Assembly: GCA_034661035.1 (NCBI GenBank) | Contig: JAYEKM010000008.1 | Coordinates: 11,677 to 75,676, forward strand | DNA: 64,000 nt | DNA from: Patescibacteria group bacterium | GTDB taxonomy: Bacteria > Patescibacteriota > Minisyncoccia > Phycocordibacterales > UBA12079 | Direction of reading: 5' to 3' | Part shown: positions 1 through 64,000 of the stretch, in pieces | How the letters are laid out: every line of letters starts with the position of its first letter | Numbering within the stretch: position 1 is the stretch's first letter | Notes under the pieces: model-generated | Told to the model about the DNA's origin: nothing | The model's database searches: none | What the model saw: the letters and a program-made list of their open reading frames with translations, nothing else | Position numbers and translations under genes: made by a program

Positions 1-1050
1 CCAGTTCATATAGATAACGAATCCCCTTTCTGTTTGGAGGAGAAAACTTCTACTTTAAAATCATATCTATCTGATAATTTTATAAAAAAAGATTACGGGG
101 TCTCAATGATTTACAATAATCAAAAATCATTAAAAAATAATTCAAAGAAAGAATCTCCAAATTTAAAAAACTTTAGTTTTGATATCGTCGGTATTAAAAA
201 CGGAATTGCTGAAGCAATAATAATCCAAACTGCTATTGTCGCTCTAAGGGAAGAGGGTTTTAAAGATGTCTCTATAGACATAAATAGTATTGGTGATAAA
301 GAGTCTTTTACCTTATTTAAGAATGAACTTTTTGATTATTATAAAAAGAGAGTCAGTGAACTGCATCCTAATTGTAGGAAGTTAAGCAAAAAAAATATAT
401 TTAATCTGTTAACCTGTGAACATGAGGAATGCCGATCACTGAAGGTCAACGCCCCCAAATCAATTTATTTTCTGTCAGAAAACAGCCAGAGGCATTTAAA
501 AGAAATCTTGGAACACTTAGAGTCATCTGGAATCACATATTGTATTAATGATTCGTTAATAAGTTCTGGTAATCACTTTTCAAAAGTAATTTTTGAGATA
601 AAAAGTAAAGATGATAAAAAAGATAAAGAAATCTTATTAGGAAAAGGAGGTCGCTATGACGAACTAGCCAGAAAGATAATTAAGAGAAAAGAGTTAACTG
701 CTGTAGGTGTATCCCTTAGAATAGAAAAAATCAAAGATAAACAAACCAAGCTTCCTTCTGAGAAAAAACCTAAATTTTACTTTATCCAATTTGGACCAAA
801 AGCAAAACTACAGAGCCTTTCTTTAATAGAATTACTTAGACAATCAGGATTAGTAATAAAACAAAACTTATATATGAATAAGTTCTCTGAACAAATAGAA
901 GTAGCTAAAAGATCAGATATACCTTACGCAATAATCCTAGGTCAAAAAGAAGCCTCTGATGACACTGTTATAGTAAAAGACTTAAGAAAAGCCTCTCAAG
1001 AGATCATACCTACATGTAGTCTCCTTCCTTATCTAAGGCAATTGAAATAA
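1..1050 (+). CDS. hisS: histidyl-tRNA synthetase, 5' end cut by window edge
   Basis: Frame open from nt 1 (TTG at 34 is not the true start). Class II motif 3 'LGKGGRYDEL', then an anticodon-binding-type C-terminal domain. Confidence 0.7.
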   Translation, partial: PVHIDNESPFCLEEKTSTLKSYLSDNFIKKDYGVSMIYNNQKSLKNNSKKESPNLKNFSFDIVGIKNGIAEAIIIQTAIVALREEGFKDVSIDINSIGDKESFTLFKNELFDYYKKRVSELHPNCRKLSKKNIFNLLTCEHEECRSLKVNAPKSIYFLSENSQRHLKEILEHLESSGITYCINDSLISSGNHFSKVIFEIKSKDDKKDKEILLGKGGRYDELARKIIKRKELTAVGVSLRIEKIKDKQTKLPSEKKPKFYFIQFGPKAKLQSLSLIELLRQSGLVIKQNLYMNKFSEQIEVAKRSDIPYAIILGQKEASDDTVIVKDLRKASQEIIPTCSLLPYLRQLK

Positions 1051-1092
1051 ACATACATTGCATTTTAGGCAAAGAAATGTTATTTTATAGCC

Positions 1093-1329
1093 ATGATAAA
1101 TATAGAAGTAACTAAGAATAACAATGAGAACGACATGAGTATCATGCGTCGTTTTACTAAAAGAGTACGTAATGCAGGAATCCTTCCTAGAGTCCGTTCC
1201 ATTCGTTATAACAACAGAACTACATCAAAATATATAAAGAAGAAAGAAGCTCTAAAGAAAATTGAAAAGAGAGAGGAGATAAAAAAATTAATAAAATTGG
1301 GCAAAATGCCAGAAAACAGATTACGCTAA
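1093..1329 (+). CDS. rpsU: 30S ribosomal protein S21
   Basis: 78 aa; MINIEV..MRRFTKRVRNAGIL matches the S21 pattern (E. coli MPVIKV..LRRFKRSCEKAGVL); Lys/Arg-rich tail. Confidence 0.85.
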   Translation: MINIEVTKNNNENDMSIMRRFTKRVRNAGILPRVRSIRYNNRTTSKYIKKKEALKKIEKREEIKKLIKLGKMPENRLR

Positions 1330-1342
1330 CTAGAAATTAAAT

Positions 1343-1370
1343 AGGTGAGCTCTCAGCTCACCTATTTTTA
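1343..1370 (+). terminator. rho-independent terminator after rpsU
   Basis: AGGTGAGCT-CTC-AGCTCACCT hairpin followed by ATTTTTAT. Confidence 0.7.
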
Positions 1371-1388
1371 TGTATAAAGTAATTTCCC

Positions 1389-1760
1389 ATGGACATAAAA
1401 AATAATACAAGAAAAAATAATCCTTCGGTTCAATTCGACAAGATAAAAGAATCTGTCCTAGGTAAAAAATATGAACTTAGTTTAGTTTTTATTGGTGACA
1501 AATTATCTCTAAAATTAAATAAGAAATATCGTAAGATTAATAAGCCAACAAACATTTTAACCTTTCCTCTTTCCAAAAATGAAGGTGAAATCTTTATAAA
1601 CCTAGGGTTATCAAAAAAACAATCCATCAAATTTGGCAGAAAATATGACGATTTTATAGGTTTTCTGTTTATCCACGGTTTACTCCATTTGAAAGGTTAC
1701 GAACATAGTAGTAAAATGGAGGTAGAGGAAAAAAAAATACGGAGAAGATTTAATCTCTAA
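1389..1760 (+). CDS. ybeY: rRNA maturation endoribonuclease YbeY
   Basis: 123 aa with zinc-binding motif HGLLHLKGYEH near the C-terminus. Confidence 0.85.
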   Translation: MDIKNNTRKNNPSVQFDKIKESVLGKKYELSLVFIGDKLSLKLNKKYRKINKPTNILTFPLSKNEGEIFINLGLSKKQSIKFGRKYDDFIGFLFIHGLLHLKGYEHSSKMEVEEKKIRRRFNL

Positions 1761-1873
1761 TTTTTTATTCCTAAAAAGGATTCTATTAAAGACAAAAAAA
1801 TCTGTTTATCTTTTTTGTGTTTAATATTTTTATGAATTAAATTATTAACTTATCCTCTGTCTTTAAATTTATT

Positions 1874-3049
1874 GTGACAAGAAAAATAACCACAGGAATA
1901 GATATAGGAACTTACCAAATAAAAGTGGTTATTACTGAATTGGTAAAAGACAAAAATGGAAGAAGTTTCCCTCAAATTATTGGAAGAGGTTTATGCCGAT
2001 CAAGAGGTTTGAGAAATGGGTATATCATAAATAAAGGAGAAGTAACCGAAAGTATATTACAAGCGGTTAGCCAAGCAGAAGAAACAGCTAATGTAAGAAT
2101 TAAAAAAGCTATTATTTCCATAGGAGGAGAAGGGTTAGAAGGAATTCGGGCAAAAGGAACAACCGTCATAACAAGAGCTGACTCAGAAATCACACAACTT
2201 GATGTGGAAAATGCTATTAAAGAAAGCCAGGAAAACGCTCCCTTATTAAATAAAAAAATAATCCATATAGCCACCTATGGTTTTAGTATTGATAATAGAA
2301 AAGTTTTAGGTGACCCTGTTGGTATGAAAGGAGAAAAACTAAAAGTAGAATCCCTTTTTATCGTGTGTTTAGAACAACACTATAATAACCTCATCCAAAC
2401 AGTTGAGGATGCTCAGATAGAAGTTGAGGGAGATATTGTTGCTTCCCCTATTGCAGGTAGTTGTGTTACCTTAACCAAAACTCAAAAAATAGCTGGTTGT
2501 GTTTTAGCTGACATTGGAGCTGAAACAATATCTATCGTGGTATTTGAGAACAACCTTCCTATTTCACTAGAGACTTTCCCAATGGGGTCAACAAACATAA
2601 CCCACGATATAGCCCTTGGACTCAGAATCGATTTAAGTGAAGCTGAAAAGATAAAGCATGGAGTAATGACATCAACCATTTACTCACAAAGAGAACTAGA
2701 CGAAATCATAACAGCACGTCTTGAAGATATTTTTGTTCTAATAGAAAATCATTTAAAAAAAATAAATAGAAACGGTTTACTGCCAGCAGGTATTATAATT
2801 TCAGGAGGAGGCTCTGGAATGACAACTATAAACGAATTAGCAAAAGCTTCTCTTAATCTTCCTTCAAAGATTGCTAATCTATATTTTTTGAGTTCAAATC
2901 GTGACAGAATTCAAGACTCAACATGGGCAGTCGCCTGCGGACTCTGTTTGGCTGGTTCAACTATGGAAGAAGATTCCTTTTCTGTACCAAAATTAGCAAA
3001 AAACATAAAAGATCGAGGTAAAAAATGGATTAAACAATTCTTTGTATAG
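1874..3049 (+). CDS. ftsA: cell division protein FtsA
   Basis: GTG start; actin-like ATPase N-terminus TGIDIGTYQIKVV; directly upstream of ftsZ. Confidence 0.85.
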   Translation: MTRKITTGIDIGTYQIKVVITELVKDKNGRSFPQIIGRGLCRSRGLRNGYIINKGEVTESILQAVSQAEETANVRIKKAIISIGGEGLEGIRAKGTTVITRADSEITQLDVENAIKESQENAPLLNKKIIHIATYGFSIDNRKVLGDPVGMKGEKLKVESLFIVCLEQHYNNLIQTVEDAQIEVEGDIVASPIAGSCVTLTKTQKIAGCVLADIGAETISIVVFENNLPISLETFPMGSTNITHDIALGLRIDLSEAEKIKHGVMTSTIYSQRELDEIITARLEDIFVLIENHLKKINRNGLLPAGIIISGGGSGMTTINELAKASLNLPSKIANLYFLSSNRDRIQDSTWAVACGLCLAGSTMEEDSFSVPKLAKNIKDRGKKWIKQFFV

Positions 3050-3141
3050 TTCCAGTTTTTCTGATAATATTATAATATATTATAAATATAGGGTTTGATT
3101 TAAAGGTCAAAGATTAAATTATCAACAATAAAAGAAACAAT

Positions 3142-4344
3142 ATGCCAAAAATAAATACAGCTGTTGAAGCATTCGCTAGGATAAAGATCATCGGAGTTGG
3201 TGGCGCAGGAAAAAATGCTACAAACTATATGATTAAATCAAAAGTTCAAGGAGTTGAATTTGTTGTAATCAATACAGATGCTCAAGATTTACACCATTCC
3301 TTGGCAAAAAAGAAAATCCATATTGGCAAAAACCTTACCAGTGGTTTAGGAGCTGGTATGGACCCTGACTTGGGGAAAAGAGCTGCTGAAGAAACAGCTG
3401 AAGAAATTCAAGATATTCTAAAAGGTTCAAATATGGTTTTCCTTACTGCTGGATTTGGAGGAGGAACAGGAACGGGAGCTACTCCTATCGTTGCCAAAAT
3501 TGCCAAAGATTTAGGTATATTAACAGTAGCCGTTGTAACAAAACCATTTTCTTTTGAAGGAGCTAGGAGAACTGAGATTGCAAAACAAGGACTTGAAAAG
3601 CTAAAACAAGAGGTTGATGCTCTTATTATGATACCAAATGACCGTATCTTAAATGTTGCCCCAGAAGGAACCACTATGGAAGATGCTTTTGCAATGAGTG
3701 ATAGAATTTTAAAAGAAGCGGTTGAGGGTATTTCTGATCTAATTACCGTACCAGGTAGAATTAATGTTGACTTCGCTGATATCTTAGCTGTCATGAGTAA
3801 CGCCGGTTCAGCTCTTATGGGAATTGGAAAAGCTACTGGTGAAAAACGTGCCGAGGAAGCAGCAAGAGCTGCTATTAACTCACCTCTTCTTGATATTTCT
3901 ATTGATGGAGCTAAAGGTGTCTTACTATCAGTAGCAGGTGGTGATGACCTAACTATTAACGAAATCCAAGACGCTGCTAAGATTGTAACTGAATCAATTG
4001 ATACAGATGCAAAAGTTATCTTTGGAACCTCAAGGACTGATAAACTAAAGAAAGATGAAATTAAAGTAACTGTAATAGCAACGGGTTTTAAAGACCCTAC
4101 GGGAAATGGAAATAGACTTTTCCAAAGAAACATAAAGGATGAGAAGGATGAAGAGGTAAAAAAAGAAAGTAAAGGCGGTATCTTTGGGGGTTCATCAAAC
4201 AAAAAAGAGAAAGAGGAAGTAAAGGAAGTAAAGAAAGAGAAAAAGGAGGAACCTAAACCAAAACCTAATGTTATAATCCCTGAGGATGATGAAGATGATA
4301 CTTGGGATTCTATCCCCTCCTTTTTAAAGAGAACTAAAAAATAA
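3142..4344 (+). CDS. ftsZ: cell division GTPase FtsZ
   Basis: IGVGGAGKNA and tubulin signature GGGTGTGATP; KE-rich C-terminal linker. Confidence 0.95.
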   Translation: MPKINTAVEAFARIKIIGVGGAGKNATNYMIKSKVQGVEFVVINTDAQDLHHSLAKKKIHIGKNLTSGLGAGMDPDLGKRAAEETAEEIQDILKGSNMVFLTAGFGGGTGTGATPIVAKIAKDLGILTVAVVTKPFSFEGARRTEIAKQGLEKLKQEVDALIMIPNDRILNVAPEGTTMEDAFAMSDRILKEAVEGISDLITVPGRINVDFADILAVMSNAGSALMGIGKATGEKRAEEAARAAINSPLLDISIDGAKGVLLSVAGGDDLTINEIQDAAKIVTESIDTDAKVIFGTSRTDKLKKDEIKVTVIATGFKDPTGNGNRLFQRNIKDEKDEEVKKESKGGIFGGSSNKKEKEEVKEVKKEKKEEPKPKPNVIIPEDDEDDTWDSIPSFLKRTKK

Positions 4345-4348
4345 ACCT

Positions 4349-5263
4349 ATGTACGATTTAGCTATCATCGGAGGTGGGCCAGCTGGAGTAGCTGCTGGTG
4401 TTTATGCTTCTAGAAAAAAAATTAAAACAGTCCTATTTGCGGAAAGTTTTGGCGGACAGAGTGTCGGCTCGTCAAAAATAGAAAACTGGATAGGAACCGT
4501 GGCTATCTCTGGCCCAGAATTAGCCAAGAATCTTGAAGATCATCTAAGAGCTTATTCTGCTGATATTGTTGATATAAAAAAAGAAGTGGTAGAAAAAATC
4601 GAGCAACAATCACCAGACTTGTTTAAAATCAAAACAAACCAACAAGAATATTCCGTTAAGGCTATCCTGATAGCAACTGGTAGTTCTAGAAAGAAATTAA
4701 CCTGTTTGGGAGCTGAAAAGTTTGAGGGAAAAGGATTAGTTTACTGTGCAACTTGTGACGGACCTCTTTTTACAGGAAAAGATGTCGTTATCATCGGAGG
4801 AGGTAATTCTGCTTTTGAATCAGCTTCTCAACTTCTAGCCTATGCTAAAAGTGTTACCCTACTCAATCGATCAGAAAAATTTAAAGCTGATGAAGTGACA
4901 ATCCAAAAAATGTCTACAATTGAAAATCTTAATTTAGTTATTAACTCTCAAATTAAAGAAATAAAAGGAGATAATTTTATTAAATCAATTATCTATGAAA
5001 ACACGAAAACTAACGAGGAAAAAGAAATACCTGTAGAAGGTGTTTTTGTTGAAGTTGGTTCATCTCCAACAACAGAATTTATTGATTTTATTGATAAAAA
5101 TGAGCATGAAGCCATAATAGTAGATCCAATGACACAAACAACCTCTGTAGAAGGAATTTGGGCTGCTGGAGACTGTACTCACGGACTATATCACCAGAAC
5201 TGTATCGCTGTTGGCGACGGAATCAAAGCCTTAGAAAATATCTATTCTTGGCTACAAAAATAA
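4349..5263 (+). CDS. trxB: thioredoxin-disulfide reductase
   Basis: FAD site IIGGGPAGVAAG and redox-active CATCDG motif. Confidence 0.9.
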   Translation: MYDLAIIGGGPAGVAAGVYASRKKIKTVLFAESFGGQSVGSSKIENWIGTVAISGPELAKNLEDHLRAYSADIVDIKKEVVEKIEQQSPDLFKIKTNQQEYSVKAILIATGSSRKKLTCLGAEKFEGKGLVYCATCDGPLFTGKDVVIIGGGNSAFESASQLLAYAKSVTLLNRSEKFKADEVTIQKMSTIENLNLVINSQIKEIKGDNFIKSIIYENTKTNEEKEIPVEGVFVEVGSSPTTEFIDFIDKNEHEAIIVDPMTQTTSVEGIWAAGDCTHGLYHQNCIAVGDGIKALENIYSWLQK

Positions 5264-5290
5264 AAACTGCTTAATAAGCAGTTTTTATTT
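5262..5290. terminator. bidirectional hairpin terminator between trxB (+) and a membrane gene (-)
   Basis: AAAACTGCTTA/TAAGCAGTTTT hairpin with A-run 5' and T-run 3'. Confidence 0.6.
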
Positions 5291-5305
5291 TAATATTTTT
5301 TATAA

Positions 5306-6001
5306 TTAAGTTTCCTTAGGCTCCTCTTTTTCTAATCTTTTATCTTCTTTTGTAACTATAGTTTCAATTACTTTTTTCTTTGTATGAAAATTCATTAGAG
5401 AAAATGTAACCATTCCAGCAAAGATTATACCGACAATGTTTAAACCAAATAAAATCAAAGCATTCGTCATCATTGTCCAACTCATTTCAGCCAAACCGAT
5501 GCCAATCAGAGCAATTGGAGGAATTAAAGCTACAGCAATAGCCACACCAGGTAAAGTCTCATTTAGTTTAGGTTTAATAAGAGCAAAGGTTGCCGCAAAT
5601 CCAGCTACTACTGACACAGCCACGTATAGGAGAGAAGGGTTTGAACTTACAACTAAATTCTCTGGTATTTTGCCAGCTCCAAAAATAAGAGTAGCTACAG
5701 CTGATACTCCTACACCGACAGTTAGCGATTTAACTATAGTTTGAATAGACCTTCTTATTAATTTTGAATCAGCAATAGTAATACCCAAAGATAAACTCAG
5801 TATAGGAGAAAGTAATGGAGCAATTAACATACTTCCAATTACAATAGCAACATTTCCTAATAAAACACCAAAAACAGCAGTTAAAACAGACAATGCCATC
5901 ATGAGAAAAAAGTCCTGACTGGGAGTACTTTGAGTTATTAATTTCTCAACAGCGTCAGCCTTATCCCTCTCTTCCAAACCATTAAATATAAATAATCTCA
6001 T
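5306..6001 (-). CDS. integral membrane protein (DUF389/TIGR00341-like guess)
   Basis: 231 aa with about 6 hydrophobic helices; the family assignment is from memory only. Confidence 0.35.
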   Translation of the reverse strand: MRLFIFNGLEERDKADAVEKLITQSTPSQDFFLMMALSVLTAVFGVLLGNVAIVIGSMLIAPLLSPILSLSLGITIADSKLIRRSIQTIVKSLTVGVGVSAVATLIFGAGKIPENLVVSSNPSLLYVAVSVVAGFAATFALIKPKLNETLPGVAIAVALIPPIALIGIGLAEMSWTMMTNALILFGLNIVGIIFAGMVTFSLMNFHTKKKVIETIVTKEDKRLEKEEPKET

Positions 6002-6180
6002 ATAAACAACATTATAACTTATCTTAAGAACTGCGCAAATTTTTTACTCGGAATACAAGATTAGGTCACTCTCATGGATATTTATTTCCCCACCCAATGT
6101 GGGTCATAAATATCTCATTCCCTTGACCTCCACTCGGCTGTTCCGACTTCGCTTTGCTTCGTCGGGCTTCGCACAGCCTT

Positions 6181-6321
<141 letters not shown>

Positions 6322-6370
6322 AAATATTTTTTACTCAATACTGTGTATATAATTTTTAACTCATCATAAG

Positions 6371-6434
6371 TTCTACCAATCCCGACGATTCTGTCGGGAC
6401 CCCGACGCCGTCGAGGCTGAGCTAACCGTCCCCT
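6371..6434 (-). pseudogene. tRNA-Val 5' fragment interrupted by a 37-nt GC-rich hairpin insert (pseudo-tRNA)
   Basis: The minus strand reads GGGGACGGTTAGCTCAG-[CCTCGACGGCGTCGGGGTCCCGACAGAATCGTCGGGA]-TTGGTAGA and then diverges. No anticodon or T arm follows. Confidence 0.45.
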
Positions 6435-6474
6435 TATTTTTTAATTATATACTATTTGAGAGTTTAGTTACAAA

Positions 6475-6549
6475 TGGTGACCCTACCGGGAATCGAACCC
6501 GGATTACCAGCTTGAAAAGCTGATGTCCTAACCATTAGACGATAGGGCC
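6475..6549 (-). tRNA. tRNA-Glu (anticodon TTC), CCA encoded
   Basis: GGCCCTATCGTCTAATGGTTAGGAC-A-TCAGC-TTTTCAA-GCTGG..CCGGGTTCGATTCCCGG-TAGGGTC-ACCA. Confidence 0.85.
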
Positions 6550-6619
6550 TTATAATTAGGAATATTATACTAATTTTTGTCAAAAAAGCAAAAAAATGTT
6601 AGATTATCCTTAGTATATT

Positions 6620-6699
6620 GGAGGTGTGGCTGAGTGGACGAAAAGCAAACTGCTTTGCTTTTCATCTGAACAAAGTGAAGTGGCAAACACTCAGCCACA
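6620..6699 (+). other. duplicated tRNA-Ser 5' 20-22-mer fused to a long hairpin (pseudo-tRNA or structured element)
   Basis: tattGGAGGTGTGGCTGAGTGG is repeated exactly at 6742. Here TGTGGCTGAGTG pairs with CACTCAGCCACA about 50 nt downstream, there is no T arm, and a T-rich tract follows. Confidence 0.4.
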
Positions 6700-6745
6700 T
6701 ATTTCTGAAACATTTTTTGTTTTGGACGACAATACAAAGTTTATT

Positions 6746-6832
6746 GGAGGTGTGGCTGAGTGGTTGAAGGCACCGCTTTCGAAAAGCGGCATGCGGGAAA
6801 CCGTATCAGGGGTTCGAATCCTCTCGCCTCCG
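6746..6832 (+). tRNA. tRNA-Ser (anticodon CGA), type II with long variable arm
   Basis: GGAGGTG..CCGCT-TTCGAAA-AGCGG-CATGCGGGAAACCGTATC-AGGGGTTCGAATCCTCT-CGCCTCC-G. Confidence 0.85.
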
Positions 6833-6869
6833 CACAAAAAAAGAGTCTAAATTATAATATTCAACTAGC

Positions 6870-6898
6870 TTGACAAGTACAAGTTAGTACTGTTAAAT
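6870..6898 (+). promoter_or_regulatory. sigma70-like promoter (TTGACA-17-TTAAAT)
   Basis: cTTGACAagtacaagttagtactgTTAAATat; the spacer is partly palindromic (AGTAC..GTACT). Confidence 0.45.
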
Positions 6899-6904
6899 AT
6901 AGTT

Positions 6905-7105
6905 ATATGCAATATTTGCACCAAAAGCTGAATAAAAACATCACAGCAAACACAGCTTTGCTTGGTTTTCCTATGTCTGTCCACACAAAGAAAACCAATA
7001 AATTTTTATTCAGCCGCGGTAATTCTATCTCTCCACCTAGATTTTAAACAAGAAAACTAGAACCTAGAAATCCCTCTGCTGAATAAAAGCAGAGGGTTTT
7101 TATTT
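6905..7105 (+). ncRNA. candidate structured leader (riboswitch/attenuator) or sRNA upstream of the GNAT gene
   Basis: Runs from the promoter to an intrinsic terminator. GCTGAATAAAA occurs at 6927 and in the terminator (7078), and its complement sits at 7003, allowing alternative pairing. Confidence 0.35.
7072..7105 (+). terminator. rho-independent terminator
   Basis: CCCTCTGCT-GAATAAA-AGCAGAGGG followed by TTTTTATTT. Confidence 0.75.
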
Positions 7106-7146
7106 AGCAAAAATTATTGTTCTTTAAAAAAGAAAGGAGAAAAATC

Positions 7147-7740
7147 ATGTCCGAACAAAAAAGCCAACCTATCGTTTTCCTAAAAAGTAATCGTGTCATT
7201 CTTCGCCCAGTATTAAAAGAGGATATTCCCTCTCTAACAAAGTGGGTCAATGACCCTGAAATTTTACCTTTCCTTGGCAGGTATCTGCCTGTCATGGAAG
7301 CAGACGAGGAAGAGTGGTTCAATAACCTCCACAAAAGAAAGCCTAACCATATTGTTCTCGCAATTATTGCTGACGAAAAAATAATTGGTACAATGGGTCT
7401 TCACAGGATCAGTATGAAGGATCGAGTAGCTACAACAGGAGCTCTTATTGGAGAAAAAGATTATTGGGGAAAAGGTTATGGAAGCGAGGCAAAAATGATT
7501 TTGTTAGACTATGCCTTTAACACCCTCAACCTACGCAAAATATGTTCTTTTGTTATAGCCTTCAACGAACGAAGTTATAAATATAGCCTAAAATGTGGTT
7601 ATAAGGAAGAAGGTAGACAAAGAAAACATATTTACAGATTCGGAAAATATTGGGACCAAATTTTTCTTGCTGTCTTTAAAGAGGACTGGTTACCTCTTTG
7701 GAAAGAATTTTCCAAAGAACACAATATCACCAACCTCTAA
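7147..7740 (+). CDS. GNAT family N-acetyltransferase (RimJ/RimL-like)
   Basis: AGGAG 7 nt upstream of ATG 7147. Acetyl-CoA-binding-like region IGTMGLHRI..GEKDYWGKGYGSEA. Confidence 0.75.
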   Translation: MSEQKSQPIVFLKSNRVILRPVLKEDIPSLTKWVNDPEILPFLGRYLPVMEADEEEWFNNLHKRKPNHIVLAIIADEKIIGTMGLHRISMKDRVATTGALIGEKDYWGKGYGSEAKMILLDYAFNTLNLRKICSFVIAFNERSYKYSLKCGYKEEGRQRKHIYRFGKYWDQIFLAVFKEDWLPLWKEFSKEHNITNL

Positions 7741-7746
7741 AAACAG

Positions 7747-7783
7747 AATGGGTTTTTGCTGTAAAGCAAAAACCCATTTTTTA
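7747..7783 (+). terminator. rho-independent terminator
   Basis: AATGGGTTTTTGCT-GTAA-AGCAAAAACCCATT followed by TTTTTATT. Confidence 0.75.
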
Positions 7784-7824
7784 TTCACATAGATATCTCT
7801 TATTTTTTATGATAAATTAAACTA

Positions 7825-8235
7825 ATGAAAATATTTATAATTTCTAGCAAGAATTTTTACGAAAAAATTCCTGAAATAAAAGAACAGTTGGAAAAAAATG
7901 GAAATATTATTTCTTTACCTAATTGTTTTGATGCCCCTGAAACTGAAGCCAAATATAGGGATTTAGGAAAAAAAGAACACTCTAAGTGGAAATCTGAGAT
8001 GATTTGTCATAGTGTAGATGTAATCAAGGATAATAATGCCGTCTTAGTCTTAAATTTAGAAAAAAATGGTATTAAAAATTACATCGGAGGAGCTACATTT
8101 CTCGAAATGTATGATGCTTTCCGCCTTGGTAAAAAAATATTTCTATATAATCCTGTCCCCGAAGGGATGCTATATGATGAGATAATTGGTTTTAATCCAA
8201 TTGTTATAAACCAAGATTTAAATTTAATTAAATGA
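7825..8235 (+). CDS. hypothetical protein (possibly nucleoside 2-deoxyribosyltransferase-like Rossmann fold)
   Basis: 136 aa; stop overlaps the tsaD start by 4 nt; the fold guess is weak. Confidence 0.4.
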   Translation: MKIFIISSKNFYEKIPEIKEQLEKNGNIISLPNCFDAPETEAKYRDLGKKEHSKWKSEMICHSVDVIKDNNAVLVLNLEKNGIKNYIGGATFLEMYDAFRLGKKIFLYNPVPEGMLYDEIIGFNPIVINQDLNLIK

Positions 8236-9476
8236 AAATATTATCAATAGAAACTAGTTGTGACGAAACTGCTATCAGTATTTTAGAAGCTGAGGGTTCT
8301 TTCGGAGACAAAAACAACCCGCCCAAATTTAAGATTTTAGCTGATAATTTAATCTCTCAAATTGATATTCACAAAGAATACGGGGGTGTCTTCCCTGCTC
8401 TTGCAAAAAGAGAACATTCCAAAAATCTTATCCCCCTCTTAGCCAAATCACTGGAAGAAGCCTCTCTGGCTGTTCCAACTAATAATTCATTTGATAAAGG
8501 ACCAATCAAAAAAATTCTAGAAAGAGAACCCGAGCTAACTAAGTTATTTTTAGAATATATTCCAACCATTAAAATTCCTGAAATAGATGCTATCGCTGTT
8601 ACCCAAGGACCAGGACTTGAACCTGCTCTATGGGTTGGAATTAATTTTGCCAAAGCCCTATCTTTAGTTTGGAATAAACCACTTATTCCAGTTAATCATA
8701 TGGAAGGGCACCTCGTCGCTTCGCTCCTCAAGTCAAAAGTCAAAAGTCAAAAGTCAAAAGTAATTAAATTTCCTGCCATTGGACTACTAATATCTGGCGG
8801 GCATACAGAACTTATATTAATAAAAAAATGGGGTCAATATGAAAAAATTGGTCAAACCTTGGACGATGCGGTAGGTGAAGCTTTTGATAAAGTAGCTAGA
8901 ATGATGGATCTGCCCTACCCTGGCGGACCAGAAATTTCTAAACTAGCTCAAACAAATAGAAACTACACTTCCGGAGGTCCGACCTCCGGAAGTGTAGAGA
9001 TTGGACCTCCACAGGTTAAATTACCAAGGCCTATGTTAAACACCAATGATTTCAATTTTTCATTTTCTGGTTTGAAAACAGCCGTCTTATATCTAATCAA
9101 AAATCTAAAAAAAGAAAACAGTTGGGAAGAATTACCGATCGAAGTCAAACAAAAAATTGCACTTGAATTTGAAGACGCTGTGATTGAAATTTTGCTTAAA
9201 AAAACCAGGACTGCGATTGAAAAATATAATGCTAAAACATTAATCTTAGGAGGTGGTGTTGTTGCTAACTCTCAAATCCGCCAAACCTTCCAATCACTTG
9301 GAGGTCCAACCTCCAAGTTAGAAGTTTCGATGCCAGAAATAGAATTTTCAACCGATAATGCTGTGATGATTGGCATTGCTGGTTATTTTAGATATCTTCA
9401 GCAAAAAGAAAAAGGTCAGTTGCAAACTGCAACCGACCTTCTTGAACTCCCAGCTGATGGAAATTTAGAGTTCTAG
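8232..9476 (+). CDS. tsaD: tRNA N6-adenosine threonylcarbamoyltransferase TsaD (Kae1/YgjD)
   Basis: N-terminal SIETSCDETAISIL and metal-binding H..H region; carries unusual in-frame repeat insertions. Confidence 0.9.
   Translation: MKILSIETSCDETAISILEAEGSFGDKNNPPKFKILADNLISQIDIHKEYGGVFPALAKREHSKNLIPLLAKSLEEASLAVPTNNSFDKGPIKKILEREPELTKLFLEYIPTIKIPEIDAIAVTQGPGLEPALWVGINFAKALSLVWNKPLIPVNHMEGHLVASLLKSKVKSQKSKVIKFPAIGLLISGGHTELILIKKWGQYEKIGQTLDDAVGEAFDKVARMMDLPYPGGPEISKLAQTNRNYTSGGPTSGSVEIGPPQVKLPRPMLNTNDFNFSFSGLKTAVLYLIKNLKKENSWEELPIEVKQKIALEFEDAVIEILLKKTRTAIEKYNAKTLILGGGVVANSQIRQTFQSLGGPTSKLEVSMPEIEFSTDNAVMIGIAGYFRYLQQKEKGQLQTATDLLELPADGNLEF
8730..8762 (+). repeat. heptanucleotide tandem repeat (AAGTCAA)x4.7 inside tsaD
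   Basis: aagtcaa aagtcaa aagtcaa aagtcaa aagta encodes KSKVKSQKSKV. Confidence 0.9.
8963..8997. repeat. 35-bp perfect GC-rich palindrome inside the tsaD coding sequence
   Basis: CTACACTTCCGGAGGTC-C-GACCTCCGGAAGTGTAG encodes ..TSGGPTSGSV.. Confidence 0.9.
9297..9317. repeat. 21-bp perfect palindrome inside tsaD, same core as 8963
   Basis: CTTGGAGGTCCAACCTCCAAG encodes LGGPTSK; core GGAGGTCCRACCTCC. Confidence 0.9.
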
Positions 9477-9698
9477 ACCTTCCTCACAAATTTCAGTATA
9501 CCGCCGAAACATCGTTTCTGTCTCCTCATCTAACTTTATAAAGCCTTGACCAAACGGATGAAAACCAACCCCTTGCATCTTTTCTTTAATTTCTTCCTTT
9601 AATTTTAACAGCTCACCATTGTTTACCTCAAACCTGTCGAAATCAGGGTGTTTAAGATATGGCGAAATCAGATTACTGGCATCTTTTAAAAATAACAT
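9465..9698 (-). CDS. hypothetical small protein (77 aa)
   Basis: Strong SD on the minus strand (TAAGGAGGTAGAAAC-ATG); lies between tsaD and valS; no recognised family. Confidence 0.4.
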   Translation of the reverse strand: MLFLKDASNLISPYLKHPDFDRFEVNNGELLKLKEEIKEKMQGVGFHPFGQGFIKLDEETETMFRRYTEICEEGLEL

Positions 9699-9819
9699 GT
9701 TTCTACCTCCTTATTATTTGAGTTATTTAAGAACTTCGGCCTACCGCAAATATTATCTAAAATACCGAACAAAAGCAACAGTTTTGGAAAATAACCTCTC
9801 TGTATGTTATTATAATCCC

Positions 9820-11955
9820 ATGCACGAAAAATTTCTAAAACCTTATCAACCAAAAGAGTTTGAGGAAAAAATATATCAAATCTGGGAAGATAGTGGATAT
9901 TTTAACCCAGATAATCTGCCTGAGAGGCATCAAAACCCGTTCACTATAATTATGCCGCCACCCAATGCTAATGGCTCTCTTCATTGTGGGCATGCTCTTT
10001 TTGTTGCTCTAGAAGATTTAATGATTCGTTACAAAAGAATGCAAGGATTCAAAGCTCTCTGGTTGCCTGGAGCAGATCATGCTGGTTTTGAAACTCAAGT
10101 AGTTTATGAAAAAAAATTAGAAAAAGAAGGCCGATCTCGTTTTAAAATGGATCCCAAAGAACTCTACGACGAGATTATGCAATTTACCTTAGATAATAAA
10201 AGTTTTATGGAGGGGCAGGTTCGTTCTTTAGGAGCTTCTTGTGATTGGTCAAGAGAAAGATTTACCTTGGAGCCAGAGATTATAAAAACAGTCAACGAAA
10301 CCTTCAAACAACTTTCTGATGATAAATTACTTTACAGAGGGGAAAGGATCGTTAATTGGTGTTCCAAGCACCAGACTTCCCTCTCCGAGCTAGAAACTGA
10401 ATCAATCGAACAAGAAGATAAATTCTACACTTTCCAATACGGTCCATTTCAGATAGGAACAACTCGCCCAGAAACAAAATTTGGTGATAAATACGTCGTA
10501 GTCCACCCTGATGATGACAGATATAAAGAGTACAAACACGGACAAAAATTCGAACTAGAATGGATAAATGGTCCAGTTACAGCCACCTTAATTAAAGACG
10601 ACGTTATAGATATGGAATTTGGAACAGGGGCAATGACAATTACTCCTTGGCACGACCCAGTAGACTTTGAAATCGCCCAAAGACATGATTTAGATTATGA
10701 ACAAATCATCAATTTTTACGGAAAGATGCTACCCATTGCTGGGCCAGAATTTGAGGGAAAAAATATTAAAGATGCAAGAGAGTTGGTAGTAAAGAAATTA
10801 GAAGAGAAAAACTTGATGGTTAAAATTGAAGAAAATTTTAAACACTCCGTAAAAGTTTGCTACAAATGCAATCGCCCAATAGAACCTCAAGTTAAAGCTC
10901 AGTGGTTTATAAAAATGGAATCATTAGCTGAAAAAGCTTTAGCCGCTGTTGTAAAAGGCGATGTTAAGTTTGTTACAGAAAGGCATGAAAAAATATTTAA
11001 ACATTGGATGAAAAATATCAATGATTGGAATATTTCAAGACAAATCATTTGGGGAATTCCTATTCCAGCCAAGATATGTCAGAAATGTAACGAAGGAGTT
11101 GTTGATTTAGATAATTCTGTTTCAGAATGTCCAAAATGTAGTGGGGAGATGGAACAAGACAATGATACTTTTGATACTTGGTTTTCTTCAGGGCAATGGC
11201 CTTTTGCAACCTTAAATTTTCCAGAAGGTCAAGATTTTAAAGAATTCTACCCTACTGATATTATGGAAACTGGTCACGATATTATCTTCTTCTGGGTAGC
11301 TAGAATGATTATGCTAGGAATTTACAAAACAGGGAAAGTACCTTTCCAGACTATCTATTTACACGGAATGGTTCGCGACGGTAAAGGCAAAAAAATGTCT
11401 AAGTCTAAAGGTAATGTTCTCAACCCTCTTGAGTTGAGCGGAAAATATGGAACAGATGCTTTACGAATGTCCTTACTTGTTGGGAACACCCCTGGGACAG
11501 ACATGAATTTATCTGAAGAAAAAATTAAAGCTTACAAAAAATTCGCTAATAAATTGTGGAACATCACTCGTTTTATTTTAGACAACACAAAAGAGATCGG
11601 CGAAATAGATTTAAATAGCGAACAATTAGGTGAATTAAGAAAATCAAACCCTGAACTGAAGAAACTTGAAGAAATAATAACTGACATTACTGAGGATATG
11701 GAAAATTATCGTTTCTATTTAGCTAGTGAGAAAATTTACCACTATACGTGGCACGAATTTGCTGATAAAATAATAGAAGAGAGTAAACAAGATTTAGATA
11801 AAGAAGAAACTCAATTAATGTTATTGGATATATTGCAAAATATTCTAAAAATATTACATCCTTTTATGCCTTTCGTTACAGAAGAGATTTGGTCAGAATT
11901 ACCAATCAAAGATAAAAAACTGTTACTTATTGAAAATTGGCCCACCTTTAATTAA
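9820..11955 (+). CDS. valS: valyl-tRNA synthetase (compact form)
   Basis: HIGH-type PPPNANGSLHCGHA, KMSKSKGNV and TWFSSGQWPFATLNFPE. The ORF 5' extension to 9619 is likely untranslated; ATG 9820 is in frame. Confidence 0.85.
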   Translation: MHEKFLKPYQPKEFEEKIYQIWEDSGYFNPDNLPERHQNPFTIIMPPPNANGSLHCGHALFVALEDLMIRYKRMQGFKALWLPGADHAGFETQVVYEKKLEKEGRSRFKMDPKELYDEIMQFTLDNKSFMEGQVRSLGASCDWSRERFTLEPEIIKTVNETFKQLSDDKLLYRGERIVNWCSKHQTSLSELETESIEQEDKFYTFQYGPFQIGTTRPETKFGDKYVVVHPDDDRYKEYKHGQKFELEWINGPVTATLIKDDVIDMEFGTGAMTITPWHDPVDFEIAQRHDLDYEQIINFYGKMLPIAGPEFEGKNIKDARELVVKKLEEKNLMVKIEENFKHSVKVCYKCNRPIEPQVKAQWFIKMESLAEKALAAVVKGDVKFVTERHEKIFKHWMKNINDWNISRQIIWGIPIPAKICQKCNEGVVDLDNSVSECPKCSGEMEQDNDTFDTWFSSGQWPFATLNFPEGQDFKEFYPTDIMETGHDIIFFWVARMIMLGIYKTGKVPFQTIYLHGMVRDGKGKKMSKSKGNVLNPLELSGKYGTDALRMSLLVGNTPGTDMNLSEEKIKAYKKFANKLWNITRFILDNTKEIGEIDLNSEQLGELRKSNPELKKLEEIITDITEDMENYRFYLASEKIYHYTWHEFADKIIEESKQDLDKEETQLMLLDILQNILKILHPFMPFVTEEIWSELPIKDKKLLLIENWPTFN

Positions 11956-11960
11956 TTTCT

Positions 11961-12671
11961 ATGTTAAAAGAAACAACTATTTTTTATACCATCATAGGAG
12001 GATTACTCCCTGTACTTATTTGGCTTTGGTTTTGGTTAAGAGAAGATAAACTTCACCCAGAACCACGTAAATATATTTTTTTGGCTTTCATCTTCGGAAT
12101 AATTTCAGCCTTATTAGTCCTACCTGTAGAAGAATTCCTTGCAAAATTCTTACCAGTAGCTGGGATAATCCCAATCATTGTCTTTTCCTTTGCTGAAGAG
12201 ATATTTAAGTATTTTGGGGCTTATTTTAGCTCTTTAAGAAAGAAATATATGGATGAACCTATTGATGCTGTCATTTATATGATAACAATAGCCCTTGGAT
12301 TCGCTGCTTTAGAAAATACATTATTCTTGATGCACTCAATAAAAATAACAGGGGGTGATATTTCTCAGGCCTTCTTAGTAGGTAATATGAGATTCATCGG
12401 TGCTACCCTACTTCACACTATTTCGTCTGGTGTTATTGGTTTATTCATAGCTCTATCTTTTTACAAAAGACAAGCCCTTAAAAAAAGATATCTGCTAACA
12501 GGTATAACTCTTTCCGTTGCATTGCATAGTTTTTTTAATTTTTTTATAATTAAAGCAAAGGGAGGTGAAATGTTCTTCATGTTCATAATGATTTGGATAG
12601 TTGCTATTTTATTAATATTCCTTTTCGAGGTTGTTAAAAAAATAAAAAGAAAAAAACGGTTGGCTAAGTAA
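11961..12671 (+). CDS. PrsW-family intramembrane metalloprotease
   Basis: Multi-TM protein with motifs AEEIFKY (EExxK), GFAALEN (GFAxxEN) and LLHTISSG (His). Confidence 0.55.
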   Translation: MLKETTIFYTIIGGLLPVLIWLWFWLREDKLHPEPRKYIFLAFIFGIISALLVLPVEEFLAKFLPVAGIIPIIVFSFAEEIFKYFGAYFSSLRKKYMDEPIDAVIYMITIALGFAALENTLFLMHSIKITGGDISQAFLVGNMRFIGATLLHTISSGVIGLFIALSFYKRQALKKRYLLTGITLSVALHSFFNFFIIKAKGGEMFFMFIMIWIVAILLIFLFEVVKKIKRKKRLAK

Positions 12672-12735
12672 ATCAAATCGTCATAAAAACACATTATTAT
12701 AATCTTTTTTTATAAATACTCATTAAAAAAATAAT

Positions 12736-13191
12736 ATGAAATCATTTTTTGACAAATTAACAGGAACTGTTGATGTAGAACAAGAACCTGAAAACTTCAC
12801 TAATCTGAAGGTAAATGATGAGAGTCAACAGGATGAAAAATCATCTACATGGGAAGAAGAGGAAAACGAAGGAGAACTCTCAGTCGATGTCTATGACGAT
12901 AAAGATCAAATAGTCGTTAAAACCATGGTGGCTGGAGTAAGGCCAGAAGATTTGGACATATCTATCACAAGAGACATGGTTATTATCAAAGGAGTTCGTT
13001 CAGAAGAAAAGGAAATTTCTAAAAATGATTATTACCACCAAGAACTATATTGGGGTTCTTTCACAAGAACCATTATGCTACCAACAGAAATTGATATAGA
13101 GGAATCAAAAGCTACTGAAAAGTATGGACTACTGATATTAGAATTACCTAAAATAGACAAAGAAAGAAAAACCAAACTAATAGTGAAATAA
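12736..13191 (+). CDS. Hsp20/alpha-crystallin small heat shock protein
   Basis: Alpha-crystallin domain ending GLLILELPK; acidic N-terminus. Confidence 0.85.
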   Translation: MKSFFDKLTGTVDVEQEPENFTNLKVNDESQQDEKSSTWEEEENEGELSVDVYDDKDQIVVKTMVAGVRPEDLDISITRDMVIIKGVRSEEKEISKNDYYHQELYWGSFTRTIMLPTEIDIEESKATEKYGLLILELPKIDKERKTKLIVK

Positions 13192-13197
13192 AAAAAG

Positions 13198-13228
13198 AGG
13201 TTGTATTTATACAACCTCTTTTTTTATC
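13198..13228. terminator. bidirectional terminator between hsp20 (+) and mltG (-)
   Basis: AGAGGTTGTAT-TT-ATACAACCTCT flanked by an A-run and a T-run. Confidence 0.7.
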
Positions 13229-13236
13229 TAAAAACT

Positions 13237-14310
13237 TTAATACAAATACTGACGTTTATTACTTTTATGCTGATCAAAATCAACAGCATAATGCATATTC
13301 CCATAATCATCTGATAGATAAAAGAGATAATCGGAACCAACTGGTGTAACTGTCGCTAACAGTGACCATAAACTTGGATTGGCAATCGGTCCTATTGGAA
13401 GGCCTTTATTAGTGTACGTATTATAAGGAGATTCAACCTTTAAATCTTCTAAACTCAGCTGATAAGTGTTTTTTCCTATAATATAAGGAAAGACTGCGTC
13501 AACTTGAAGAGGCATACCAATCTCAATTCTCTTCCATAAAATTCCAGCTATCACCCTCTTAGATTTCAAGGTCCTAGCTTCTTTTTCTAAGATAGAAGCC
13601 ATAATTACAATGTCCTTTATATCCATACCTGAAGCTTCTATTTGCTCAGAAATCTCTTCAATTTTATTATAAAAATTTTCTTTCATGGTAGTGATAACAG
13701 CTTCTGGTGTAACTGTAGGTAAAAAATAATAGGTATCAGGGAATAAAAAACCTTCTTCAGCTTGAGCCACTTCTATAAATTCTTCCTTATCAAATTCTGG
13801 GAATTTATCATTAAGTAAATTTGCCATATCAAAAATAGTTAAACCTTCCACAAACATTATTTTCGTCGGAGTAATACCATAAATAGCAGAAGTAGTTCTC
13901 CATAAAACTTTAACTACTGAGCATCTTTCTTCAAAAAAATAATCCCCAGCCATAACACTACGGTCGTTCATCAATACTTTAGCTAAACCACTAAACACTG
14001 AAGCTGATTTAATTACGTGTTTTTCCTCTAGAACAGCAGCAACCTCATTAAGGGTCATCCCTTCTTCAACTCTAATAATAGACCCCACAGGAAAATCGCC
14101 TGGAGATAATATTAAAGAAAAATAAAGGAAAGACAATGACACAACACTAAAAGCTGTTAAGTTAGTTCTCAGCTTAATCTTGGGCAGTTTCCTAAGAACA
14201 GAAATTTTTATGTAATTTAGGAAAGTCGCTACCTTACGGAAACTTCCGATAAAAAAGTTTTTCAAAAGAATTTTACTATTCCTTGGATTATAGTTATTTA
14301 GGTTAAACAT
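13237..14310 (-). CDS. mltG: endolytic murein transglycosylase MltG (YceG family)
   Basis: N-terminal TM segment, EEGFLFPDTYYF motif and YceG-like fold. Confidence 0.8.
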   Translation of the reverse strand: MFNLNNYNPRNSKILLKNFFIGSFRKVATFLNYIKISVLRKLPKIKLRTNLTAFSVVSLSFLYFSLILSPGDFPVGSIIRVEEGMTLNEVAAVLEEKHVIKSASVFSGLAKVLMNDRSVMAGDYFFEERCSVVKVLWRTTSAIYGITPTKIMFVEGLTIFDMANLLNDKFPEFDKEEFIEVAQAEEGFLFPDTYYFLPTVTPEAVITTMKENFYNKIEEISEQIEASGMDIKDIVIMASILEKEARTLKSKRVIAGILWKRIEIGMPLQVDAVFPYIIGKNTYQLSLEDLKVESPYNTYTNKGLPIGPIANPSLWSLLATVTPVGSDYLFYLSDDYGNMHYAVDFDQHKSNKRQYLY

Positions 14311-14313
14311 AAA

Positions 14314-15570
14314 TTAAATAGGTAAATTGGTAGGTGCTTCCGCTTTCTTTGACATTAAACGAGAGAAAGTAGGTGTTTGGATTACACCACCTGGGAAATG
14401 ATAAATGGTTGCTAACTCTTCTGTATTTAACACAAAAGGACGGTACTCCCTTGAAAGAGCTCTTCTCTTGAAAGAATTAAAAATACCTCTTTTCAGCCTA
14501 TTAACCCTCATATTTTTGTAATCCTGCCAAGGATAATCAAAACTTGTCGCCATAGAAAGACCAAATTGGTTAAGGTCAAGAGAATTAAATTGTTTAAAGG
14601 CCCCTAAAAGACCCATAATATTAATAGCATCAAATTTATCACTTTCTGATAAATAAATTGCTCTAATATTACAATCAAAACTTAATTTGGAAATACCCCT
14701 TTCTATAGCAGAAACAACCGACAACTCCCCCTTGGTCATTATACGATAACCTTTACTTGGATCCTTTTCGTCAACTAAGACCTTCTCCACTAAATCTTTA
14801 ACCTCGGCCTGACCTTGAGCCCTCCAATCTTCTTTACCAGAGAATTCCATCTTTTTAAACTTATCTTTCCATTTTAATTTTTTAACTCTTTCTTTTTTAT
14901 GAGCTCTCACAAGAATTTGAAACCAGACCTGTTGACCAGACCCAACTGCTCCCAAAAATTCTAAAATAGGACTAAGAGGATCAGTTTTCTCCTCCTCCTT
15001 AATTCCTTCTGTTTCCAGACGATAATCTACATAAGTTTTAATAGGATAAAAATCATCTTTCTTTAATTTATATTCACAACCCCAGAGTGACAACTTATCA
15101 GGACTATATTTAACAAATTTTGTATAATCAACCACTTCACTAACTTCTATATCTGGGTACTGAGCATAGATTTGAGCTTCTACTAAATTTTTCCAAAATT
15201 TTCTTGTCCAGATAAAAAATTTAACATCTCCCTCTAAAGACACCATTTCCAAAGAAAAAACAGGTCTTTCTGAACCTTTAATATACTTATGTATAAAAGT
15301 ACCTTCACCGATAGTTTGATTTAAAGCATTTAGAAAAAGCTCCATAGCTAAAGGAGTCTTTTTAATTTCATTAGGTAGCTTAACCTCAATAAGGACATAC
15401 TCCTGATTTACATTAAATTTCATCTTTATGTAATAAATCCAAACATGCCAAAGAACATAAACTAAAACAACCGGTAACCAAATTGGTAGGAAGAAATATA
15501 AATTATTTAAAACAGTTGCTACTAACCACTGAAACGATGATGGAAAAGAAGCTAATAAACTATCTATCAT
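14314..15570 (-). CDS. hypothetical membrane-anchored protein (418 aa)
   Basis: Two N-terminal TM helices then a large soluble domain; no family recognised. Confidence 0.5.
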   Translation of the reverse strand: MIDSLLASFPSSFQWLVATVLNNLYFFLPIWLPVVLVYVLWHVWIYYIKMKFNVNQEYVLIEVKLPNEIKKTPLAMELFLNALNQTIGEGTFIHKYIKGSERPVFSLEMVSLEGDVKFFIWTRKFWKNLVEAQIYAQYPDIEVSEVVDYTKFVKYSPDKLSLWGCEYKLKKDDFYPIKTYVDYRLETEGIKEEEKTDPLSPILEFLGAVGSGQQVWFQILVRAHKKERVKKLKWKDKFKKMEFSGKEDWRAQGQAEVKDLVEKVLVDEKDPSKGYRIMTKGELSVVSAIERGISKLSFDCNIRAIYLSESDKFDAINIMGLLGAFKQFNSLDLNQFGLSMATSFDYPWQDYKNMRVNRLKRGIFNSFKRRALSREYRPFVLNTEELATIYHFPGGVIQTPTFSRLMSKKAEAPTNLPI

Positions 15571-15631
15571 TAGATTATATTTTACTATAAAACATAGGAG
15601 TAAGAAAACCCCTAACTGTATAAAAAACTAT

Positions 15632-16654
15632 TTAGGAGATGTGGTATAAACCATCTTTATTTTTCTTGAAAAAATCTGAATTTTGTAAGTTTACCACTAC
15701 AGTATTACCTTTAACGTACCTTTCTTTTAGAACTTTATCTATAATTTCATCCTTAGAAAGTGGTCCTTCTTTCTCTAGAATATTTCTAATAACGTCTCTG
15801 ACGATACCTTCTGTATATCCCCATTCTGATAAAGCGTAAAGTCCTCTTCCAACCAAAACAAATCTCTCATCTTTAATCAATTCGTTATGACAAGTAGCCA
15901 CATGGACTTTCTTATTGAAATGTTTTTGAATCATATTAGCAACTTCTTTAAAGTGCATAGGTGAACCATTTTGTCTTACTACTAGATAAGCATGACTACG
16001 GATACCCTTAACCTTAACATCTGGTGACTTTGATAATCCCCACTCATCGAAAGGATTCTTATCAATTACCTTAGATAAAGATAACCATCTCTTAGCATAT
16101 TCTTCGTTTTGAGCTTTTAATTTAGCGTTCTTATAAACCAGAGAAATAACTTCACTTTCAGGAAGTAATTTATCTACATCAAATTCTTTGTGTAATTTCT
16201 TTAAGATAGTAAGAACGTCTTTAGACAATTTTTTGTCTACAAACCACCTACTCTTAAATTCTGTATTTTCTTTTTCCTTCACAAAAGAATCTCCTAAAAT
16301 TAGGAGTAACAACAGATGATTTTGAACTTGTTTATCACTGGAAAGATGATTAAGTAATTCATCTTCAGCCACGATAGCTCCAAGTGAATTTATTACATCA
16401 ACTAGTTCATTAAGAACAGCTTCCGTTTCAGTGCTTCTGAAATTATCGGACTTCTTGATGTTCTTCAAGGAATAATTTTCTATTTGTCTTACCCTTTCCC
16501 TTGTAACTCCGTATTGTTTTCCAATAGCATCCAAAGTATTCTTTTTGGCACCTTTATCCAAGCCGTATCTACGGATAATTATATCTTGAGACCTTTCAGG
16601 TAAGTCAACAAGAAGTTTCTTGCTTATTTGTTTTGGATTAAATTTTATTGTCAT
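15632..16654 (-). CDS. sigma-70 region-4-like HTH plus C-terminal HARE-HTH domain protein
   Basis: N-terminal TLDAIGKQYGVTRERVRQIE (sigma70 region 4); C-terminal FKEVANMIQ..VHVATCHNELIKDERFVLVGRGLYALSEWGY (HARE-HTH/delta-like winged helix). Confidence 0.55.
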   Translation of the reverse strand: MTIKFNPKQISKKLLVDLPERSQDIIIRRYGLDKGAKKNTLDAIGKQYGVTRERVRQIENYSLKNIKKSDNFRSTETEAVLNELVDVINSLGAIVAEDELLNHLSSDKQVQNHLLLLLILGDSFVKEKENTEFKSRWFVDKKLSKDVLTILKKLHKEFDVDKLLPESEVISLVYKNAKLKAQNEEYAKRWLSLSKVIDKNPFDEWGLSKSPDVKVKGIRSHAYLVVRQNGSPMHFKEVANMIQKHFNKKVHVATCHNELIKDERFVLVGRGLYALSEWGYTEGIVRDVIRNILEKEGPLSKDEIIDKVLKERYVKGNTVVVNLQNSDFFKKNKDGLYHIS

Positions 16655-16779
16655 ATTATTTCTAGTAAATCCTGTTTATCCTTAAATAAACCTTTAATTT
16701 TGTGATTTAGCTAGCATTTAAAGTATATCTATTTTTAGCATTTTTTTAGAAAAAAGTCAAATTTTGGACAATCTAAACC

Positions 16780-19161
16780 TCAAATAACTATATTAAAAAT
16801 CTTGTTTTTTATATAAATACTCTTTTTAACCTCTTGACCGTCCAACCACTTTTGAACCCGTAAATCTGAGAGGACTTTGTCTTTTACCTCCTTCTCGGAA
16901 TCCTCGTCCCTAACCTCAATTTCAGCCCTTACTTTACCGTTTATTTGAACAGCTACTGTGTAAAGATCATCCTTAGCTAGCTTCTCGTCATAGGCTGGCC
17001 ACTTTTCCAGATGGATAGAAGAATCATGACCTAGGCTATTCCAAATCTCTTCTGTTATGTGAGGTGTAAATGGTGATAATATCCTCAAAAACTTTTCAAA
17101 ATCTTTTTGAGAGATCTGAGAAGTTTTTACCACCTTCATGAATTTCATCATTTCAGAAACAGCCGTATTATATTTCAATCCATTGATATCATTTCCAACT
17201 TTTCTGATAGTCTTATGTAAAACGTTCTGAACTTCTTGAGAAGTCGTTTCTTCTAATTTTTCTCTTTGATAAAAAACTTTTTCCAAAAACCGATAGACTC
17301 CAACAATATTATCTTCATTCCACATTACTTCATCCTCCAAAGGTGTTGCAAAAAGTATGTAAGTTCTAACCGAGTCTGCACCAAATCTTTCTACCATCTC
17401 ATTAGGATTCACTACATTCCCTTTTGACTTAGACATTTTCTTCCCTTCTCCATCTAGAATCATCCCTTGATGTCTTAATTTCAAAAAAGGTTCATTGAAA
17501 TCTAACAATCCAATTTTGTTCATCGCTTTAACAAAAAATCGTGAAAATAAAAGATGCATATAAGTATGTTCTGCTCCACCAATATACAAATCAACCGGCA
17601 ACCATTTTTTACGATCTTCCGAACAAAATTCTCTTTCATTATGAACATCAGGATATCTCAAAAAATACCATGACGAATCTACAAAAGTATCCATCGTATC
17701 AAACTCTGGTGTCCAACCTTTCCCAAAAATTTTTTCTGTCCTCTCTCTCAATTCTTTTGATTTTTCTAGAGGTGATTTTCCTGATGGAATAAAGTCAACG
17801 TCGGTTGGCAATAACCAAGGTAAGTGTTCTTCTGGAATTAATTTAGCTTCTCCTTCTGGTGAATAAACAATTGGAATTGGGCAACCCCAATACCTTTGAC
17901 GAGACATAGACCAATCCCTAAGGCGATAATTAGAAGTCGATTCTCCTTCTACAAATTCTGTAATTTTTTGTTTAGCTTCTTCAGAAGTCATTCCATCAAA
18001 TTGAGTAGAGTTTACCAAAACTCCATCACCAGAATAAGATTCTTCTTTTATATCTCCACCAGAGATAACTTCTCTTATATCCAAACCAAATTTGGTAGCA
18101 AATTCAAAATCTCTTTCATCATGAGCGGGGACAGCCATGATTGCCCCAGTTCCATAACCACTTAAAACATAATCAGCAATAAAAATAGGGATTTCTTCTT
18201 TATTAGCTGGATTAGTAGCAAAAATTCCCTCTAACTTTACTCCTGTTTTATCTTTAGCTTCAATTCTATCCATTTCAGTCTTACTCTGAGCTTCTTTGAT
18301 GTATTTTTCTACTTCTTCCCAATTCTCAACTTTTTCTTTTAAATCTTGAACTAATTGGTGCTCAGGAGCCAATACCATATAAGTCGCTCCGAATAATGTA
18401 TCTGGGCGAGTAGTAAATACCTCTATTTCTTTTTCAACTTTAGACTTTGGACTTTGGACTTTAAAGACTATTTTTGCCCCTTCTGACTTTCCAATCCAAT
18501 TTTTTTGATTTTTTTTCGTATGTTCTGGCCAATCAACAATATCTAAATCATTAATCAGGTCGTCAGCAAATTCTGTAATCTTAAAAAACCAACTTGGAAT
18601 TTCTTTTTGAACAATTTGAGTTCCGCAACGCTCACATTCCCCACCTACTACTTGTTCATTAGCAATACCAGTCTGGCAAGATTCACACCAATTAATTTTA
18701 GAAGTTTTTTTATAAACTAAATCATTTTCAAAAAATTTAATAAACAACCATTGTGTCCACTTATAATATTCTGGTTCATAAGTAACTACTTTTTCATCAA
18801 AATCATATCGTAAACCTAAAAGCTTCATTTGCTTTATATAATTATCAATATTTTTAGCTGTGCTGATCTCAGGGGCAATCCCTGTTTTAATTGCATAGTT
18901 TTCAGCCGGCAAACCAAAAGCATCAAAGCCTTGTGGATGCAAAACATTAAAACCTTGCATGGTCTTAAAACGGGTAAACACGTCACTGGCTGTATAAGAT
19001 TCAGTATGCCCCATATGAAGACCATCTCCTGATGGATAAGGAAACATATCCAACATATAAAATTTTTTCTTAGTATTGTCCTTATCTATATTAACAACTT
19101 GGTTGTCTTCCCAAATCTTTTGCCATTTTTTCTCTATTTTTTTATGGTTATACTTTTCCAT
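16780..19161 (-). CDS. leuS: leucyl-tRNA synthetase
   Basis: MFPYPSGDGLHMGH (HIGH), KMSKSKGNV and the LeuRS-specific GFDAFGLPAE. Confidence 0.95.
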   Translation of the reverse strand: MEKYNHKKIEKKWQKIWEDNQVVNIDKDNTKKKFYMLDMFPYPSGDGLHMGHTESYTASDVFTRFKTMQGFNVLHPQGFDAFGLPAENYAIKTGIAPEISTAKNIDNYIKQMKLLGLRYDFDEKVVTYEPEYYKWTQWLFIKFFENDLVYKKTSKINWCESCQTGIANEQVVGGECERCGTQIVQKEIPSWFFKITEFADDLINDLDIVDWPEHTKKNQKNWIGKSEGAKIVFKVQSPKSKVEKEIEVFTTRPDTLFGATYMVLAPEHQLVQDLKEKVENWEEVEKYIKEAQSKTEMDRIEAKDKTGVKLEGIFATNPANKEEIPIFIADYVLSGYGTGAIMAVPAHDERDFEFATKFGLDIREVISGGDIKEESYSGDGVLVNSTQFDGMTSEEAKQKITEFVEGESTSNYRLRDWSMSRQRYWGCPIPIVYSPEGEAKLIPEEHLPWLLPTDVDFIPSGKSPLEKSKELRERTEKIFGKGWTPEFDTMDTFVDSSWYFLRYPDVHNEREFCSEDRKKWLPVDLYIGGAEHTYMHLLFSRFFVKAMNKIGLLDFNEPFLKLRHQGMILDGEGKKMSKSKGNVVNPNEMVERFGADSVRTYILFATPLEDEVMWNEDNIVGVYRFLEKVFYQREKLEETTSQEVQNVLHKTIRKVGNDINGLKYNTAVSEMMKFMKVVKTSQISQKDFEKFLRILSPFTPHITEEIWNSLGHDSSIHLEKWPAYDEKLAKDDLYTVAVQINGKVRAEIEVRDEDSEKEVKDKVLSDLRVQKWLDGQEVKKSIYIKNKIFNIVI
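18438..18465 (-). repeat. heptanucleotide tandem repeat (AAAGTCC/AAAGTCT) inside leuS
   Basis: + strand ctttaga ctttgga ctttgga ctttaaa; on the coding strand it encodes FKVQSPKSKVE. Same unit family as the tsaD repeat. Confidence 0.85.
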
Positions 19162-19211
19162 TTTTAGTTTAAAGTTACTCTCAATAATATCAAAACAAGT
19201 TTGTTATTACA

Positions 19212-19251
19212 ATACAAAAAAAGAGACCTCGTACAGACAATGTACGAGGTC
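19212..19251 (-). terminator. rho-independent terminator for the small GC-rich gene, just upstream of leuS
   Basis: GACCTCGTACA-TTGTC-TGTACGAGGTC followed on the minus strand by TCTCTTTTTTTG. Confidence 0.65.
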
Positions 19252-19265
19252 AAAAGAGAGAGAAA

Positions 19266-19490
19266 CTACTCGATCTGAAGGATCCAAGGATCCTTCTTAG
19301 GGAAGGTCCGAAAATTACCAAAGTTATGGGCCAACCTGCCCGCAAAAGACCAAAAGCCCTCAAGGCTCTGCGTCATCTTCATCCCAGAAGCAATAACCCC
19401 CAAATTAGCACCCTTTCGGAAAAGGTTAATGGAACCATAGGTACTATTTCCTCTCAATTCATCGCCCGACTGCAATTCAACTTTTGCCAT
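19266..19490 (-). CDS. hypothetical small protein (74 aa), GC-rich gene with strong SD
   Basis: AAGGAGGG-5nt-ATG. MAKVELQSGDEL..ASGMKMT.. has weak, unconvincing similarity to IF-1. Local GC is well above the window average. Confidence 0.45.
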   Translation of the reverse strand: MAKVELQSGDELRGNSTYGSINLFRKGANLGVIASGMKMTQSLEGFWSFAGRLAHNFGNFRTFPKKDPWILQIE

Positions 19491-19589
19491 TTCACCCTCC
19501 TTGTTTGAAAAGAACAACTTAGCCTACCCTTGTAGCAAACTATGTTGAAAACTATATTAGATAAAAATAATTTTGTCAACTCCTGATGT

Positions 19590-20705
19590 TTATATTTTAA
19601 ACTCAATCACATCTCCATCTTGAACAATATAAGTCTTCCCTTCTGTTCTTATTAAACCTTCTTCCCGAGCTTTAGTTCTAGAACCAGATGCTAACAAATC
19701 TTGCCAATTAATGACATCAGCTTTTATAAATTTATCTTTAAAATCTGTATGAATTGCTGTACCAGCTTGAGGTGCAGTTGATTCCTTTTTTGTAGTCCAA
19801 GCTCTAGATTCATCTTCCCCTGTAGTAAAGTAAGTAATCAGATTTAATAATTCATAACCCTTTCTAATTAGAAAATCAATATCATCACAGGAACCTCCTA
19901 ATGTCTGTTTGTAATCAACTTTTTCATCTTCAGACAAACCATTCAATTCATGCTCAACCTGAGCATCAATTTTTATCCATTTGGAACCTTGCCTACCGAC
20001 AGGCAAGTTGCTTTTTTCTAAAAACTGCTCCACTTTCGTCCAACGAGGATCATCTGTCTCATCTAAATTCTTCCCACCCATTTTTTTGTTAAAAGCATAA
20101 AGAATTGGTTTCATGGTTAGAAGATGTAATCCTTTTATAATTTGATACTCTTCTTCGTCTAAATCCAAAGATGAGGCTAACTGACCATCACCAAGAACCT
20201 TTTCAAACTTAAGCAAAACGTTGTTTTCAGAAATAGCAACTTTATCCTGCCTTTTTACATCTCTTGAAAGATTAGCTATTCTCTTTGTAACAGTCTGAAA
20301 ATCTGCCATAACTAACTCTAAGTTGATTACTTCAATATCATCTATAGGACTAATTTTCCCATCTACATGAATAACCTTGTCATCTTCAAAAATTCGCACC
20401 ATTTCAATAATAGCGTCCACCTCTCTAATATTGGCTAAAAACTTATTTCCTAAACCCTCCCCCGAATGTGCTCCTTTAACTAGACCAGCGATATCAACAA
20501 ACTCAATAGCTGCATGGACAGTTTTCACCGAATTAGAGAATTTACTTAATTTATCTAAACGATCATCGGGAACAGAAACAACACCAACCGATGGGTCAAT
20601 TGTGCAAAAAGGATAATTTTCCGCTGATACAGATTTTTCAGTCAAAGCGTTAAAGAGAGTCGACTTACCAACATTGGGTAAACCTACGATACCAATAGAC
20701 AACAT
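19590..20705 (-). CDS. ychF: ribosome-binding ATPase YchF/Ola1
   Basis: GIVGLPNVGKSTLFNALT Walker A, C-terminal TGS domain. Confidence 0.9.
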   Translation of the reverse strand: MLSIGIVGLPNVGKSTLFNALTEKSVSAENYPFCTIDPSVGVVSVPDDRLDKLSKFSNSVKTVHAAIEFVDIAGLVKGAHSGEGLGNKFLANIREVDAIIEMVRIFEDDKVIHVDGKISPIDDIEVINLELVMADFQTVTKRIANLSRDVKRQDKVAISENNVLLKFEKVLGDGQLASSLDLDEEEYQIIKGLHLLTMKPILYAFNKKMGGKNLDETDDPRWTKVEQFLEKSNLPVGRQGSKWIKIDAQVEHELNGLSEDEKVDYKQTLGGSCDDIDFLIRKGYELLNLITYFTTGEDESRAWTTKKESTAPQAGTAIHTDFKDKFIKADVINWQDLLASGSRTKAREEGLIRTEGKTYIVQDGDVIEFKI

Positions 20706-20834
20706 AATTAAAAAAAATTATAGATTTTAAATTATAAATTATAGATTTTTGAATAACTCAATTAGTTGGATTATTCAAAAGCCCTCCTCATAATAGCCAA
20801 TTTAAACATAAAACTCAACTCGAACGTCCCAAAT

Positions 20835-20868
20835 AAAAAACGGAGAGGTTTAACCTCTCCGTTTTTTA
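20835..20868. terminator. bidirectional terminator
   Basis: AAAAAACGGAGAGGTT-TAACCTCTCCGTTTTTT. Confidence 0.7.
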
Positions 20869-20892
20869 TTTACCTATTTTAAAAATTTAAAA

Positions 20893-21240
20893 TTACAATG
20901 ATTTCAAATCTTCAATAGCCTCATCAACACTACTAGCATCTTCACTTGAAGATTCCACTGCAGGTGCACTAGGCATAGGTCGGTTACTTCCTTCAGGTTC
21001 GTTGATTTTCAAATTAACACGAGAATTATTTTTCATTCCAACAACTCTTAAAAGAGTCCTTATGGCCTTAGCTGTGTTTCCACTTTTACCAATAATCTTA
21101 CCCATATCTGCTGGATCAACATCAAGAGTAATTAAAACTCCCATTTCATCTACTTTTCTATCAACTCTTACAGCTTCTGGATTGTCAACTAATTCTTTGA
21201 CAACATATTCCAAAAACTCTACATCTTTAATTTCTGACAT
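20893..21240 (-). CDS. khpA: KH-domain RNA-binding protein (KhpA/YlqC-like)
   Basis: KIIGKSGNTAKAIRTLL KH core; 115 aa. Confidence 0.7.
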   Translation of the reverse strand: MSEIKDVEFLEYVVKELVDNPEAVRVDRKVDEMGVLITLDVDPADMGKIIGKSGNTAKAIRTLLRVVGMKNNSRVNLKINEPEGSNRPMPSAPAVESSSEDASSVDEAIEDLKSL

Positions 21241-21302
21241 AAATATTTATTAACAATAATTCATAATCTTGTAAAACAAAAGCAGTTGTCGACCACTGCT
21301 GA

Positions 21303-21481
21303 GAGTTTGTTCAGGACCTCACCGCAAATTAAAAAATAAATGCTTGTCAACTGAAATTTCGAAATTTTTGCTACAAATTGTCTTCTTTCCCTCAATATAC
21401 TTATGTATGTTTCGTCAAAAAAGATAATTTTCGCTAAAAATTTAGAAAATTTCAGTCAGACATGAGATCCCGAACAAACTC
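21303..21481. repeat. nested imperfect inverted repeats in the khpA/wbaP-like intergenic region
   Basis: Outer GAGTTTGTTCAGGA / TCCCGAACAAACTC; inner CTGAAATTTCGAAATTT / AAATTTAGAAAATTTCAG. Confidence 0.45.
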
Positions 21482-21558
21482 TAAAACAATTTTAACAAGT
21501 TAAAGAAAAAAATCAACACTCTTACTTTATTACGGCTATCGCTTTTTTTGAGAAATAT

Positions 21559-21566
21559 TGTATAAT
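21559..21566 (+). promoter_or_regulatory. extended -10 (TGTATAAT) for the wbaP-like gene
   Basis: TGnTATAAT about 22 nt upstream of AAGGATA-ATG at 21588. Confidence 0.4.
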
Positions 21567-21587
21567 TTCCACCAAATACAAAGGATA

Positions 21588-22940
21588 ATGCTGATTTTAA
21601 ACAAAAAAGAACCGATATTCCTTTTCATTGGCGATATTTTATTTTTTACCATAGCGCTTTGGTTAACTCTTCTCATTCGTTATGCAAAAATACCAAGTCA
21701 AACTTTTTTTACTGATCACCTAGCTCCTTTCTCTATTCTCTTCCTCTTCTGGGCAATTTCTTTCTTTATCGCAGGTCTCTATGAGAGACAAGCCCTAGTT
21801 CAAAGGAGATCTTTTTTCTCAATCATTATTAATACACAAATCGTTAATAGTATCGTTGCTATTATCTTCTTTTACTTTATCCCTATCTTTGGACTTGCCC
21901 CAAAAACTATCATTTTCATATACTTAATTATTTCTCTCATACTAATCCTCATCTGGAGAACTTATATCGTTCCCTCTTTAGGCGTTAAACACAAATTCAA
22001 CGCTATGTTAATTGGAAGAGGGGAAGAAATGAATAAAATCAAAAAAGAAGTAAATAATAATCCTTGGTATAATCTCCAATTCGTTTTAATTATTAACCTA
22101 GACAGAAAATCAAAAATAGATTTCCAAAAAGATATCCTCAACCCTATTTATGAACGCAATGTTTCAACAGTCGTTATGGATTTGAATGATCCAGAATTAC
22201 AAAAAACTGTTCCTTATTTTTACAACCTAATCTTTTCTAAAATTAAGTTTTTAGACATCCATAAAGTTTACGAAGATATTTTTGATAGAATCCCAATCTC
22301 TCTTATCAAATATCACTGGTTCTTAGAAAACATTAATTCTTCAAAAAGACACTTTTATTCTTTTTCCAAGAGATTAATGGATATCGTTATTGCCTTACCT
22401 CTAACCATTATCTTTTTCATAATTTGTCCTTTTATTTGGTTCGCTATGAAAACAGAAGATAAGGGACCTTTATTTTATTTTCCAGAAAGAACAGGTCGGA
22501 ATAACAGTATCATCAAGCTGATAAAATTCCGTACTATGACCCAGACATTAACAGATGCTAGTGATTGGGGAAAAGGTAAAAATAAGATTACTAAAGTAGG
22601 AGGGTTCCTAAGAAAATGGAGAATAGATGAATTACCTCAGGCATTAAATGTTCTGAAAGGTGATATCTCTCTCATCGGACCACGACCAGAATTTATGTCA
22701 GCTGTGGAACAATATGAAAAGAAAATCCCTCATTACGGAATCCGCCATTTAATAAAACCTGGTTTATCTGGCTGGGCTCAAATTTATCACAAAGAAGCTC
22801 CCCGCCACGAAGTTGATATTAAACAAACTAAGATAAAGCTTTCCTATGATCTATTTTACATAAAAAACCAATCATTTTTGATTGATTTAAAAATTGCTTT
22901 AAAAACAATTAAAACTCTTATTTCCCGTAGCGGTTCTTAA
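21588..22940 (+). CDS. polyprenyl-phosphate glycosyl-1-phosphate transferase (WbaP/WcaJ-like bacterial sugar transferase)
   Basis: Multi-TM N-terminus; C-terminal Bac_transf region RLMDIVIALPL..KFRTM..RIDELPQALNVLKGDISLIGPRP. The track ATG at 21558 lies inside the -10, so the in-frame 21588 start is preferred. Confidence 0.8.
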   Translation: MLILNKKEPIFLFIGDILFFTIALWLTLLIRYAKIPSQTFFTDHLAPFSILFLFWAISFFIAGLYERQALVQRRSFFSIIINTQIVNSIVAIIFFYFIPIFGLAPKTIIFIYLIISLILILIWRTYIVPSLGVKHKFNAMLIGRGEEMNKIKKEVNNNPWYNLQFVLIINLDRKSKIDFQKDILNPIYERNVSTVVMDLNDPELQKTVPYFYNLIFSKIKFLDIHKVYEDIFDRIPISLIKYHWFLENINSSKRHFYSFSKRLMDIVIALPLTIIFFIICPFIWFAMKTEDKGPLFYFPERTGRNNSIIKLIKFRTMTQTLTDASDWGKGKNKITKVGGFLRKWRIDELPQALNVLKGDISLIGPRPEFMSAVEQYEKKIPHYGIRHLIKPGLSGWAQIYHKEAPRHEVDIKQTKIKLSYDLFYIKNQSFLIDLKIALKTIKTLISRSGS

Positions 22941-22968
22941 TTTCATCTAAATTAGATTATGTTACAAT

Positions 22969-22992
22969 ATTCACCCTGTTAAATAACTTTAA
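22969..22992 (-). promoter_or_regulatory. copy of the conserved 5' motif TTATTTAAYAGGGTRAAT (minus orientation)
   Basis: tcACCCTGTTAAATAActttaaat. Confidence 0.4.
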
Positions 22993-23159
22993 ATTTTACA
23001 GAAAAATGTTTTATGTATATGTGTTACAATCAAATGAAGACAAAAGGTTTCGTGCAGATTATACAAAAAATTTAAAGTTAAGATTTGACCGTCATAATAA
23101 AAAAATTTTATTTAACAATACAAAAACATACTATGGAAAAACATTTATTAGAAAAAGGG

Positions 23160-23184
23160 TCAAATCTTATTTAATAGGGTAAAT
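23160..23184 (+). promoter_or_regulatory. conserved 5' UTR/promoter module directly abutting the PAP2 start codon
   Basis: TCAAATCTTATTTAATAGGGTAAAT-ATG; 24/25 identical to the module at 27228 on the opposite strand. Confidence 0.5.
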
Positions 23185-23733
23185 ATGAACGAAAATATTT
23201 TTTATTTTTTCAGCAACTTAGTATTTAGAAACGAAATGGTTGATATGTTAATTGTCTTTTTAGCTGATTGGCTTATTTGGTGGATGATCTTTTTTGTGGC
23301 TGTTCTATTTTTTCTAAAAAAAATATCTTTCAAGATAATTTTGAAAATACTAACAGCGACATTAGCCGCTTGGTTAATTTCTAAATTAATTAAGCACTTT
23401 TACTTTAGTCCCCGACCTTTTGTCTTATTAACTGATATAAAAACACTTTTTACTCATGGGCTTAATGATTCTTTCCCGTCTGGTCATACAACTTTTGCAT
23501 TTGCCTTAGCAACAGCTATTTCCCTCTTTTCAAATTGGAAAACCGGTTTATTCTTTTTCGTTAGTGCAATCCTGATTGGACTATCCAGAATTACAGTAGG
23601 AATTCATTGGCCTCTTGATATTTTAGGAGGATTAGTTCTAGGAGTAATAATTTCTTCAATTTTTTATTTTTTGCAAAAAACAAAGGTGAGTCGATTTAAC
23701 GACTCACCTCAGGATAAAACTTCAAATGTTTAA
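23185..23733 (+). CDS. PAP2-family phosphatase (likely undecaprenyl-diphosphate phosphatase)
   Basis: PAP2 motifs PSGHTT and SRITVGIHWPLD. Confidence 0.8.
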   Translation: MNENIFYFFSNLVFRNEMVDMLIVFLADWLIWWMIFFVAVLFFLKKISFKIILKILTATLAAWLISKLIKHFYFSPRPFVLLTDIKTLFTHGLNDSFPSGHTTFAFALATAISLFSNWKTGLFFFVSAILIGLSRITVGIHWPLDILGGLVLGVIISSIFYFLQKTKVSRFNDSPQDKTSNV

Positions 23734-23763
23734 ACATAACAAGAATCCTTTTCTGTTAAAATG

Positions 23764-23886
23764 TTATTGACGTTTGAAAATAACTTTTTCCCCACACTCT
23801 GGGCAAACACAATGTACACATTTATCTTCCTCATGAGATAACACCAAACGAGTATTACATGCTTCACATCTTCTTCTTATAGTCAT
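23764..23886 (-). CDS. hypothetical 40-aa zinc-ribbon protein (below the ORF-track size cutoff)
   Basis: MTIRRRCEACNTRLVLSHEEDKCVHCVCPECGEKVIFKRQ; three CxxC pairs; SD GGGAGG 8 nt upstream. Confidence 0.5.
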   Translation of the reverse strand: MTIRRRCEACNTRLVLSHEEDKCVHCVCPECGEKVIFKRQ

Positions 23887-23973
23887 AGCTCTTTCCTCCC
23901 TATCCCCATGAAAAAATTAAAGATCAACCTAAATTGATTATCTACCTATTTAGATATCTTTCAACTAAAGAAA

Positions 23974-25554
23974 GTGGATAACTACCCGTATTGTTTTTTT
24001 GGATTCAAACAGTTATTCTATATAGCAATGAGAAATACCAAAGAGCTTATATCCTTGTTAGATTCCCCTGATAAAGAAGATCAGAAGATGATCATCAAGG
24101 CTTATGATTTTGCCCAAAAAGCTCACTCAAAACAACTACGTTATTCGGGAGAACCTTACTTTGTCCATTCTTACGAGACAGGGAAAAATTTAGCCTTATT
24201 AGGCATGGGAGCTATTGTCGTTACAGCTGGCTTATTACACGATGTCATAGAAGACGCTGATGTCAGTGAGGATGAAATTGAAAAAGAATTTGGAGAAGAG
24301 ATTCTCTTTCTAATCCAAGGAGTTACCAAGTTGGGTAAAATACGTTTCCGAGGACTAAAAAGACATGCTGAAAGTTTAAGAAAATTATTTGTAGCTTCTT
24401 CTCAAGATATTCGAGTAATCATAATTAAGTTAGCTGACCGTATCCATAATATGGAAACTCTTAAATATGTCCCCGAAGAAAAACAACTTCGTATCGCAAC
24501 CGAAACCCTAGAAATTTTTGCTCCTCTTGCCTACCGTCTAGGTATGGGAATCCTAAACAGACAGCTAGAAGATTTGTCTTTTCCGTTTGTTTATCCTAAA
24601 GAACATACAAGAGTACAGGAGATAATGAAGGAAAAAAATAATGAAGATATTGAACTATTAAAAAAAGTTAGTCAAACTATTATAAAAAGATTAGCTAAGG
24701 AAGGTATCACTAATATTAAAACTAGTTACAGAAAGAAAGGTTCTTATAGTTTATACAAAAAACTTGAAAGAAAAAGTTGGGATGTGAATAAAATCTACGA
24801 TATTTTTGCCTTGAGAATTATTGTTCCCACTGTTAACGACTGTTACAAAGCCCTTGGAATTATCCACGGATTTAGAAGACCGATGCCTGGCAGAATAAAA
24901 GATTACATTGCTTTTTCAAAACCAAATGGTTATCAAAGTATTCATACAACAATTTTCACAAGATTTGGAAATGTTGTAGAGATCCAATTAAGAACTGCTG
25001 AGATGCACGAAAAAGCTGAATATGGAATTGCTTCACATCTATCATACAAGACCAAGAAAATTGGGAATGGGTCAGGTTCATCTCACAATATTTGGATCAA
25101 AAGACTTTTGCCGAATATTAATAAATTAAATAAAAATGGGGGCGACAAAAAAAATGGGGGTTCTGCCGATATCCCTGTTTGGATTAAAAAACTAGCTGAT
25201 AGTCCAAATAACATCCATTCTAAAGAATTTGTAGAAGAGTTAAAAAAAGATTTCTTTGAACATAGAATCTTTATTTTTACCCCTAAAGGGGATGTAATTG
25301 ATTTACCGACTGATTCTAGTCCAATTGATTTTGCTTATGCCATTCACTCTGATATTGGTAACCACATGTCTGAAGCAAAAGTCCATGGCAAATTAGTTTC
25401 TTTAGATACTAAACTACAAAACGGAGATATTGTAGAAATAACAACAAAAAAAGGAAACTCCCCTACCCGTAAATGGTTAAACATGGTAAGAACAACCGAC
25501 GCCAAAAGACATATCAAATCATCTTTAAAAAAACGAGAGGAAGTTAAAAATTAA
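23974..25554 (+). CDS. rel: bifunctional (p)ppGpp synthetase/hydrolase Rel/SpoT homologue (short form, no ACT domain)
   Basis: HD domain LLHDVIEDA, synthetase RIKDYIAFSKPNGYQSIHTTI and a TGS domain. True start may be ATG 24028. Confidence 0.85.
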   Translation: MDNYPYCFFGFKQLFYIAMRNTKELISLLDSPDKEDQKMIIKAYDFAQKAHSKQLRYSGEPYFVHSYETGKNLALLGMGAIVVTAGLLHDVIEDADVSEDEIEKEFGEEILFLIQGVTKLGKIRFRGLKRHAESLRKLFVASSQDIRVIIIKLADRIHNMETLKYVPEEKQLRIATETLEIFAPLAYRLGMGILNRQLEDLSFPFVYPKEHTRVQEIMKEKNNEDIELLKKVSQTIIKRLAKEGITNIKTSYRKKGSYSLYKKLERKSWDVNKIYDIFALRIIVPTVNDCYKALGIIHGFRRPMPGRIKDYIAFSKPNGYQSIHTTIFTRFGNVVEIQLRTAEMHEKAEYGIASHLSYKTKKIGNGSGSSHNIWIKRLLPNINKLNKNGGDKKNGGSADIPVWIKKLADSPNNIHSKEFVEELKKDFFEHRIFIFTPKGDVIDLPTDSSPIDFAYAIHSDIGNHMSEAKVHGKLVSLDTKLQNGDIVEITTKKGNSPTRKWLNMVRTTDAKRHIKSSLKKREEVKN

Positions 25555-25588
25555 AAACCGTGAGGAATTACCCTCACGGTTTTTAATT
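25553..25588. terminator. bidirectional terminator
   Basis: AAAACCGTGAGG-AATTA-CCCTCACGGTTTTT. Confidence 0.7.
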
Positions 25589-25595
25589 TTTAACT

Positions 25596-26222
25596 TTATT
25601 CTTTATCGAAAATTTTTTCAGGATTTTCTAACTTAATTCTTTTGTGATTCTCATAAGTTTCTTTCTTGTCCTTTTCTACTAATTTCAAAACTTTTTCAAC
25701 TAATCTTTTAGGATCAGAATCAAAAACAATATTATCATTTGGCCGATGAGCTTTTTCAATAATAAGTTGGATAATCTCATCTGTGGCCCAATCCCCTTCT
25801 AAAATACCCATTGGTTTTTCATCTTCAAAAGCAATGGTAAATTCGTGGATAGTTCCAACTCTTCCAGCAGAAATAAAAACTGCATCTACTGATTTGGTCA
25901 AAATCAAATCCCTCCCTGGATAACCAAAACCTGTATAAACAATCAAATCCATATACTCGGTCGGTAATTTGTAAGAATGTAAATGTTCATCCTCTGTGTC
26001 AGCAGGTGAGAACCCAATAGACATTCCCCCTTCATTTTTTGCCCCCTTAGCTGCCCACAAAGGCAAGCCTGTAGTAGCTCCTGTAACTAGAATACCTCCT
26101 TGTCTAATAATTTCTTTACCTAATTCTTCTGTCTTTACAACAGCATCTGGAGTTAAATGAGTTGTATCTGCTGAACCAGAGACACAAAGTTTAGGTTTCA
26201 AAAACATTCCTTTATCGTCCAT
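25596..26222 (-). CDS. LOG/TIGR00725-family Rossmann-fold protein
   Basis: VSGSADT..ILVTGATTGLP..ISAGRVGTIHEF pattern. Confidence 0.5.
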   Translation of the reverse strand: MDDKGMFLKPKLCVSGSADTTHLTPDAVVKTEELGKEIIRQGGILVTGATTGLPLWAAKGAKNEGGMSIGFSPADTEDEHLHSYKLPTEYMDLIVYTGFGYPGRDLILTKSVDAVFISAGRVGTIHEFTIAFEDEKPMGILEGDWATDEIIQLIIEKAHRPNDNIVFDSDPKRLVEKVLKLVEKDKKETYENHKRIKLENPEKIFDKE

Positions 26223-26258
26223 AATATTTTTCTTATGAGCAAAGCGAATTAGAAAAAT

Positions 26259-26279
26259 ATTACCCTGTTAAATCAAATT
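26259..26279 (-). promoter_or_regulatory. copy of the conserved TTTAACAGGGTAAT motif upstream of the LOG-like gene
   Basis: attACCCTGTTAAATcaaatt, about 35 nt upstream of the start. Confidence 0.4.
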
Positions 26280-26388
26280 TTGTAAAAATTTGATTCATTT
26301 GAGTTTTAAAAACTCAAATGATATTTAATATGGGTTATTCCAAAAAACTACTAAGCTCCTATTTATAATCTATAATTAAATTTAAGTT

Positions 26389-26431
26389 AAAAGTCTATAA
26401 AGGCCAACGTCTATAAAGTCTTTATAAAACC
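26389..26431. repeat. IVS-like repeat arm (left), overlaps the 3' end of the four-helix-bundle gene
   Basis: aaaaGTCTATAAAGgccaacGTCTATAAAGTCtttataaaacc; supplies codons IKTL and the TAG stop. Confidence 0.6.
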
Positions 26432-26755
26432 TGATAATAATTTCGATATTTCAATCGATAAACTAAAACATTTTTCAAACTGTTCTTTAGATAAATACTT
26501 TAGCTCTAAAGCTAAATAAAGCATCGATCTTACCTCTCCACAGGAACCTTTTGCTATAAATAAAAAATGCTTAAACTCTCTATCCCCCTTCCTCTCAAAT
26601 CCTTCTGCAATATTGTTCATTACTGAAACAGAAGCTCTCTGAATCTGGTCTCTAAAGCTATAGTCCTTAGAATCTGAAAAACTTTTGTAGATACTGATCG
26701 TTAGGGTTCTTGCTTTCTGCCATGATATCATATCTTCAAATTTTTCAATTTTCAT
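26411..26755 (-). CDS. four-helix-bundle protein (23S rRNA intervening-sequence protein family)
   Basis: MKIEKFEDMISWQKARTL..NNIAEGFERKGDREFKHFLFIAKGSCGEVRSMLYLALEL pattern; start trimmed to Met26 of the track ORF. Confidence 0.75.
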   Translation of the reverse strand: MKIEKFEDMISWQKARTLTISIYKSFSDSKDYSFRDQIQRASVSVMNNIAEGFERKGDREFKHFLFIAKGSCGEVRSMLYLALELKYLSKEQFEKCFSLSIEISKLLSGFIKTL

Positions 26756-26800
26756 ACTTTTTACTTTATAGACTTTATGAACTTTCGACTGTAACATCCA
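26756..26800. repeat. IVS-like repeat arm (right), inverted relative to 26389
   Basis: tactttttACTTTATAGACTTTATGAACTTTCGACtgtaac. Confidence 0.6.
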
Positions 26801-27227
26801 TTTTATCAAGTTTACCTTTTTCTGCAACAAAAGACTTATCCTTCCTCAATTTTAAAAGAATGAAATAAGCCAGCAACCAACCCAACATATCCATTAAAAT
26901 ATCCAGACTAGTGTCTAAGTTAAAGTTAGATTGATAAATTGAAGCCTTTGCTAAATATTCAAAAATTTCCCACAAAATACCTACTGTTATTACAAAAAAT
27001 AAGGATGTATAGAATATAGAAAGTTTTTCTTTAATTCTTCTAAAATATTTCGATAGAAAAAAAATATAATAAGAAAGCAAAGCCACCCAAAAACCACCAA
27101 GAAAGTGCATAATTATGTCAAACCACCAAAATTTCCAATATAGGAAAAAGTGGCTAGCAAGAATATTTAAAATAAAGATTATATAAATAAAAACAACCAG
27201 AAAAATTGAAAAAGTTTTTTTGCTCAT
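26775..27227 (-). CDS. hypothetical small membrane protein (about 150 aa, 4 TM)
   Basis: Start trimmed to MSKKTFSIFLVV; the conserved 5' module sits directly upstream. Confidence 0.5.
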   Translation of the reverse strand: MSKKTFSIFLVVFIYIIFILNILASHFFLYWKFWWFDIIMHFLGGFWVALLSYYIFFLSKYFRRIKEKLSIFYTSLFFVITVGILWEIFEYLAKASIYQSNFNLDTSLDILMDMLGWLLAYFILLKLRKDKSFVAEKGKLDKMDVTVESS

Positions 27228-27252
27228 ATTTACCCTGTTAAATAAGATTTGA
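27228..27252 (-). promoter_or_regulatory. conserved 5' UTR/promoter module abutting the start codon of the membrane gene
   Basis: Minus strand reads TCAAATCTTATTTAACAGGGTAAAT-ATG. Confidence 0.5.
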
Positions 27253-27433
27253 TTCTTTTTTTTAATAAGTACCTCTTCATAATGTGTTTTTAAATTACTG
27301 AACAAACTTTCCTTTTACCGCAACCATCAAATCTTAACTTTAAATTTTTTATATAATATAATTTATATAAAACTTTTTATCCTTAGCTGATTATAGCATA
27401 TATACATAGAACATTTTCCGCAAGATTTAAAGT

Positions 27434-27450
27434 TATTTAATAGGGTGAAT
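27434..27450 (+). promoter_or_regulatory. copy of the TTATTTAATAGGGTGAAT motif (plus orientation)
   Basis: About 205 bp from the inverted copy at 27228; second divergent pair. Confidence 0.4.
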
Positions 27451-27472
27451 TATATCACACGGTCAAATAGAA

Positions 27473-27503
27473 ATAAAAAAAAGACCTTTCCGAGGAAAGG
27501 TCC
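27473..27503 (-). terminator. hairpin with T-run on the minus strand (terminator of an unannotated minus-strand transcript?)
   Basis: aaaaaaaa-GACCTTTCC-GAG-GGAAAGGTC, with a GC-rich stretch gagtgggagtctgcggtggcgtggccg to its right. Confidence 0.4.
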
Positions 27504-27714
27504 TAAGGAGAAAAAGAGTGGGAGTCTGCGGTGGCGTGGCCGATGATGTGAAATAACGTAAACTTCTCAAAACTTTTTCGTCCTAAAAATGAACAACTTG
27601 TCTACTATTAGTATAGCAAGGAAACTTAAAAATGCAAGGAAAATTGGATTTAATCTTTAAAAAAGTGGCAAAAATATAAAAAATCAGCTAAGATTAAGAT
27701 TGTTAAATTAAATT

Positions 27715-28542
27715 ATGAACAACCTAAGAACAACAGTAATAAAACCTAAAAAGACTATCAGTTGGGATGACCTTAGAGAAATTTGGAAATATAAAGAATT
27801 ACTTTATTTTTTCACTTGGCGAGACATTAAGGTGAGATATAAGCAAACTGCCATCGGTATTCTCTGGGCCCTTTTCCAACCTTTTATGACAATGGTAGTT
27901 TTTAGTATTTTCTTTGGTGGATTAGCTAAAATGCCTTCCGATGGTATTCCTTATCCAATTTTTGTTTACACCGGACTATTGCTTTGGCAATTCTTTTCAG
28001 GAGCTTTATCAGACACGAGTAATTGTTTAATCAACAATAAAAGTGTCATCACAAAGGTTTACTTCCCACGTCTGCTACTACCGATTTCATCAACCATTAC
28101 AAAATTTGTTGATTTTGGGATAGCTTCTACAATTTTGGTAGGAATGATGATTTACTATCAATACATACCAAACTTAATAGGATTATTAATTTTACCTTTA
28201 CTTCTTCTTATTACTTTTATGGCGTCAGTGGGAGGAGGTTTATTTCTAGCCTCCATTAATGTTAAATATCGTGATGTCCGTTACGCTCTACCTTTTTTCA
28301 TATCAATGATGATGTTCGTCACTCCTGTAATTTATCCAGCTAGTATTGCCGGTAAATACTCTTGGATTTTAGCGCTAAACCCCATGACAGGTGTAATTAA
28401 AGCAGCTAGGGCAGCTATTTTAGGCAATGCCCCCATTAACTGGACCTTATTACTCATCTCTGGAGTAACTTGTCTCATAATACTAATTATTGGTTTTATT
28501 TTCTTCAAAAAAACCGAGAGATACTTCGCAGATATAGTATAA
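27715..28542 (+). CDS. ABC-2 type polysaccharide/teichoic-acid exporter permease (Wzm/TagG-like)
   Basis: 6-TM ABC-2 permease; the N-terminal WRDIKVRYKQTAIGILWALFQP motif is typical of Wzm/KpsM/TagG. Confidence 0.75.
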   Translation: MNNLRTTVIKPKKTISWDDLREIWKYKELLYFFTWRDIKVRYKQTAIGILWALFQPFMTMVVFSIFFGGLAKMPSDGIPYPIFVYTGLLLWQFFSGALSDTSNCLINNKSVITKVYFPRLLLPISSTITKFVDFGIASTILVGMMIYYQYIPNLIGLLILPLLLLITFMASVGGGLFLASINVKYRDVRYALPFFISMMMFVTPVIYPASIAGKYSWILALNPMTGVIKAARAAILGNAPINWTLLLISGVTCLIILIIGFIFFKKTERYFADIV

Positions 28543-28544
28543 AA

Positions 28545-28660
28545 GAGTAAAAAGTCTATAAAGTCCTTAAAGTAGAAAGTAAAAAAAATGGGAAATTGAC
28601 TTCGCCAATTTCCAATTTTTTTACTTTATAGACTTTCGACTTTATAAACTTTCGGCTCTT
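28545..28660. repeat. ORF-less IVS-like palindromic element with a central bidirectional terminator
   Basis: Arms aaaaGTCTATAAAGTCCTTAAAGTAGAAAGT / ACTTTATAGACTTTCGACTTTATAAACTTTCGG; centre A8-GGAAATTG-ACTTCGC-CAATTTCC-T7. Confidence 0.65.
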
Positions 28661-31600
28661 CTTTATAAGCTCTTAAATATAAAACCGGTATCATTACTAG
28701 TGTAACCACAGTCGCAAAAGACAAACCAAAGATAATTGAAAAAGCTAGAGGACCCCAAACAGAGGAAGCAAGAATTAGAGGAGTCATTCCTATAACTGTG
28801 GTTAAAGTGGTAAGGAGCACTGGCCTCAAACGAAGAACTGAAGATTCTATAACGATATCCTTAAGAGGAAGTTCTCTTTTCTCTTTTCTCATGGAGTTCA
28901 TTGTGTCAATTAAGATAATTGCATTATTGACAACAATTCCTGCCAGAGCTATCACACCGATAAAAGAAGGGAAAGAAAAAGTGCTCCCTATTATAGTTAA
29001 TCCAACCAAAACACCAATCAAAGACATCAAGACACCCGCCACTATAAAGAAAGTTTGTCTGAAAGAGTTAAATTGTAATATCAAAACAACAATAACCAAG
29101 ATTAGCCCAGCCACCAAAGCCATCAGCATTTCAGTAAAGGTCTTAGCAATATCTTCATTTTCACCTCCTGTTTTTAACAAAACACCCTCAGGAAGGAAAG
29201 TCTCGTCATCTTTTATAATGGATTGGAATTCTTTATTAATTTCAACAGCATTAGCTCCCTCTTTTAATTGAGATGAAGCGGTAGCAATCCGATCCCCTTC
29301 TTCATGGTTGATAGAAGCATTACTTTTTTGAATTGTCACATCCATCAACGAGCCTAAAAGAATTACTCCATTAGGGGTATTAATTTCCATCTGCCTAATA
29401 GAATCAACTGTAGTCCTTGAAGTTAAATTTGGATCAACATTATCTATATTAAGATTTAGTTTGACCAAAACATCAATATCTTCACCACCTGCTTTTATGG
29501 TGGTTGCGTCTACCCCATAAATAGCTGTCCTTAAAATTGAAGCAACTATTACTGGCGATAAATTACTTTCTGATAATTTAGACCTATCTATTTTCAAAAC
29601 AAATTCTGTAACATTATTTTTCATACTATTGGTTACATCGATTGTTCCAGGAATATTTTTCAAAATATCTTCGGCTTTAACAACAACTCTTTCCAAATCA
29701 TCCAAGTCAGCCCCGAAAAATTTTATTAAAACAGGAGCTCCTGAAGGAGGACCCGAACCAGGCTGAGCAACAGTCACTTTGGCTATTCTAATATCTGCTA
29801 ATTCAAACCTTAAATCTTCTATCAATTCTAGACTGTTTTTTTCTCTATCCTTCTTCAATAGAACAGTGATATTCCCTAACTTTTCGCCAGAACTACTACC
29901 AGAATTACTAAAAGCATTTGAGGAACCAACTGACGTAGCAAATGATTCAATATAAGATTGGTTATATAAAATTTCTTCCACTGCTCTGACAGCCAAATCA
30001 GTTTCTTCTAGAACCGTTCCCTGCAACATTTCTACATCAACATAAATAAACTTAGAATCTTCTGGGGGGAACAAGGAGGTTTTAAGCAAGCCAGTAATTG
30101 GTAAAGAGAAAGAAAGAATTAAAGCAATCACCATCGACCACAAAAATCTTTTTTGAAACTTCTTACTACCTAAAATATATTCTAATTTCTTTTTATACCA
30201 ACCTCTTAATAATTCATTATATTTCTTTTGTTTCTGAAATAATTTACTATTACTATTTCCGTTCCTTTTTAAGACTACTAAAGCAATTAAAGGAACAATA
30301 CCTAAAGCTACAAAAAGTGAAGCAAATAAAACAAAAATTAATGTATAGGGAATTCCCTTAACAAATTCGCCCATAATGCCAGACAAAAAGAATAAAGGAA
30401 AAAAGGCTGCCACTGTAGTCAACGTTCCAGAAGTTAAGGGTATATAAAATTCTTTAATAGTTTTAATAGCTGATTCGTTACCACTCAGTCCTTGTTTAAT
30501 TTTGACGTGCATAGCTTCAGTTACCACAATAGCGGAATCCACCAAAATTCCTACTGCCAAAATCAGAGCAAATAAAGAAATAAAATTAAGAGTGTTACCT
30601 GTAAAATACAAACCTGTAAAAGAAACCAAGAACGAAAGAGGGACTGCTAAACCAGCAATTAAAGATTCTCTCCAACCAATAGCAAAAAATAAGATTAGTG
30701 TAACTAAGAAAACAGTAGCTAATCCCGACATAGATAAATTTCTTAAGTCATCGTTTAAATACTCGGCCATATCGATTGAAATCAATACCTCAGCCCCTTC
30801 CAAAATACCACCTTCCTGCAGTCTAGCTAATTCTTTCTTAACACTTTTTACAATAGTACTGATATCACTCCCCCTCTTCTTAAAGATAGACAATGAAACA
30901 GCTTGCTGAGAAGGTTGCCCATTGACACTAACTCTAGAAAATGAAGATTTTTGACTAACTCCGTCAGAGATAAAAGCCAGATCTCTAACATAAATAATCT
31001 CCCCCCCGATACTTGAAATAGGGATATCTTTAATCTCATTTGAATCAACAAGATCCCCTTTAAATTTTAAAGGATACTTGATTCCTTGTATCTCTATGTC
31101 TCCTATTGGTAAAGAAGAATTAGCTTTAGAGATTGCATTAACAATATCTGTAATTCCTAAACCAAATTTAGAAAGAGCTGATTGGTTTACAACCACCTGA
31201 ACTTCCCTGTCTGAAATTCCACTAATACCTATTTTAGAAACACCATTAACAGACTTTAATTCATCTTTGACGTCTTCGGATAATTTAATAAATTCAGTTA
31301 CCGGTAAATCACTGGAAATAGATAGCATCAGAATAGGTTGATCGGCAAAATTTATATCTGAAATAACTGGGTCTTTAGCTTCACTAGGTAATTCTGATTT
31401 AACTTTATCAACTTCATCTTTTACTTTTTGAATAGATTCCTGGATATCAGCGTCAGCATCAAATTCAACTACTACTGAAGAAAACCCCTCTCCTGAGGTA
31501 GAGGTAATCTTATTTAATGTATCCAAATTGTTAATTAATTGATCTTCTATTTTATCGGTTATCAATCTTTCTGTGTCTAAAGCTGAGGACCCTGGTAAAA

Positions 31601-31751
31601 ATGTAGAAACAATAGCTAAAGGAATTTGTATTTCAGGAGAAGATTCTTTTGTGATATTAACTAAAGAAAAAATCCCTGCCATAATTAAGGAAGAAACTAA
31701 CAATATAGTAAAACTTTTTTTCTTTATAAAAAATATCCAGAAATTTTGCAT
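28626..31751 (-). CDS. RND efflux transporter permease (AcrB/HAE-like)
   Basis: 1041 aa, 12-TM RND architecture, AcrB-like N-terminal pattern. The last codons KVYKVESL-stop lie in the repeat arm. Confidence 0.8.
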   Translation of the reverse strand: MQNFWIFFIKKKSFTILLVSSLIMAGIFSLVNITKESSPEIQIPLAIVSTFLPGSSALDTERLITDKIEDQLINNLDTLNKITSTSGEGFSSVVVEFDADADIQESIQKVKDEVDKVKSELPSEAKDPVISDINFADQPILMLSISSDLPVTEFIKLSEDVKDELKSVNGVSKIGISGISDREVQVVVNQSALSKFGLGITDIVNAISKANSSLPIGDIEIQGIKYPLKFKGDLVDSNEIKDIPISSIGGEIIYVRDLAFISDGVSQKSSFSRVSVNGQPSQQAVSLSIFKKRGSDISTIVKSVKKELARLQEGGILEGAEVLISIDMAEYLNDDLRNLSMSGLATVFLVTLILFFAIGWRESLIAGLAVPLSFLVSFTGLYFTGNTLNFISLFALILAVGILVDSAIVVTEAMHVKIKQGLSGNESAIKTIKEFYIPLTSGTLTTVAAFFPLFFLSGIMGEFVKGIPYTLIFVLFASLFVALGIVPLIALVVLKRNGNSNSKLFQKQKKYNELLRGWYKKKLEYILGSKKFQKRFLWSMVIALILSFSLPITGLLKTSLFPPEDSKFIYVDVEMLQGTVLEETDLAVRAVEEILYNQSYIESFATSVGSSNAFSNSGSSSGEKLGNITVLLKKDREKNSLELIEDLRFELADIRIAKVTVAQPGSGPPSGAPVLIKFFGADLDDLERVVVKAEDILKNIPGTIDVTNSMKNNVTEFVLKIDRSKLSESNLSPVIVASILRTAIYGVDATTIKAGGEDIDVLVKLNLNIDNVDPNLTSRTTVDSIRQMEINTPNGVILLGSLMDVTIQKSNASINHEEGDRIATASSQLKEGANAVEINKEFQSIIKDDETFLPEGVLLKTGGENEDIAKTFTEMLMALVAGLILVIVVLILQFNSFRQTFFIVAGVLMSLIGVLVGLTIIGSTFSFPSFIGVIALAGIVVNNAIILIDTMNSMRKEKRELPLKDIVIESSVLRLRPVLLTTLTTVIGMTPLILASSVWGPLAFSIIFGLSFATVVTLVMIPVLYLRAYKEEPKVYKVESL

Positions 31752-31860
31752 AATAATTGTTTAGTCTAAAGTCCTTAATATCCATAAAGCCGAAAGTGAA
31801 AAATTTGCTTTGCAAATTTTTCTTACCTTATGGGCTTTTGACTTCATAGACTTTCGACTA
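31752..31860. repeat. second ORF-less IVS-like palindromic element between the RND and MFP genes
   Basis: Arms tAGTCTAAAGTCCTTAATATCCATAAAGCCGAAAGTG / GACTTCATAGACTTTCGACT; centre AAATTTGC-TTT-GCAAATTT. Confidence 0.6.
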
Positions 31861-33460
31861 TTTGTCCTTCTTTCAATCCTCTCGCATCTATAACAATTTC
31901 CATATCAGCTGTGACACCTTCTTTTATAATTATTTTTTCTCCTAAGATAGGACCTAAAATTACAGGATGAGAAATCAATTTATTTCCTTCACCCACTGTA
32001 AAAACGGTTGTGTCAGCAGATCCAATCTTTAGAGCTGAAATCGGAACAGAAAGTTCTGTTAATTCTTCTTCAACTTCTTGAAAAATTCTTTCAACCAACA
32101 AAGAAACTGACTGTCCATTAGTCAAAACCATATCTGAATCTTTTAAGGTAACCTCCACTTTTATCTTTTTTGTTTTGTTGTCTATGGCAGGAGCGATATT
32201 TTTAACTTCTCCTTGCCATTTAGAACCAACTAAAACCTTAGAACCAACTTCAACATCATCTCTATCTTCTTCTGTAATATAGGTAACTACCTCTAAAGAT
32301 TTATTATTGGCAATACTTACTACAGGAGTAAAAGCTGAAACAAAATCACCCTTTTCTAAATTAAGGATATTAATAGTTCCACTAATAGAGGCTCTAATAA
32401 TTGTTTTCTCTAAATTAGCGTAAGCTGATTGCAGACCTGCTTCAGCTTGTTTTAATTGAGCTTCTGCTGAGATAACGTCTTCTGATCTCCCCCCTGTTTG
32501 AGCCTGTTCATAATTCAACTCAGCAATTTCAAAGTTTGAGTAAGCCCCATTCAAACTATTCTTAGCTGTAGACAAAGCTGTTGCAGATGTGTTGATCACA
32601 GTTCTGGTTGTACTTATATTAGTTTTCCATGTAGTGATAGTTGTTTCTGATAAGTTTGAAGTCGGAGTTAGGATATTTACAGCCAAAGCTAATTTATCAA
32701 GAAAAACTCTAATGGAATTAATATTTGACTTTCTTTTATCCAATTCCCCTATTAAATCATCTTCTACATCAAATGTAGTTAGTGTATCTGACCACTCCTC
32801 TAACATTTCTTCTAAAAGCAATCTTCTCCACTCAAGATCAATTTCTAATTGAGAATCAACCACAGGGAAAATTACTTGTGGATCATCTCCTCGGGCGTCT
32901 CTAAACATAGCGTCCATTTTATTTCTAATAGAGTCATCAGCTTTAGCAAAAGAATCGTTCAAAGTGTTAACAACTGATATTTTGGTTTCAGTTAAAGTAT
33001 TTTGAACATTATCTAGAGTGGTTTTAAGAATAGAAGTCTGTTCATCTCTACCTCCTTTTTTTATCTTATCTAAACCTGCTTGAGCAACTTCAACACTGGC
33101 CTCTGCTTGAGTCACAGCTGATTTTTGTGTCCAATTGTCTAATTCACCAATAATTTGATTAGACCAAACAGTATCGCCTAATTTTTTGTAAACCCCAATT
33201 ACTTCTCCTGATATTTGAGAATAAATATTAGCAGAAGATTGTGACTGAACTTTTCCTAATAAAGGCAATGGATCTTTATTCAAAGAAAGATTCCTAACTG
33301 ACATAGTAGCAACTTGTCTAACATCAGAAGAATCAATATCTTGATCCCCATTTTCCTGAACAACCAATCTCTGATAAAAGATAATTGTTAAAATAGCTAA
33401 AATAGTGAAAACTATAATAACTTTATTACGACCTAACCCTTTATTTCTTAAATCTAACAT
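31844..33460 (-). CDS. RND efflux periplasmic adaptor (membrane fusion protein, HlyD/AcrA family)
   Basis: N-terminal TM, long coiled-coil, C-terminal beta-barrel-like region. Start trimmed to ATG 33460; the longer ORF would translate the GC palindrome. Confidence 0.65.
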   Translation of the reverse strand: MLDLRNKGLGRNKVIIVFTILAILTIIFYQRLVVQENGDQDIDSSDVRQVATMSVRNLSLNKDPLPLLGKVQSQSSANIYSQISGEVIGVYKKLGDTVWSNQIIGELDNWTQKSAVTQAEASVEVAQAGLDKIKKGGRDEQTSILKTTLDNVQNTLTETKISVVNTLNDSFAKADDSIRNKMDAMFRDARGDDPQVIFPVVDSQLEIDLEWRRLLLEEMLEEWSDTLTTFDVEDDLIGELDKRKSNINSIRVFLDKLALAVNILTPTSNLSETTITTWKTNISTTRTVINTSATALSTAKNSLNGAYSNFEIAELNYEQAQTGGRSEDVISAEAQLKQAEAGLQSAYANLEKTIIRASISGTINILNLEKGDFVSAFTPVVSIANNKSLEVVTYITEEDRDDVEVGSKVLVGSKWQGEVKNIAPAIDNKTKKIKVEVTLKDSDMVLTNGQSVSLLVERIFQEVEEELTELSVPISALKIGSADTTVFTVGEGNKLISHPVILGPILGEKIIIKEGVTADMEIVIDARGLKEGQIVESL

Positions 33461-33475
33461 ATTTTTCTTGTTCGC

Positions 33476-33495
33476 CCTGCCTGCCGGCAGGCAGG
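33476..33495. promoter_or_regulatory. 20-bp perfect GC-rich palindrome 16 nt upstream of the MFP start (candidate operator or 5' hairpin)
   Basis: CCTGCCTGCCGGCAGGCAGG with outer TTCGCCC/GGGCGAA; about 80% GC in a roughly 30% GC genome. Confidence 0.45.
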
Positions 33496-33608
33496 CTTGG
33501 GCGAAATTATATCTACCTTGCAAAAATTACTGGGGTATTATACCAAAAATAAGTGAAAAAGATAGATTTTCTCCTAAAAAATGGTAAAATAACACTTACA
33601 TAAACAAT

Positions 33609-34898
33609 ATGTCTGATCCAAGAGAACCGATGATTTCGGTTAAAAACATCTCTAAAAAGTATAAAATAACCCATCAACAGGGTGGTTATATTGCTATGCG
33701 AGATGTCATGGCAAATATAGCTAAAAAACCCTTTTCTTTCTTAAAAAGAAAGGTTAATAAGATTACAGGAAGAACAACCAGAGAAGACTTTTGGGCCTTA
33801 GAAGACATTAATTTTGATATTTTTAAAGGGGAAGCTGTAGGGATTATTGGTGCAAACGGAGCAGGCAAATCTACCCTTTTAAAAATCTTAACGGGTATTA
33901 CCCCACCCACCACAGGAGAAATAAAGATGTACGGAAAAGTTGCCTCTCTCCTAGAAGTTGGAACGGGATTCCATGGAGAGCTTACAGGAAGAGAAAATAT
34001 TTTTTTAAACGGGGCCATCCTTGGAATGACCAAGGAAGAGATAGCTGAAAAATTTGATGCTATTGTAAGATTTTCTGGTGTTAAAAAATTCATTGATACA
34101 CCTGTTAAAAGATATTCGTCAGGAATGTTAGTCCGTCTAGGTTTCTCGGTCGCAGCTCATATGGAGCCAGATATTCTTTTAGTTGATGAAGTCCTCGCTG
34201 TCGGTGATGCGGAGTTTCAAAAGAAATGCCTTGGTAAGATGGACGAGGTCACCAAAGAAGGAGGTCGTACTATTCTCTTTGTCAGCCATAATATGGCAGC
34301 TATCCAAAATCTCTGCAAAAGGTGTATTCTAATTGAAGAAGGTAAAATTAAAATGATTGGTAAGACAAAAGATGTTATTGATAGATATTTAAAATCTGAA
34401 ATACAAGACAATCCTCAAATTAAGTTTAAACCTGATTTAAATAAAAAAGCTCAAATCTTAGGAATAAAAATGAGGAACGAGAAGAACGAAATAATCAATC
34501 AAATTAATTATCAGGAACATTTTGAAATTGAATTACTAACGGATATCAGAGTTAAAAATAAAACTTATTATATTATAATCATAATTTACAACTCTGTTGG
34601 AAATATAATATTAACAACCACTGATAGAGATTTAGAACAATCTTTTATCAGTCAAATAGACAAAGTTAATAAAGAAAATAAACATTTAATCAGATTTCCA
34701 AATAAATTACTAAAACCAGGACAATATTATATCTCAATAAATTTAACTAGTGATAATCAAGGCGCTATAGACAAGCATAGTTCAGTGCTAAGTTTTAATA
34801 TTATAGACACCATATCTAAAAGATCTAAAGATAATGGTTACCGAGATACTGCTATTGTTGCTCCAGAAATAAACTGGATTTCCAAGGTAGAAAAATAA
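33609..34898 (+). CDS. polysaccharide/teichoic-acid export ABC ATPase (Wzt/TagH/KpsT-like) with a C-terminal substrate-binding-type domain
   Basis: Walker A GANGAGKST, signature YSSGMLVRLGF, Walker B ILLVDE; about 180-aa C-terminal extension. Confidence 0.8.
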   Translation: MSDPREPMISVKNISKKYKITHQQGGYIAMRDVMANIAKKPFSFLKRKVNKITGRTTREDFWALEDINFDIFKGEAVGIIGANGAGKSTLLKILTGITPPTTGEIKMYGKVASLLEVGTGFHGELTGRENIFLNGAILGMTKEEIAEKFDAIVRFSGVKKFIDTPVKRYSSGMLVRLGFSVAAHMEPDILLVDEVLAVGDAEFQKKCLGKMDEVTKEGGRTILFVSHNMAAIQNLCKRCILIEEGKIKMIGKTKDVIDRYLKSEIQDNPQIKFKPDLNKKAQILGIKMRNEKNEIINQINYQEHFEIELLTDIRVKNKTYYIIIIIYNSVGNIILTTTDRDLEQSFISQIDKVNKENKHLIRFPNKLLKPGQYYISINLTSDNQGAIDKHSSVLSFNIIDTISKRSKDNGYRDTAIVAPEINWISKVEK

Positions 34899-34902
34899 AA
34901 TT

Positions 34903-35640
34903 ATGAAAAAATTAGCAATTATCCCCGCTAGAGGCGGGTCAAAAAGATTGAAGAACAAAAACAGACTCCTATTAAGTGGGAAACCTTTAGTTGTTTATAC
35001 AATAGAGTCAGCAATTAAAAGTAAACTATTTGATAAAATTATTCTTTCAACTGATGATGAAAAAATCGCTAAAATAGGTAAAGATTTAGGGATATCAATA
35101 TATTATCGACCCAAAAAATATGCATCTGACACCGCCACAGTAATTCAAGCTCTCGTTGAATTAATGGAAACTTTTGAAAAAAATGGTGAAAAATATGATG
35201 TTGTTTGTCAAATGCTCCCAACTTGCCCTTTTAGAGATTTTGAAGACATTAAAAAAGGAATACAATTATTGGATAAAAAAACAGATTCTGTCATAAGTAT
35301 TTCCACCTATAATTTCCCTTTACCAAAATCACTAAGCAAAAAAGGAGACTTTATAAAACCATATTGGCCTAATTCTCCATTTTTAACAGGAAAAACAAGA
35401 ACACAGGATCAACAAATCTTTTATCATGATAATGGAGCCTTCTATATATCTTGGTGGGAATCAATAAAAAAATATAAAACTTTCTATAAAGGAGAAATAA
35501 AAGGGTATGAGATAAATCATCTAAAAACTATTGATATAGATAATAAACTTGATTTTGAAATGGCAGAAATAATATTAACACATGTTAAAGACAATAAAAA
35601 TCAATCGGAAATTAAAAAACTTTTGTCTCATTTAATTTAA
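34903..35640 (+). CDS. CMP-nonulosonic acid synthetase family cytidylyltransferase (NeuA/PseF/LegF-like)
   Basis: N-terminal AIIPARGGSKRLKNKN. Confidence 0.75.
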   Translation: MKKLAIIPARGGSKRLKNKNRLLLSGKPLVVYTIESAIKSKLFDKIILSTDDEKIAKIGKDLGISIYYRPKKYASDTATVIQALVELMETFEKNGEKYDVVCQMLPTCPFRDFEDIKKGIQLLDKKTDSVISISTYNFPLPKSLSKKGDFIKPYWPNSPFLTGKTRTQDQQIFYHDNGAFYISWWESIKKYKTFYKGEIKGYEINHLKTIDIDNKLDFEMAEIILTHVKDNKNQSEIKKLLSHLI

Positions 35641-35647
35641 TAAATTT

Positions 35648-37582
35648 ATGACCCAGTCAAAAACAAAAATCGAAAAATTATTTGATACCGATAATAAATC
35701 AACTTACATTATAAGCGAAATTGGGATAAACCATAACGGATCTCTCAAAACTGCTCTAGAACTTATTAAAGCTTCAAAAGAAGCAGGGGTAGATGCTGTT
35801 AAATTTCAGAAAAGGAATCTTAAAAAAATATATTCTGATGGTATTTTAAACAATCCAAATAATGCTGAGTGGAATTTTGATTATTTAATACCTCTTCTAA
35901 AAGAAATAGAATTATCAAAACAAGATTACAAAGTAATAAAAAAAACTTGCGATGAATTAAGCCTTGATTTAATAATAACACCTTTTGATGAAGATTCAGC
36001 TGAATTTGTTCATAAATTAGGTGTAGTTGCATACAAAATATCCTCTTCGGACATGACTAATTTTAACTTGATAAAAAAATGTGCTTCTTACAATTTACCG
36101 CTAATCATTTCAACTGGAATGTGGGACAAAAAAGATATCCAGAAATGTGTCAATTTTTATAAAAATAATAATATTAACTATGCTTTGTTATTAACAAATT
36201 CAACCTACCCAGCTCCATACGAATCAACACATTTAAAATTTATAGAGGAATTAAAAAAGATGAGTAATATAGTAGGTTACTCTGGACATGAGAGAGGTAT
36301 TTTTATTCCTGTCGCTGCTGTAGCCTTAGGGGCAAAAATAATAGAAAAACATATTACTTTCAGTAGAAATGATTATATAAAGGTAGGAAATAAACTCAGA
36401 CAACAACAAAAAGGTCCTGACCATAAAGCATCTCTCCTCCCTGAGGAATTTACTGAAATGGTAAATAATATAAGAAACTTAGAAAAATCACTCCAAAGAG
36501 ATAAGGACATAAATCAAGCTGAAAAATTAAATAGGGAGGCTTTCGCTAAATCAGCAACAGCAAAACATTTTCTGAAAAAAGGACATATTCTAACCGAAAG
36601 CGATATAATTTTTAGAGCCCCTGGTAAAGGTATATTTCCTCACGAAATAAATGAATACATTAAAAAGAAATTAACAAAAGATGTATTAAAAGATAAATAT
36701 ATCTCTAAAAATGATTTTAAAAATAACCTGTCAACAAAAGGATGGGAGAAATTTAATTTTTCGCAAAAATGGGGATTGAAATGTCGATTTCATGACTATG
36801 AAAAGTTAAAACAAATAAAACCCCCTGTTTTAGAATTTCATTTTTCTGACACTGATTTAGATGTTAGCTTTGATGAGGGGAATAATGAATCTGAGTTGAT
36901 AGTGCATGCTCCTGAAATAGTAGACAGAAAACTTATAAATTTTTGTTCTAATGATCCAGAAATTGTTAACATGTCAATAAAAACAATTCAAAAAACAATA
37001 GATAAAGCTACAAAACTTGGGAAAAAGTGGACCAAGGCAAAGACAAAGTTAGTAATTCATCTCGGAGGAATGCAGTTGAATAAATCAACTAATAAAAATA
37101 TATATACTGAATGCTTAAATAATGCTATAAATAATTTCAGTAAACTAAAATATTCACCAGATGATATAGAGATACTACCTGAAAATTTACCATCGAGACC
37201 ATGGTACCTTAACGGAGAATGGTATCAATATGGATTCACTCGAGCAGAAGATATGCTAAAATTTTGCAAACACTTTAATTTAGGAATGACCTTTGATATA
37301 TGCCATGCGGCCTTATATTGTAACAACGAGAAAGAGAGTTTGGTAGATTACGCAAAAAAAATAAGGCTGATAACTAAACATATACATATATCAGACGCAA
37401 AAGGAACTAGCGGTGAAGGAATCCAAATAAATAAAGGAGAGATAAATTTTAAAGAAGTTCTTGATGTCTTCAAAAATAAAAATTTTTCTTGGGTAACAGA
37501 AATATGGAGCGGTCATTTACACGAAGGGATTGAAACTTATAAAGCACTACTAAAATTAGAAAAATTCAATGAAATTTTATAG
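35648..37582 (+). CDS. NeuB-like sialic/nonulosonic acid synthase fused to a xylose-isomerase-like TIM-barrel (sugar-phosphate isomerase/epimerase) domain
   Basis: N-terminal IISEIGINHNGSLKTALELIKASKEAGVDAVKFQK (NeuB/PseI/LegI). The C-terminal roughly 300 aa has ..FDICHAALY..HIHISD.. of the AP-endonuclease-2/xylose isomerase-like fold. 644 aa against about 340 for NeuB. Confidence 0.7.
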   Translation: MTQSKTKIEKLFDTDNKSTYIISEIGINHNGSLKTALELIKASKEAGVDAVKFQKRNLKKIYSDGILNNPNNAEWNFDYLIPLLKEIELSKQDYKVIKKTCDELSLDLIITPFDEDSAEFVHKLGVVAYKISSSDMTNFNLIKKCASYNLPLIISTGMWDKKDIQKCVNFYKNNNINYALLLTNSTYPAPYESTHLKFIEELKKMSNIVGYSGHERGIFIPVAAVALGAKIIEKHITFSRNDYIKVGNKLRQQQKGPDHKASLLPEEFTEMVNNIRNLEKSLQRDKDINQAEKLNREAFAKSATAKHFLKKGHILTESDIIFRAPGKGIFPHEINEYIKKKLTKDVLKDKYISKNDFKNNLSTKGWEKFNFSQKWGLKCRFHDYEKLKQIKPPVLEFHFSDTDLDVSFDEGNNESELIVHAPEIVDRKLINFCSNDPEIVNMSIKTIQKTIDKATKLGKKWTKAKTKLVIHLGGMQLNKSTNKNIYTECLNNAINNFSKLKYSPDDIEILPENLPSRPWYLNGEWYQYGFTRAEDMLKFCKHFNLGMTFDICHAALYCNNEKESLVDYAKKIRLITKHIHISDAKGTSGEGIQINKGEINFKEVLDVFKNKNFSWVTEIWSGHLHEGIETYKALLKLEKFNEIL

Positions 37583-37609
37583 TTATATAAAGCAATAAAT
37601 TAAATAAAT

Positions 37610-38572
37610 ATGAACTTAAAAAAAATAAAAAGTGATATAAAAGGGCCTGTCTTTCCAATTATTACTCCATTTACAAAAAAACATGGGGTAGACTATAAGA
37701 AGGTAAGAGAATACATAGATTTTTTATATCAAGGCGGTGCTAGAATTTTTCATGTCATGGTTCATTCCAGCAGAATTGGACTTCTGTCTGAAAAGGAGAT
37801 TATCAAGTTAAATAAAACTGTTACAAATCATACAAAATCAAAATATAAAGATTGTATTGTAATTGCAAGTGGACCAATTATAGGGTCTACTCGTCTTAAT
37901 ATTAAGATAGCAGAGGAAGCTGAAAAAGCAGGGGCAGATATAATAGGAATAATTTTTTCCGAAAGATATTACTTTAAAGATCAAATCGTAAAATATTACA
38001 AAGAAATAGCTACCAGAGTAAAGATAGGGATTCTTATTCATGAAGAACAATTAAATTCAATTCACGGAACTAAAAAAGCTCAATTTCCTCTTGATGTCCT
38101 TGATAAAATTGCTGGTATAAAAAACGTAGTTGCAATTAAAGAAGATTCAAAAAATCATGAATTTAGCTTAAAAACTATTAAATTGCTAAAAGAAAGACTC
38201 GCTATCATTGTTTCAGGAGCTGCAAAAAAACAATTCTTGGCAAGTGCTCCATATGGCTGTCACGCTTATCTAGTTGGGGTTGGTAATTTTGCCCCGTTAG
38301 TAGCCACACAATTTTACAAATATTATTTAGAAGGTAATTTAGAAATGTGTAATGAAATAATAAATGAAATAGAAACACCGTTTCTTCAAATTGCAAAAGA
38401 ATTAGGTTGGCATATCGGGTTAAAATCAGCCATGGAAATAACCAGGGTTATGAACAGAGATGAGAGACCACCATTAGAAAAATTATCTTTAACTCAACAT
38501 AAAAAAATAGAAAGTGTTTTGAAACAGATACAAAATAAATCTATCTGGAAAAAAGTGAATAAACAAAAATGA
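37610..38572 (+). CDS. DapA/NanA-family class I aldolase
   Basis: Dihydrodipicolinate synthase family fold with a candidate Schiff-base Lys in VVAIKEDS. Confidence 0.6.
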   Translation: MNLKKIKSDIKGPVFPIITPFTKKHGVDYKKVREYIDFLYQGGARIFHVMVHSSRIGLLSEKEIIKLNKTVTNHTKSKYKDCIVIASGPIIGSTRLNIKIAEEAEKAGADIIGIIFSERYYFKDQIVKYYKEIATRVKIGILIHEEQLNSIHGTKKAQFPLDVLDKIAGIKNVVAIKEDSKNHEFSLKTIKLLKERLAIIVSGAAKKQFLASAPYGCHAYLVGVGNFAPLVATQFYKYYLEGNLEMCNEIINEIETPFLQIAKELGWHIGLKSAMEITRVMNRDERPPLEKLSLTQHKKIESVLKQIQNKSIWKKVNKQK

Positions 38573-40080
38573 AATTAAAACAAGCCACAGAGATAATAAT
38601 TGATATTGAAAATTTAGTCCCTGTAGACCAAATAGAATTTAAGGATATCAAAATATGGCCATTGATTAGATCTGAAATATGGAAACAGCTAACCAACCCT
38701 GTAAAAGAAAGAAGTTCCTTAGAAAGTTCAGCGTCAACTAACAAAAATTATTTCGAAAAAATTATTTCGAAAATATTAAGAGTATTCACTTACACAAAAT
38801 ATTCTCTTTTCAAAAAAAAACAAAAACAAAAACAAGTTATCTTTCTTCCTTCCCCTAACAACAGATGGGAAAAAGTTAACGGGCAATATCTTAAACCTTT
38901 TTCTAATAGTTTACAGGACATTTTGAGAGAAATGAAAATTAAATCTATCATACTTAATTATTCGTCAACAAATCCTAAACCTCTCTACGGAAATTTTTAT
39001 CATATACGAAAAGAAATTGAACATGCTCATTCAACACAAAGAATATTACTGCTTCTGGAAAAAATCTTTAATTTAAACAAAAAACCAAGTAAAGTTTACC
39101 ACTGGGACACATTGATTAAATTTATTAGTTTTAAATATCCTATTTTATCATTAGATAAACAGTCTATAATTGATCAAACAAATAACATAATTTCTTATGA
39201 AAAAATATTCAAAAAAATATTCAAAAAGATCAAACCAAAATTATGCTTTTTAATATGCTATTATTGTCCAATAAACATGGGTTATATAAAAGCGTGTAGA
39301 TCATTAGGGATAAAAAGTGTTGAAATCCAACATGGACAACAAGGTGATTTTCATGGAATGTACACCCATTGGACCAAATTACCTCAAAACGGTTATGAAC
39401 TTCTCCCTTCACATTGGTGGAGTTGGGGAAATAAATCTGCGGAACGAATTAATAATTGGTCTAAAACAGTACACCCCGAACATCAGGCCATTGTAGGAGG
39501 AAATCCATGGATAGCTAAAAATATCAATCAAGATTATAAAATAGATGACACTTATATTGATAAATTAGAAAAGATATTGACATTAAAAAATAAAATTAAT
39601 GTTTTGGTTGCATTACAGCCAATTGAAATACCGATAAGTAATACTCTTTTTGAAGCAATTAAGAATTCCCCTTCAAAAATTAACTGGCTTATCAGACTAC
39701 ATCCAGCAATGAGTAAACAAAAAAATGAAATTGAACAATTCCTTAAAAAAACTAACAACAAAAATATTGATATTGATTATAATTATAAAATACCATTATT
39801 TAATATTCTAAAAAGAGTTGATTTTCTTATCACACCATGGTCATCAATAGCATATGAAGCACTTTTATTTAAAGTTCACCCAATCATTATTCACCCAAAC
39901 GGAAAAGATACTTTTACTGAATATATAAACGAAGGATTGTTTACTTACGCCGATTCTTCACAGAAAATAATAAATGTAATAGAAACAAATAAAAATAAAT
40001 TTATATTTAATGAAAAACAATATTATATAGAGATAGATATATTTAAAATAAAAAATTTATTAAAAAAAATAATAAAATAA
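38569..40080 (+). CDS. hypothetical protein, possibly capsule-polysaccharide biosynthesis/glycosyltransferase-like
   Basis: 503 aa; weak resemblance to capsule polysaccharide biosynthesis families; contains an A9(CAAAAA)n tract. Confidence 0.4.
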   Translation: MKLKQATEIIIDIENLVPVDQIEFKDIKIWPLIRSEIWKQLTNPVKERSSLESSASTNKNYFEKIISKILRVFTYTKYSLFKKKQKQKQVIFLPSPNNRWEKVNGQYLKPFSNSLQDILREMKIKSIILNYSSTNPKPLYGNFYHIRKEIEHAHSTQRILLLLEKIFNLNKKPSKVYHWDTLIKFISFKYPILSLDKQSIIDQTNNIISYEKIFKKIFKKIKPKLCFLICYYCPINMGYIKACRSLGIKSVEIQHGQQGDFHGMYTHWTKLPQNGYELLPSHWWSWGNKSAERINNWSKTVHPEHQAIVGGNPWIAKNINQDYKIDDTYIDKLEKILTLKNKINVLVALQPIEIPISNTLFEAIKNSPSKINWLIRLHPAMSKQKNEIEQFLKKTNNKNIDIDYNYKIPLFNILKRVDFLITPWSSIAYEALLFKVHPIIIHPNGKDTFTEYINEGLFTYADSSQKIINVIETNKNKFIFNEKQYYIEIDIFKIKNLLKKIIK

Positions 40081-40081
40081 A

Positions 40082-41782
40082 ATGGAAACAGCACCAATTA
40101 CATTGTTTGTATATAATCGCCCAAAGCATACAAAAAAAACAGTGGAGGCTTTGCAAAAAAATTTTCTTTCAAAAGAAAGCACTCTTTTTATATTTTCTGA
40201 TGGATATAAAAATAAAAATGATAAAAAAAACGTTGCAAAAGTAAGAAATTACTTAAAAACAATTTCTGGTTTTAGGAAAATTACGATAATTGAAAGAAAT
40301 AAGAACTTTGGTTTATCAAAATCAATTATTTTAGGAGTAACGGAAATCATAAATAAATACAAAAAAATTATTGTACTAGAAGACGATTTAGTCACATCCC
40401 CTTATTTTTTAAGCTACATGAATAAAGGTCTTGCCTTGTATAAAGAAGAAGGTGATGTAATCAGTATACATGGTTATATCTACCCCATGAAAGGTAAATT
40501 TCCCGAAACTTTTTTTATTAAGGGGGCAGATTGTTGGGGATGGGCAACATGGAAGAGAGGGTGGGATATTTTTAATCCTGACGGAAAAAAATTATTAGAA
40601 GGACTAAAAACAAAAAAACTATCCAAACAATTTGATTTTGACAGAAATTATAATTATACTAAAATGCTAAGAAATCAAATTGACAAAAAAAATGATTCTT
40701 GGGCGATTAGATGGTACGCGTCTGCTTTTTTATCCAATAAATTAACCCTTTATCCAAAAAAATCTCTTGTGCAAAATATAGGGATAGACGATAGCGGAAC
40801 TCATTGTAAAAATTCTACAACTTATAAAGTATCTCTCTCAAATAAAGAAATTACTGTAAAAAAAATACCCATAATAGAAAATAAAAAAGTTAGAAAAAAA
40901 ATTATAAAATATTTCAAATCTGTTAGAAAAAATTCTTTTTATTCTTTTCTTAAAAAAATAAGAATAGTTTTAATAAAAATCTTAAAAAATATTACCCCTC
41001 CAATCATATTAAAAATTTCCAAAAAAAAGCCTAAATATGGATTTTTTGGTAATTATAAAACGTGGAAAGAGGCTCTGAAAAGGTCAGGTGGGTATGATGA
41101 TGAAAAAATTTTAGAAAAAGTGAAAGAATCATTACTCAAGATAAAAAATAGGGAAGCTGTTTACGAAAGAGATTCTTTTTTGTTTAATAAAACACAATAC
41201 TCATGGCCTATCACGACATCTCTTCTTTGGGTAAAATCACAAAATAATGATGACACCTTAAACATAATAGATTTTGGAGGATCTTTAGGAAGTAGTTATT
41301 ATCAAAATAAGAAATTCTTAGATTACATAAAAAATTTGAGATGGAACATCATTGAACAGAAAAATTTTGTTCAATGTGGAAAAGAATATTTTCAGGATAA
41401 TCAGTTAAAATTTTATAAAAATATAGACGATTGTTTGAAGGAAACAAAACCTGACACTATCTTAATTTCTAGCACCATTCAGTATCTAGAAAACCCTTAT
41501 AAATTTTTACAAAAAATTATAAATTACAATTTTAAATTTATAATCTTTGATAGAACAACCTTCTTAAAAAAGAACAGTGGCGAAAGAATAACTATACAAA
41601 AAGTAAGTCCGAAAATTTATGATGCTAGCTACCCAACATGGTTTTTGAATGAGCAAAAATTTTTAGAAATTTTAAACAATAAGTACAACTTAATAGAAGA
41701 TTTTTTATCTCTTCCAAACGAAATAATACTTGGGGACAAAACAAAAGCAGTAGAAAAAGGTTTTATATTCAAAAGAAAATAA
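40082..41782 (+). CDS. GT-A-type glycosyltransferase fused to a C-terminal TIGR04325-like methyltransferase domain
   Basis: N-terminal ITLFVYNRP..VLEDDL (DxD-like). C-terminal IIDFGGSLGSSYYQN.. resembles sugar O-methyltransferases of the TIGR04325 type. Confidence 0.45.
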   Translation: METAPITLFVYNRPKHTKKTVEALQKNFLSKESTLFIFSDGYKNKNDKKNVAKVRNYLKTISGFRKITIIERNKNFGLSKSIILGVTEIINKYKKIIVLEDDLVTSPYFLSYMNKGLALYKEEGDVISIHGYIYPMKGKFPETFFIKGADCWGWATWKRGWDIFNPDGKKLLEGLKTKKLSKQFDFDRNYNYTKMLRNQIDKKNDSWAIRWYASAFLSNKLTLYPKKSLVQNIGIDDSGTHCKNSTTYKVSLSNKEITVKKIPIIENKKVRKKIIKYFKSVRKNSFYSFLKKIRIVLIKILKNITPPIILKISKKKPKYGFFGNYKTWKEALKRSGGYDDEKILEKVKESLLKIKNREAVYERDSFLFNKTQYSWPITTSLLWVKSQNNDDTLNIIDFGGSLGSSYYQNKKFLDYIKNLRWNIIEQKNFVQCGKEYFQDNQLKFYKNIDDCLKETKPDTILISSTIQYLENPYKFLQKIINYNFKFIIFDRTTFLKKNSGERITIQKVSPKIYDASYPTWFLNEQKFLEILNNKYNLIEDFLSLPNEIILGDKTKAVEKGFIFKRK

Positions 41783-41786
41783 ATTT

Positions 41787-42788
41787 ATGTTAAATTTTTG
41801 TACTTTATTTGATAGAAACTATTTTTATAAAGGGTTAACAATGTATAATTCTTTAAAGAATAGCTGTAATGAAGATTTTAGTCTTTGGATTTTATGTATG
41901 GACAATATTACCTATAACCTTCTGAAAAAAATGGATCTGCCAAATATAAAATTAATTACTTTGCAAGAATTTGAAACCTTAGAATTACTTAAACTAAAAA
42001 AAGAAAGAAGCTTATCAGAATATTCCTGGACATGTGCTTCTAATTTTGTCTGGTTTCTCTTGCAAAAACATAACCAAATAAAAACAATAATTTATTTAGA
42101 CGCTGATATTTATTTTTTCAATAGTCCTAGTATTTTAATCGAAGAATTAAGAGACAAGGATGTTATAATAACTGAACATCGTTACACCAAAAAATACAAT
42201 CAGACAGTCACCAGCGGAAAATATTGTGTTCAATTTATGGTTTTTAAAAATAATCTAAATGGATTAAAAATTCTTAATTGGTGGCGTAAAAAATGTCTTA
42301 ATTGGTGTCCAAATTCTATTAACAATGCCAGTTTTAATGATCAAAAATATTTAGATGATTGGCCAATTCGTTTTAAAAAAATTCACGAATTACAACACCT
42401 AGGGGGGGGTGTGGCCCCTTGGAATGTTCAACAATATATATTTTTTAATAAAAATTCTGTAATTATCGGAAAAGAAAAAGTCTCAAATAAACAATTCCCC
42501 TTGGTATTTTATCACTTTCATGATTTTTATTTAATATCCAGAAATAAATATTACTGTTGTAAAAATTATGCATTAAGTAAAAATATTAAAAAAAATATTT
42601 ATGAACCATACTTTAAAAATCTTCAGAATAGTATATTATCAACTAAAATTATAAATCCAAAATTTAACTTTGGTTTTAGAGATATCAACCTCAAAATCAC
42701 TCATAGACTATATACCTATATAATTAAAAACTATTATTTTAAAAAAATATATAAAAAATATGAACGGAAATATAAAAATAAAAGTTAG
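41787..42788 (+). CDS. GT8-like nucleotide-diphospho-sugar transferase
   Basis: LFDRNYFYKGLTMYNSL and YLDADIYF (DxD) resemble LgtC/GT8; contains the G8 homopolymer. Confidence 0.5.
   Translation: MLNFCTLFDRNYFYKGLTMYNSLKNSCNEDFSLWILCMDNITYNLLKKMDLPNIKLITLQEFETLELLKLKKERSLSEYSWTCASNFVWFLLQKHNQIKTIIYLDADIYFFNSPSILIEELRDKDVIITEHRYTKKYNQTVTSGKYCVQFMVFKNNLNGLKILNWWRKKCLNWCPNSINNASFNDQKYLDDWPIRFKKIHELQHLGGGVAPWNVQQYIFFNKNSVIIGKEKVSNKQFPLVFYHFHDFYLISRNKYYCCKNYALSKNIKKNIYEPYFKNLQNSILSTKIINPKFNFGFRDINLKITHRLYTYIIKNYYFKKIYKKYERKYKNKS
42402..42409. repeat. poly-G8 homopolymer inside the GT8-like gene (candidate phase-variation tract)
   Basis: acctaGGGGGGGGtgtggcc encodes HLGGGVAPW; a G8 run is exceptional in a roughly 30% GC genome. 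Confidence 0.9.
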
Positions 42789-43188
42789 ACATTCAAGAAT
42801 TATAAAATTACAATCTTACAATGATTTTCCTGATGGGAATCTAGTTATTGCTGAATCAAAAAAAAATATTCCTTTCGAAATCAAGAGAGTGTATTTTATA
42901 AATAATTTATTTAATAATGAAGCGATCCGAGGAAAACATGCTCATAAAAAATTAAAACAGGTTATCTTTTGTATCAATGGTCATTTCACTTTACATTTGG
43001 ACGATGGAAAAAACAAGCAGAAAATTACACTGAATGATCCGTCATGTGGTATTTATCTTGGGTCAAAATTATGGCATACAATGAATAATTTTTCATCTGA
43101 CTGTGTTATATTAGTTTTAGCTGAAGATTATTATGATGAAAAAGATTATATCAGAAATTATGATAATTTTTTAAAATACACAAAATAA
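42760..43188 (+). CDS. sugar 3,4-ketoisomerase, cupin fold (FdtA/QdtA/WxcM-like)
   Basis: RGKHAHKKLKQ (RGxHAH cupin motif); about 140 aa. Confidence 0.6.
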   Translation: MNGNIKIKVRHSRIIKLQSYNDFPDGNLVIAESKKNIPFEIKRVYFINNLFNNEAIRGKHAHKKLKQVIFCINGHFTLHLDDGKNKQKITLNDPSCGIYLGSKLWHTMNNFSSDCVILVLAEDYYDEKDYIRNYDNFLKYTK

Positions 43189-43190
43189 AT

Positions 43191-44282
43191 ATGAAAATTC
43201 CTTTTTTTGACTATAAAAGACAGCTAAAAATTCTAAGGTTAGAAATAGACCAATGTATTAAAAATGTTTTAAATTCAGGAAAATTAATTTTAGGGGATGA
43301 GGTAAGTAAATTTGAAAATAATTTTGCCAATTTTATTGGAACTAAATATGCAATAGGAGTAAATTCAGGAACTGATGCAATCAAAATAGCTCTTAAAGCC
43401 TTGGGAGTTAAAAAAGATGATGAAATAATAACGGTAGCCAACACAGCAATCCCAACGATAAGTGCGATAAGAGAAGTTGGAGCAATACCTAAATTTATTG
43501 ATATAAAAGATAATTTTACGATGGATGAAAATAAAATAGAAGAAAAAATAACAAAAAAGACAAAAATTATCCTACCTGTACATTTACATGGACAACCATG
43601 TAATATGAAAAAAATTGTTGAAATCGCAAAAAAGTACAAGATTAAAGTAATAGAAGACTGTGCTCAGTCCCATGGTGCAATCTTAGAAAATAAAATAGTA
43701 GGAAGTTTTGGAAATATAAGCTGTTTTAGTTTTTACCCAACCAAAAATTTAGGAGCTTACGGTGATGCTGGAATAATTTTAACTTCCGATAAAAAATTAT
43801 TTAATAGATGCAAGATGTTAAGAACTTATGGAATAAGAGATAAATATTATTCTTATATTGAAGGATATAATAGCAGACTGGATGAAATACAGGCAGGAAT
43901 ATTAAATGTAAAGATAAATTATCTAAATAAATGGAATAACAATCGTCGTCAAATTGCTAAATACTATTTGAGTAATATTAAAAATAATAAAATTAAATTA
44001 CCAAAAATAAAATATTTAGAGAATCATGTTTTCCATCTTTTCGTTATAAGAACCAGTCAAAGAAAAAAACTTACTGAATATTTACTTAAACATAATATTG
44101 GATATGGGATTCACTATGAATTCCCTATCCATCTACAAACTGCTTATAATTTTTTAAATTACAAAAAAGGAAGCTTACCAATCACAGAAAAATTTTCTAA
44201 ACAAATTATATCATTACCTATATTCCCAGAATTAACAAAAAAAGAAGTTGAATATGTAACAAATGTTATAAATAAATTCTAA
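43191..44282 (+). CDS. DegT/DnrJ/EryC1/StrS family sugar aminotransferase (FdtB/QdtB-like)
   Basis: PLP-dependent fold; ..AIGVNSGTDAIKIAL.. and the catalytic Lys region FSFYPTKNLGAYGDAG. Confidence 0.85.
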   Translation: MKIPFFDYKRQLKILRLEIDQCIKNVLNSGKLILGDEVSKFENNFANFIGTKYAIGVNSGTDAIKIALKALGVKKDDEIITVANTAIPTISAIREVGAIPKFIDIKDNFTMDENKIEEKITKKTKIILPVHLHGQPCNMKKIVEIAKKYKIKVIEDCAQSHGAILENKIVGSFGNISCFSFYPTKNLGAYGDAGIILTSDKKLFNRCKMLRTYGIRDKYYSYIEGYNSRLDEIQAGILNVKINYLNKWNNNRRQIAKYYLSNIKNNKIKLPKIKYLENHVFHLFVIRTSQRKKLTEYLLKHNIGYGIHYEFPIHLQTAYNFLNYKKGSLPITEKFSKQIISLPIFPELTKKEVEYVTNVINKF

Positions 44283-44303
44283 AACTTATTCATAAAAATA
44301 TAA

Positions 44304-45023
44304 ATGAAAAATAGAATAATGAACATAATTTTAAATATAAAATTCAAAAAAGAATTTGAATTATTTGAAAAACTATCTAATAAAGATAACAGATTTGATA
44401 TTGACTGGGAGAATAGAAAATACCATGCAAATGATAATACAGAAAAAACCAAGTTTGATTCTCATTATATCTATCATCCAGCATGGGCTGCGAGAATTTT
44501 GGCACAAACAAAACCAAAAAAACACATCGATATATCCTCTACTCTACATTTTTGTTCGGTTGTTTCAGCTTTTATACCAATAGAATTTTATGATTATAGA
44601 CCAGCAAATATTAATTTAAATAATTTAACTTCAAAAAAAGCTAATATCAATTCCCTTCCTTTTACAGATAATAGCGTTAAATCCCTGTCTTGTATGCATA
44701 CAGTTGAACACATAGGATTAGGTAGATATGGTGATGAAATTGATCCAAACGGAGATTTGAAGGCAATAAGTGAGTTAAAAAGAGTTCTTGCTATAGAAGG
44801 AAATCTATTATTTGTTGTACCTGTTGGGAAGCCAAAAATTGTATTTAATGCACATAGAATATATTCTTATAACCAAATAATAGAATATTTCAAAGATTTT
44901 AAATTACAGAACTTTTCATTAATAACGGATAAAGGCCAATTTATTTTTAATTCAAATAAAGAAAATACCGATAATCAAAAATATGGTTGTGGGTGTTTTT
45001 GGTTTAAAAAAACAAAATTATGA
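44304..45023 (+). CDS. DUF268-like SAM-dependent methyltransferase
   Basis: Class I methyltransferase fold of the type found in O-antigen clusters; low-confidence family call. Confidence 0.45.
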   Translation: MKNRIMNIILNIKFKKEFELFEKLSNKDNRFDIDWENRKYHANDNTEKTKFDSHYIYHPAWAARILAQTKPKKHIDISSTLHFCSVVSAFIPIEFYDYRPANINLNNLTSKKANINSLPFTDNSVKSLSCMHTVEHIGLGRYGDEIDPNGDLKAISELKRVLAIEGNLLFVVPVGKPKIVFNAHRIYSYNQIIEYFKDFKLQNFSLITDKGQFIFNSNKENTDNQKYGCGCFWFKKTKL

Positions 45024-45922
45024 TAATAGTAAAAATAATGGGAGGAGTAGGTAATCAAATGTTCCAATATGCTCTAGGAAAAAACTTGTCTTTCTTAAAA
45101 AACGTAGACGTAAAATTTGACATTACTTGGTTTGATAAATTTGAAAAAGATACTGTCCCTCGTTATTACAGCTTACAAGAATTTAACATTACTGAAAAGA
45201 TAGCAACCAAAAAAGAAATAGGGAAAATGGAAAAATATAAAAAAATTAACGGTAGACGTAATTTTTTACACAATTTTTTCATAGCTAATGATTCTATTTA
45301 CGTAAGAGAGAGAAGTACTAATTTCGATAAAAGAATATTAGAGGTAAAAGATAATACATATTTGTATGGTTATTGGCAAAGCGAAAAATATTTTAAAAAT
45401 GTGAGAGATATAGTTCGTAAAGAATTTGTTCTTAAAAACAAACCTAGTAATAACTTTAAAGAAAGTATTAAATTGATAAATGAATTTGATAATAATTCTG
45501 TATCAATACATATAAGACGTGGTGATTATACTCTTAATAAGATTAAAAAAACAATAGGACTATGCCCCTTAGATTATTATTATAAAGCAATCAAATTTAT
45601 TAAAAAAAATATTAAAAATCCTATGTTTTTTATATTTACAGATGATGTTGAATGGGTTAAAAAAAATTTAAGAATAAATGACTCTATAAAATTTATTTCC
45701 AGAAGCAAGGTGATAAGTACAGAAAGTAAAAATAAAGACTATGAAGAACTAATCTTAATGAGTAGATGTAAAAATAATATTATAGCAAACAGTTCTTTTG
45801 GTTGGTGGGGAGCTTGGTTAAATAATAATCCTAATAAAATTGTTATTACTCCAAAACAGTGGTTTAAAAAACAAACAATGAACTCAGATGATATCCCTTT
45901 AAAATCTTGGTTAAGAATTTAA
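45020..45922 (+). CDS. alpha-1,2-fucosyltransferase (GT11 family)
   Basis: N-terminal GGVGNQMFQYALGK, the GT11 (FutC/WbsJ-type) signature. Confidence 0.75.
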   Translation: MIIVKIMGGVGNQMFQYALGKNLSFLKNVDVKFDITWFDKFEKDTVPRYYSLQEFNITEKIATKKEIGKMEKYKKINGRRNFLHNFFIANDSIYVRERSTNFDKRILEVKDNTYLYGYWQSEKYFKNVRDIVRKEFVLKNKPSNNFKESIKLINEFDNNSVSIHIRRGDYTLNKIKKTIGLCPLDYYYKAIKFIKKNIKNPMFFIFTDDVEWVKKNLRINDSIKFISRSKVISTESKNKDYEELILMSRCKNNIIANSSFGWWGAWLNNNPNKIVITPKQWFKKQTMNSDDIPLKSWLRI

Positions 45923-45933
45923 AATTATATGAT

Positions 45934-46968
45934 ATGAAAACGAGATTAAAAAATCCAAAAGTTACTGTTATAATGCCAGTTTATAATAGTGAGAAATATT
46001 TAAGAAAAGCTATTGAAAGTATTCTTAATCAGACTTTTACTGATTTTGAATTTTTAATTATTAACGATGGGTCAACAGACAGTAGTGAAGAAATAATTAA
46101 ATCTTATGATGACCCAAGAATTAAATTCATAAATAATCAAAAAAATATAGGAGTTGCAAAATCATCAAATATTGGCCTAAATTCAGCAAGGGGAGAATAC
46201 ATAGCCAAAATGGATTCTGACGATATAAGTCTTCCGAAAAGGTTAGAAATTCAGGTTAATTTTATGGATAAAAATTATAAAGTTGGGGCTATAGGAGGAT
46301 GGGTTAAAATAATAGGAAAAAAATTTAAAAAATATATTAAGACACCCTGCAATTTTGAAAAAATAAAAGCGACAATTCTATTTAAAAATGTATTAGCTAA
46401 TCCAACAGCAATGATACGAAGTTCTGTGCTAACTAAACATAAAATAAGATACAATGAAAGTCTAAGACTTTCTGAAGATTATGATATGTGGACAAAAATT
46501 ATTAGGTATTCCCCTATCATAAACCTAAATAAAATCTTGTTATTCTATAGAATTCATCCAAAAAGTGTTAGTAGATTATACTCCGATGTTCAAACAAAAA
46601 AATCATCTGAAATAAAATTAAAACAATTAGAAAATTTAAAAATTATACCGACAGAGGAAGAAAAGAATTTGCATATAAATACTTATAAACCAAGGGGTTT
46701 TGAAATAAGTAATTTTCTAAATAAGAAAGAGGCTTGGTTATTAAAACTGGTAAATCAAAATAAAAAAGTTGACTATGTGAAAGAATCTTACTTTTTAAAG
46801 ATTGTAGGGAAACAATGGCTTTTAGCATGTAGCGTAAATGCAAATTATGATTTTAAAATTTTTAAGCTATTTTGGAAATCTGATTTAAGAAAGAAACTAG
46901 ATTGGACTGATATAGAAAACTGGAAAATTTTAACTCGTTTTTTCTTCAAATGTTTACTGAAAAACTAA
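45934..46968 (+). CDS. family 2 glycosyltransferase
   Basis: VTVIMPVYNSEKYLRKAIESILNQTFTDFEFLIINDGSTD and a DSDD motif; the alternative start at 45907 overlaps the GT11 end. Confidence 0.75.
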   Translation: MKTRLKNPKVTVIMPVYNSEKYLRKAIESILNQTFTDFEFLIINDGSTDSSEEIIKSYDDPRIKFINNQKNIGVAKSSNIGLNSARGEYIAKMDSDDISLPKRLEIQVNFMDKNYKVGAIGGWVKIIGKKFKKYIKTPCNFEKIKATILFKNVLANPTAMIRSSVLTKHKIRYNESLRLSEDYDMWTKIIRYSPIINLNKILLFYRIHPKSVSRLYSDVQTKKSSEIKLKQLENLKIIPTEEEKNLHINTYKPRGFEISNFLNKKEAWLLKLVNQNKKVDYVKESYFLKIVGKQWLLACSVNANYDFKIFKLFWKSDLRKKLDWTDIENWKILTRFFFKCLLKN

Positions 46969-47888
46969 ATATTTTTAGTTTTAGGATACTTCTTAAGCTT
47001 TAAAATTCTGAATAACTTATATCCAAACCCCGATAAAAACATACTCAGATAATGAGCAAAAACAGAAACCTTAAATTCCATTTGATAAACTTTTTTAAAA
47101 ATTTCTTTAGCTTTTTTGTATTGACCATCATTTCTGTAATATTTTCCTAACATAAGTAAATGTTTAGCTAAAACTTTAGGTCTTTCTTCAAATTCCTTCT
47201 TAAATTTATTTAAGATCATCTCTCTCCCTTTTATTCTTCTATCTAAATTTTTTCCCATTTGTTGATGGTCTAAGGACATCACCCGAACCAACGGTTTGTT
47301 TATACCGATGCCTTTATATTTATTTGCTATTCTAATAATCCACTCAATATCAGTATGACTCGGGAACAATTCATCCATATAACCAATATCTTCAAATACC
47401 TTCTTCTTCACCATTAAAGTCACGGCAAGGAAACCACTGAATTTAGCTAATGCCCTCTCATAATAATTGTCCATTCCGCTTGGAACAATAGAATCAATAG
47501 CCCCATGTTCATAAACCTGAGTAACAGCAGTAAAACAAAAACCAGCCTCCTGATTTTTTTCAAAAGCATCAATTTGTAATCTCAATTTCTCTGGGAACCA
47601 AGTGTCATCATCGTCAAGAAAAGCAACAAATTCCCCTCTTGCATTTTTCATTCCAATATTTTTACCACCAGCACAATCCGTATTTTTATCATTCTGAATA
47701 TATCTAATCCTTGAGTCATTAAAATTTTCCACTATATCCTTAGCAGGAATTTTAACTCCATTATCAACCACGATAAGCTCAAAATCAGTAAAAGTTTGAT
47801 TTAAGACACTTTGAATAGACTCTTTAACAAAATCAGGTCTATTATATGTTACAATCACCGCTGTAACTTTAGGTTTTAAATTATCCAT
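46965..47888 (-). CDS. family 2 glycosyltransferase
   Basis: VTAVIVTYNRPDFV..SVLNQTFTDFELIVVDNG, FLDDDD. Confidence 0.75.
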   Translation of the reverse strand: MDNLKPKVTAVIVTYNRPDFVKESIQSVLNQTFTDFELIVVDNGVKIPAKDIVENFNDSRIRYIQNDKNTDCAGGKNIGMKNARGEFVAFLDDDDTWFPEKLRLQIDAFEKNQEAGFCFTAVTQVYEHGAIDSIVPSGMDNYYERALAKFSGFLAVTLMVKKKVFEDIGYMDELFPSHTDIEWIIRIANKYKGIGINKPLVRVMSLDHQQMGKNLDRRIKGREMILNKFKKEFEERPKVLAKHLLMLGKYYRNDGQYKKAKEIFKKVYQMEFKVSVFAHYLSMFLSGFGYKLFRILKLKKYPKTKNI

Positions 47889-48606
47889 TATGTTTTTCCA
47901 AAATTAAAGTATAACCATTTCTTGTATATTTATAAAAACCAAGTAAAGAGATTATTTTTCTTATTACTTTCATAAATAAACTAACTATAAAATATTTTGA
48001 ACCCCATTCCGAATCCGGAAGATCCCTTGTATATCGGTAAACTAATTCTTTGACTATATACTTATCTGAAATAAAACCGCCGTCAGCCCCTGCAATCGTC
48101 TTTTTATTCCCCTTTTCGCTTTCCCTGCACATATAGTTGATAATCCCCTCGGGGCCATAAGGTCTAATATGGGCAAGACCTTCATAGAACCTGTAGTCTA
48201 ACAACGGAGCACTTATAACCAAGATTCCATTTTTCTCCAAAACCCTATCTATTTCCCTTAGAAAAACAAAAAAATCTTCCGTATTAAGGTGTTCTATCAA
48301 ATGACTACAATGAATAAAATTGACCGCATTATTATTAAAAGGCAATTTATCTGGAGCCTTATAGAGCACAGAATTTTCAACTTTTTTGAGAACTTCTGGG
48401 TCAGCATCCAAAAGAAAAACATTTTTATATTTACTTCTTAGATTTAAATAGTCTGCAAAAAAACCATACCCACTACCGATGTCAACAACTACCCCTTCAT
48501 CATCTTTTGATAAATATTTTCCAGCTAAATCATAAAAAAACGGTCTCTTATTAGTCGCGTACTTATTTCTTTCTTTTATTTTTTGTATAAAATTTTTATT
48601 TTTCAC
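47881..48606 (-). CDS. class I SAM-dependent methyltransferase
   Basis: VVDIGSGYGFFADYL SAM-binding motif I. Confidence 0.65.
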   Translation of the reverse strand: MKNKNFIQKIKERNKYATNKRPFFYDLAGKYLSKDDEGVVVDIGSGYGFFADYLNLRSKYKNVFLLDADPEVLKKVENSVLYKAPDKLPFNNNAVNFIHCSHLIEHLNTEDFFVFLREIDRVLEKNGILVISAPLLDYRFYEGLAHIRPYGPEGIINYMCRESEKGNKKTIAGADGGFISDKYIVKELVYRYTRDLPDSEWGSKYFIVSLFMKVIRKIISLLGFYKYTRNGYTLILEKHNG

Positions 48607-48613
48607 GATATTC

Positions 48614-49345
48614 TTATTTTGGGTTAACTCTTGTTTTGTGTTGCTTATGCAAAAAGTATTTATTTCTTCTAGAATCTCCTTTCATATACACAAAATCTAA
48701 CTTACTTCTCCAAGCTGAATAATTAAAACTTAATTGGTCTCGACGACTATTGTTTTCGATCTCATTCCACCAAATATTCATTGTGTTAATGATATCTTTT
48801 TCATTATGTCTTCTCAAAATTACCATGCTGGAAACCAAGCCGTTGTGTTCTGGATACCCTTCATTTCTATACTTTTCAATCTGATTTTTTATTAAATTAG
48901 AATCATCTTTATAATTACCTTCATTGTTCATTTGGATAAGTTTTTCCGCTTCAGTATATATACAATCATAACATTGATTTTTATCTTTTTTCCAAAAAAG
49001 CTTAAAAAATCTTCTTGTTAATTGAGTATGGTCAAAAATTGTCAAATTTACTTTTGATAAGTATTTTTTTATTAACTGGTTAACATCCCCTCTGACAACC
49101 ATGTTTCCATCTACCCAAACACTATATTCATATTTTGGTAAAAATTTATGAGGTAACACTTTATACATTCTCGCATTTCTAACAGGATCATTAAAAGTTT
49201 GTTCAACTTTTCTTACTTCCCAAATATCAGACTGAAAATCGCTGTCAGTAAAACATATAAAATCACAGTTATCGGGAATAAATTCTGGCTCAGTTAAATT
49301 ATCTTTTCCACCAAAAATAGCTGTATAAATTACTGTTTTATTCAT
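48614..49345 (-). CDS. DUF616/TOD1-like glycosyltransferase-domain protein
   Basis: VIYTAIFGGKDNL..FICFTD pattern typical of DUF616. Confidence 0.55.
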   Translation of the reverse strand: MNKTVIYTAIFGGKDNLTEPEFIPDNCDFICFTDSDFQSDIWEVRKVEQTFNDPVRNARMYKVLPHKFLPKYEYSVWVDGNMVVRGDVNQLIKKYLSKVNLTIFDHTQLTRRFFKLFWKKDKNQCYDCIYTEAEKLIQMNNEGNYKDDSNLIKNQIEKYRNEGYPEHNGLVSSMVILRRHNEKDIINTMNIWWNEIENNSRRDQLSFNYSAWRSKLDFVYMKGDSRRNKYFLHKQHKTRVNPK

Positions 49346-50474
49346 GTTTATTTATAAAATTTAAAATATTCTGAGCTCTTTTGTCCCAAGTATAATTTTG
49401 AACATCAGAGTAAGCCTGTTGTGATATTCTATCAGCTTTATCCTTATTTTGTAATATGTCTTTAATTCCTTTTATCAGACTTCCCACATTATCAGGCTGA
49501 ATAAACAAACAGTTGCCATCATTTAATACTTCTCTCATTGCGGGTAAGTCCGAGGCTACGATAGGTCTTTTACTCGCCATATACTCAAACATTTTCATTG
49601 GTGAAGTATAGTAGGTATGATACTGAAATTTAGAATAATTCATGATTAAAACATCTGAGGCCCTATAACTATAGATAACTTTATCATATGGTAAATGGGC
49701 TATTATTTTATAGTCTTCTTTAGATATTCTGGAATCTTCTAATAACTTTTTTACTTTACTCACATTATCTTCGCCAACACCAACAATCAAAAGAAAAGAA
49801 TCTTTTTTTCTAATAAAAACTTCTGGGAAAGCCTTAATTAAATCATCAACCCCTTTATTTCCTTTTCCAAAGGTTACATATTTACCAATGTATCCGATAA
49901 TATTTTTGTCTTGAGGTAAGTTTAATTTATTTCTTGCCTCTTTTTGGGGAATCTTAATATTAAATTTATTTAGATCAACAGCGTCAGAAGCCACTAAAAT
50001 TTTATCTGATAAGACACCATTTTCAATTAAGTCTTTTTTAAGAAAACTAGTGATAGCCACAACCTTGAAAATTCTTTTAAAAATTATTTTGTGAAAAAAT
50101 GTAATTTTTTTTGGAAAATTATGAATTTCATAGATAAAGTTTTTAAAAAATAAACCTGTCAACTGCTCTCTAGTATAAACAAAATCATACCTCTGAGAAA
50201 AAAGGTAAGCTCTTATTTTTAACAGATAAAGTAAAGTCTGTGCAAGAAAACCAATTTTACCAAGCCATAATAAACTTGGTCTGGAAATTTCTTTAATTTT
50301 GAAATTAGCTTTAATATTATAAAATTTAAACAAATTAACTTTGTCTTTTTGTTTAGGAACAATTAACTCTACCTCAACACCCTTATCCGCAAAAGCTTTG
50401 CACATCTGAGTAATCTGAATTCCAAGAGCGTTTTTAGTAGGGATATTATAACTAGATAAATAAATTACCTTCAT
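49338..50474 (-). CDS. family 4 glycosyltransferase
   Basis: GT-B/GT4 C-terminal signature SPMKMFEYMASKRPIVASDLPAMREV. Confidence 0.75.
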   Translation of the reverse strand: MKVIYLSSYNIPTKNALGIQITQMCKAFADKGVEVELIVPKQKDKVNLFKFYNIKANFKIKEISRPSLLWLGKIGFLAQTLLYLLKIRAYLFSQRYDFVYTREQLTGLFFKNFIYEIHNFPKKITFFHKIIFKRIFKVVAITSFLKKDLIENGVLSDKILVASDAVDLNKFNIKIPQKEARNKLNLPQDKNIIGYIGKYVTFGKGNKGVDDLIKAFPEVFIRKKDSFLLIVGVGEDNVSKVKKLLEDSRISKEDYKIIAHLPYDKVIYSYRASDVLIMNYSKFQYHTYYTSPMKMFEYMASKRPIVASDLPAMREVLNDGNCLFIQPDNVGSLIKGIKDILQNKDKADRISQQAYSDVQNYTWDKRAQNILNFINKHE

Positions 50475-51145
50475 TATTTTGTTATATTAATCAAATCATG
50501 ATAATAACTGTCCCCTTCCCATTCTTTTAACTTTTTTTCTGGATATTTAAAATCAGAAATATTTTCAGCAACGATATAAATATGTGGTGAAAAAACTGAA
50601 GTAAATATTTTATCTAAAAGTTTTGAACCAAATACAAAAGACTTAATCTCTTTTATCTCCCAACCAGCTCTTTCAACCGTTAATTCTAAGCTTTTTTTTG
50701 TGAAAAAATTAATGTGATTACTAGCTAGCGACCCTCTGAATTTGTTTAAACTTAATAAAAAATTAAATTTAGGAATAATAGGAACTCCTAGAATCAAAGT
50801 CGTATCTTTCTTAGCTATTTTTTTTAATTTTATTAAAAAAGAGTGAGGAGACAAAAGATGTTCAAATAAATTATTAGCCCAAACAATTTCAAAGTCGCTG
50901 TCTATGTTTAGTTGATCTATTAATTCAGCATTACCTAAAACAATATTTCTATTATTCTCTTTTCCAAAATCCACTTCTTCTTGTGTTGTTGTAATACCCA
51001 AACTTTTTTCTCCAAAATTATCCAAGAAATCACCATTTCCACAGCCAATATCTAAAAGTTTTTTATTACTTAAATCAAAACTATTCAATATCCGATTAAA
51101 AGTTTTTGATTTTTTAACTTTATTTAAGCTTTCTTGTACTTCCAT
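50474..51145 (-). CDS. class I SAM-dependent methyltransferase
   Basis: LLDIGCGNGDFL motif I; paralogue of the adjacent gene. Confidence 0.65.
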   Translation of the reverse strand: MEVQESLNKVKKSKTFNRILNSFDLSNKKLLDIGCGNGDFLDNFGEKSLGITTTQEEVDFGKENNRNIVLGNAELIDQLNIDSDFEIVWANNLFEHLLSPHSFLIKLKKIAKKDTTLILGVPIIPKFNFLLSLNKFRGSLASNHINFFTKKSLELTVERAGWEIKEIKSFVFGSKLLDKIFTSVFSPHIYIVAENISDFKYPEKKLKEWEGDSYYHDLINITK

Positions 51146-51146
51146 A

Positions 51147-51791
51147 TTATTTTTTTCTTATTTTTATTATAGATTGAAAAACGAAAACCTTCGGAAATAT
51201 TTTACTTAAAAATTGAGGGATTTTTGGATGCATAAGATTATTCTGTTCAGTCACTTTAAAACCATTCTCTCTGACAAAATTAAGGAGAGAACTATGAGAG
51301 AAAAAATGAACATGTCCTTTATCAAAAACACCTGTTTCGGTATAATCAAATTTACCAAAAAACATTTTAAACCTATTAGAAAATACCAAAAAGTTTGGGG
51401 TGGTTATTACAGCAAAACCATCATCGTTTAGAACTCTTTTAATTTTTTTAATAACCTTTTTTGGATTAAACAAATGTTCAATAACTTCTGTTATTAAAAC
51501 AATATCAAAATAATTATCATCAAAAGGGATTTTTTCTTCTTGAACATCTAGAGATATAGCTTCATCTAATTTTTTCCTAGCTTCTTTGATTTGATTCTCT
51601 GAAATATCAATACCAACTACTTTATTAGCCTCTTTCTCTTTAAACTTAGAACCTAAATAACCATCGGCACAACCAATATCCAAAATTCTTTTGCTTTTTA
51701 CATCACCACACAATTCTAAAACTCTTCTTTCTCGAGAAAAACTTACTTCATAACCTATATCTTTATTATAGTGATCTTTATATATATTCAT
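51147..51791 (-). CDS. class I SAM-dependent methyltransferase
   Basis: ILDIGCADGYLG motif I. Confidence 0.7.
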   Translation of the reverse strand: MNIYKDHYNKDIGYEVSFSRERRVLELCGDVKSKRILDIGCADGYLGSKFKEKEANKVVGIDISENQIKEARKKLDEAISLDVQEEKIPFDDNYFDIVLITEVIEHLFNPKKVIKKIKRVLNDDGFAVITTPNFLVFSNRFKMFFGKFDYTETGVFDKGHVHFFSHSSLLNFVRENGFKVTEQNNLMHPKIPQFLSKIFPKVFVFQSIIKIRKK

Positions 51792-51793
51792 AA

Positions 51794-52843
51794 TTATTTA
51801 ACCAAATTTTCAGCAATTTCCTTTACTTTCTTGCCTAAAATAGACACTTTTACCTCTTTAGTAAATTTATTGTAACTATTTTGAGCCAAATAATCCATCT
51901 TTTCAGGATTACCTTTTAAATCTAAGATGGCTTTAGCTAATTCTTCAGAATTGGCAGTTGGAATCAACAATAAATCATTGTCACCAAATAACTCTCTGAC
52001 AGCAACAGTATCAGCTGTTATTAATGGTTTTTTTAAAGCAACAGCATCAAAAACTTTATTTGGTATAACTCTTCTTGTTTTTTCTGTATTTCCAAAAATA
52101 CCTAAGCAAATGTCCGATTGTGATATTAACTCTAATAATTCTGTATAAGAAACATCATCAATAAAATTAATATTAGAGAAATTTTTATTCTTATAATTTC
52201 TCTTTATCTTTGAACCGACAATGTTAAATTGGATATTTTTGTCACTCTGCAACTTCTCGGCTGCTCCCAATATATATTTGATACCTTGCAACGGAATAAG
52301 AAACCCATAAAAAATTATGGAGAATTTATTACTATTTATTTTTCTAGAAAAAGAAAAATTTTCAGCGGAGGAACCAACAAAAATTCTTGTAAATTTTTCT
52401 TTTTTTAAGCCAAATTCCTCAACAAAATACTTAATATGTTCATTAGTATCTAAAATAACTTTGTCTGCTAGTTTACAAGACAGTTTATCCATAAACCAAA
52501 AATATTTTGCCTTTAAACTTCCTTTCTTAGTGTTTTTTCTATCAAAGACAGTGGAGTCATAAATAGAGACAAAAGCGTCAAAAATAATGGATTTCCTCGT
52601 CAAAAATTTAGCCAGAACAGCCGAATGCCATCCGGGGAAAGCAACAAATAGTACATCATAATCTTTTCTGATTTTCCAATGTCGTCTAATTAAATCGAAG
52701 TATTTCTTAATCCCCTTCAGCTCTGTACGGCACTCAATCACTTTTACATCATTTTCTTTTAAACCCTGAATAAGCACCCTGTTACGAGAATAATTTGGAT
52801 CGTAGATCCCAAAAAAACAAATTGTTAAATTTTTATTTTCCAT
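51794..52843 (-). CDS. glycosyltransferase (GT-B fold, GT4-like)
   Basis: C-terminal GT-B nucleotide-binding half, ..FGNTEKTRRVIPNKVFDAVALKKPLITADT.. Confidence 0.55.
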   Translation of the reverse strand: MENKNLTICFFGIYDPNYSRNRVLIQGLKENDVKVIECRTELKGIKKYFDLIRRHWKIRKDYDVLFVAFPGWHSAVLAKFLTRKSIIFDAFVSIYDSTVFDRKNTKKGSLKAKYFWFMDKLSCKLADKVILDTNEHIKYFVEEFGLKKEKFTRIFVGSSAENFSFSRKINSNKFSIIFYGFLIPLQGIKYILGAAEKLQSDKNIQFNIVGSKIKRNYKNKNFSNINFIDDVSYTELLELISQSDICLGIFGNTEKTRRVIPNKVFDAVALKKPLITADTVAVRELFGDNDLLLIPTANSEELAKAILDLKGNPEKMDYLAQNSYNKFTKEVKVSILGKKVKEIAENLVK

Positions 52844-52844
52844 C

Positions 52845-53900
52845 TTATTTTTGATAGATAAAGATAATTTTTTTAATAAGGTCCTCTAGATTGTGACTCC
52901 TTTCAACCTCTTTTCTTAAATCTAATTTAATTTTTTCCTTTTCGTGTTCAGACAGATTAATTATTCCTATTATTTTTTGTGATAAATCAGAGCTATCTTT
53001 TAATTTAAAGAATAATTTATCTTGGTGGACACCAAAAACATTCTTTGATGAATCATTACTAGAAATTGTTATTAAGCCACAGGACATAGCTTCCAAGATA
53101 GTTTTGTCTAAACTGCCCGTATGACTAGTATTTACAAATAAGTTAGACTCTTGCAAATAATTAACAATATTATTTGTAGGGACTGGGCCAATAAAATTTA
53201 TTACCTCTTCTAAGCCGTCATTTTTAACTTTCTTTTTTAAGCTTTCCAAGTATTTTTCTTGACCTGCTTTACCCACACCCCCAATAATATCTAATTCAAT
53301 TTTTGAATTATATTTTTGCAAGATTTTTATTGCGTCAATTAATGTCTCATAATCTTTGATAGGAGAAATCCTACCAACGGTAACAACCCGAAAGGCCTTA
53401 TTTTTAATAAGGCTATCTTTACTTATAAATTGTTCTACATCAATTCCATGCCCTGTGATATTTAATTTCTTAGTTTTCAAACGAAACGATTCGGGAGTAG
53501 CTGAAAAAATAATATAAGTTAATTTTTCGGCCAATCTTAGCTTTAAATCGACACTTTTATGCATATACCAAAGTCCTATCTTTTTACCCATTAAACGCCA
53601 AAATAAGCCTCCTAGAACAATATACTCCGGGTTCATATGAACAAAGACGTTATCGTAATTTTTTCGTTCAGACCAAATATACTTATAAAAATTAAAAGCA
53701 TACTTAAGGCGTGATTTCCCCTGTTCCTTTCCTAAGGATAAGACTTTCACATTATTAGGTAAGTCGTAATCCCTTGCCTCTAAGGCTATTACGATTACCT
53801 GTTCACAGTGTTTTGCAAATTCATTAACCCACCCATGAAAAAAACCGAGGACACCATCATCATTTTTATCTACTTTTTGTGTAAGTATTAATAGTTTCAT
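52845..53900 (-). CDS. family 4 glycosyltransferase
   Basis: NTSHTGSLDKTILEAMSCGLITISS (E-x7-E region). Confidence 0.75.
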   Translation of the reverse strand: MKLLILTQKVDKNDDGVLGFFHGWVNEFAKHCEQVIVIALEARDYDLPNNVKVLSLGKEQGKSRLKYAFNFYKYIWSERKNYDNVFVHMNPEYIVLGGLFWRLMGKKIGLWYMHKSVDLKLRLAEKLTYIIFSATPESFRLKTKKLNITGHGIDVEQFISKDSLIKNKAFRVVTVGRISPIKDYETLIDAIKILQKYNSKIELDIIGGVGKAGQEKYLESLKKKVKNDGLEEVINFIGPVPTNNIVNYLQESNLFVNTSHTGSLDKTILEAMSCGLITISSNDSSKNVFGVHQDKLFFKLKDSSDLSQKIIGIINLSEHEKEKIKLDLRKEVERSHNLEDLIKKIIFIYQK

Positions 53901-54160
53901 ATTTTAGAATTAATGAAATACGATTTGAGCCTATTTTGTAAAAACATTCTACCATGGTAAGTCTTCAAATACTTCTCTCTTTTTATAGCATCATCTTCAT
54001 CTAAACATGATTCATAATACAATAAAATTAAAGGTTTTCTATGTTTAGTTGAATTCACCAGACCTGTATTATGTTGCTCAAATCTTAATTTTAAATTTTT
54101 TGTAGCTCCTGTATACCATTTACCATCTTTTTCGCTTTGTATTATGTGAGTATATATCAT
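53897..54160 (-). CDS. small GIY-YIG nuclease-domain protein (87 aa)
   Basis: MIYTHIIQSEKDGKWYTGATKNLKLRFEQH..LLYYESCLDEDDAIKREKYLK. Its ends overlap both neighbouring GT4 genes by 4 nt. Confidence 0.7.
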   Translation of the reverse strand: MIYTHIIQSEKDGKWYTGATKNLKLRFEQHNTGLVNSTKHRKPLILLYYESCLDEDDAIKREKYLKTYHGRMFLQNRLKSYFINSKI

Positions 54161-55311
54161 AAAGTCTCTAACGGGACTAGTATATTATTTATCGTTCGGA
54201 ACCAAGCATCCTGTAAAATTTTAAGAACCTCATCTTCAGTTTGAGACATCTTCCTCGAATAATCATTATAAGCTTTCTGCTCAAACTCCCTCAACAAATC
54301 AGGATATTGCTGAGCTTTAATAATATTCTCAACCAAACATTCTTTATCTCCAACACTACATAAAAATGCATTATTGCTACTCAAAACTTCTCCGACAATT
54401 CCCACTTTAGTAGTTAAAATTGGACAATGAGAAAGAACTGCCTCGCTTAAGGTTAAACCATAACCCTCATAATCAGAAGTTGAAAGAAATAAATCAGCCG
54501 TTTTATAATAAGTAATTGGATCACCTACCCATTTCTTAAAAATTATATTTTCTTCTAGACCAGCTCTTCTAGCTTGTTGTTTTAATGTTTTACGGAGAGA
54601 ACCTTCCCCCACAATAACCAAGCCTGTTTTAGGGAATATTTTAACAACTTTTTTCATGGCTGAAATAGCCATAGAAATATTTTTTTCTTTTTCTAAACGA
54701 CTCATCATAACCATAATAAATTTAAATTGAGGATATCTTTCTTTTAAATTAAAACTAGGAGTAAAAACCTGGATAAAAGTAGGGCTAGTAAAAATAGGGA
54801 GAACAGTAACTTTAGTCTGTAATTCCTCAGACAGCGAAGACTTAATTCTTTTAGAAACAACTCTAATGTGATCAGCCTTGGATAGTAAAAAAGTAGACAT
54901 CCAAGATCTAATCCTATTAGTGAAAGAATGTCTTATAAAATAATGATTAAAAATATCAGTATGAATCTGAAGTTCCAATTTAGCCTTTAGTTTTTTAACT
55001 ATCCTCCAAGCAATAAACCCTGTTTCGTAAGGGTCTTGAGCTGTTACTAAATCAACATCCTTTAATTTGGTAGCAATTTTTATTGCATTTAAAATATAAT
55101 GAAATTTATTTCGTGAGTTGGTGGGGTAAACAATAACTTTTTCGCTTATTTTTATCTTTTTTTTATTTGGGATATCTTTTGACTGTTTATTCAAAACAAT
55201 TATGTGGAGTTCGCCTACTATCGTGCCATAGTTAACCATTCTCCGACAAACAGAGCTACTTTCTTCAAATATTTTTTTGTCAGTGCTAATCATTAAAATT
55301 TTCATATTCAT
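54157..55311 (-). CDS. family 4 glycosyltransferase
   Basis: STSDYEGYGLTLSEAVLSHCPILTTKVG. Confidence 0.75.
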   Translation of the reverse strand: MNMKILMISTDKKIFEESSSVCRRMVNYGTIVGELHIIVLNKQSKDIPNKKKIKISEKVIVYPTNSRNKFHYILNAIKIATKLKDVDLVTAQDPYETGFIAWRIVKKLKAKLELQIHTDIFNHYFIRHSFTNRIRSWMSTFLLSKADHIRVVSKRIKSSLSEELQTKVTVLPIFTSPTFIQVFTPSFNLKERYPQFKFIMVMMSRLEKEKNISMAISAMKKVVKIFPKTGLVIVGEGSLRKTLKQQARRAGLEENIIFKKWVGDPITYYKTADLFLSTSDYEGYGLTLSEAVLSHCPILTTKVGIVGEVLSSNNAFLCSVGDKECLVENIIKAQQYPDLLREFEQKAYNDYSRKMSQTEDEVLKILQDAWFRTINNILVPLETL

Positions 55312-55372
55312 TGACTTTTTTTTTGTTTAATATATTATATTAGTAATCATTATGAAAAGCGTCGTCAAAGGG

Positions 55373-55900
55373 CTAGTCCCGCGAAGGCGCTTTTTGTTTT
55401 TCTAGCTTCTTTAATTCACTCCTCACATCTTCCAAATACTGAATTGCTCTTTTCCAACCGCAAGCTTTTCTTAACAGAAAAGAAGTTTTCTTTCTATTAG
55501 GACTTAAAGCAACCTTGAATTTATTTTTGTTTTCTAAATATTTAACTAAACTAGCGAAATCTCCATCACTCGTTATTAAAATAGCATTATCATATTCTAA
55601 CAACAAATCAACAGTTGTTAATGTTAAGTCAACGTCAACATTACCTTTTGGTTTCCCATTACTTTTTTTTGAAATTTCTTTAAAAGAAATTTCAAAGCCA
55701 GCATTTCTTAACAAGGAATAAAATTTTTCATTTTCTTTTATGTACCCTATAAACCAAAAAGCTTTAACAACTTTATACTTATCTTTTAAATAAATTCTTA
55801 ATTTAAAAATATCTACCGCCCAACCATCATCTTTCGTACCAAGATACAAGTTCTGAGCATCTATAAAAGCATAATTATTTTCTTTGTTTTTATTTTTCAT
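55373..55900 (-). CDS. NYN-domain (LabA-like PIN-fold) protein, paralogue 1
   Basis: NNYAFIDAQNL..NVDVDLTL..ILITSDGDFASLV; the C-terminus and stop sit in a GC-rich hairpin. Confidence 0.7.
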   Translation of the reverse strand: MKNKNKENNYAFIDAQNLYLGTKDDGWAVDIFKLRIYLKDKYKVVKAFWFIGYIKENEKFYSLLRNAGFEISFKEISKKSNGKPKGNVDVDLTLTTVDLLLEYDNAILITSDGDFASLVKYLENKNKFKVALSPNRKKTSFLLRKACGWKRAIQYLEDVRSELKKLEKQKAPSRD

Positions 55901-57086
55901 ATTTTTTAAGAGCCTCTTCTACAGAATTTGCTACAATAAGCCCCTCCCCTTTTTCAAACTCTTTCTTACTTTCCATTAATTCTGAATGGAAAATATCTTC
56001 TATCAAAAGTTTTTCTAAATTATCTAAAGTATTTTGAATGGAAAATTGTTTTGATTTTTCGTAAGCGTTTTGGATAATCCCTTGTCTAAAAAGATCATTC
56101 TTTAAGACTTTAAAAATAGCTTTTTTCAAAGCTTCTTTGTCATTAGGCTCAACCAAAATCCCTTCTACATTATTTTCAATCAATTCAGGTAAAGAACAGA
56201 TATTAGTAGTAATCACGGGCAAACCTAAAGTCATTGCTTCCACAGTATCAAAAGAAAAACTTTCCCAATTAGTATTGAAAACAAAAATATCAGCCAATTG
56301 TTTTTGTTTTAATAATTCTTCTCTAGTTAGTTGCCCTGTCAAAATAACTTTTCCCTGCAAACCTAACCTTTCGATTGTTTCTTCTAATTCTTCTTTTTGA
56401 GGGCCACCTCCAACAATAACTAATTTAACTTCTGGAATTTCTTGCAAAATATTCGGCATCGTTTCAATCAACACTTTAAAGCCTTTCCAAGGTACAAGTC
56501 TCCCCACAGATAACAACACATTACTTTCGACTTTATGGACTTTATGAACTTTTAACTCGTTTATTTCTATCCCGTTATAAATTACCTTAATTTTTTCAGG
56601 AGCAATCCCCCAATTCACAATAACTTGTTTAAAGTAATGACTAGGAACAATAATTTTATCAGCCTGTTTAACTACACAAAATTGAATTTTCTTAAAAAAC
56701 CGAACTTTTAAGCCATAGTTATTTCTCGTAGAGAAAGTATCTAAATCATCTTTTACACCAAACCTCTGAACCCCTTGCTCCCATGCATAATCACCAGCAA
56801 TCCTAATGAAAAACTTTTTCCTTAAAAATTTGTTAGCTAACATAGTCGGCAAACCAACACTCACTGGATCTTGAGCATAAATAACATCAACCCCCTTAGC
56901 TCTTTTAAGAATTTTGAAAAAATAAATAATATGACGAATAATTTTTGGTAAATTCCTAACTTCACCAAAAGAAAGGACCACCACTTCAATCCCCCTTTTT
57001 GGTAATTCATCAAAAAGAAGCTTTGAATAAGTAGCCGGTCCACCAATATCCGGCGGGTATATTCCTGTTGTAATTAAAATTCTCAT
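55890..57086 (-). CDS. family 4 glycosyltransferase
   Basis: FNTNWESFSFDTVEAMTLGLPVITT; AAGGAG SD. Confidence 0.75.
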   Translation of the reverse strand: MRILITTGIYPPDIGGPATYSKLLFDELPKRGIEVVVLSFGEVRNLPKIIRHIIYFFKILKRAKGVDVIYAQDPVSVGLPTMLANKFLRKKFFIRIAGDYAWEQGVQRFGVKDDLDTFSTRNNYGLKVRFFKKIQFCVVKQADKIIVPSHYFKQVIVNWGIAPEKIKVIYNGIEINELKVHKVHKVESNVLLSVGRLVPWKGFKVLIETMPNILQEIPEVKLVIVGGGPQKEELEETIERLGLQGKVILTGQLTREELLKQKQLADIFVFNTNWESFSFDTVEAMTLGLPVITTNICSLPELIENNVEGILVEPNDKEALKKAIFKVLKNDLFRQGIIQNAYEKSKQFSIQNTLDNLEKLLIEDIFHSELMESKKEFEKGEGLIVANSVEEALKKYEK

Positions 57087-57152
57087 ATATTTAACTTGAC
57101 TTTTTTACTCCTTAAGATAATATTAAACTAATCACCAACGGAAAAGATTACC

Positions 57153-57683
57153 CTACAAGGTTTCGTCCTTGTAGGGCCTTTTCTTTTTATAAGAAAGCTT
57201 CTTATCTAAATTGTTCATAAACCTTAAATATGGTCTAACTATTTTAAATCTCAAAAGAGCAGAAAATTTAAAGAAGTTCGGAATCAAAACCGCTTTTAGC
57301 TTATTCTGTTCTAATAGATATTTGACCAAACAATAAAAATCCCCATCTCCACTTATAATTATTGCTTTATCAAAATTAGGATATTCAATCATTGTTTGTA
57401 ATACTAACTCAGCATCAACGTTCCCTTTAGTAGTTCCATCCTTATATCCCAAAGTTGGTTTAAAAACACAAATAAAGCCAGCTTCTTGTAAGAACTTATA
57501 TAAATCATTATTTCCCTCTACGAAACCAATAAATAGAAAAGCTTTATTAATCTTATATTTTTCTTTCAGATAAACACGAAACCTAGCAAAGTCCAATTTC
57601 CAACCTAAAGACTGAATACTTAAATTTAAGTTCTGGCTATCTATAAAAGCATAATTATTTTTTTTATCTTTCTTTTGCATCAT
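57153..57683 (-). CDS. NYN-domain (LabA-like PIN-fold) protein, paralogue 2
   Basis: NNYAFIDSQNL..NVDAELVL..IIISGDGDFYCLV; about 45% identical to paralogue 1; the C-terminus overlaps hairpin CCCTACAAGG-N6-CCTTGTAGGG. Confidence 0.7.
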   Translation of the reverse strand: MMQKKDKKNNYAFIDSQNLNLSIQSLGWKLDFARFRVYLKEKYKINKAFLFIGFVEGNNDLYKFLQEAGFICVFKPTLGYKDGTTKGNVDAELVLQTMIEYPNFDKAIIISGDGDFYCLVKYLLEQNKLKAVLIPNFFKFSALLRFKIVRPYLRFMNNLDKKLSYKKKRPYKDETL

Positions 57684-58881
57684 ATAATTTTTCTCTGTTG
57701 GTAAAAAGAATCATTTCTTTCATCTCCCGTGCGATCTTCTCCCAGTCATACTCTTTTACGACCATTTGATAAGCTTGTTTTACGACGCGATCTCTAAGGT
57801 CTTGGTTGCCAAGTAAAAATTTCACTTTTTCAGCAATTGATTCTGGATCTTTAACCTGACAAAACAAACCCGTCTCATTATCTTTTAGAAAATCAGGGAT
57901 TCCTCCAACAGAAGTCGCAATGACAGGTGTTTTGGTTATCATAGCCTCCAAAAAAGAATTACCTAACCCCTCTGACAAAGAAGGTCTAATAAAGATATCT
58001 GAGATTTTCAAGTATTTAACTAGTTCATCCTGTTTGATATAAGAAATAAAAATAACCCTGTCTTCCAAGTTTCTTTCCGTTGTTATTTTTTCTAAATTTG
58101 TTTTATCTTCTCCATCCCCTATTAAAATAAGTTTGATATTATCTGGCAAATAGGTCAGCGCCTTAATTAAATAATCTAAACCATTCTTGTAAGTCAGTCT
58201 ACCTGTGTGGATTATAAACCTATCTTCCAATTGTTTACCTAGCTCTTGTTCAAGTTTTCTTAGATCTTTTATTGAAGATGTTTGTGAAAATACTTTTATA
58301 TCAACCCCGTTAGGAATAACCTCAATCGGGCATTGAGCCCCCAAAGTCTTCGCCCAATCAGCCAAATAATTACTAATACATTGAATTTGATCAGCTCTTT
58401 TGAAGATATTCTCAAACTGACCTTTTATAAATTTAGTTCTTTTCTGAATATATTTTTGACTATCACCCTCTTGTAAAGTAAGTAAGAAAGGAACTTGTGG
58501 ATTACTTTTTTTAAATTTTGATGCAGCTAATCCCGCGTAACTTGCCATAATCGCCCAAATTGAATCATAATTCCCTTGTTTATTTAGTTTTTTTGCCATA
58601 TATTGACCAAAAAAAGCAAAGAATACCTTGTCAACCATCGGATGACCTATACCCACTCTAAAGACAGTTATATTGCCAATTTTCTCCTTCTGAGCAAGAT
58701 TTTTATCCATTTTAGCCGTTATCATATGAAATTCAATATCAGTTAATCTGTCTGTTATTTCTTTAACAGCTACTTCTGCCCCTCCCACAAAAGGATAATA
58801 GGCAGTCGAAAACATAAGTACTTTCTTAGACATATTATTATTGTAACAGAAAACCTTAAGTTTAGAAGAATTATTATTCAT
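57664..58881 (-). CDS. family 4 glycosyltransferase
   Basis: RPSLSEGLGNSFLEAMITKTPVIATSVGG; the likely start is the internal MSKKVLMFSTAYYP. Confidence 0.75.
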   Translation of the reverse strand: MNNNSSKLKVFCYNNNMSKKVLMFSTAYYPFVGGAEVAVKEITDRLTDIEFHMITAKMDKNLAQKEKIGNITVFRVGIGHPMVDKVFFAFFGQYMAKKLNKQGNYDSIWAIMASYAGLAASKFKKSNPQVPFLLTLQEGDSQKYIQKRTKFIKGQFENIFKRADQIQCISNYLADWAKTLGAQCPIEVIPNGVDIKVFSQTSSIKDLRKLEQELGKQLEDRFIIHTGRLTYKNGLDYLIKALTYLPDNIKLILIGDGEDKTNLEKITTERNLEDRVIFISYIKQDELVKYLKISDIFIRPSLSEGLGNSFLEAMITKTPVIATSVGGIPDFLKDNETGLFCQVKDPESIAEKVKFLLGNQDLRDRVVKQAYQMVVKEYDWEKIAREMKEMILFTNREKLYDAKER

Positions 58882-60328
58882 CTAATTTAGTAGCAAAAAC
58901 AACTCCGGTGATGGCTAAAGAAACAATTCCCATCAAAGAAATCGTCCACTTATTGATAAGAGGTTCATCAAAATCATCAACAGGGACTTGTTGCTGAAGA
59001 TCAGATGAAGTTGCTGTCTCTGTTTTATCTTCTAGAATTACCTCTCCATCTTCTTCTGGCTCAACCTCTTCAATTAATGGTTTTGTGGCTTTATTAATAT
59101 TTGCTACTTGAGGAACAACAGGAATCGGAACAACGATTTTTTGATCTATCACAGACTCTTTCCTATAATCGAAAGCTATACTACCATTTGGGTATAACAA
59201 TTGAATATCGTCACCTTCTTTTGGAAAAAGATTAGTAACATGACTTGATAATTTTAATTGATTATCAGCTAACATTATTGTATTTTTGGGAAATGTCCAA
59301 AAATTATCACCGACCTTTAATCTCCACCAAGATAAGTTTAATTCATACTGCGAAGGATTATTAATGTTTACAAAAGAATTGGAATCGTCAAACAAAACAT
59401 CTTTGATAAAAACTCCTGAAGAAATTACTTTTGTTTTAACCCTGTCCATAGCCGAATGTTTCCCTGAAGAAACCTCTAGGGTAATTAAATATTCACCTGG
59501 ATATTGAAAAGCGTGTAAAACATTTTGACCAGCAACCCTTGAACCATCACCAAAAGACCAACTGTACTTAGCATTCTCAATAGGTTGGTTTTCTAATCCA
59601 AGAGATTCCCCTTTAAACATAAAGTCTGCCCCTGCAATAGGAATATCTTGAAAAGAAATAATATGAGCCTTAATCTGACTAACAAAAAGAATACTACCAG
59701 ACCCTAGATCTAAACCTTGATCTTCTTGCTCACTAGGAGGAATTATTTCATCGTTTTCCTCAACAGGTTCATCTGGTTGGTTTCCTCCATTTGTACAAGC
59801 TGGAGTAGGAGTACCGGATTGCCAAGTCGAATCAATTTTTTGTAGTGAGTCACCATCACCGTTAGCTCCCCATTCTGATAAGTAATCTACACTGTCAACA
59901 TCAATCAATTCATCATCCCTTAAAATTAAACCTTCGCCAGAATTAGAAAGAGAAAAAGCTGAATCAAAAACTAAACCAGAAAAATTAGGATAATCTACCT
60001 CAAATTTTTCAAAGTTATCAATAATCAATGCATAAGTTTTAGTAGGTAAAACAAGAGAATCCCCTTCAATAATTGACTTTATTCTATGGTTAGTTTCTGC
60101 CTCAAACACCTTCCAGCCTGAAAGATCAACATCCTCTGTAGTTGTATTATAAATTTCAATCCATTCCCTCCCACTATCGCTACCTTCTAAATTGTACATT
60201 ACTTCTGTTATTTCAATTTGGGAAAAAACAAAACTAGGAGACAAAAATAAAACAGACAAAGCAGTTACTAAAAGTAACTGCTTTGTCTGTTTTAAATTTT
60301 TATTTATTCTCATCTGGCTTCTTAACAT
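58874..60328 (-). CDS. secreted lamin-tail-domain (LTD) + PKD-domain protein with C-terminal membrane anchor
   Basis: Signal peptide; LTD ITEVMYNLEGSDSGREWIEIYN..LSGW; PKD YSWSFGDGS..HAFQYPGEYLITLEV; C-terminal TM WTISLMGIVSLAITGVVF. Confidence 0.7.
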   Translation of the reverse strand: MLRSQMRINKNLKQTKQLLLVTALSVLFLSPSFVFSQIEITEVMYNLEGSDSGREWIEIYNTTTEDVDLSGWKVFEAETNHRIKSIIEGDSLVLPTKTYALIIDNFEKFEVDYPNFSGLVFDSAFSLSNSGEGLILRDDELIDVDSVDYLSEWGANGDGDSLQKIDSTWQSGTPTPACTNGGNQPDEPVEENDEIIPPSEQEDQGLDLGSGSILFVSQIKAHIISFQDIPIAGADFMFKGESLGLENQPIENAKYSWSFGDGSRVAGQNVLHAFQYPGEYLITLEVSSGKHSAMDRVKTKVISSGVFIKDVLFDDSNSFVNINNPSQYELNLSWWRLKVGDNFWTFPKNTIMLADNQLKLSSHVTNLFPKEGDDIQLLYPNGSIAFDYRKESVIDQKIVVPIPVVPQVANINKATKPLIEEVEPEEDGEVILEDKTETATSSDLQQQVPVDDFDEPLINKWTISLMGIVSLAITGVVFATKLDE

Positions 60329-62012
60329 ATAACATTTTCTCTAAAACATCCTTGGGTATTTCTTTCGTCTTATCATTCACATGTTCATTTTTGTATTTTC
60401 TTTGGTTAAATTTTTGTTGAGGTACAGATTTCAAATCTTTTTTATCAAAAACTTTTTTTACTTCTTCTTTATCTTCCCCCCGAAAATTTTGAATGGCATT
60501 AGATAAAGCTTTTTTCAAAGCATTTCCATTGTTATTCTCAAGAGTTTTCTTCTCTTTCCTGAAAGTAACATTATTAATTCTTTGGTAATCTTTTCTACCT
60601 TTTAAATCATTCAAACTGAGAGAGGGAGAGTTCTTAGATTCGTTTTTTTGGAATGAACGTTTGTCATTTTTTTGAGGTTCTCCTATCGGGGATTCCCCTT
60701 TCTTCTGACTTTGTAAATTGCTTTGATTATGCCATTCAGATATTTTTTTCTCTACCTGTTCCTTTGGTTGAGTAAATTGTTTTCTAGAGAACTCTATAAC
60801 CTCATCTTTAAAAGAAAGAGTTGGTTTTTTAATAGGAGGCAAAGTTCTAGCAGAAAAAGGAGTAGAACTAATCCCGTCTATCATCAACTTCAAATAAATT
60901 TGAGCAAAGCCTAAATTAACAATATCCTCAACTAAAAACTCAGGAGAAAACTCCTTTTCTAGTAACTCCGCATCTGTAGCTCCTACTCTAAAAGCAACCA
61001 TTGTCCCCACATTACCAAAAACAGCCGCGTGCACTTTCTCTGGCATCTGCTCTATGTATTGATGGGCAATAGTAAGATTTAACTTATATTTTCTTGCTTG
61101 AGATAAAATATCAGCAAAAGAATCATTTGCTAAATTCTGAAACTCATCAATATACAAATAAAAATTAGGTAATTTGGCCAACTCATTTTGACTAACATCA
61201 GCTCTACTCATCGCTGCTAAATATATCTTTGTAGTTAGCATGGAACCTAATAAATCAGCGTTGGCTTCCCCTACTTGTCCAATGGACAAATTAACTAAAA
61301 GTATTTTTTTATTATCTATAACATCACGAAAATTAAAAGATGATTTTTCTTGTCCGATTATATTTCTTATCAAAGGATTTGATGTAAATTGACCCACTTT
61401 ATTTAAAATAGCAGCATAGGCATCCCTTCTATACCTATCATCCCACCCAGCAAATTCTTCAGTCCAAAAAGCTTTTACTGACGGATCTGTAATGTTATTT
61501 ACTACCTTTTTACGGTATTTTGCATCCGTGAAAATCTTAGTCATTCCCAACATGGTCGATCCGGGGTACTCTAAAAGAGCCAACAAAGTATTGTTAGTAA
61601 TGTGTTCCATACGATCGGAAAAAGTATCTTCTCCCCAAATCTTCTTAAAAGCAGATAAAAGCCCTTGAGCTACTAAATGTCTTTTGTCTGGACCAACGTC
61701 CTCCATAACGTTAAAAGAGATCGGATTATTTACATCAAAAGGAGCAAAATAAATCACATCTTCAATTCTGTTTTCAGGAACATAGTCTAAAAACTTTTTG
61801 ACAGACAGTCCATGTGGGTCAATAAAACAAATCCCATTTCCACTCTGAATATCTTGAACTGCCATGTTTTCTAACATAGTAGACTTCCCCATACCAGTTT
61901 TCCCAATAACATAAAAATGTCTAGTTCTATCGGAAGCTTTTATTCCAAAAGAAGTTCGCTTATTACGACGGTCTATCCCGGCAAAATATGTAATTGGATT
62001 TTTTTCTTCCAT
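60300..62012 (-). CDS. VirD4/TraG/HerA-type P-loop ATPase (AAA_10/DUF87-like) with a disordered K/E-rich tail
   Basis: Walker A HFYVIGKTGMGKST, Walker B-like FYLYIDEF; about 150-aa low-complexity C-terminus. Confidence 0.5.
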   Translation of the reverse strand: MEEKNPITYFAGIDRRNKRTSFGIKASDRTRHFYVIGKTGMGKSTMLENMAVQDIQSGNGICFIDPHGLSVKKFLDYVPENRIEDVIYFAPFDVNNPISFNVMEDVGPDKRHLVAQGLLSAFKKIWGEDTFSDRMEHITNNTLLALLEYPGSTMLGMTKIFTDAKYRKKVVNNITDPSVKAFWTEEFAGWDDRYRRDAYAAILNKVGQFTSNPLIRNIIGQEKSSFNFRDVIDNKKILLVNLSIGQVGEANADLLGSMLTTKIYLAAMSRADVSQNELAKLPNFYLYIDEFQNLANDSFADILSQARKYKLNLTIAHQYIEQMPEKVHAAVFGNVGTMVAFRVGATDAELLEKEFSPEFLVEDIVNLGFAQIYLKLMIDGISSTPFSARTLPPIKKPTLSFKDEVIEFSRKQFTQPKEQVEKKISEWHNQSNLQSQKKGESPIGEPQKNDKRSFQKNESKNSPSLSLNDLKGRKDYQRINNVTFRKEKKTLENNNGNALKKALSNAIQNFRGEDKEEVKKVFDKKDLKSVPQQKFNQRKYKNEHVNDKTKEIPKDVLEKMLYVKKPDENK

Positions 62013-62034
62013 TCTTATTATTATAAGTTATTTA

Positions 62035-63240
62035 TCAATTTGGTAGAAGTGCTCCAGTTGTATATCTATTACTTGCAGACCAAAGCATCCAGCTATCTAA
62101 ACCAGCGTCATAGGTAGCATTAATCTGAGCACGAACTTCTGCTGGTCCATAATCAGCTCCTAAATCAAAATCTTGTAACCAAGGTCTCAATTTTTTAGGG
62201 TCCATACCAGCATTTTTAGCCTTTATTACCGCTTTATCCATTGAGTATTTCACCACTTCATACGGATAAGCAGCTGGGTTATCTAGGCCGATGAAATTTT
62301 TTGGATAATGGGAGGGATAGACCATTGGAGCAATAAAATCAAAAGAAGGTAGAGCATACTCCAGAATTTGTCCAATATTTAAATCATCATCATTCGTGGT
62401 TACCATACCAAATAAATCAGCAGATAAAACAAGGTCCAAGTCACTTAACTCAGCGTCTAAATAGGTAAAAAATTCACGTAATATTTTTGCCTTACCAGTA
62501 TCTACATCAGCAATAATTCTTTCTTCACTAAAAGGATAATAAATCTCAGACATATCTCCGTCCGAAGGAAAGCGAATATAATCAAAATTAATTTCATCAA
62601 AACCAATTTGGTATGAATATCTTGCTAAATCAATTATGTACTCCCAAACTTCAATGGAACCAGCATCCAACCAACTAATTCCTTTATAGTCTTTCCAAAT
62701 ATCACCGTCCTTCGATTTTTTTACGGCTAAGTCAGGGCGTTGCTCCACAAGATGAGGGTCTTGAAAGACAGAGATTCTACCAATCACATAAATATTTTTA
62801 CTATGTAAATATTCCAAAAATTCTTTTATATCTGGAATACGATTGATGGGAGCGTCGTACCTTTCTAAATTTTCATCGCCCTGAATCATAAAAGAAATTT
62901 GTCCCGTATAATCTTTGATATCTATGATTATGGAATTTATTTCTGTATTATCAACAATCTTGACCAAATTATCCCTAATATTTTTTGTACCAGCTACCCA
63001 ACTGGTCATGTAAATAGTCTTAACTTGCTCAGGTAAAGAGATGTGAGAAACCACCTCAGCTTCTTCTTCTCCAGCTACCTCTATCATTGAAGCTTCATTA
63101 AAAAAATTTATCGTAGAAACTGTGCCATAAACAATAAAAAACCCTGTCATTAGAAAACAGAGAAGAACACCACTTATTGTTATTTTTAAAATTTTTAGTT
63201 TATTATTCTTCTTTGGTTGTACAGTCATCATTTTCCACAT
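62035..63240 (-). CDS. membrane-anchored putative glycoside-hydrolase-like TIM-barrel protein (DUF4015-like)
   Basis: N-terminal TM; IIIDIKDYTG..YVIGRISVFQD.. pattern recalled for DUF4015. Confidence 0.4.
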   Translation of the reverse strand: MWKMMTVQPKKNNKLKILKITISGVLLCFLMTGFFIVYGTVSTINFFNEASMIEVAGEEEAEVVSHISLPEQVKTIYMTSWVAGTKNIRDNLVKIVDNTEINSIIIDIKDYTGQISFMIQGDENLERYDAPINRIPDIKEFLEYLHSKNIYVIGRISVFQDPHLVEQRPDLAVKKSKDGDIWKDYKGISWLDAGSIEVWEYIIDLARYSYQIGFDEINFDYIRFPSDGDMSEIYYPFSEERIIADVDTGKAKILREFFTYLDAELSDLDLVLSADLFGMVTTNDDDLNIGQILEYALPSFDFIAPMVYPSHYPKNFIGLDNPAAYPYEVVKYSMDKAVIKAKNAGMDPKKLRPWLQDFDLGADYGPAEVRAQINATYDAGLDSWMLWSASNRYTTGALLPN

Positions 63241-63421
63241 AGACGTTATCTTGTAATTCTTCTTGTTTGTCTGTAACTAAACTTACTTTTCTAGAAAGAT
63301 AAAGTGACTGCACCAAAATAAGTAATCCTAGAATAGGGTAAATGAAGATGTCCCACGTGTTAGGAAACCCTAAAAATGGGAATAAAATCACTAAAAAACC
63401 TAAAATTGATAACCTTTTCAT
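63203..63421 (-). CDS. hypothetical small membrane protein (72 aa)
   Basis: Two hydrophobic helices; overlaps the downstream gene start; may be spurious. Confidence 0.3.
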   Translation of the reverse strand: MKRLSILGFLVILFPFLGFPNTWDIFIYPILGLLILVQSLYLSRKVSLVTDKQEELQDNVYVENDDCTTKEE

Positions 63422-63422
63422 C

Positions 63423-63540
63423 CCGTTAGAGATAGCTTACCCTAAAGCAAGCGATCTTAGATTAACTGATAATTTTCTAATTTCCCGTTCTTCATTTAAA
63501 TAAAGGTAAACCTGAATTTTCTTATCAAATCTCTAACGGG
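63423..63540. repeat. 14-bp perfect inverted repeat pair about 90 bp apart
   Basis: ATCCCGTTAGAGAT ... ATCTCTAACGGGAT. Confidence 0.6.
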
Positions 63541-63561
63541 ATTCATTATTTGTATTATACT

Positions 63562-64000
63562 TTATTTTCCTTGAATCACAAAAACAAACTCCCCTTTTAC
63601 CTTTGATAGATTATTACTGAAATAATCCATGACTTCTGAGATATTTCCTGAAACAATTTCTTCGTAAATTTTTGTAAGTTCTTTAGCAACAACAATTTTT
63701 TTCTTATCACTTCCTTCTACTTCATTTAACAAATCCTTCAACAATTCTAAAGTTTTCAAGACACGATGAGGTGACTCATAAAAAACAACTGTTCTTTCAG
63801 AGTTGATAGCTTCCATTAATAACGTCTGACGACCTTTTTTGTGAGGTAAAAAGCCTAAAAATAAAAACTGGTCTGCTGACAAACCACTCCCTGACAAAGC
63901 TGTGATAAGCGCTGAAGGCCCTGGAACTGGGATAACATTCACATTATCCTTTAATTTTTCTTTTACTTCAGTAATTAACAGAAAACCAGGATCGGAGATA
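63562..64000 (-). CDS. rsmI: 16S rRNA (cytidine1402-2'-O)-methyltransferase RsmI, 5' end beyond window
   Basis: Frame is open to the window edge (..ISDPGFLLITEVKEKLKDNVNVIPVPGPSALITALSGSGL..); tetrapyrrole-methylase fold with LFLGFLPHKKGRQ. Confidence 0.75.
   Translation of the reverse strand, partial: ISDPGFLLITEVKEKLKDNVNVIPVPGPSALITALSGSGLSADQFLFLGFLPHKKGRQTLLMEAINSERTVVFYESPHRVLKTLELLKDLLNEVEGSDKKKIVVAKELTKIYEEIVSGNISEVMDYFSNNLSKVKGEFVFVIQGK

Follow-up and report, generated by a model that had tools for sequence, protein, structure and literature searches.

AAAGTC repeat arrays lie in frame in the tsaD and leuS genes of a Patescibacteria lineage and recur in terminator-like palindromes at gene junctions

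The cyanobacterial STRR heptamers are dispersed heptamer repeats. The DNA uptake sequences of Neisseria (DUS) and Pasteurellaceae (USS) are short motifs that occur within genes and also pair up in inverted orientation at terminators; their distribution is shaped by transformation and recombination. Patescibacteria have tiny genomes and are assumed to be streamlined, and tsaD and leuS are core translation genes that are normally essential. Heptanucleotide SSRs are reported to be the commonest long-unit class of simple repeat in the genomes of most prokaryotes, with slippage of the polymerase as the proposed cause (Mrazek et al. 2007, as summarised in PMC4679880). Repeat-controlled phase-variable surface proteins have been reviewed, and TAACTGA direct repeats have been described from Beggiatoaceae, Cyanobacteria, and Bacteroidetes, with 169 sets in the BOGUAY draft genome (PMC4679880). 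The Rickettsia palindromic elements (RPE), of about 150 bp, insert whole and encode a conserved peptide; the SPRITE, BOX, and RUP repeats of pneumococcus and the REP/BIME intergenic repeats have been reviewed together (PMC10969869).

Here, a 64,000-nucleotide stretch of DNA from a Patescibacteria bacterium (the window) was analysed, in which both tsaD and leuS carry an in-frame tandem array of AAAGTC plus one spacer base (Table 1). A sequence-only reading had pointed to these tracts. The tsaD tract is real and encodes K167-S-K-V-K-S-Q-K-S-K-V177 as it had proposed; instead of 4.7 copies ending at 8762, TRF gives 4.6 copies ending at 8761 (period 7, 100% matches, score 64). The leuS tract is likewise real, in frame, and on the minus strand, with the peptide KVQSPKSKV, but its limits are 18436-18462 and not 18438-18465 (TRF: 18437-18462, period 7, 3.7 copies, 94% matches). 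On the sense strand it reads AAAGTCC AAAGTCC AAAGTCT AAAGTTG, encoding K234-VQSPKSK-V242, and the AAAGTC+N unit is indeed common to the two genes. The tsaD tract is the sole perfect heptamer array of at least 3 copies in the window. The longest lag-7 match run in the window is 25, while 200 first-order Markov simulations gave 9.0 on average and never more than 14; both tracts, with at least 3 head-to-tail copies each, are far above chance. Since the tsaD and leuS arrays are also present in the independent assemblies of relatives, an assembly artefact is excluded.

Table 1. Coordinates of the AAAGTC arrays, their host genes, and the palindromic elements in the window
Feature	Position	Strand	Product or property
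tsaD ORF (414 aa), tract host	8232..9476	+	PF00814
tsaD tract 5′ flank CTCGTCGCTTCGCTCCTC	8712..8729	+	codes L-V-A-S-L-L
tsaD heptanucleotide tract, (AAGTCAA)x4.6 = AAAGTC + 1 spacer base	8730..8761	+	K167-V177 (KSKVKSQKSKV)
leuS ORF (793 aa), host of the second tract	16780..19161	-	
leuS tract AAAGTCC AAAGTCC AAAGTCT AAAGTT	18436..18462	-	K234-V242 (KVQSPKSKV)
AAAGT array, spacing 7, 9, 9 nt, at a gene junction	26738..26790	-	profile E=2.8e-4
Full palindromic element: AAAGT array, A-run, terminator-like hairpin, T-run, ACTTT array	28546..28656	.	-33.8 kcal/mol, z -6.4
Full palindromic element TAGTCTAAAGTCC...GAAAAATTTGCtttGCAAATTTTTC...GACTTTCGACTA	31762..31866	.	-28.5 kcal/mol, z -5.1
In-frame element-arm copy in a GT4 glycosyltransferase, AAAGTTCAT AAAGTCCAT AAAGTCG AAAGTA	56520..56557	-	KVHKVHKVES

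Are these two unconnected microsatellites? They could have grown independently from chance seeds by replication slippage, the shared unit reflecting AT-rich, Lys-rich codon usage (AAA-GTC, AAG-TCA) without any dispersed family. The reported abundance of heptanucleotide repeats among long-unit classes (PMC4679880) agrees with this, as do the 21-nt indels between sister TsaDs described below. (AAAGTCA)n also arises sporadically elsewhere: only 11 unrelated viral contigs with at least 3.7 units were found, with GC from 0.29 to 0.63, mostly in non-coding context, and with no phage link. A (KSKVKSQ)6 peptide query returned only short spurious ORFs, several of them cyanobacterial; these matches tell that such arrays exist elsewhere and are uninformative on protein families.

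The distribution of AAAGTC in the window and in relatives argues against independent origins. In an unbiased ranking of all hexamers for self-clustering in the window, AAAGTC came first, with 7 close pairs against 0.18 expected (P~1e-9). It was also at the top in the close relatives with tsaD masked (13 close pairs against 0.29 expected, P~1e-16). The sequence AAAGTCNAAAGTC, allowing at most one mismatch, occurs 10 times against 0.97 expected, a number reached in 0 of 100 shuffles. The arrays mix two registers, 7 nt (AAAGTC+N) and 9 nt (AAAGTC+NNN), and a composite AAAGTYCAT AAAGTYCAT AAAGTCR AAAGTA recurs at unrelated sites and in different genomes. Their density is about 1 per 10 kb, with about 6 sites in the window. 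Furthermore, a tract in the genes goes with arrays elsewhere in the genome: the loci with a tsaD or leuS tract (the window, L002, and L087) have 3-4 further AAAGTC clusters, while tract-less loci have 0-1. The leuS tract-bearing form exceeds the tract-less one by 12 nt, a length that 7 does not divide; a whole-unit slippage footprint is seen at tsaD (21 nt) and fails at leuS. Independent slippage is already disfavoured, and I regard it as improbable. The 12-nt difference also fails to support the sequence-only reading of the leuS tract as a heptamer expansion. In contrast, its suggestion of a genome-wide motif was borne out: the hexamer that clusters most strongly also builds dispersed palindromic elements.

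The full element is a terminator-like palindrome of about 105 nt with AAAGTC arrays at 7- or 9-nt spacing as its arms. Its order is a [TA]GTC-N-AAAGTCC... array, an A-run, a hairpin, a T-run, and a ...GGACTTT-N-GAC[TA] array, so the arrays form inverted pairs on either side of the hairpin. Four full elements fit one consensus, and each folds as a single long hairpin (z -5.1 to -9.4). An nhmmer profile built from these four matched in the window and in six relatives (L002, L008, L010, L085, L086, and L087). In the window, one full element lies between convergent genes and provides the C-terminus KVYKVESL* of an AcrB-family protein; another lies between HlyD-like and AcrB genes and provides the C-terminus QIVESL*. 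The junction array at 26738 forms the end of the ORF 26775..27305 (..TVESS*) and reaches the ATG at 26755 of a 23S-rRNA-IVP family gene. Thus, three ORFs end in VESL* or VESS* on AAAGTC arrays, the array being an element arm for AcrB and HlyD. At the valS-prsW and yceG-DUF8128 junctions, L002 has an element and the window is empty, and the element of L086 has another small repeat nested inside.

Element-like sequence was also found inside genes. The glycosyltransferase copy matches profile positions 1-38 (E=4.4e-6) and covers residues 179-188, where the two domains join. The leuS tract matches the left arm of the profile (E=0.004), and leuS tracts start with TAGTC, as do the element ends. The tsaD match is marginal (E 0.04-0.24), and the TAGTC lead-in is absent there. 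Neither the tsaD nor the leuS tract has a hairpin of its own; they are solo arrays. No clear target-site duplication was seen at the elements (a TA duplication is possible, since several have TA flanks, but these are not diagnostic in AT-rich DNA). No transposase was found in a scan that covered about 47 ORFs up to 50.5 kb and the glycosyltransferase at 55890, in a window with about a dozen further ORFs of 100 aa or longer beyond 50.5 kb. The mobility of the elements is therefore putative.

On this evidence I consider it somewhat more probable than otherwise that the tsaD and leuS tracts are tolerated, in-frame intragenic members of a clade-specific dispersed AAAGTC repeat family, that is, passengers and not switches. 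The usual form of the family would be the palindrome at gene junctions, where it often contributes the final codons and the stop codon of the gene upstream, while solo arrays would have been fixed in frame within tolerant loops of conserved proteins. The solo arrays may derive from the palindromic elements or have a common cause with them. A heptamer array runs through all three reading frames. Since AAAGTCA has no stop in any sense frame, it can be translated as a K/S/V/Q-rich linker; its reverse complement has TGA, and therefore arrays would survive in sense orientation only. Length would change only by events that keep the frame, namely 21-nt (3-unit) steps by slippage or direct-repeat deletion, and any other change would be by point substitution. 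The peptide itself would be neutral, and spread between lineages may have occurred by short-patch recombination.

The in-frame copies lie at permissive positions, including the inter-domain junction of the glycosyltransferase. Compared with solved TsaD structures, the TsaD tract inserts 7-8 residues, and it sits in a loop predicted to be disordered (residues 168-175 with pLDDT <50; model mean 86.5). In LeuS, it adds 4 residues at an alignment gap of the T. thermophilus and E. coli enzymes, just before TTRPDT, and is probably at the tip of a hairpin.

A recent expansion peculiar to this genome is not supported. The comparison of orthologues revealed the same arrays at the same codons of TsaD and LeuS in relatives with 60-86% protein identity, and the 38-residue TsaD loop of the window is modal for its class. 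L001 (75% amino acid identity) has an identical TsaD tract; in L002 and L004 (79%) the tract is of equal length with 3 substitutions, and in L003 (60%) it is degenerate. About 11 LeuS proteins of 60-100% identity have a VKSQKSKV allele, and in every one of them the hairpin is 21 residues long, against 17 residues in tract-less alleles; LeuS P0178, from an NCBI Patescibacteria MAG, is 100% identical to that of the window. At the DNA level, the leuS tract is (AAAGTCA)3-4 in L004, L087, L177, L178, and L179. No contig of the same species as the window was found, the best relatives being 79% (TsaD) and 86% (LeuS) identical, and exact look-ups of the TsaD and LeuS of the window gave no record. Both tracts are old, neither private nor recent. 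Several close relatives lack the tracts or have decayed ones, and their genes are intact.

How does the length of the tracts vary? Between sister TsaD lineages the difference is exactly 7 residues, which equals 21 nt or 3 units (P0006 versus P0007; P0018 versus P0022). In L085, AAGTCAAAA is followed directly by ATT, while in the window it is followed by (GTCAAAA)x3 and then GTA; L087 is as the window. This 21-nt step is the sole length difference seen among the TsaDs, and no out-of-frame state was found in 158 intact TsaD loops. The expectation that the frame is kept only in multiples of three units thus held.

A layout with a perfect tsaD tract and a unit that is not a multiple of 3 is that of classical phase-variable genes, and frequent slippage by one unit might toggle tsaD or leuS within a population as contingency loci. 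I consider this extremely unlikely. The hosts are core translation genes, the tracts have only about 4 units, and no frameshifted state was seen. The tract-bearing alleles have one length throughout, in TsaD and LeuS alike, and LeuS P0198, which has the tract, shows no differences across 22 contigs, its 90% cluster being a single sequence. The relatives therefore give no sign of the mutational hotspot that had been offered as one outcome, and nothing here suggests on/off switching of either gene by its tract.

Other uses of the tsaD region were also considered. The 5′ flank CTCGTCGCTTCGCTCCTC was rejected as a dispersed element, being present in tsaD orthologues only. An internal promoter was rejected as well, with no sigma-70-like site within 8500-9000. 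The tract has antisense TTGACT words, which on reading the sequence have no -10 partner at the proper spacing. Programmed frameshifting was dropped because the tsaD frame is unbroken and is not followed by an alternative ORF. The region around the tract is unstructured as RNA (z +1.1), and Rfam gave only three tRNAs in the window and no family at the AAAGTC arrays.

Could the peptide be the selected product? TsaD and LeuS both act on tRNA, and KSKVKSQKSKV is Lys-rich and kept as a peptide in several lineages. It might be a flexible positive loop that helps the two enzymes to hold tRNA. However, in other lineages these two loops contain different heptamer arrays, giving FSIFNFQFS or ESLKLKVES in TsaD and IFNFQFS or KSLKLKV in LeuS, so that hydrophobic peptides occur there too. 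The same arrays also turn up in a glycosyltransferase, in intergenic DNA, and where genes end; close relatives manage without the tract; and the loop is predicted to be disordered. A selected peptide is thus very unlikely.

The passenger reading leaves two points unexplained. The first is conservation. A neutral passenger is expected to decay, yet the tract is the best-conserved DNA of its gene in both tsaD and leuS. The tsaD flank and tract form a 50-nt block identical in the window and L001; the second-longest exact run between these two genes is 20 nt, and 50 was reached in 0 of 2000 column permutations. The 15-mer GTCGCTTCGCTCCTC is confined to tract-bearing tsaD orthologues. When leuS genes with the tract are compared in pairs, the longest run of exact identity along 2.4 kb falls in the tract for 7 of 10 pairs. 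The leuS tract of the window is a spacer-mutated form of the (AAAGTCA)4 seen in five relatives, and each of its three substitutions changes the spacer base (codon positions 1, 2, and 3), which hints that the core AAAGTC may be under constraint. The second point is discordance. The tract-bearing alleles are polyphyletic in the tsaD and leuS gene trees, and around the leuS hairpin L175 is nearer to L084 than to the window, the opposite of the gene-wide relation.

These observations are also what would be expected if AAAGTC arrays acted as a sequence-specific nucleic-acid signal and were preserved by selection or molecular drive, with the intragenic copies maintained and not only tolerated. The arrays could be iterated sites to which a protein binds on DNA or RNA, or a signal for DNA uptake or recombination that would spread via transformation and homologous recombination. 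The inverted pairs of arrays at terminators, like those of the Neisseria uptake sequences, point the same way. On the other hand, the hexamer itself is not over-represented in the window (57 observed against 55 expected), the arrays are sparse, several close relatives with intact genes lack the tracts or have decayed ones, and the tract has no promoter-like site, RNA structure, or Rfam match. A maintained signal is therefore a possibility that I rate as rather unlikely. A more specific form, in which naturally DNA-scavenging Patescibacteria recognise the arrays and pass them on through transformation and homologous recombination of short patches, so that even essential genes receive them, with upkeep at the DNA level and translation as a harmless loop, seems to me improbable. 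A recognised signal would explain the conservation of the tracts, their discordance with the trees, and the different heptamer units at the same two loops across lineages.

As passengers of a dispersed family, the tracts would mean that a seemingly streamlined clade tolerates repeats that reach core translation genes. They show cleanly, and in nature, how the frame rule applies to coding repeats with a non-triplet unit: only steps of 3 units are seen. If the conservation and the discordance reflect recombination or a recognised signal, the arrays may mark gene flow, uptake, or binding specificity in uncultivated organisms. In practice, such loops and gene ends may mislead alignments and gene calls (TTG starts, VESL* C-termini). 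No paper on coding palindromes or repeat elements in Parcubacteria or Patescibacteria was found in the literature.

How do these arrays compare with the known systems? Like other prokaryotic heptanucleotide SSRs, they consist of head-to-tail 7-nt units, with slippage accepted as a route of length change. In contrast, intragenic SSR units are usually divisible by 3, while here a 7-nt unit lies in two core genes, orthologous across deep relatives and changing in 3-unit steps only. Phase-variable contingency loci share the in-ORF repeat with a unit not divisible by 3, but they differ in host, copy number, and variability: the genes here are essential for translation and not dispensable surface or restriction-modification genes, the copies are few, and neither length heterogeneity nor out-of-frame alleles were found among the tract-bearing relatives. 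With TAACTGA and STRR, the arrays share one favoured heptamer in short tandem sets at many sites, mostly intergenic beside genes, with stops in one orientation limiting gene overlap, and a patchy phylogenetic distribution. AAAGTC ranks first for close pairs, and related words do not recur in this way. They differ from TAACTGA and STRR in the free spacer, the alternative 9-nt register, the inverted pairs around hairpins, and the in-frame copies in essential genes; as for number, about 6 sites in 64 kb stand against the 169 TAACTGA sets of the whole BOGUAY draft genome. The motif lies within genes and as inverted pairs in terminators like DUS and USS, but only its arrays, not the single hexamer, are enriched. 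The full elements resemble SPRITE, BOX, RUP, and REP/BIME in being non-coding stem-loops of about 100 nt that look like rho-independent terminators, lie at gene junctions, and nest small repeats; here the arms are tandem hexamers, the host belongs to the Patescibacteria, and no RAYT or IS partner was identified. The tsaD and leuS copies differ from RPEs in being solo arrays of 27-32 nt, at most one arm, and transposition is putative here. Nevertheless, as in MITE- or RPE-like families, there are dispersed copies with a common consensus, orthologous sites both occupied and empty, and in-frame copies at permissive positions. Like the RPEs, this is a dispersed palindromic family with in-frame copies in unrelated housekeeping genes at fold-compatible positions, and it may represent their counterpart in a second reduced-genome lineage, a clade of Patescibacteria.

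As listed in the table, the tsaD and leuS genes of the window each contain an in-frame heptanucleotide tract. The sequence-only reading had claimed a shared (AAAGTCM)n microsatellite in these two genes, and TRF and simulations bear this out with slightly shifted coordinates; lag-7 runs in the window reach a length of 25, against a maximum of 14 in 200 Markov simulations, and AAAGTCNAAAGTC occurs 10 times at ≤1 mismatch (0.97 expected). The leuS tract reads AAAGTCC AAAGTCC AAAGTCT AAAGTTG on the sense strand and encodes K234-VQSPKSK-V242, while the tsaD tract encodes K167-SKVKSQKSK-V177. The AT-rich window (GC 0.26-0.36) comes from an uncultivated Paceibacteria-type genome of Patescibacteria. 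Its LeuS is 100% identical to the NCBI MAG protein P0178, and its nearest TsaD relatives share 79% identity.

Tracts, host genes and repeat elements (window positions unless a relative's locus is named; profile E-values from nhmmer are rough, the sequence being repetitive and no bias correction being applied)
Feature	Position	Strand	Evidence
tsaD ORF	8232..9476	+	PF00814, E=1e-79; solved TsaD structures, E=1e-66
tsaD tract	8730-8761	+	TRF: perfect period-7, AAGTCAA x4.6, score 64; marginal profile match, E 0.04-0.24
leuS ORF	16780..19161	-	LeuS by domain and structure matches
leuS tract	18437-18462 (TRF)	-	TRF: ACTTTGG x3.7; profile match, E=0.004
Junction array	26738-26790		Profile match, E=3e-4
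Full element	28546-28656		One of four fitting a single consensus
Full element	31762-31866		One of four fitting a single consensus
Full element	L002 3666-3772		One of four fitting a single consensus
Full element	L002 6161-6258		One of four fitting a single consensus
In-frame copy in GT4 gene	56520-56557	-	Profile match, E=4e-6

Are these tracts expansions peculiar to the window genome? They are not; the comparison of orthologues for KSKV inserts found them in relatives of both proteins. For TsaD, the comparison took in 34 aligned proteins and the NHMEGH-SGGHT loop of 158 metagenomic and genomic loci, and the 38-residue loop of the window has the modal length of the class. The tsaD tract is identical in locus L001 (75% amino acid identity), of equal length with three substitutions in L002 and L004 (79%), and degenerate but unchanged in length in L003 (60%). 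Among the 86 homologues in which the motif was found, 44 have a LeuS hairpin (WIGKSEG-TTRPDT) of 17 residues. About 11 proteins, at 60-100% identity, have a 21-residue hairpin with VKSQKSKV or a near variant (VQSPKSKV in the window, VKSQKSEV in P0262), and the five of them read at the DNA level have (AAAGTCA)3-4. The leuS tract of the window is an (AAAGTCA) array with C, C and T at base 7 in three units in a row. A NUDIX domain is inserted within the synthetase in P0181 (locus L175), P0198 (locus L178) and many of the clade's LeuS homologues that are 940-1000 aa long.

The rule that a 7-nt unit preserves the frame only in multiples of three holds in tsaD, where sister lineages differ by 21 nt, or three units. 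Locus L085 has AAGTCAAAA followed by ATTATTAAT, while the window has AAGTCAAAA(GTCAAAA)x3 followed by GTAATTAAA, leaving a clean 21-nt gap. In two pairs of sister TsaDs the difference is exactly seven residues (PKSK-NIKFP in P0006 and PKSKTQSSKTEKITFP in P0007; HKSKIINFP in P0018 and SESKTQSQKSKEIEFP in P0022), and the tract is likewise a 7-residue insertion relative to Salmonella TsaD. In leuS the difference between the tract and the 17-residue form is 12 nt, a length not divisible by 7. No out-of-frame tract was seen among the relatives' loci compared. The tract-bearing alleles of TsaD and LeuS have one length each without exception, and the tract-bearing LeuS P0198 is unchanged on 22 contigs; no sign of the proposed mutational hotspot was seen among the relatives. 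Nothing suggests that the tracts are an on/off switch. Phase switching by slippage is very unlikely, since there are only about four units, the hosts are core translation genes, and the length is invariant among the relatives.

In the AlphaFold model of TsaD (mean pLDDT 86.5, pTM 0.83; confident overall), only residues 168-175, in the tract, and 249-258 have a pLDDT below 50. The latter overlap the product of a 35-nt palindrome (about residues 244-256). Relative to the Thermus thermophilus and Escherichia coli enzymes, the LeuS tract occupies an alignment gap of 4 residues directly before TTRPDT, presumably at the tip of a beta-hairpin, going by known structures. The GT4 glycosyltransferase copy lies where two Pfam domains join.

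All hexamers were ranked by how far their same-strand pairs at distances of 6-12 nt exceeded expectation. AAAGTC came top in the window (7 close pairs, 0.18 expected) and also in 184 kb of close relatives with tsaD masked (13 pairs, 0.29 expected); its self-clustering was not prominent in distant Paceibacteria, and the single hexamer is not enriched in the window. The guess of a genome-wide motif thus agrees with arrays dispersed over the window (64 kb) and close relatives. Loci with a tsaD or leuS tract have 3-4 further clusters, against 0-1 in tract-less loci. The clusters, spaced by 7 and 9 nt, are mostly intergenic and form inverted pairs around terminator-like hairpins, and the composite AAAGTYCAT AAAGTYCAT AAAGTCR AAAGTA recurs at unrelated sites and between different genomes. 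The four full elements, from which the nhmmer profile was made, each fold into a single long hairpin, with z from -5.1 to -9.4. Two gene junctions occupied in L002 are empty in the window, and from these sites the element may be mobile. AAAGT arrays terminate three window ORFs (ends at 26775, 28626 and 31844) with TVESS, KVYKVESL and QIVESL before the stop; the latter two, of AcrB and a HlyD-like protein, are the arm of a full element. These unrelated VES(L/S)-stop ends are read from GTCGAAAGT(C/T)(T/C)AT(A/G)A, and thus the repeat provides the stop codon as well as the C-terminus. For an IVP-family ORF, the ORF caller runs through the array to a TTG start, while the ATG at 26755 is more likely the start.

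On balance, I favor the explanation that a clade-specific repeat family supplies the short AAAGTC arrays, or shares a cause with them, and that some became fixed in tolerant protein loops. A heptamer array passes through all three reading frames. None of the sense frames of AAAGTCA contains a stop codon, and the unit is therefore translated as a K/S/V/Q-rich linker, while its complement contains TGA, so that the sequence itself forbids the antisense orientation for this unit. Survivors would be frame-preserving changes only, namely three-unit slippage or deletion, plus point substitutions. The GC skew turns from positive to negative at about 12000-13300 as gene orientation turns from + to -, and the orientation of the tracts is therefore inseparable from that of genes or replication; the convergence point near 13.2 kb may be a replication terminus.

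That the arrays act as a recognised signal, or owe their spread to recombination, is rather unlikely, but several observations that the favored explanation does not account for keep this alternative alive. An exact block of 50 nt, comprising the tsaD tract and its 18-nt flank, is common to the window and L001; the next longest exact run has 20 nt, and none of 2000 permutations gives one of 50. When tract-bearing leuS genes are compared in pairs, the longest exact match of the whole gene falls within the tract in 7 of 10. In neighbour-joining trees of core columns, the tract alleles of both proteins are polyphyletic, and P0181, the sister of the window LeuS (87% identical), lacks the tract. Its gene in L175 is nearer the window overall but nearer L084 around the hairpin, which suggests mosaicism. 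Moreover, AATTTTC, AAAGTTG and AAAGTTT units occupy the same TsaD loop and LeuS hairpin in other lineages. Arrays at these sites in other Paceibacteria include (AATTTTC)x4, (AATTTTA), (AAAGTTT), (AAAGTTG)x4 and (CCAAATT)x3.7 (TsaD: L052/L154, L077, L161, L055, L066, L011, L132; LeuS: P0182, P0253, P0259, P0274), with additional TsaD loops involved in L066 and L011.

Other palindromes were found. The window tsaD has two perfect in-frame palindromes, one at 8963-8997 (17-nt arms, 1-nt loop; CTACACTTCCGGAGGTC C GACCTCCGGAAGTGTAG), corresponding to the predicted disordered loop of residues 249-258, and one at 9296-9318 (10-nt arms, 3-nt loop). Their common core GGAGGTCCRACCTCC has 5 matches at ≤2 mismatches (0.12 expected), and the same loops in relatives have other palindrome-like peptides (e.g., GGSTS..EVEPPQ, IWHSECQI). 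Long in-frame palindromes lie in the TsaD loops of L127 (arms GAAGTCAGACTTT and AAAGTCTGACTTC within a palindrome of about 56 nt), L088 (CCTACCGACAGGTAGG hairpin flanked by TTTTCAA repeats) and L090, and in the LeuS hairpin of P0233/P0234/P0236, whose 10-residue insert PRPYAVGGAG looks palindrome-encoded. The HlyD-like ORF (31844..33523, -) has a perfect GC-rich 20-nt palindrome in frame, CCTGCCTGCCGGCAGGCAGG (33476-33495), in a genome of 31% GC. This 20-mer, with either C or T as its thirteenth base, is found in 10 fetched loci (GC 0.29-0.51), 9 of them distinct because L089 duplicates L010, mostly intergenic and once nested in an AAAGT element (L086). Perfect hairpins (stem ≥9, loop ≤8) number 26 in the window and 3-9 in ten Markov controls; many of those in the window are bidirectional terminators of the A-run/T-run type lying between genes, and one at an ORF junction (60248-60294) has perfect 22-nt arms. 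A GC-rich stretch at 6130-6190 with repeated GCTTCG words (CGACTTCGCTTTGCTTCGTCGGGCTTCGC) adjoins tRNA-Val and has no Rfam match at the gathering threshold. A large glycan-biosynthesis region (33600-63300) contains NeuB, CMP-sugar cytidylyltransferase, DegT, FdtA and several GT2/GT4/GT11 genes; at 40-48 kb the GC content is down to 0.25-0.29, and this DNA may be acquired.

The literature search found no account of elements of this kind in Patescibacteria. The AAAGTC family is filed as an instance of already-known repeat types, whose defining features it shows in part. The heptamer tracts resemble heptanucleotide simple repeats and dispersed heptamer direct repeats such as TAACTGA (PMC4679880). 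The in-frame copies in housekeeping genes resemble the in-frame palindromic repeats of Rickettsia housekeeping genes, and the terminator-like elements resemble the terminator-like intergenic repeats of pneumococcus (PMC10969869).

Follow-up and report, generated by a model that had tools for sequence, protein, structure and literature searches.

Three palindromic copies (E1, E2 and E3) at gene ends around an efflux-pump operon in a Patescibacteria genome appear, on balance, to be members of a widespread family of selfish hairpin cassettes that come and go, of which the intervening sequences (IVSs) of rRNA genes would be the long-known special case. They lie in the window, the whole 64,000-nucleotide stretch of DNA analyzed here. 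Their arms are inverted tandem runs of 7- and 9-nt modules (GTCGAAAGT, YYATAAAGT), and all three copies are co-oriented. The arms are read on the minus strand, in the sense direction of the genes.

E1 carries in its loop a gene (26411–26755, minus strand) for a 114-aa four-helix-bundle (4HB) protein of the type called '23S rRNA intervening sequence protein'. The 5′ arm (26756–26789, minus strand) is a tandem run of four modules, GTCGAAAGT TCATAAAGT CTATAAAGT AAAAAGT; the ATG of the 4HB gene comes immediately after it, and the DUF2238-like membrane gene upstream takes its final residues (VESS) and its TAA stop from the arm's first modules. The 3′ arm (26386–26419, minus strand) reads ACTTTATAGACGTTGGCCTTTATAGACTTTTAAC, or by module ACTTTATAGAC GTTGGC CTTTATAGAC TTTTAAC. 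The codons T-L-stop (TAG) of the 4HB gene come from the first of these modules, and the same arrangement, IKTL and stop ending in the arm, is found in L033, L041, L108, L116 and L121. When the 425 nt of E1 are folded, the arms close both the minimum free energy and the centroid structure, with a short, interrupted stem that has an 11-bp core and a whole-sequence z-score of only −1.6.

E2 and E3 share the arm modules of E1, contain no ORF and bracket the RND gene. E2 (about 28543–28660, minus strand) lies between this gene and a convergent ABC-2 permease gene of wzm type, whose stop is at 28542, and the RND gene owes its last ~11 codons and its stop codon to E2. Its 57-nt arms are 74% complementary, are separated by 14 nt and fold into a single long hairpin (−48.1 kcal/mol, z −9.7), at the center of which a smaller hairpin (28591–28613, GGAAATTGGCGAAGTCAATTTCC), lying between A8 and T7 on the plus strand, has a terminator-like score on both strands. 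E3 (about 31763–31859, minus strand) occupies the spacer between the membrane-fusion (HlyD-type) and RND genes of one operon. It has degenerate arms around GAAAAATTTGCAAAGCAAATTTTTC and likewise folds as a single long hairpin (−36.1 kcal/mol, z −6.3); the membrane-fusion gene takes VESL and its TGA stop from the first E3 modules, and 12 nt separate the end of E3 from the RND ATG. The arms thus enter coding sequence, as seen in the protein tails that they encode: TVESS (DUF2238-like), KVYKVESL (RND) and IVESL (membrane-fusion), each followed by a stop. With its arm-encoded 11-aa tail, the RND C-terminus is longer than in 17 of the 18 closest homologs listed, the exception (P0003) having an unrelated longer tail. 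An earlier note on this DNA had described the gene between inverted arms, the two ORF-less copies around the RND gene and the A8-hairpin-T7 at the center of the first; all of these are confirmed, at the same positions or within a few bases.

The modules are concentrated in these elements. The motif AAGTCTATAAAGT, allowing up to two mismatches, has 16 matches in the window against 5.7 ± 2.6 in shuffled sequence (0 of 100 shuffles reach 16), and every match with no or one mismatch falls in E1–E3 or at 56520–56556; GTCGAAAGT occurs four times on the minus strand, each time inside an element, and not at all on the plus strand. The additional site (56520–56556, minus strand, AAAGTTCATAAAGTCCATAAAGTCGAAAGT) is a solo arm-type array within the coding sequence of a GT4 glycosyltransferase, where its in-frame translation is KVHKVHKVES. 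Its patchy presence among orthologs and its position in a variable linker whose length is unchanged mean that the array was not inserted recently.

Membership of the 26411–26755 product in the IVS protein family, as the note had proposed, is secure: it covers the full PF05635 profile (121.3 bits, E-value 2.6e-35) and scores 112.2 bits against TIGR02436 (cut-off 24). An AF2 model has four helices (pLDDT 95.6), and its best PDB matches are 2gsc and 2rld (TM 0.78–0.90), solved homologs with five chains in each entry. The model also resembles Avd of diversity-generating retroelements (DGRs; TM 0.75–0.79), and the PHROG Avd family matches the protein at an E-value of 1e-4; DGR Avd, of which the 4HB protein is a homolog, is pentameric, binds RNA and forms part of an RNA–protein complex. 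The NCBI annotation (P0241) begins at an ATG upstream of the E1 5′ arm, so that the arm is translated as part of a 128-aa product. Protein clusters matching at E ≤ 1e-10 number at least 7,943.

We picked 80 metagenome loci solely by 4HB protein similarity and found three or more modules upstream of the gene in 58, downstream in 65 and on both sides, in the hairpin-forming orientation, in 52; the opposite orientation was seen in only 3 and 1 of the 80. The arms are kept as pairs: the two arms of one element pair more stably than arms exchanged between elements (−41.1 vs −34.1 kcal/mol, p = 3e-6). Lineages differ in module sequence, yet their arms remain complementary, as in L147 (GGGAAAAG/CTTTTACC), L193 (GTACCGAG/CTCGGTAC) and L202, whose modules are also divergent. 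The module consensus is AGTC-N3-4-AA, with 3–12 modules per arm array and a median arm of about 50–60 nt. The arms enclose either the 114-aa 4HB gene or a short hairpin alone, and loop lengths fall into two classes, 3–123 nt and 342–446 nt (the size of the 4HB ORF), with one outlier of 728 nt.

The cassette fills the junction between cistrons. The 4HB gene is co-directional with its upstream neighbor in 54 of 59 loci and with its downstream neighbor in 56 of 66. Median positions are +1 nt from the 5′ arm start for the upstream stop codon, 11 nt after that arm for the 4HB ATG and 5 nt after the 3′ arm for the downstream ATG; 45% of the downstream start codons are inside the 3′ arm. At the wzm–wzt junction, four filled sites take their stop from the TAG of the terminal TAGTY and their start from an ATG in the last module, and the empty site in L041 reads TAA-TTTAAT-ATG. 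Some junction copies, those at wzm–wzt for example, may reflect old vertical inheritance and not repeated insertion.

All three copies in the window vary among syntenic relatives (L121, L122 and L041) in the presence/absence comparison that the note had suggested. E1 is present in L121 and L041 and absent from L122, where the membrane-gene stop joins directly onto the window's post-E1 sequence. E2 is absent from the closest relative, L121 (RND protein 94% identical), which has a plain terminator hairpin at the site, so that here one intergenic hairpin has been replaced by another with no clean insertion. E3 is found in L121 with a truncated 3′ arm and is missing from L122. Flanked by module arms, the loop hairpin of E2 is found again in L025 at an unrelated locus, as is that of E3 (GAAAAATTTGCWWWGCAAATTTTTC) at unrelated loci in L025 and L090, and two 4HB cassettes within one operon, 5 kb apart, are 82% identical in DNA. 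The idea of a mobile palindromic element outside rRNA in this genome is supported, but the family is not specific to the genome and crosses phyla: arm arrays occur in Patescibacteria, Bacteroidales (cultured Butyricimonas and Odoribacter included), Gammaproteobacteria MAGs and others.

Members of the family also sit in rRNA. In L073, another Patescibacteria genome, an ORF-less copy with the same modules occupies the apical loop of 23S rRNA helix 25, and in L057 two copies lie in a 338-nt insertion in a 5′-domain hairpin of 23S rRNA; the arms that the note expected in 23S rRNA are thus present in other Patescibacteria, the 23S gene of the window's own genome lying outside the window. Short ORF-less insertions at IVS sites, as well as 23S_rRNA_IVP ORFs, have been described in CPR rRNA genes (PMC11270868). 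At no locus among the 80 chosen by protein does the 4HB gene fall inside a region matching 23S rRNA, the rRNA that the comparison covered; one has a 23S fragment more than 1 kb from the gene, on the opposite strand. Because of this count, rRNA IVSs are probably a special case of a wider hairpin-element family, and the direction implied by calling the elements derivatives of an IVS is probably reversed.

An alternative is that the palindromes are host-beneficial RNA punctuation, REP/BIME-like stem-loops, between cistrons and at 3′ ends, under selection to terminate transcription (E2), to shield upstream mRNA from 3′ exonucleases or to set the expression ratio of adjacent cistrons (E3, between fusion protein and pump), with the 4HB gene an occasional passenger. 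The terminator-like hairpin exactly between convergent genes in E2 fits this reading, and the plain terminator in its place in L121 suggests that the position needs a hairpin. Complete palindromes are, moreover, found solely outside ORFs, in co-directional, convergent and divergent spacers, where they abut stop and start codons. We nevertheless consider it unlikely. E1, E2 or E3 is missing in close relatives, and identical modules and loops at unrelated loci and in distant phyla are typical of spreading elements rather than local regulators. Members of this sequence family are also found in rRNA helices, where punctuation of mRNA makes no sense; a terminator between the fusion-protein and pump genes would be counter-productive; and the tight, oriented link to one protein gene (52 of 80 loci) is left unexplained.

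The arms might instead act as DNA, either as arrays of binding sites for the pentameric 4HB protein or a host protein, or as cruciforms for a recombinase or transposase encoded elsewhere; the layout would be REPtron-like, the flanked gene being a domesticated partner, and would drive copying, gene conversion and rearrangements. Selection on the sense RNA stem alone should make the two strands fold unequally, but the 4HB cassettes show no such strand asymmetry (sense better in 40, antisense in 35, p = 0.27), nor do ORF-less copies between co-directional genes (7 vs 4). An inverted repeat acting at the DNA level accounts for the arms just as well. Tandem runs of 3–12 short modules would suit a multimeric binder, in keeping with the five chains of 2gsc and 2rld, and the matching of two arms whose module sequence differs between lineages is also accommodated. 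A gene inside inverted copies, accompanied by many ORF-less copies, mirrors the REP/RAYT arrangement; the gene block adjoining E2 is shifted relative to L041; and in L122 a PemK toxin gene lies between arm arrays. Against this, L121 has the E2 breakpoint without the element, REP-type GTAG/CGTC tags are absent, and the protein, which matches only PF05635 and, weakly, Avd, has no recognizable nuclease or recombinase features. In size, arms, copy number and polymorphism the elements deserve the note's term 'MITE-like', but 81 arm pairs show no target-site duplication, the sole regularity being a terminal AGTY...RACT, and no transposase, reverse transcriptase or RNase III gene is found among the eight genes around the elements (23974–34898) or the twenty large ORFs of the window's first 24 kb. 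The strong sense orientation in operons and the precise use of stops and starts point to constraints on transcript and translation, and we regard a DNA-level role for the arms as rather improbable.

That the repeats are a low-complexity coincidence of an AT-rich genome, or unrelated ordinary terminators with a gene between them by chance, might be argued from the 31% G+C of the genome, from the some tens of matches that we estimate an 18-mer with two degenerate positions would have by chance in 596 Gb, and from a clear inverted partner within 200 nt at only 38 of 120 pattern-selected loci, but is contradicted by the motif count that no shuffle reached, by arrays of four or more modules at 89 of those 120 loci, by the oriented two-sided arrays of the protein-selected loci with their 3 and 1 exceptions, and by the hairpin z-scores of E2 and E3, and can hardly be correct.

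As selfish hairpin cassettes, the elements would settle where an added long stem-loop does no harm to the transcript: the few bases between cistrons, spacers where convergent genes meet, and apical loops in rRNA helices. On this reading the cassette has no promoter of its own and is transcribed within host RNA, with the 4HB gene nearly always sense. Its ends would be harmless as well: the 5′ modules hold stops in two of three frames and terminate the upstream gene, and the 3′ modules hold an ATG (..ACTTTATGRACT) that often serves as the downstream gene's start codon. In RNA the arms are predicted to pair into a stem of roughly 30–50 bp. Excision of IVS stems by RNase III is established in Coxiella and others (PMC4990558), and by analogy with these rRNA IVSs, RNase III would be the most likely enzyme to cut the cassette stem, excising the loop and separating the cistrons on either side. 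Another possibility is that the stem is melted by ribosomes that terminate in the 5′ arm, which would couple translation across the cassette. The 4HB protein may bind the nucleic acid of its own cassette and favor its persistence or spread, although the Coxiella IVS protein appears not to be produced in vivo (PMC4990558), and the ORF-less E2 and E3 would be non-autonomous relatives of the ORF-bearing E1. On this view, the intervening sequences of rRNA genes appear to mark one of the places where a far broader family of hairpin elements can land.

The window has a G+C content of 31%, and its proteins find their best matches in Patescibacteria MAGs. Its three palindromic elements, E1, E2, and E3, lie among a SLOG-family gene (25596-26222, minus strand), the four-helix-bundle (4HB) gene (26411-26755, minus), a DUF2238-like membrane gene (26775-27229, minus), and, after a spacer of 485 nt, a wzm-type ABC-2 permease gene (27715-28542, plus), an RND pump gene (28626-31751, minus), a membrane-fusion gene (31844-33460, minus), and a wzt-type ATPase gene (33609-34898, plus). 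The window holds no rRNA gene; the elements sit at the ends of protein genes and not, as a classical intervening sequence (IVS) does, in an rRNA helix. Scanning 28 ORFs of the window turned up no gene for a transposase, reverse transcriptase, or RNase III.

E1 comprises the 4HB gene and two arms. Read on the sense strand, the 5' arm is GTCGAAAGT-TCATAAAGT-CTATAAAGT-AAAAAGT, abutting the 4HB ATG, and the 3' arm is ACTTTATAGAC-GTTGGC-CTTTATAGAC-TTTTAAC, within which the gene stops, the first module being read as Thr-Leu-stop. E2 (about 28543-28660) and E3 (about 31763-31859), about 100–118 nt in size, are built of the same modules with no ORF, and each, when folded as the earlier note had suggested, forms one long hairpin (E2: −48.1 kcal/mol, z −9.7; E3: −36.1 kcal/mol, z −6.3). 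The center of E2 (28591-28613) is an A8-hairpin-T7 sequence that scores as a terminator on both strands (a consensus match only), in line with the same note; the terminator scan did not report the center of E3. Here, as in most of 80 relatives, terminal inverted repeats enclose the rest of the element as a long stem. In the folds of E1–E3 the stems measure ~25–45 bp with bulges and, by analogy with rRNA IVSs, would be long enough for excision by RNase III. E1–E3 match no Rfam family, whether judged by gathering score or by E ≤ 5.

The core 13-mer of the arms is enriched in the window (16 matches, against 5.7 ± 2.6 in shuffled sequences), and GTCGAAAGT occurs four times, always on the minus strand and always inside an element. 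Altogether the 64 kb carry three palindromes plus solo arrays. Two features had escaped the earlier note: all copies in the window share one orientation, and three host genes take their C-termini and stop codons from arms, ending in TVESS, KVYKVESL, and IVESL directly before the stop. No complete palindrome falls within an ORF; what is translated are single arms or arrays. Four sense-oriented CAAAAGT modules (8735-8761, plus) lie inside TsaD and read KSKVKSQKSKV, and four AAAGTC-type modules, also sense-oriented (18436-18462, minus), lie inside LeuRS and read KVQSPKSKV; these are either decayed arms or independent slippage products. The array ‘KVHKVHKVES’ in a glycosyltransferase was considered as a fresh in-frame insertion and ruled out, the linkers of orthologs being equally long and the motif patchy. 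Two NYN-domain genes (55373-55900 and 57153-57683, minus; precomputed annotation of an identical contig) stand on either side of this array-bearing glycosyltransferase gene.

Three further non-coding features were noted nearby. A 35-nt leader, TTCTAATTCGCTTYGCTCATAAGAAAAATATTATG (26220-26254, minus), terminates in the SLOG gene start codon and recurs nearly unchanged before both the SLOG gene and the RND gene of the syntenic locus L122 (about 2115-2170 and 7845-7890); it looks like a shared promoter or leader module. A region of the spacer between the DUF2238-like and wzm-type genes (27481-27600, minus) contains a strong terminator-like hairpin, AGGACCTTTCCTCGGAAAGGTCTT followed by T8, preceded by ~100 nt of G+C-richer sequence; Rfam gave only a weak, sub-threshold match, and this region may be a small RNA gene. 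Finally, the 5' leader of the membrane-fusion gene (ATG at 33460) carries a G+C-rich perfect palindrome, TTCGCCCAAGCCTGCCTGCCGGCAGGCAGGGCGAA (33466-33500, minus), whose GCCTGCCTGCCGGCAGGCAGG core is also present within an arm array of another genome (L002) and, in two glycosyltransferase orthologs (P0127, P0147), forms part of the linker, where it reads L(L/P)AGRQ. This palindrome may represent another small palindromic element, one that moves along with arm modules.

Assignment of the E1 gene to the family encoded within rRNA IVSs, made earlier from the sequence, is borne out by profile and structure. The 114-aa product matches PF05635 at 121.3 bits (cut-off 33.8) over profile positions 1–106 of 106 and TIGR02436 at 112.2 bits (cut-off 24). 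It has no exact database record because NCBI annotates a 128-aa form. An AlphaFold (AF2) model built from 28 homologs has four helices (pLDDT 95.6), and Foldseek aligns it to 2gsc (Xcc0516) and 2rld (BT_0352) with TM scores of 0.78–0.90 and rmsd of 1.3–3.1 Å, mostly 1.3–2.0 Å; both structures are also matched by the profile search. The next-best structural match is Avd, the accessory protein of diversity-generating retroelements (DGRs), at TM 0.75–0.79 (4dwl, 8ub*), and on the Avd equivalog model NF033474 the protein scores 16.7 bits, well below the cut-off of 80. No transposase-like profile matched the 4HB protein.

To avoid selection on arms, we fetched 80 metagenome loci by protein similarity alone (61–77% identity). 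At least three A[AG]AGT modules lie within 110 nt upstream of the gene in 58 of the 80, at least three ACT[CT]T modules lie downstream in 65, and 52 have both; modules in the opposite orientation were seen at only three and one of the 80 loci. Several of the remaining loci (L147, L193, L202) use a different module yet have complementary arms. Arms pair more stably with their own partner: own pairs fold at −41.1 kcal/mol versus −34.1 kcal/mol for arms exchanged between elements (p = 3e-6), and in 14 of 76 cases the own partner ranked first out of 16. Regions matching 23S rRNA do not include any of the 80 4HB genes; one locus, L127, does have a 23S fragment, but on the other strand and over 1 kb distant. 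Across genome loci the loops between paired arms measure either 3–123 nt or 342–446 nt, the latter being the size of the ORF, with a single outlier of 728 nt, and the 4HB gene is the only ORF regularly found between such arms. At 3892-4242 of one genome (L012), intact arm arrays enclose a 4HB gene interrupted after 14 codons, a decaying copy of the ORF-bearing kind, which is what one would predict if loss of the ORF gives rise to the ORF-less forms.

The sense strand folds better for E2 and E3, two cases only, and the wider comparison of arm folding yields no significant asymmetry between sense and antisense (40 versus 35, p = 0.27, and 7 versus 4). We therefore make no claim that the RNA stem on the sense strand, rather than the DNA inverted repeat, is what is selected. 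No target-site duplication was found at 81 arm pairs, where only a terminal AGTY...RACT is common to the elements; the filled and empty sites compared are too diverged for single-base duplications to be recognized.

The cassettes occupy junctions between cistrons. The neighboring gene is co-directional with the 4HB gene at 54 of 59 loci upstream and 56 of 66 downstream. The upstream stop codon falls a median of +1 nt from the start of the 5' arm and inside the arm in 57% of cases, the 4HB ATG lies a median of 11 nt past the 5' arm, and the downstream gene has its first in-frame ATG a median of 5 nt past the 3' arm, with 45% of these ATGs inside the arm. Sites between wzm and wzt genes show how closely the ends fit: the empty site of L041, a syntenic relative, reads TAA-TTTAAT-ATG, and at four filled sites (L124, L134, L135, L204) wzm stops at the TAG of a terminal TAGTY and wzt starts at the ATG within the last module (ACTTTATGRACT). 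One of these loci, L204, has a pair of cassettes in a single polysaccharide operon, separated by 5 kb and 82% identical in DNA. PF05635 genes have been reported wedged among cas genes, for example between cmr3 and cmr2, as an unexplained insert in cas operons (PMC3936711), which fits the same picture of a cassette at a junction.

A scan of one genome per species with the arm pattern GTCGAAAGTYYATAAAGT returned at least 120 loci. Among the 120 listed, 89 matches lie in arrays of at least four modules and 38 have an inverted array within 200 nt; the hosts include Patescibacteria, Saccharibacteria, Bacteroidales (with cultured Butyricimonas and Odoribacter among them), and some Gammaproteobacteria MAGs, among others. 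The earlier note had recommended a search for the arms in 23S rRNA, and two of the listed loci, both from other Patescibacteria, have the same modules there. In L073, an ORF-less palindrome (GTCGAAAGTCCATAAAGTCGAAAGTCCATAAAGT...CTTTATAGACTTGATAGACTTTTAGCTTTTGAC) sits in the apical loop of helix 25, the hairpin at LSU model positions 573–594; in L057, a 338-nt insertion with two arm pairs sits in another hairpin of the 23S 5' domain. Classical IVS sites of 23S rRNA are helices 9, 25, and 45 (PMC4990558). A survey of CPR rRNA genes, confined to rRNA, recorded many short ORF-less insertions at known IVS sites together with a few 23S_rRNA_IVP ORFs, and left the insertions uncharacterized (PMC11270868).

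L025 and L090 have the loop hairpins of E2 and E3 at unrelated positions, again flanked by module arms, and the ORF-less copies are therefore families of their own. Separately, ORF-less copies of Butyricimonas and Odoribacter (L069, about 4395-4640; L029; L064, about 2237-2363) have in common a ~70-nt loop, CACGGGUGUCCUUCGGA...hairpin...AGCGCCCCGCAGGGGUC, which has no Rfam match and could be a structured RNA cargo; the L064 copy folds far better in one strand (−68 versus −48 kcal/mol). A protein-pattern scan of IMG/VR confirmed no viral relative, and PADLOC gave no defense-system profile match.

Three syntenic relatives allow each element to be followed: L121, whose RND protein is 94% identical to that of the window, L122 (85%), and L041. 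Presence or absence at orthologous loci, the comparison advocated in the earlier note, differs for every element. E1 occurs in L121 and L041 as well as in the window and is absent from L122, where the stop of the membrane gene runs directly into the sequence found after E1 in the window. E2 is missing from L121, its site being occupied by an unrelated plain terminator hairpin. E3 is present with a truncated 3' arm in L121 and absent from L122. At the E2 site of L122 a 5' arm array starts at the RND stop codon and is followed by a PemK-family toxin gene (5201-5935, opposite strand) and a degenerate 3' arm, so the 4HB gene is not the only cargo that arms can flank. The RND protein of the window ends in ...LRAYKEEPKVYKVESL, versus ...LRYIK or ...RYTK in its closest homologs. 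The block of RND and membrane-fusion genes itself lies between wzm and wzt in the window (28543-33608), L121, and L122; in L041 (29-7366) it adjoins the SLOG gene, and wzm and wzt are 6 nt apart. This is a relocation whose breakpoints coincide with hairpin-bearing spacers. That E2 was its agent is unsupported, as L121 has the same junction without the element.

Several known systems resemble these cassettes in part. The 23S rRNA IVSs of Leptospira, Coxiella, Salmonella, Campylobacter, and others likewise form a long stem from terminal inverted repeats, enclose either a PF05635 ORF, as in Leptospira and Coxiella, or just a short loop (the Salmonella type, ~100 nt), and have a sporadic distribution that suggests horizontal transfer. 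They differ in location, the window copies and essentially all relatives chosen by protein lying in protein-coding operons, and in that the arm modules of the cassettes serve neighboring genes as stop and start codons. The literature searched makes no mention of a modular tandem-repeat build of IVS arms. Excision by RNase III is established for rRNA IVSs (PMC4990558).

Correia/NEMIS elements of Neisseria, ERIC/IRU, and similar MITEs are also ORF-less palindromes of about 100–150 bp, with many copies near genes, co-transcription, long hairpins, and presence/absence polymorphism between strains, and Correia hairpins are substrates of RNase III. Correia elements, however, are bounded by defined terminal repeats with a TA duplication, whereas the cassettes show no duplication, have arms made of a variable number of short modules, cross phyla, and have an ORF-bearing relative that encodes a 4HB protein, not a transposase. 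The description of the elements as MITE-like thus stands for their small size, non-coding character, inverted repeats, multiple copies, and polymorphism, and falls short on target-site duplication and on a transposase-encoding partner.

REP/BIME sequences and REPtrons offer another parallel, with many extragenic palindromes and one gene bracketed by inverted copies, and their proposed roles include termination and mRNA stabilization. REPs are 20–40 bp, G+C-rich, and tagged by GTAG or CGTC (PMC3733652); the cassette arms, in contrast, are A+T-rich module arrays without such tags, and the bracketed gene is PF05635 rather than a Y1 transposase homolog (RAYT). Like Rickettsia palindromic elements, the arms tolerate translation, forming three protein C-termini, with arm-like arrays read in frame inside the glycosyltransferase, TsaD, and LeuRS; but the Rickettsia elements insert whole into ORFs, and complete cassette palindromes do not. 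Avd has the same four-helix-bundle fold with weak profile similarity, and, in partnership with a reverse transcriptase, binds structured RNA as a pentamer; the 4HB protein scores far under the Avd cut-off, and the scan of 28 ORFs gave no reverse transcriptase.

The best-supported reading is that E1–E3 belong to a family of selfish hairpin cassettes, passively transcribed with their hosts. Such cassettes would persist where an extra stem-loop is harmless, that is, at cistron junctions, convergent gene ends, and rRNA helix loops, and their ends would fit this niche, with stop-codon-rich 5' modules, 3' modules with an ATG, and a 4HB gene exactly between the arms. Extrapolating from rRNA IVSs, the stem may be cut by RNase III (PMC4990558), or it may be melted by terminating ribosomes, with translation staying coupled. 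What role the 4HB protein may have we infer from its predicted Avd-like fold. The main rivals are that the palindromes act as REP-like punctuation beneficial to the host, or that they work at the DNA level as protein-binding or recombination sites. The presence of elements in rRNA, their rapid turnover, their spread across phyla, and their strict sense orientation agree less well with either rival than with selfish cassettes.

Beyond selfish cassettes lies a more ambitious proposal, which we regard as improbable: that the 4HB protein and its modular arms constitute an autonomous mobile element of an undescribed kind, with neither transposase nor homing endonuclease. A pentameric, Avd-like protein would recognize the modules repeated in its own transcript or DNA and recruit a host enzyme (polymerase, reverse transcriptase, ligase, or RNase III), the hairpin would be copied into exposed loops and cistron junctions, and ORF-less copies would be mobilized in trans. 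If this were true, rRNA IVSs, unexplained since 1990–93, would be its insertions into rRNA. Ideas in a Coxiella study include a ‘remnant of transposition’ and a ‘mobile element whose ORF aids mobility’ (PMC4990558).

The 4HB protein family, rRNA IVSs, bacterial MITE and REP elements, and short CPR rRNA insertions were already known. New, as far as the literature searched extends, are 4HB genes outside rRNA within the same hairpin architecture, arms that are modular arrays doubling as stop and start codons, ORF-less relatives whose arms and loops are common across genomes, and identical modules in 23S helix 25. The full-text literature searched contained nothing relevant on the arm strings or on IVS-like elements outside rRNA. 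For annotation, arm modules lengthen or replace gene ends and produce false N-terminal extensions, such as the 128-aa NCBI model of the 4HB gene, and they may also break assemblies.

The 4HB family is very large (at least 7,900 clusters) and is annotated just as ‘four helix bundle protein’. It now has a genetic context: an oriented hairpin cassette with modular arms at cistron junctions, with ORF-less relatives, gained and lost between close relatives and landing in rRNA helices. The finding bears on a thirty-year-old question, as the origin and purpose of the rRNA IVS and its conserved ORF have been in question since the early 1990s. Experiments are feasible, as Butyricimonas and Odoribacter, which are cultured Bacteroidales, carry copies, and the old IVS question can now be tested through cutting of the stem, binding of the protein to the modules, and movement of a marked cassette.

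Follow-up and report, generated by a model that had tools for sequence, protein, structure and literature searches.

Glycan exporters of the Wzm/Wzt, TagG/TagH and KpsM/KpsT type pair an ABC-2 permease with an ATPase that carries a Wzt_C domain, both encoded in a glycan cluster. RND pumps of the AcrAB type, and those with the YknX-like adaptors of monoderms, combine a full-length ACR_tran permease with a TIGR01730 adaptor in one operon. Patescibacteria cells are not known to possess an outer membrane, a difference from the usual Wzm/Wzt hosts.

Several families of small structured DNA have also been described. The Rickettsia palindromic elements and the GC clusters of yeast mitochondria are selfish palindromes that are tolerated in-frame in conserved protein genes and in RNA genes, the GC clusters forming GC-rich islands within AT-rich genomes and inserting into each other. 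The Coxiella intervening sequence (IVS) is 428-444 nt long, has a stem of 28 bp and is cut out by RNase III (PMC4990558). REP/REPIN elements are 20-40-bp GC-rich palindromes with many dispersed copies (PMC3733652). In TIGR arrays (TIGR-Tas), edge and loop repeats of 8-12 nt alternate and the spacers are 9 nt long, which gives a unit of ~36 nt; a Nop-domain Tas gene is adjacent (PMC12045711).

Here, the window (the whole 64,000-nucleotide stretch that was analysed, from an ultra-small Patescibacteria bacterium of the Parcubacteria type) is described as the edge of a hypervariable cell-surface glycan island and a hot spot for local rearrangement and small selfish cassettes. A single explanation, which we consider probable though by no means certain, joins a local move of an efflux operon, separate transcription units, two palindromes derived from IVS-like cassettes and a copy of a dispersed GC palindrome.

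Results

Gene content of the locus

Genes were identified by Pfam and NCBIfam profile searches, with 30 open reading frames (ORFs) scanned across 13-49 kb, and the calls confirm the claim of the initial annotation that wzm and wzt are split by an RND/MFP pair on the opposite strand. The wzm gene (27715-28542, + strand) encodes an ABC-2 type polysaccharide-export permease (PF01061, 9e-16, profile positions 3-210 of 211) that is 77-91% identical to many Patescibacteria orthologs and matches at 100% a protein entered as 'Patescibacteria group bacterium', and wzt (33609-34898, + strand) encodes an ABC ATPase (PF00005, 5.5e-21) with a C-terminal Wzt_C carbohydrate-binding domain (PF14524, 5e-11). 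The latter is the first gene of a low-GC glycan-biosynthesis block, with PseF, NeuB and others downstream; the cluster holds an initiating sugar transferase, nonulosonic-acid genes, glycosyltransferases and methyltransferases. Unlike in Wzm/Wzt-type export systems, where adjacency and co-transcription are typical (if not strictly defining), the two genes lie 5 kb apart (5,066 nt) with an opposite-strand operon between them and, as predicted below, in separate transcription units.

The RND permease gene (28626-31751, - strand) is AcrB/HAE1-like and matches PF00873 (ACR_tran, 1.1e-175) from residue 7 to 1026 and over profile positions 4-1018 of 1021, as a full-length 12-TM protein does; its score is below the NCBIfam equivalog cut-offs, and homologs of it are found widely among Patescibacteria. 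Immediately upstream, and on the same strand, as expected of a cognate adaptor, lies the gene of a membrane-fusion/periplasmic adaptor (MFP) of 538 aa (31844-33460, - strand; TIGR01730 1.4e-38, 132.7 bits against a cut-off of 94.9, and PF13437, HlyD_3). The mechanical ORF extends to a TTG at 33523, yet homologs back the ATG at 33460 as start, so the gene is taken as 31844-33460; this start and the region upstream of it can be aligned with L083, L003, L004 and L088 (relatives are given here by locus number), and orthologous adaptors in relatives have precomputed YknX_C and BSH_RND matches. The pair differs from AcrAB-type pumps in the unusual length of the adaptor, which has a long, extended coiled-coil region, and in that the 30 ORFs scanned (13-49 kb) include neither an outer-membrane factor gene nor a local repressor. 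Ribosomal RNA was found nowhere in the window.

Gene order among relatives

Wzm was found at 80 genome loci, 77 of which also carry wzt, and in 59 of these 77 the wzm-wzt spacer is at most 60 nt. The order wzm|RND|MFP|wzt was found, beyond the window, only in the closest genomes (L003, L004, L083 and L088; RND identity 69-94%). Adjacency of wzm and wzt is thereby supported as the ancestral state, and the split as a derived one limited to a small subclade.

Elsewhere the pair occupies neighbouring positions. The layout is relA|RND MFP|SLOG..DUF2238|wzm wzt in L005 and L007 and relA|SLOG|RND MFP in L086, with the pair directly after SLOG; in L084 the pair lies between relA and SLOG, and in both L084 and L085 it adjoins relA, with a Wzx-type flippase gene in place of wzm/wzt. 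Sister genomes carry the pair either 1-2 kb upstream of wzm or adjoining SLOG, in every case beside relA. The order of the three layouts was judged by protein identities alone and is not rooted by a species tree; the RND of L003 (70% identical) is more diverged than those of L005 and L007 (75-76%), and gene exchange or two independent placements of the pair are conceivable.

Predicted transcription units and the MFP leader

A candidate promoter of the MFP-RND operon, with the extended -10 TGGTATAAT, was read from the sequence at 33537-33545 (- strand), with a second TATAAT nearby (33506-33511). TGnTATAAT is kept at this position in L083, L003, L088 and L005, and L084 has TGGTATATT. A candidate new wzt promoter (extended -10 TGGTAAAAT, 33582-33590, + strand) was read 19 nt upstream of the wzt ATG, and in L003 the gene that follows MFP is preceded by the same GATTTTCTCC..AAAATGGTAAAAT module. 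The promoters, terminators and processing sites named here are assigned at the level of consensus, and the promoter scan as a whole returned no more sites than shuffled sequences did. With these elements, the former wzm-wzt operon would now be split into separate transcription units: the wzm transcript would end at a bidirectional terminator in the palindrome E1 (see below), MFP-RND would be transcribed from its extended -10 promoter, and wzt with the downstream glycan genes from a new, portable promoter. None of the four genes is disrupted, so exporter and pump alike presumably continue to function, uncoupled from each other.

In the MFP leader, the 20-bp perfect GC-rich palindrome that had been reported at 33476-33495 was recovered at exactly that position. 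This palindrome, P (CCTGCCTGCCGGCAGGCAGG; no strand assigned), is located 15 nt upstream of the ATG of MFP (33460); no other copy occurs in the window even at three mismatches, and none is expected from shuffles. P is nested in a TTCGCCC/GGGCGAA outer stem, and the composite GC hairpin so formed (33471-33505, no strand; -27 kcal/mol) recurs in L083 with one substitution. At the orthologous leader P is absent in L003, L004, L088, L005, L007 and L084; in the first three of these the leader carries a different hairpin, GGCTAAAACATC..GATGTTCGCC, which is present as a tandem duplicate in L004. P would thus have landed inside a smaller GC hairpin of the MFP leader, in the common ancestor of the window genome and L083, and it most likely acts there only as a stable 5′-UTR stem-loop.

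A selected 5′-UTR function is possible nonetheless, because hairpins of divergent sequence precede MFP in all split-layout genomes, each stable and ending 12-15 nt before the AUG. The hairpin could then be a cis-regulatory RNA (a predicted 5′-end stabiliser or translational modulator) into which P was merely recruited. We regard this as rather unlikely: the genomes of other layouts (L005, L007 and L084) have at most weak AT hairpins at this place, and the replacement hairpins look like repeat units, namely a tandem of 51 nt in L004 and members of the outer-palindrome family TCCGCC..GGCGGA, which recurs in L008 and inside PheS.

Local movement of the efflux operon

The initial annotation had proposed that the efflux module was inserted into a pre-existing wzm-wzt operon. 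The derived split bears out an insertion as such, given the short spacers in 59 of the 77 loci; a foreign origin is contradicted, as the GC content of RND and MFP (0.334-0.336) and their codon usage match those of the housekeeping genes for LeuRS, ValRS and RelA and the pair lies nearby in sister genomes. By these measures the pair is native DNA that was moved locally, in a block shuffle, rather than a foreign insertion. As the comparison of layouts shows, a native MFP-RND operon, normally beside relA/SLOG, was moved as a block into a wzm-wzt spacer of 10-30 nt in the ancestor of the small subclade. The move would have come about through dispersed repeat or promoter modules of intergenic regions that recombined with each other, or else by a duplication with later loss. 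The upstream module of SLOG in the window equals the upstream module of RND in L003, L004 and L088, and the relA-DUF2238 block is flanked by a 290-nt inverted duplicate of a promoter region; recombination junctions or duplications that mark the RND-MFP move itself were not identified.

The position between wzm and wzt could instead have been selected, with RND/MFP serving glycan export as adaptor and conduit for Wzm/Wzt. Adaptors of the MFP kind partner ABC exporters elsewhere (for example, in DevBCA and MacAB), the MFP is unusually long and has a coiled-coil region, and in each of the seven close relatives whose flanking sequence suffices the glycan cluster is no more than a few kb from the pair. 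Against this, L084 and L085 keep the pair at relA/SLOG even though wzm/wzt is replaced by the flippase gene, no RND/MFP occurs within 10 kb at ~70 other Wzm/Wzt loci, the pair is on the opposite strand with a promoter of its own, and its homologs are general in Patescibacteria; such a role in export is improbable.

Intervening-sequence-like cassettes and their derivatives

Upstream of wzm, a full-length IVS-like cassette (26385-26795, - strand) has inverted arms (26385-26430 and 26755-26795) around an ORF that encodes a '23S rRNA intervening-sequence protein' with a four-helix bundle (26411-26752, in the cassette on the - strand; PF05635 4e-35, TIGR02436 2e-32). The arms are built of 9-nt periodic units, (AAAGTCTAT)n. 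Terminal inverted repeats around an optional PF05635 ORF were found in this cassette and in eight further ones; homologous cassettes with arms occur in L007, L023, L032, L035, L082 and L083, and the subfamilies differ in arm motif, each arm pair still being inverted-complementary.

Two ORF-less palindromes belong here. E1 (28538-28665, no strand) lies between the convergent wzm and RND genes, with arms of 57 nt (28538-28594 and 28609-28665) that are 74% complementary and an RNA fold of -42/-48 kcal/mol (z -7.4/-8.4). At its core (28591-28613), where GGAAATTGACTTCGCCAATTTCC is enclosed by an A-run and a T-run, stems of 10 and 8 pairs are followed by T-runs on both strands, as in intrinsic terminators; the core is a predicted bidirectional intrinsic-terminator-like hairpin. 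E2 (~31762-31860, no strand) lies between the MFP stop (31844) and the RND start (31751) and folds at -29/-36 kcal/mol (z -4.9/-6.6), the transcribed strand having the values -36 and -6.6. The arms of both match those of the IVS-protein cassette, and the two are ORF-less descendants of such '23S-IVS-like' hairpin cassettes. In L003 (5541-5665), a cassette has lost an internal part while both ends of its ORF remain, and in L004 the arms are parted by a MazF-like cassette. As long double-stranded stems, E1 and E2 probably act as terminators or RNase III-type processing sites; a strand asymmetry in arm pairing, the sign of hairpin action at the RNA level, was not found in the arm pairs.

Like the 23S rRNA IVS with S23p ORF of Coxiella and Leptospira, the cassette is a module of ~410-430 nt with terminal inverted repeats that form a stem around a PF05635 ORF. 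It differs in location, as all copies seen lie between protein-coding genes, in the intergenic spacers of operons, and none in a 23S rRNA helix; in its arms of short periodic units (9-nt AAAGTCTAT here, other motifs in other subfamilies); and in having ORF-less (E1, E2) and other-cargo (MazF-like) derivatives. A TIGR array was considered for the arms and rejected, the total period being 9 nt and no Tas gene being among the ORFs scanned. The wzm-wzt spacer of other genomes hosts an IVS-protein gene (L023, L032 and L063), a GxxExxY gene (TIGR04256; L006 and L030) or further cassettes with MazF-like, NYN-like, AAA-ATPase and GT39-like genes. IVS-like cassettes, with or without the four-helix-bundle gene, colonise the intergenic spacers of this lineage, above all that of wzm-wzt, with fast turnover.

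E1 and E2 had been taken to bracket the RND/MFP pair. The elements are real; they flank the RND gene only, because E2 is internal to the pair, between RND start and MFP stop. A reading of the two as boundary scars of an insertion was rejected as well: L083 has a plain terminator in place of E1 and L088 has no E1 at all (1-nt spacer), both being of split layout, and the site of E2 inside the pair holds a partly decayed copy in L083 and half a copy in L007, which has the other layout. Since E1 and E2 come and go among relatives of the same layout, they are not insertion scars. An interrupted arrangement without the repeats, which the initial annotation would have read as an ancestral layout, is therefore found in part within the subclade, L083 and L088 being split without E1. 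That RND and MFP are the horizontally acquired cargo of a mobile element with the two palindromes as its ends is highly improbable on these grounds, on those of native composition and of orthologous pairs at neighbouring positions in sister genomes, and as the wzm-wzt interval contains neither transposase nor integrase, for all that two related palindromes lie close to the pair and their family does occupy the wzm-wzt spacer in other genomes.

Dispersal of the 20-bp palindrome

A search for P beyond the window, as the initial annotation had suggested, found at least 120 exact matches to the 20-mer in metagenomes and 35 stretches that carry it in viral contigs; two palindromes of equal base composition gave 0 each. 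A search with the 18-nt core gave only two extra matches, so the unit is 20 nt. P is thus a copy of a dispersed family of an exactly 20-bp palindrome that appears to be undescribed. Of the 85 metagenome copies read, 70 are on contigs of at most 50% GC, in contexts that are all different, and 31 of these 70 lie in open frames of at least 100 codons, outside the extragenic location of REP-type elements. P has no stop codon in any frame, and it is found in-frame in PheS, PurH, LigA, UvrC, a DinB-like gene and an RNase J-like gene, with the frame kept for hundreds of codons on both sides of copies inside genes; another copy is in the variable loop of a tRNA. Of 121 PheS orthologs, only two have the 6-aa insert; one has a decayed copy at this site and three a different 12-nt GC palindrome, and in alignments with solved structures the insert falls opposite a gap. 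L005 contains copies to either side of RND-MFP, five in all and diverged or nested, L018 has family members too, and L246 carries diverged, nested or half-decayed copies. Near wzm in relatives the density is low (six P-like copies in ~1.3 Mb, the window's own copy excluded).

In these features P behaves like a minute selfish repeat. REP/REPIN elements resemble it in being GC-rich, with many dispersed copies that are often intergenic; further likenesses are the clusters of nested or tandem copies in L005, L148 and L215 and the co-occurrence with CGTC-tagged palindromes (CGTCATTGCGAG...) in L005. P differs from them in having no GTAG/CGTC tag, with no RAYT-like gene seen near the multi-copy loci examined, in its apparently low density per genome, in its in-frame genic copies, and in the one exact sequence common to distant lineages and GC contents. 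With the Rickettsia elements and GC clusters it shares in-frame copies, the copy in a tRNA variable loop and nesting; it differs in size (20 bp versus ~30-150 bp), in being a perfect palindrome with no stop in any frame, and in a host range of Patescibacteria and phage-like contigs, and no homology is implied.

Tentatively, and with slightly more doubt than belief, CCTGCCTGCCGGCAGGCAGG may be the core of an undescribed ultra-small (20 bp) mobile palindromic element that spreads within and between Patescibacteria lineages and phage-like genomes. Such an element would be able to survive within essential genes without breaking their frame, as well as in tRNA loops, in 5′ leaders and inside other GC palindromes, and would often be embedded in short-period repeat tracts like the arms of the IVS-like cassettes. 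A copying enzyme would be expected, for example, an HUH/Y1-type single-stranded DNA transposase or a repair-linked templated-insertion activity. A mobilising enzyme, a target-site duplication or a target preference was not found for P, no transposase-like gene adjoins the multi-copy loci examined, and hairpin-loop targeting was tried as a mechanism and failed.

It is scarcely credible that the family arose technically, as an adapter, linker or assembly palindrome, with a mis-join at 33476-33495. The Logan contigs of SRR26901924 do break at P with a k-1 (30-nt) overlap, L001 ending at 33495 and L002 starting at 33466, and an exact 20-mer common to very different GC contexts is odd. The MFP-to-wzt adjacency is, however, seen independently in L003 and L088, the site in L083 has one substitution, diverged, nested or half-decayed copies occur in L005 and L246, the copies inside genes keep their frame, and the PheS insert was recovered from NCBI, ENA and Logan sources. 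P is not known to match any sequencing adapter.

Least credible of all, and already largely refuted, is the suggestion of the initial annotation that P is the operator of a TetR/MarR-type repressor over divergent MFP-RND and wzt promoters, since the classic setting (a perfect dyad in a divergent intergenic region beside an efflux operon) is outweighed by the location of P in the leader and not over the promoter, because it is downstream of the conserved extended -10, by its presence in the leaders of the window and L083 only, by the identical 20-mer in hundreds of unrelated contexts, coding regions and a tRNA included, and by a scan of the 30 ORFs across 13-49 kb that found no TetR, MarR or other HTH regulator.

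Discussion

The split of wzm and wzt is an ordinary lineage-specific change of gene order. It marks the boundary between relA and the glycan island in these Parcubacteria as a hot spot of recombination and cassette insertion, which aids the reading of surface-glycan diversity in host-attached organisms. It also carries a warning for annotation: in these genomes, a palindrome beside an efflux gene is usually a repeat and not an operator.

Of greater interest are two families of structured selfish DNA. One consists of 23S rRNA intervening-sequence-like hairpin cassettes in mRNA spacers; the other is the exact 20-bp GC palindrome, which many CPR-rich metagenomes and viral contigs share and which occurs in-frame even in genes for aminoacyl-tRNA synthetase, ligase and repair. 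If truly mobile, P would rank with the smallest known units of mobile or selfish DNA and would be a handle on the chemistry of DNA repair or transposition in an uncultivated phylum and a marker for recent gene flow. On the practical side, repeats of the P type break short-read assemblies, as at 33466-33495.

Derived split of wzm and wzt by a native efflux pair

Profile searches confirmed the gene calls of the initial annotation, namely wzm, an ABC-2 permease (27715-28542, plus strand), a full-length AcrB-type RND permease (28626-31751, minus), a membrane-fusion adaptor (MFP; minus, with an alignable start at ATG 33460 and a mechanical ORF that reaches TTG 33523) and wzt, an ABC ATPase with a Wzt_C domain (33609-34898, plus). 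The four genes are surrounded by a large surface-glycan cluster harbouring an initiating sugar transferase, a PAP2 phosphatase, an aminotransferase, PseF/NeuB-type nonulosonic-acid genes and many glycosyltransferases and methyltransferases, and the left flank of wzm holds relA, a SLOG-family gene, a '23S rRNA intervening-sequence protein' gene and a DUF2238 gene.

Synteny was examined around close relatives of Wzm (63-91% identity) at 80 genomic loci, with neighbour genes placed by tblastn. The window's own Wzm is identical to a protein labelled 'Patescibacteria group bacterium', and the relatives recovered via it are Parcubacteria/Paceibacteria MAGs. The spacer between wzm and wzt is at most 60 nt in 59 of the 77 loci that also have wzt downstream, thus adjacency of the two genes is the rule. 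The split layout (wzm, the opposite-strand RND and MFP genes, then wzt) is confined to the nearest relatives of the window: loci L003 and L004, with Wzm identities of 90-91%, and L083 and L088, which were found via the RND protein (94% and 69% identity, respectively). Orthologs of the RND-MFP pair are sited between relA and SLOG in L005, L007 and L084/L085 and immediately 3′ of SLOG in L086, while L008 and L030 keep the order relA-(SLOG)-DUF2238-wzm-wzt and lack the pair. At L084/L085, a Wzx-type flippase gene replaces wzm/wzt and the pair still adjoins relA/SLOG, which argues against a functional tie of the pump to the ABC exporter; in a cell lacking an outer membrane, the pump probably exports amphiphiles in general and has nothing to do with glycan export.

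The insertion of an efflux module into a pre-existing export operon, as initially proposed, is upheld by the prevailing wzm-wzt adjacency, but the foreign origin that it implied is contradicted by composition. The GC contents of RND (0.336) and MFP (0.334) are like those of the housekeeping genes LeuRS, ValRS and RelA, as is their codon usage. Given this native composition and the orthologs nearby in sister genomes, the RND-MFP module is native DNA moved locally and not an imported island. Judged from comparative gene order, the wzm/wzt split is a derived local rearrangement, an event ordinary in itself. The window as a whole is of low GC (about 25-40%), and the genes 3′ of wzt (34900-47000), at 0.24-0.30 versus 0.32-0.37 for the backbone, show the low GC often expected of an exchangeable or variable glycan island. 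This stretch encodes nonulosonic-acid synthesis, glycosyltransferases, FdtA, DegT and methyltransferases.

The initial observation is largely correct and its interpretation partly right: the insertion stands, whereas a foreign module, bracketing scars and an operator do not. The noteworthy outcome lies elsewhere, in two families of structured selfish DNA.

The wzm-wzt spacer as a hot spot and its shared intergenic modules

In 18 of the 77 genomes, a recurrent set of small cassette genes breaks up the wzm-wzt spacer: a four-helix-bundle IVS (23S rRNA intervening sequence) protein gene (L023, L032 and L063), GxxExxY genes (TIGR04256; L006 and L030), MazF/PemK-like toxins, NYN-like proteins, AAA ATPases, and a GT39-like membrane protein with a GT2. 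Among the split layouts, L004 harbours a MazF-like gene between wzm and RND; between MFP and wzt, L003 harbours a methyltransferase gene plus MazF-like and GxxExxY genes, and L088 a PemK gene.

Intergenic promoter/leader modules are also common to unrelated genes. In the window, SLOG is preceded by the 55-nt leader module ATTTAACAGGGTAATATTTTTCTAATTCGCTTTGCTCATAAGAAAAATATTATG (26222-26275), which instead stands before RND in L003 (10228-10285), L004 (14655-14710) and L088 (9895-9950). The Logan contig L001 begins within this module, at window position 26255. Moreover, a promoter/leader region of ~290 nt, first codons included, occurs twice in inverted orientation (22920-23230, plus; 27185-27500, minus); the two copies precede the PAP2 and DUF2238 genes, respectively, carry the motif TTTAAYAGGGTRAAT near both start codons, bound the 4-kb relA-SLOG-IVS protein-DUF2238 block and could be a substrate for inversion. 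Such dispersed intergenic homologies are plausible substrates for the move of the efflux block, a mechanism that we infer; no junction proving a block move of RND-MFP was found.

A conserved block (27478-27620), shared with L004 and L083, separates DUF2238 from wzm. Its GC hairpin GACCTTTCCGAGGAAAGGTC leads into AAGGAG, a strong Shine-Dalgarno-like motif, and then into a short, poorly conserved ORF of 12-36 codons; on the opposite strand, a promoter plus a terminator bound about 120 nt. A leader peptide or a small RNA is possible for this wzm leader, which matches nothing in Rfam.

ORF-less palindromes belong to an IVS-like cassette family

The gene at 26411-26752 matches PF05635 (4e-35) and is enclosed by inverted arms built of 9-nt periodic units (AAAGTCTAT)n, forming a module of ~410 nt. 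Its anatomy is like that of the Coxiella 23S rRNA intervening sequence, which is 428-444 nt long with a 28-bp terminal stem, carries an S23p ORF and is excised by RNase III (PMC4990558); unlike the Coxiella copy, which resides in 23S rRNA, the cassette in the window occupies a spacer between protein-coding genes.

The two ORF-less palindromic elements reported initially do exist. E1 (28538-28665) and E2 (about 31762-31860) fold at -42/-48 and -29/-36 kcal/mol, respectively, with z-scores of -5 to -8, far stabler than shuffled sequence. Their arm motif is that of the cassette, with the ORF missing. Intermediate forms were found in other genomes: a cassette copy in L003 is internally deleted with both ORF ends retained, the IVS-like arms in L004 are split by a MazF-like gene, and L008 carries different cargo behind the same right arm. 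These copies indicate that the ORF-less elements derive from cassettes and that the arms can carry varied cargo; by arm motif and organization, E1 and E2 are members of the cassette family. Other subfamilies have distinct periodic motifs (TTGAAAGA and AAGAATTA), yet their arms are still inverted-complementary, so on sequence comparison the conserved feature is the hairpin rather than the sequence.

The elements had been described as bracketing the RND/MFP pair, but E2 lies between RND and MFP, so that they flank the RND gene only. Nor do they behave as scars of the efflux insertion: besides the internal location of E2, L007, with its other gene layout, has an E2 half-copy at the same internal RND-MFP position, and the position of E1 is occupied by a plain terminator in L083 and by nothing in L088. 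The core of E1, between convergent genes, is a bidirectional intrinsic-terminator-like hairpin; wzm would now be monocistronic, with its transcription terminated at E1, and E2 may part the MFP and RND sections of the mRNA through processing.

The long E1/E2 stems may act at the RNA level (termination, RNase III processing) or at the DNA level. Better arm pairing on the transcribed strand, a sign of RNA-level structure, was not consistently seen (mean difference of -0.6 kcal/mol, signs mixed). The periodic arms are not TIGR arrays, having the wrong period and architecture and no Tas gene among the scanned ORFs. An Rfam search of E1, E2 and the palindrome P discussed below matched no family, the lone match being a plant miRNA against the E1 hairpin at chance level (E = 0.68). 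A 36-nt arm-like stretch (56522-56557), 86% identical to the IVS-like arm motif, encodes, in-frame, KVHKVHKVES within the linker between the domains of a GT1-family enzyme (glycosyltransferase gene 55890-57086, minus); alignment with BshA gives no extra residues there, and it is probably no insertion.

A GC palindrome in the MFP leader

The perfect 20-bp GC palindrome P was confirmed at 33476-33495, its single occurrence in the window. It ends 15 nt before the MFP AUG and is nested in the outer stem TTCGCCC/GGGCGAA, which is made by a second family of small GC palindromes (TCCGCC..GGCGGA / TTCGCC..GGCGAA; 33471-33476 and 33499-33505); a TCCGCC..GGCGGA-type palindrome stands alone at L008:8420-8440. 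Upstream of P is a conserved extended -10, TGGTATAAT in the window, TGTTATAAT, TGCTATAAT or TGGTATAAT in L083, L003, L088 and L005, and TGGTATATT in L084, which places P in the MFP 5′ leader. This composite recurs in the sister genome L083, where a single base of the 20-mer is substituted, pointing to vertical inheritance and drift. In L003, L004 and L088 the unrelated hairpin GGGCGAACATCGAAGATGTTTTAGCCC takes the place of P, within a 51-nt unit present in 2.5 tandem copies in L004 (16510-16640) and as a single copy at the same position in L003 and L088, and L005, L007 and L084 have no hairpin there.

A TetR/MarR-type operator, the function first suggested for P, is very unlikely, since P lies in the leader, is missing there in most close relatives and has no TetR/MarR or other regulator gene among the 30 ORFs scanned in 13-49 kb of the window. 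MFP-RND would be transcribed from the extended -10 at 33537-33545, with the P composite as a stable 5′-leader stem-loop of at most modest effect on mRNA stability or translation, and wzt plus the glycan genes would be driven by the new promoter TGGTAAAAT (33582-33590). This portable type of putative promoter is also present in L003. Logan contigs break precisely at P with a k-1 overlap, as expected where an assembly graph branches at a repeat or palindrome; L003 and L088 independently support the join, so the break does not undermine it.

Dispersal of P across metagenomes and viral contigs

A search for the palindrome elsewhere found P repeated in metagenomes, viral contigs and L005. The exact 20-mer CCTGCCTGCCGGCAGGCAGG has at least 120 matches in the metagenome collection, and of the 85 metagenome copies read, 70 come from contigs with a GC content of at most 50%, groundwater and sediment being frequent sources; by our own arithmetic, the chance expectation at such composition is <0.01 per 10^12 bases. 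In the viral collection P occurs in 35 stretches, versus none for each of two palindromes of identical base composition. Exact copies include the window, metagenome loci L089-L168 and viral loci L209-L245 (L097, L125, L143 and L117 are among the exact loci). In L005, arrays to either side of RND-MFP hold five copies, diverged or nested, intermixed with CGTC-tagged palindromes. An 18-nt core, which would always keep the reading frame, is not the true unit: its search adds just 2 stretches to the 35 viral ones, thus the conserved unit is exactly 20 bp. By its recurrence, P is shown to be a dispersed repeat.

The contexts of the copies inspected are all different, and include AT-rich short-period tracts resembling cassette arms, tips of longer GC hairpins, GC-rich 7-nt periodic tracts on phage-like contigs of 60-68% GC, and tRNA genes. 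At L209 (10560-10690 and 11200-11330) and L238, P is at the centre of intergenic hairpins of 7-nt units (GGTGAGA / CCTCTAA); those of L209, a phage-like contig of 67% GC, have the architecture of the AT-rich cassette arms of Patescibacteria in GC-rich sequence. Tandem or inverted arrays of a further dispersed repeat, AAGAAGTCCGACCTCAG..., and its inverted partner GAGGTCGGACTTC separate MFP from RND in L086 (1490-1730) and adjoin P copies in L148 (1370-1500).

An adapter or assembly artefact is ruled out by frame preservation, decay and orthologous inheritance, which fit a small selfish palindrome that is acquired now and then, is tolerated by loops, leaders and spacers, and decays over time. 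Insertion into hairpin loops was suggested by the window, by tRNA loops and by CTCTGCGGAG-P-CTCGCAGAG, but is rejected as a general rule, as the flanks of 70 low-GC copies are complementary at 2.51 pairs per 10, against 2.60 expected at random. No target duplication was found at P copies. No transposase or nuclease accompanies the multi-copy locus L148, which has just FtsK, RecA and EF-P, and the ORFs of the multi-copy loci L229 and L209 have no Pfam match. Our literature searches found no publication with the 20-mer, its core or the peptides LPAGRQ/CLPAGR, and no description of such elements in Patescibacteria.

In-frame copies of P within essential genes

The chief interest of P is that an exact 20-bp palindrome is carried in-frame in essential genes, across many metagenomes. 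All frames of P are free of stop codons, and of the 70 low-GC copies, 31 lie within open frames of at least 100 codons, where P is translated as xLPAGRQx (LPAGRQ), CLPAGR or PACRQA. Unambiguous examples come from PheS, PurH, UvrC, a DinB-like polymerase, an RNase J-like protein and LigA, the last with one exact copy and two decayed ones; aligned with solved structures, PheS and PurH show gaps at the insert.

Among 121 PheS orthologs (75-99% identity; Patescibacteria, Levybacteria-like; consensus RKLMGE-x-IKLKF), just two have the 6-residue insert. Since the insert adds 18 nt net, 2 nt of the 20-nt palindrome were lost or replaced. One ortholog has a half-decayed P at the same site (ATCTGCCTGCCGAAAGAAAAG), and three have a different 12-nt GC palindrome there (TCCGCCAGCCGGCGGA), read in-frame as SASRR (L247:1501-2550) and the same in type as the stem that encloses P in the window.

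Of 169 copies tested, just 1 gave back an intact tRNA once P was deleted, and functional tRNA genes are rejected as a general context of P. Elsewhere, the tRNA-like contexts are fragments of such genes, several of which (D-loop or T-loop; L161, L167, L123 and L240) lie beside intact tRNAs. The single case, a tRNA-Met at L233:2284 (an IMG/VR contig of 64% GC), is otherwise intact and harbours P in its variable loop (position 45), where it forms a long variable arm; the tRNA is called by ARAGORN whether the 20 nt of P are kept or removed.
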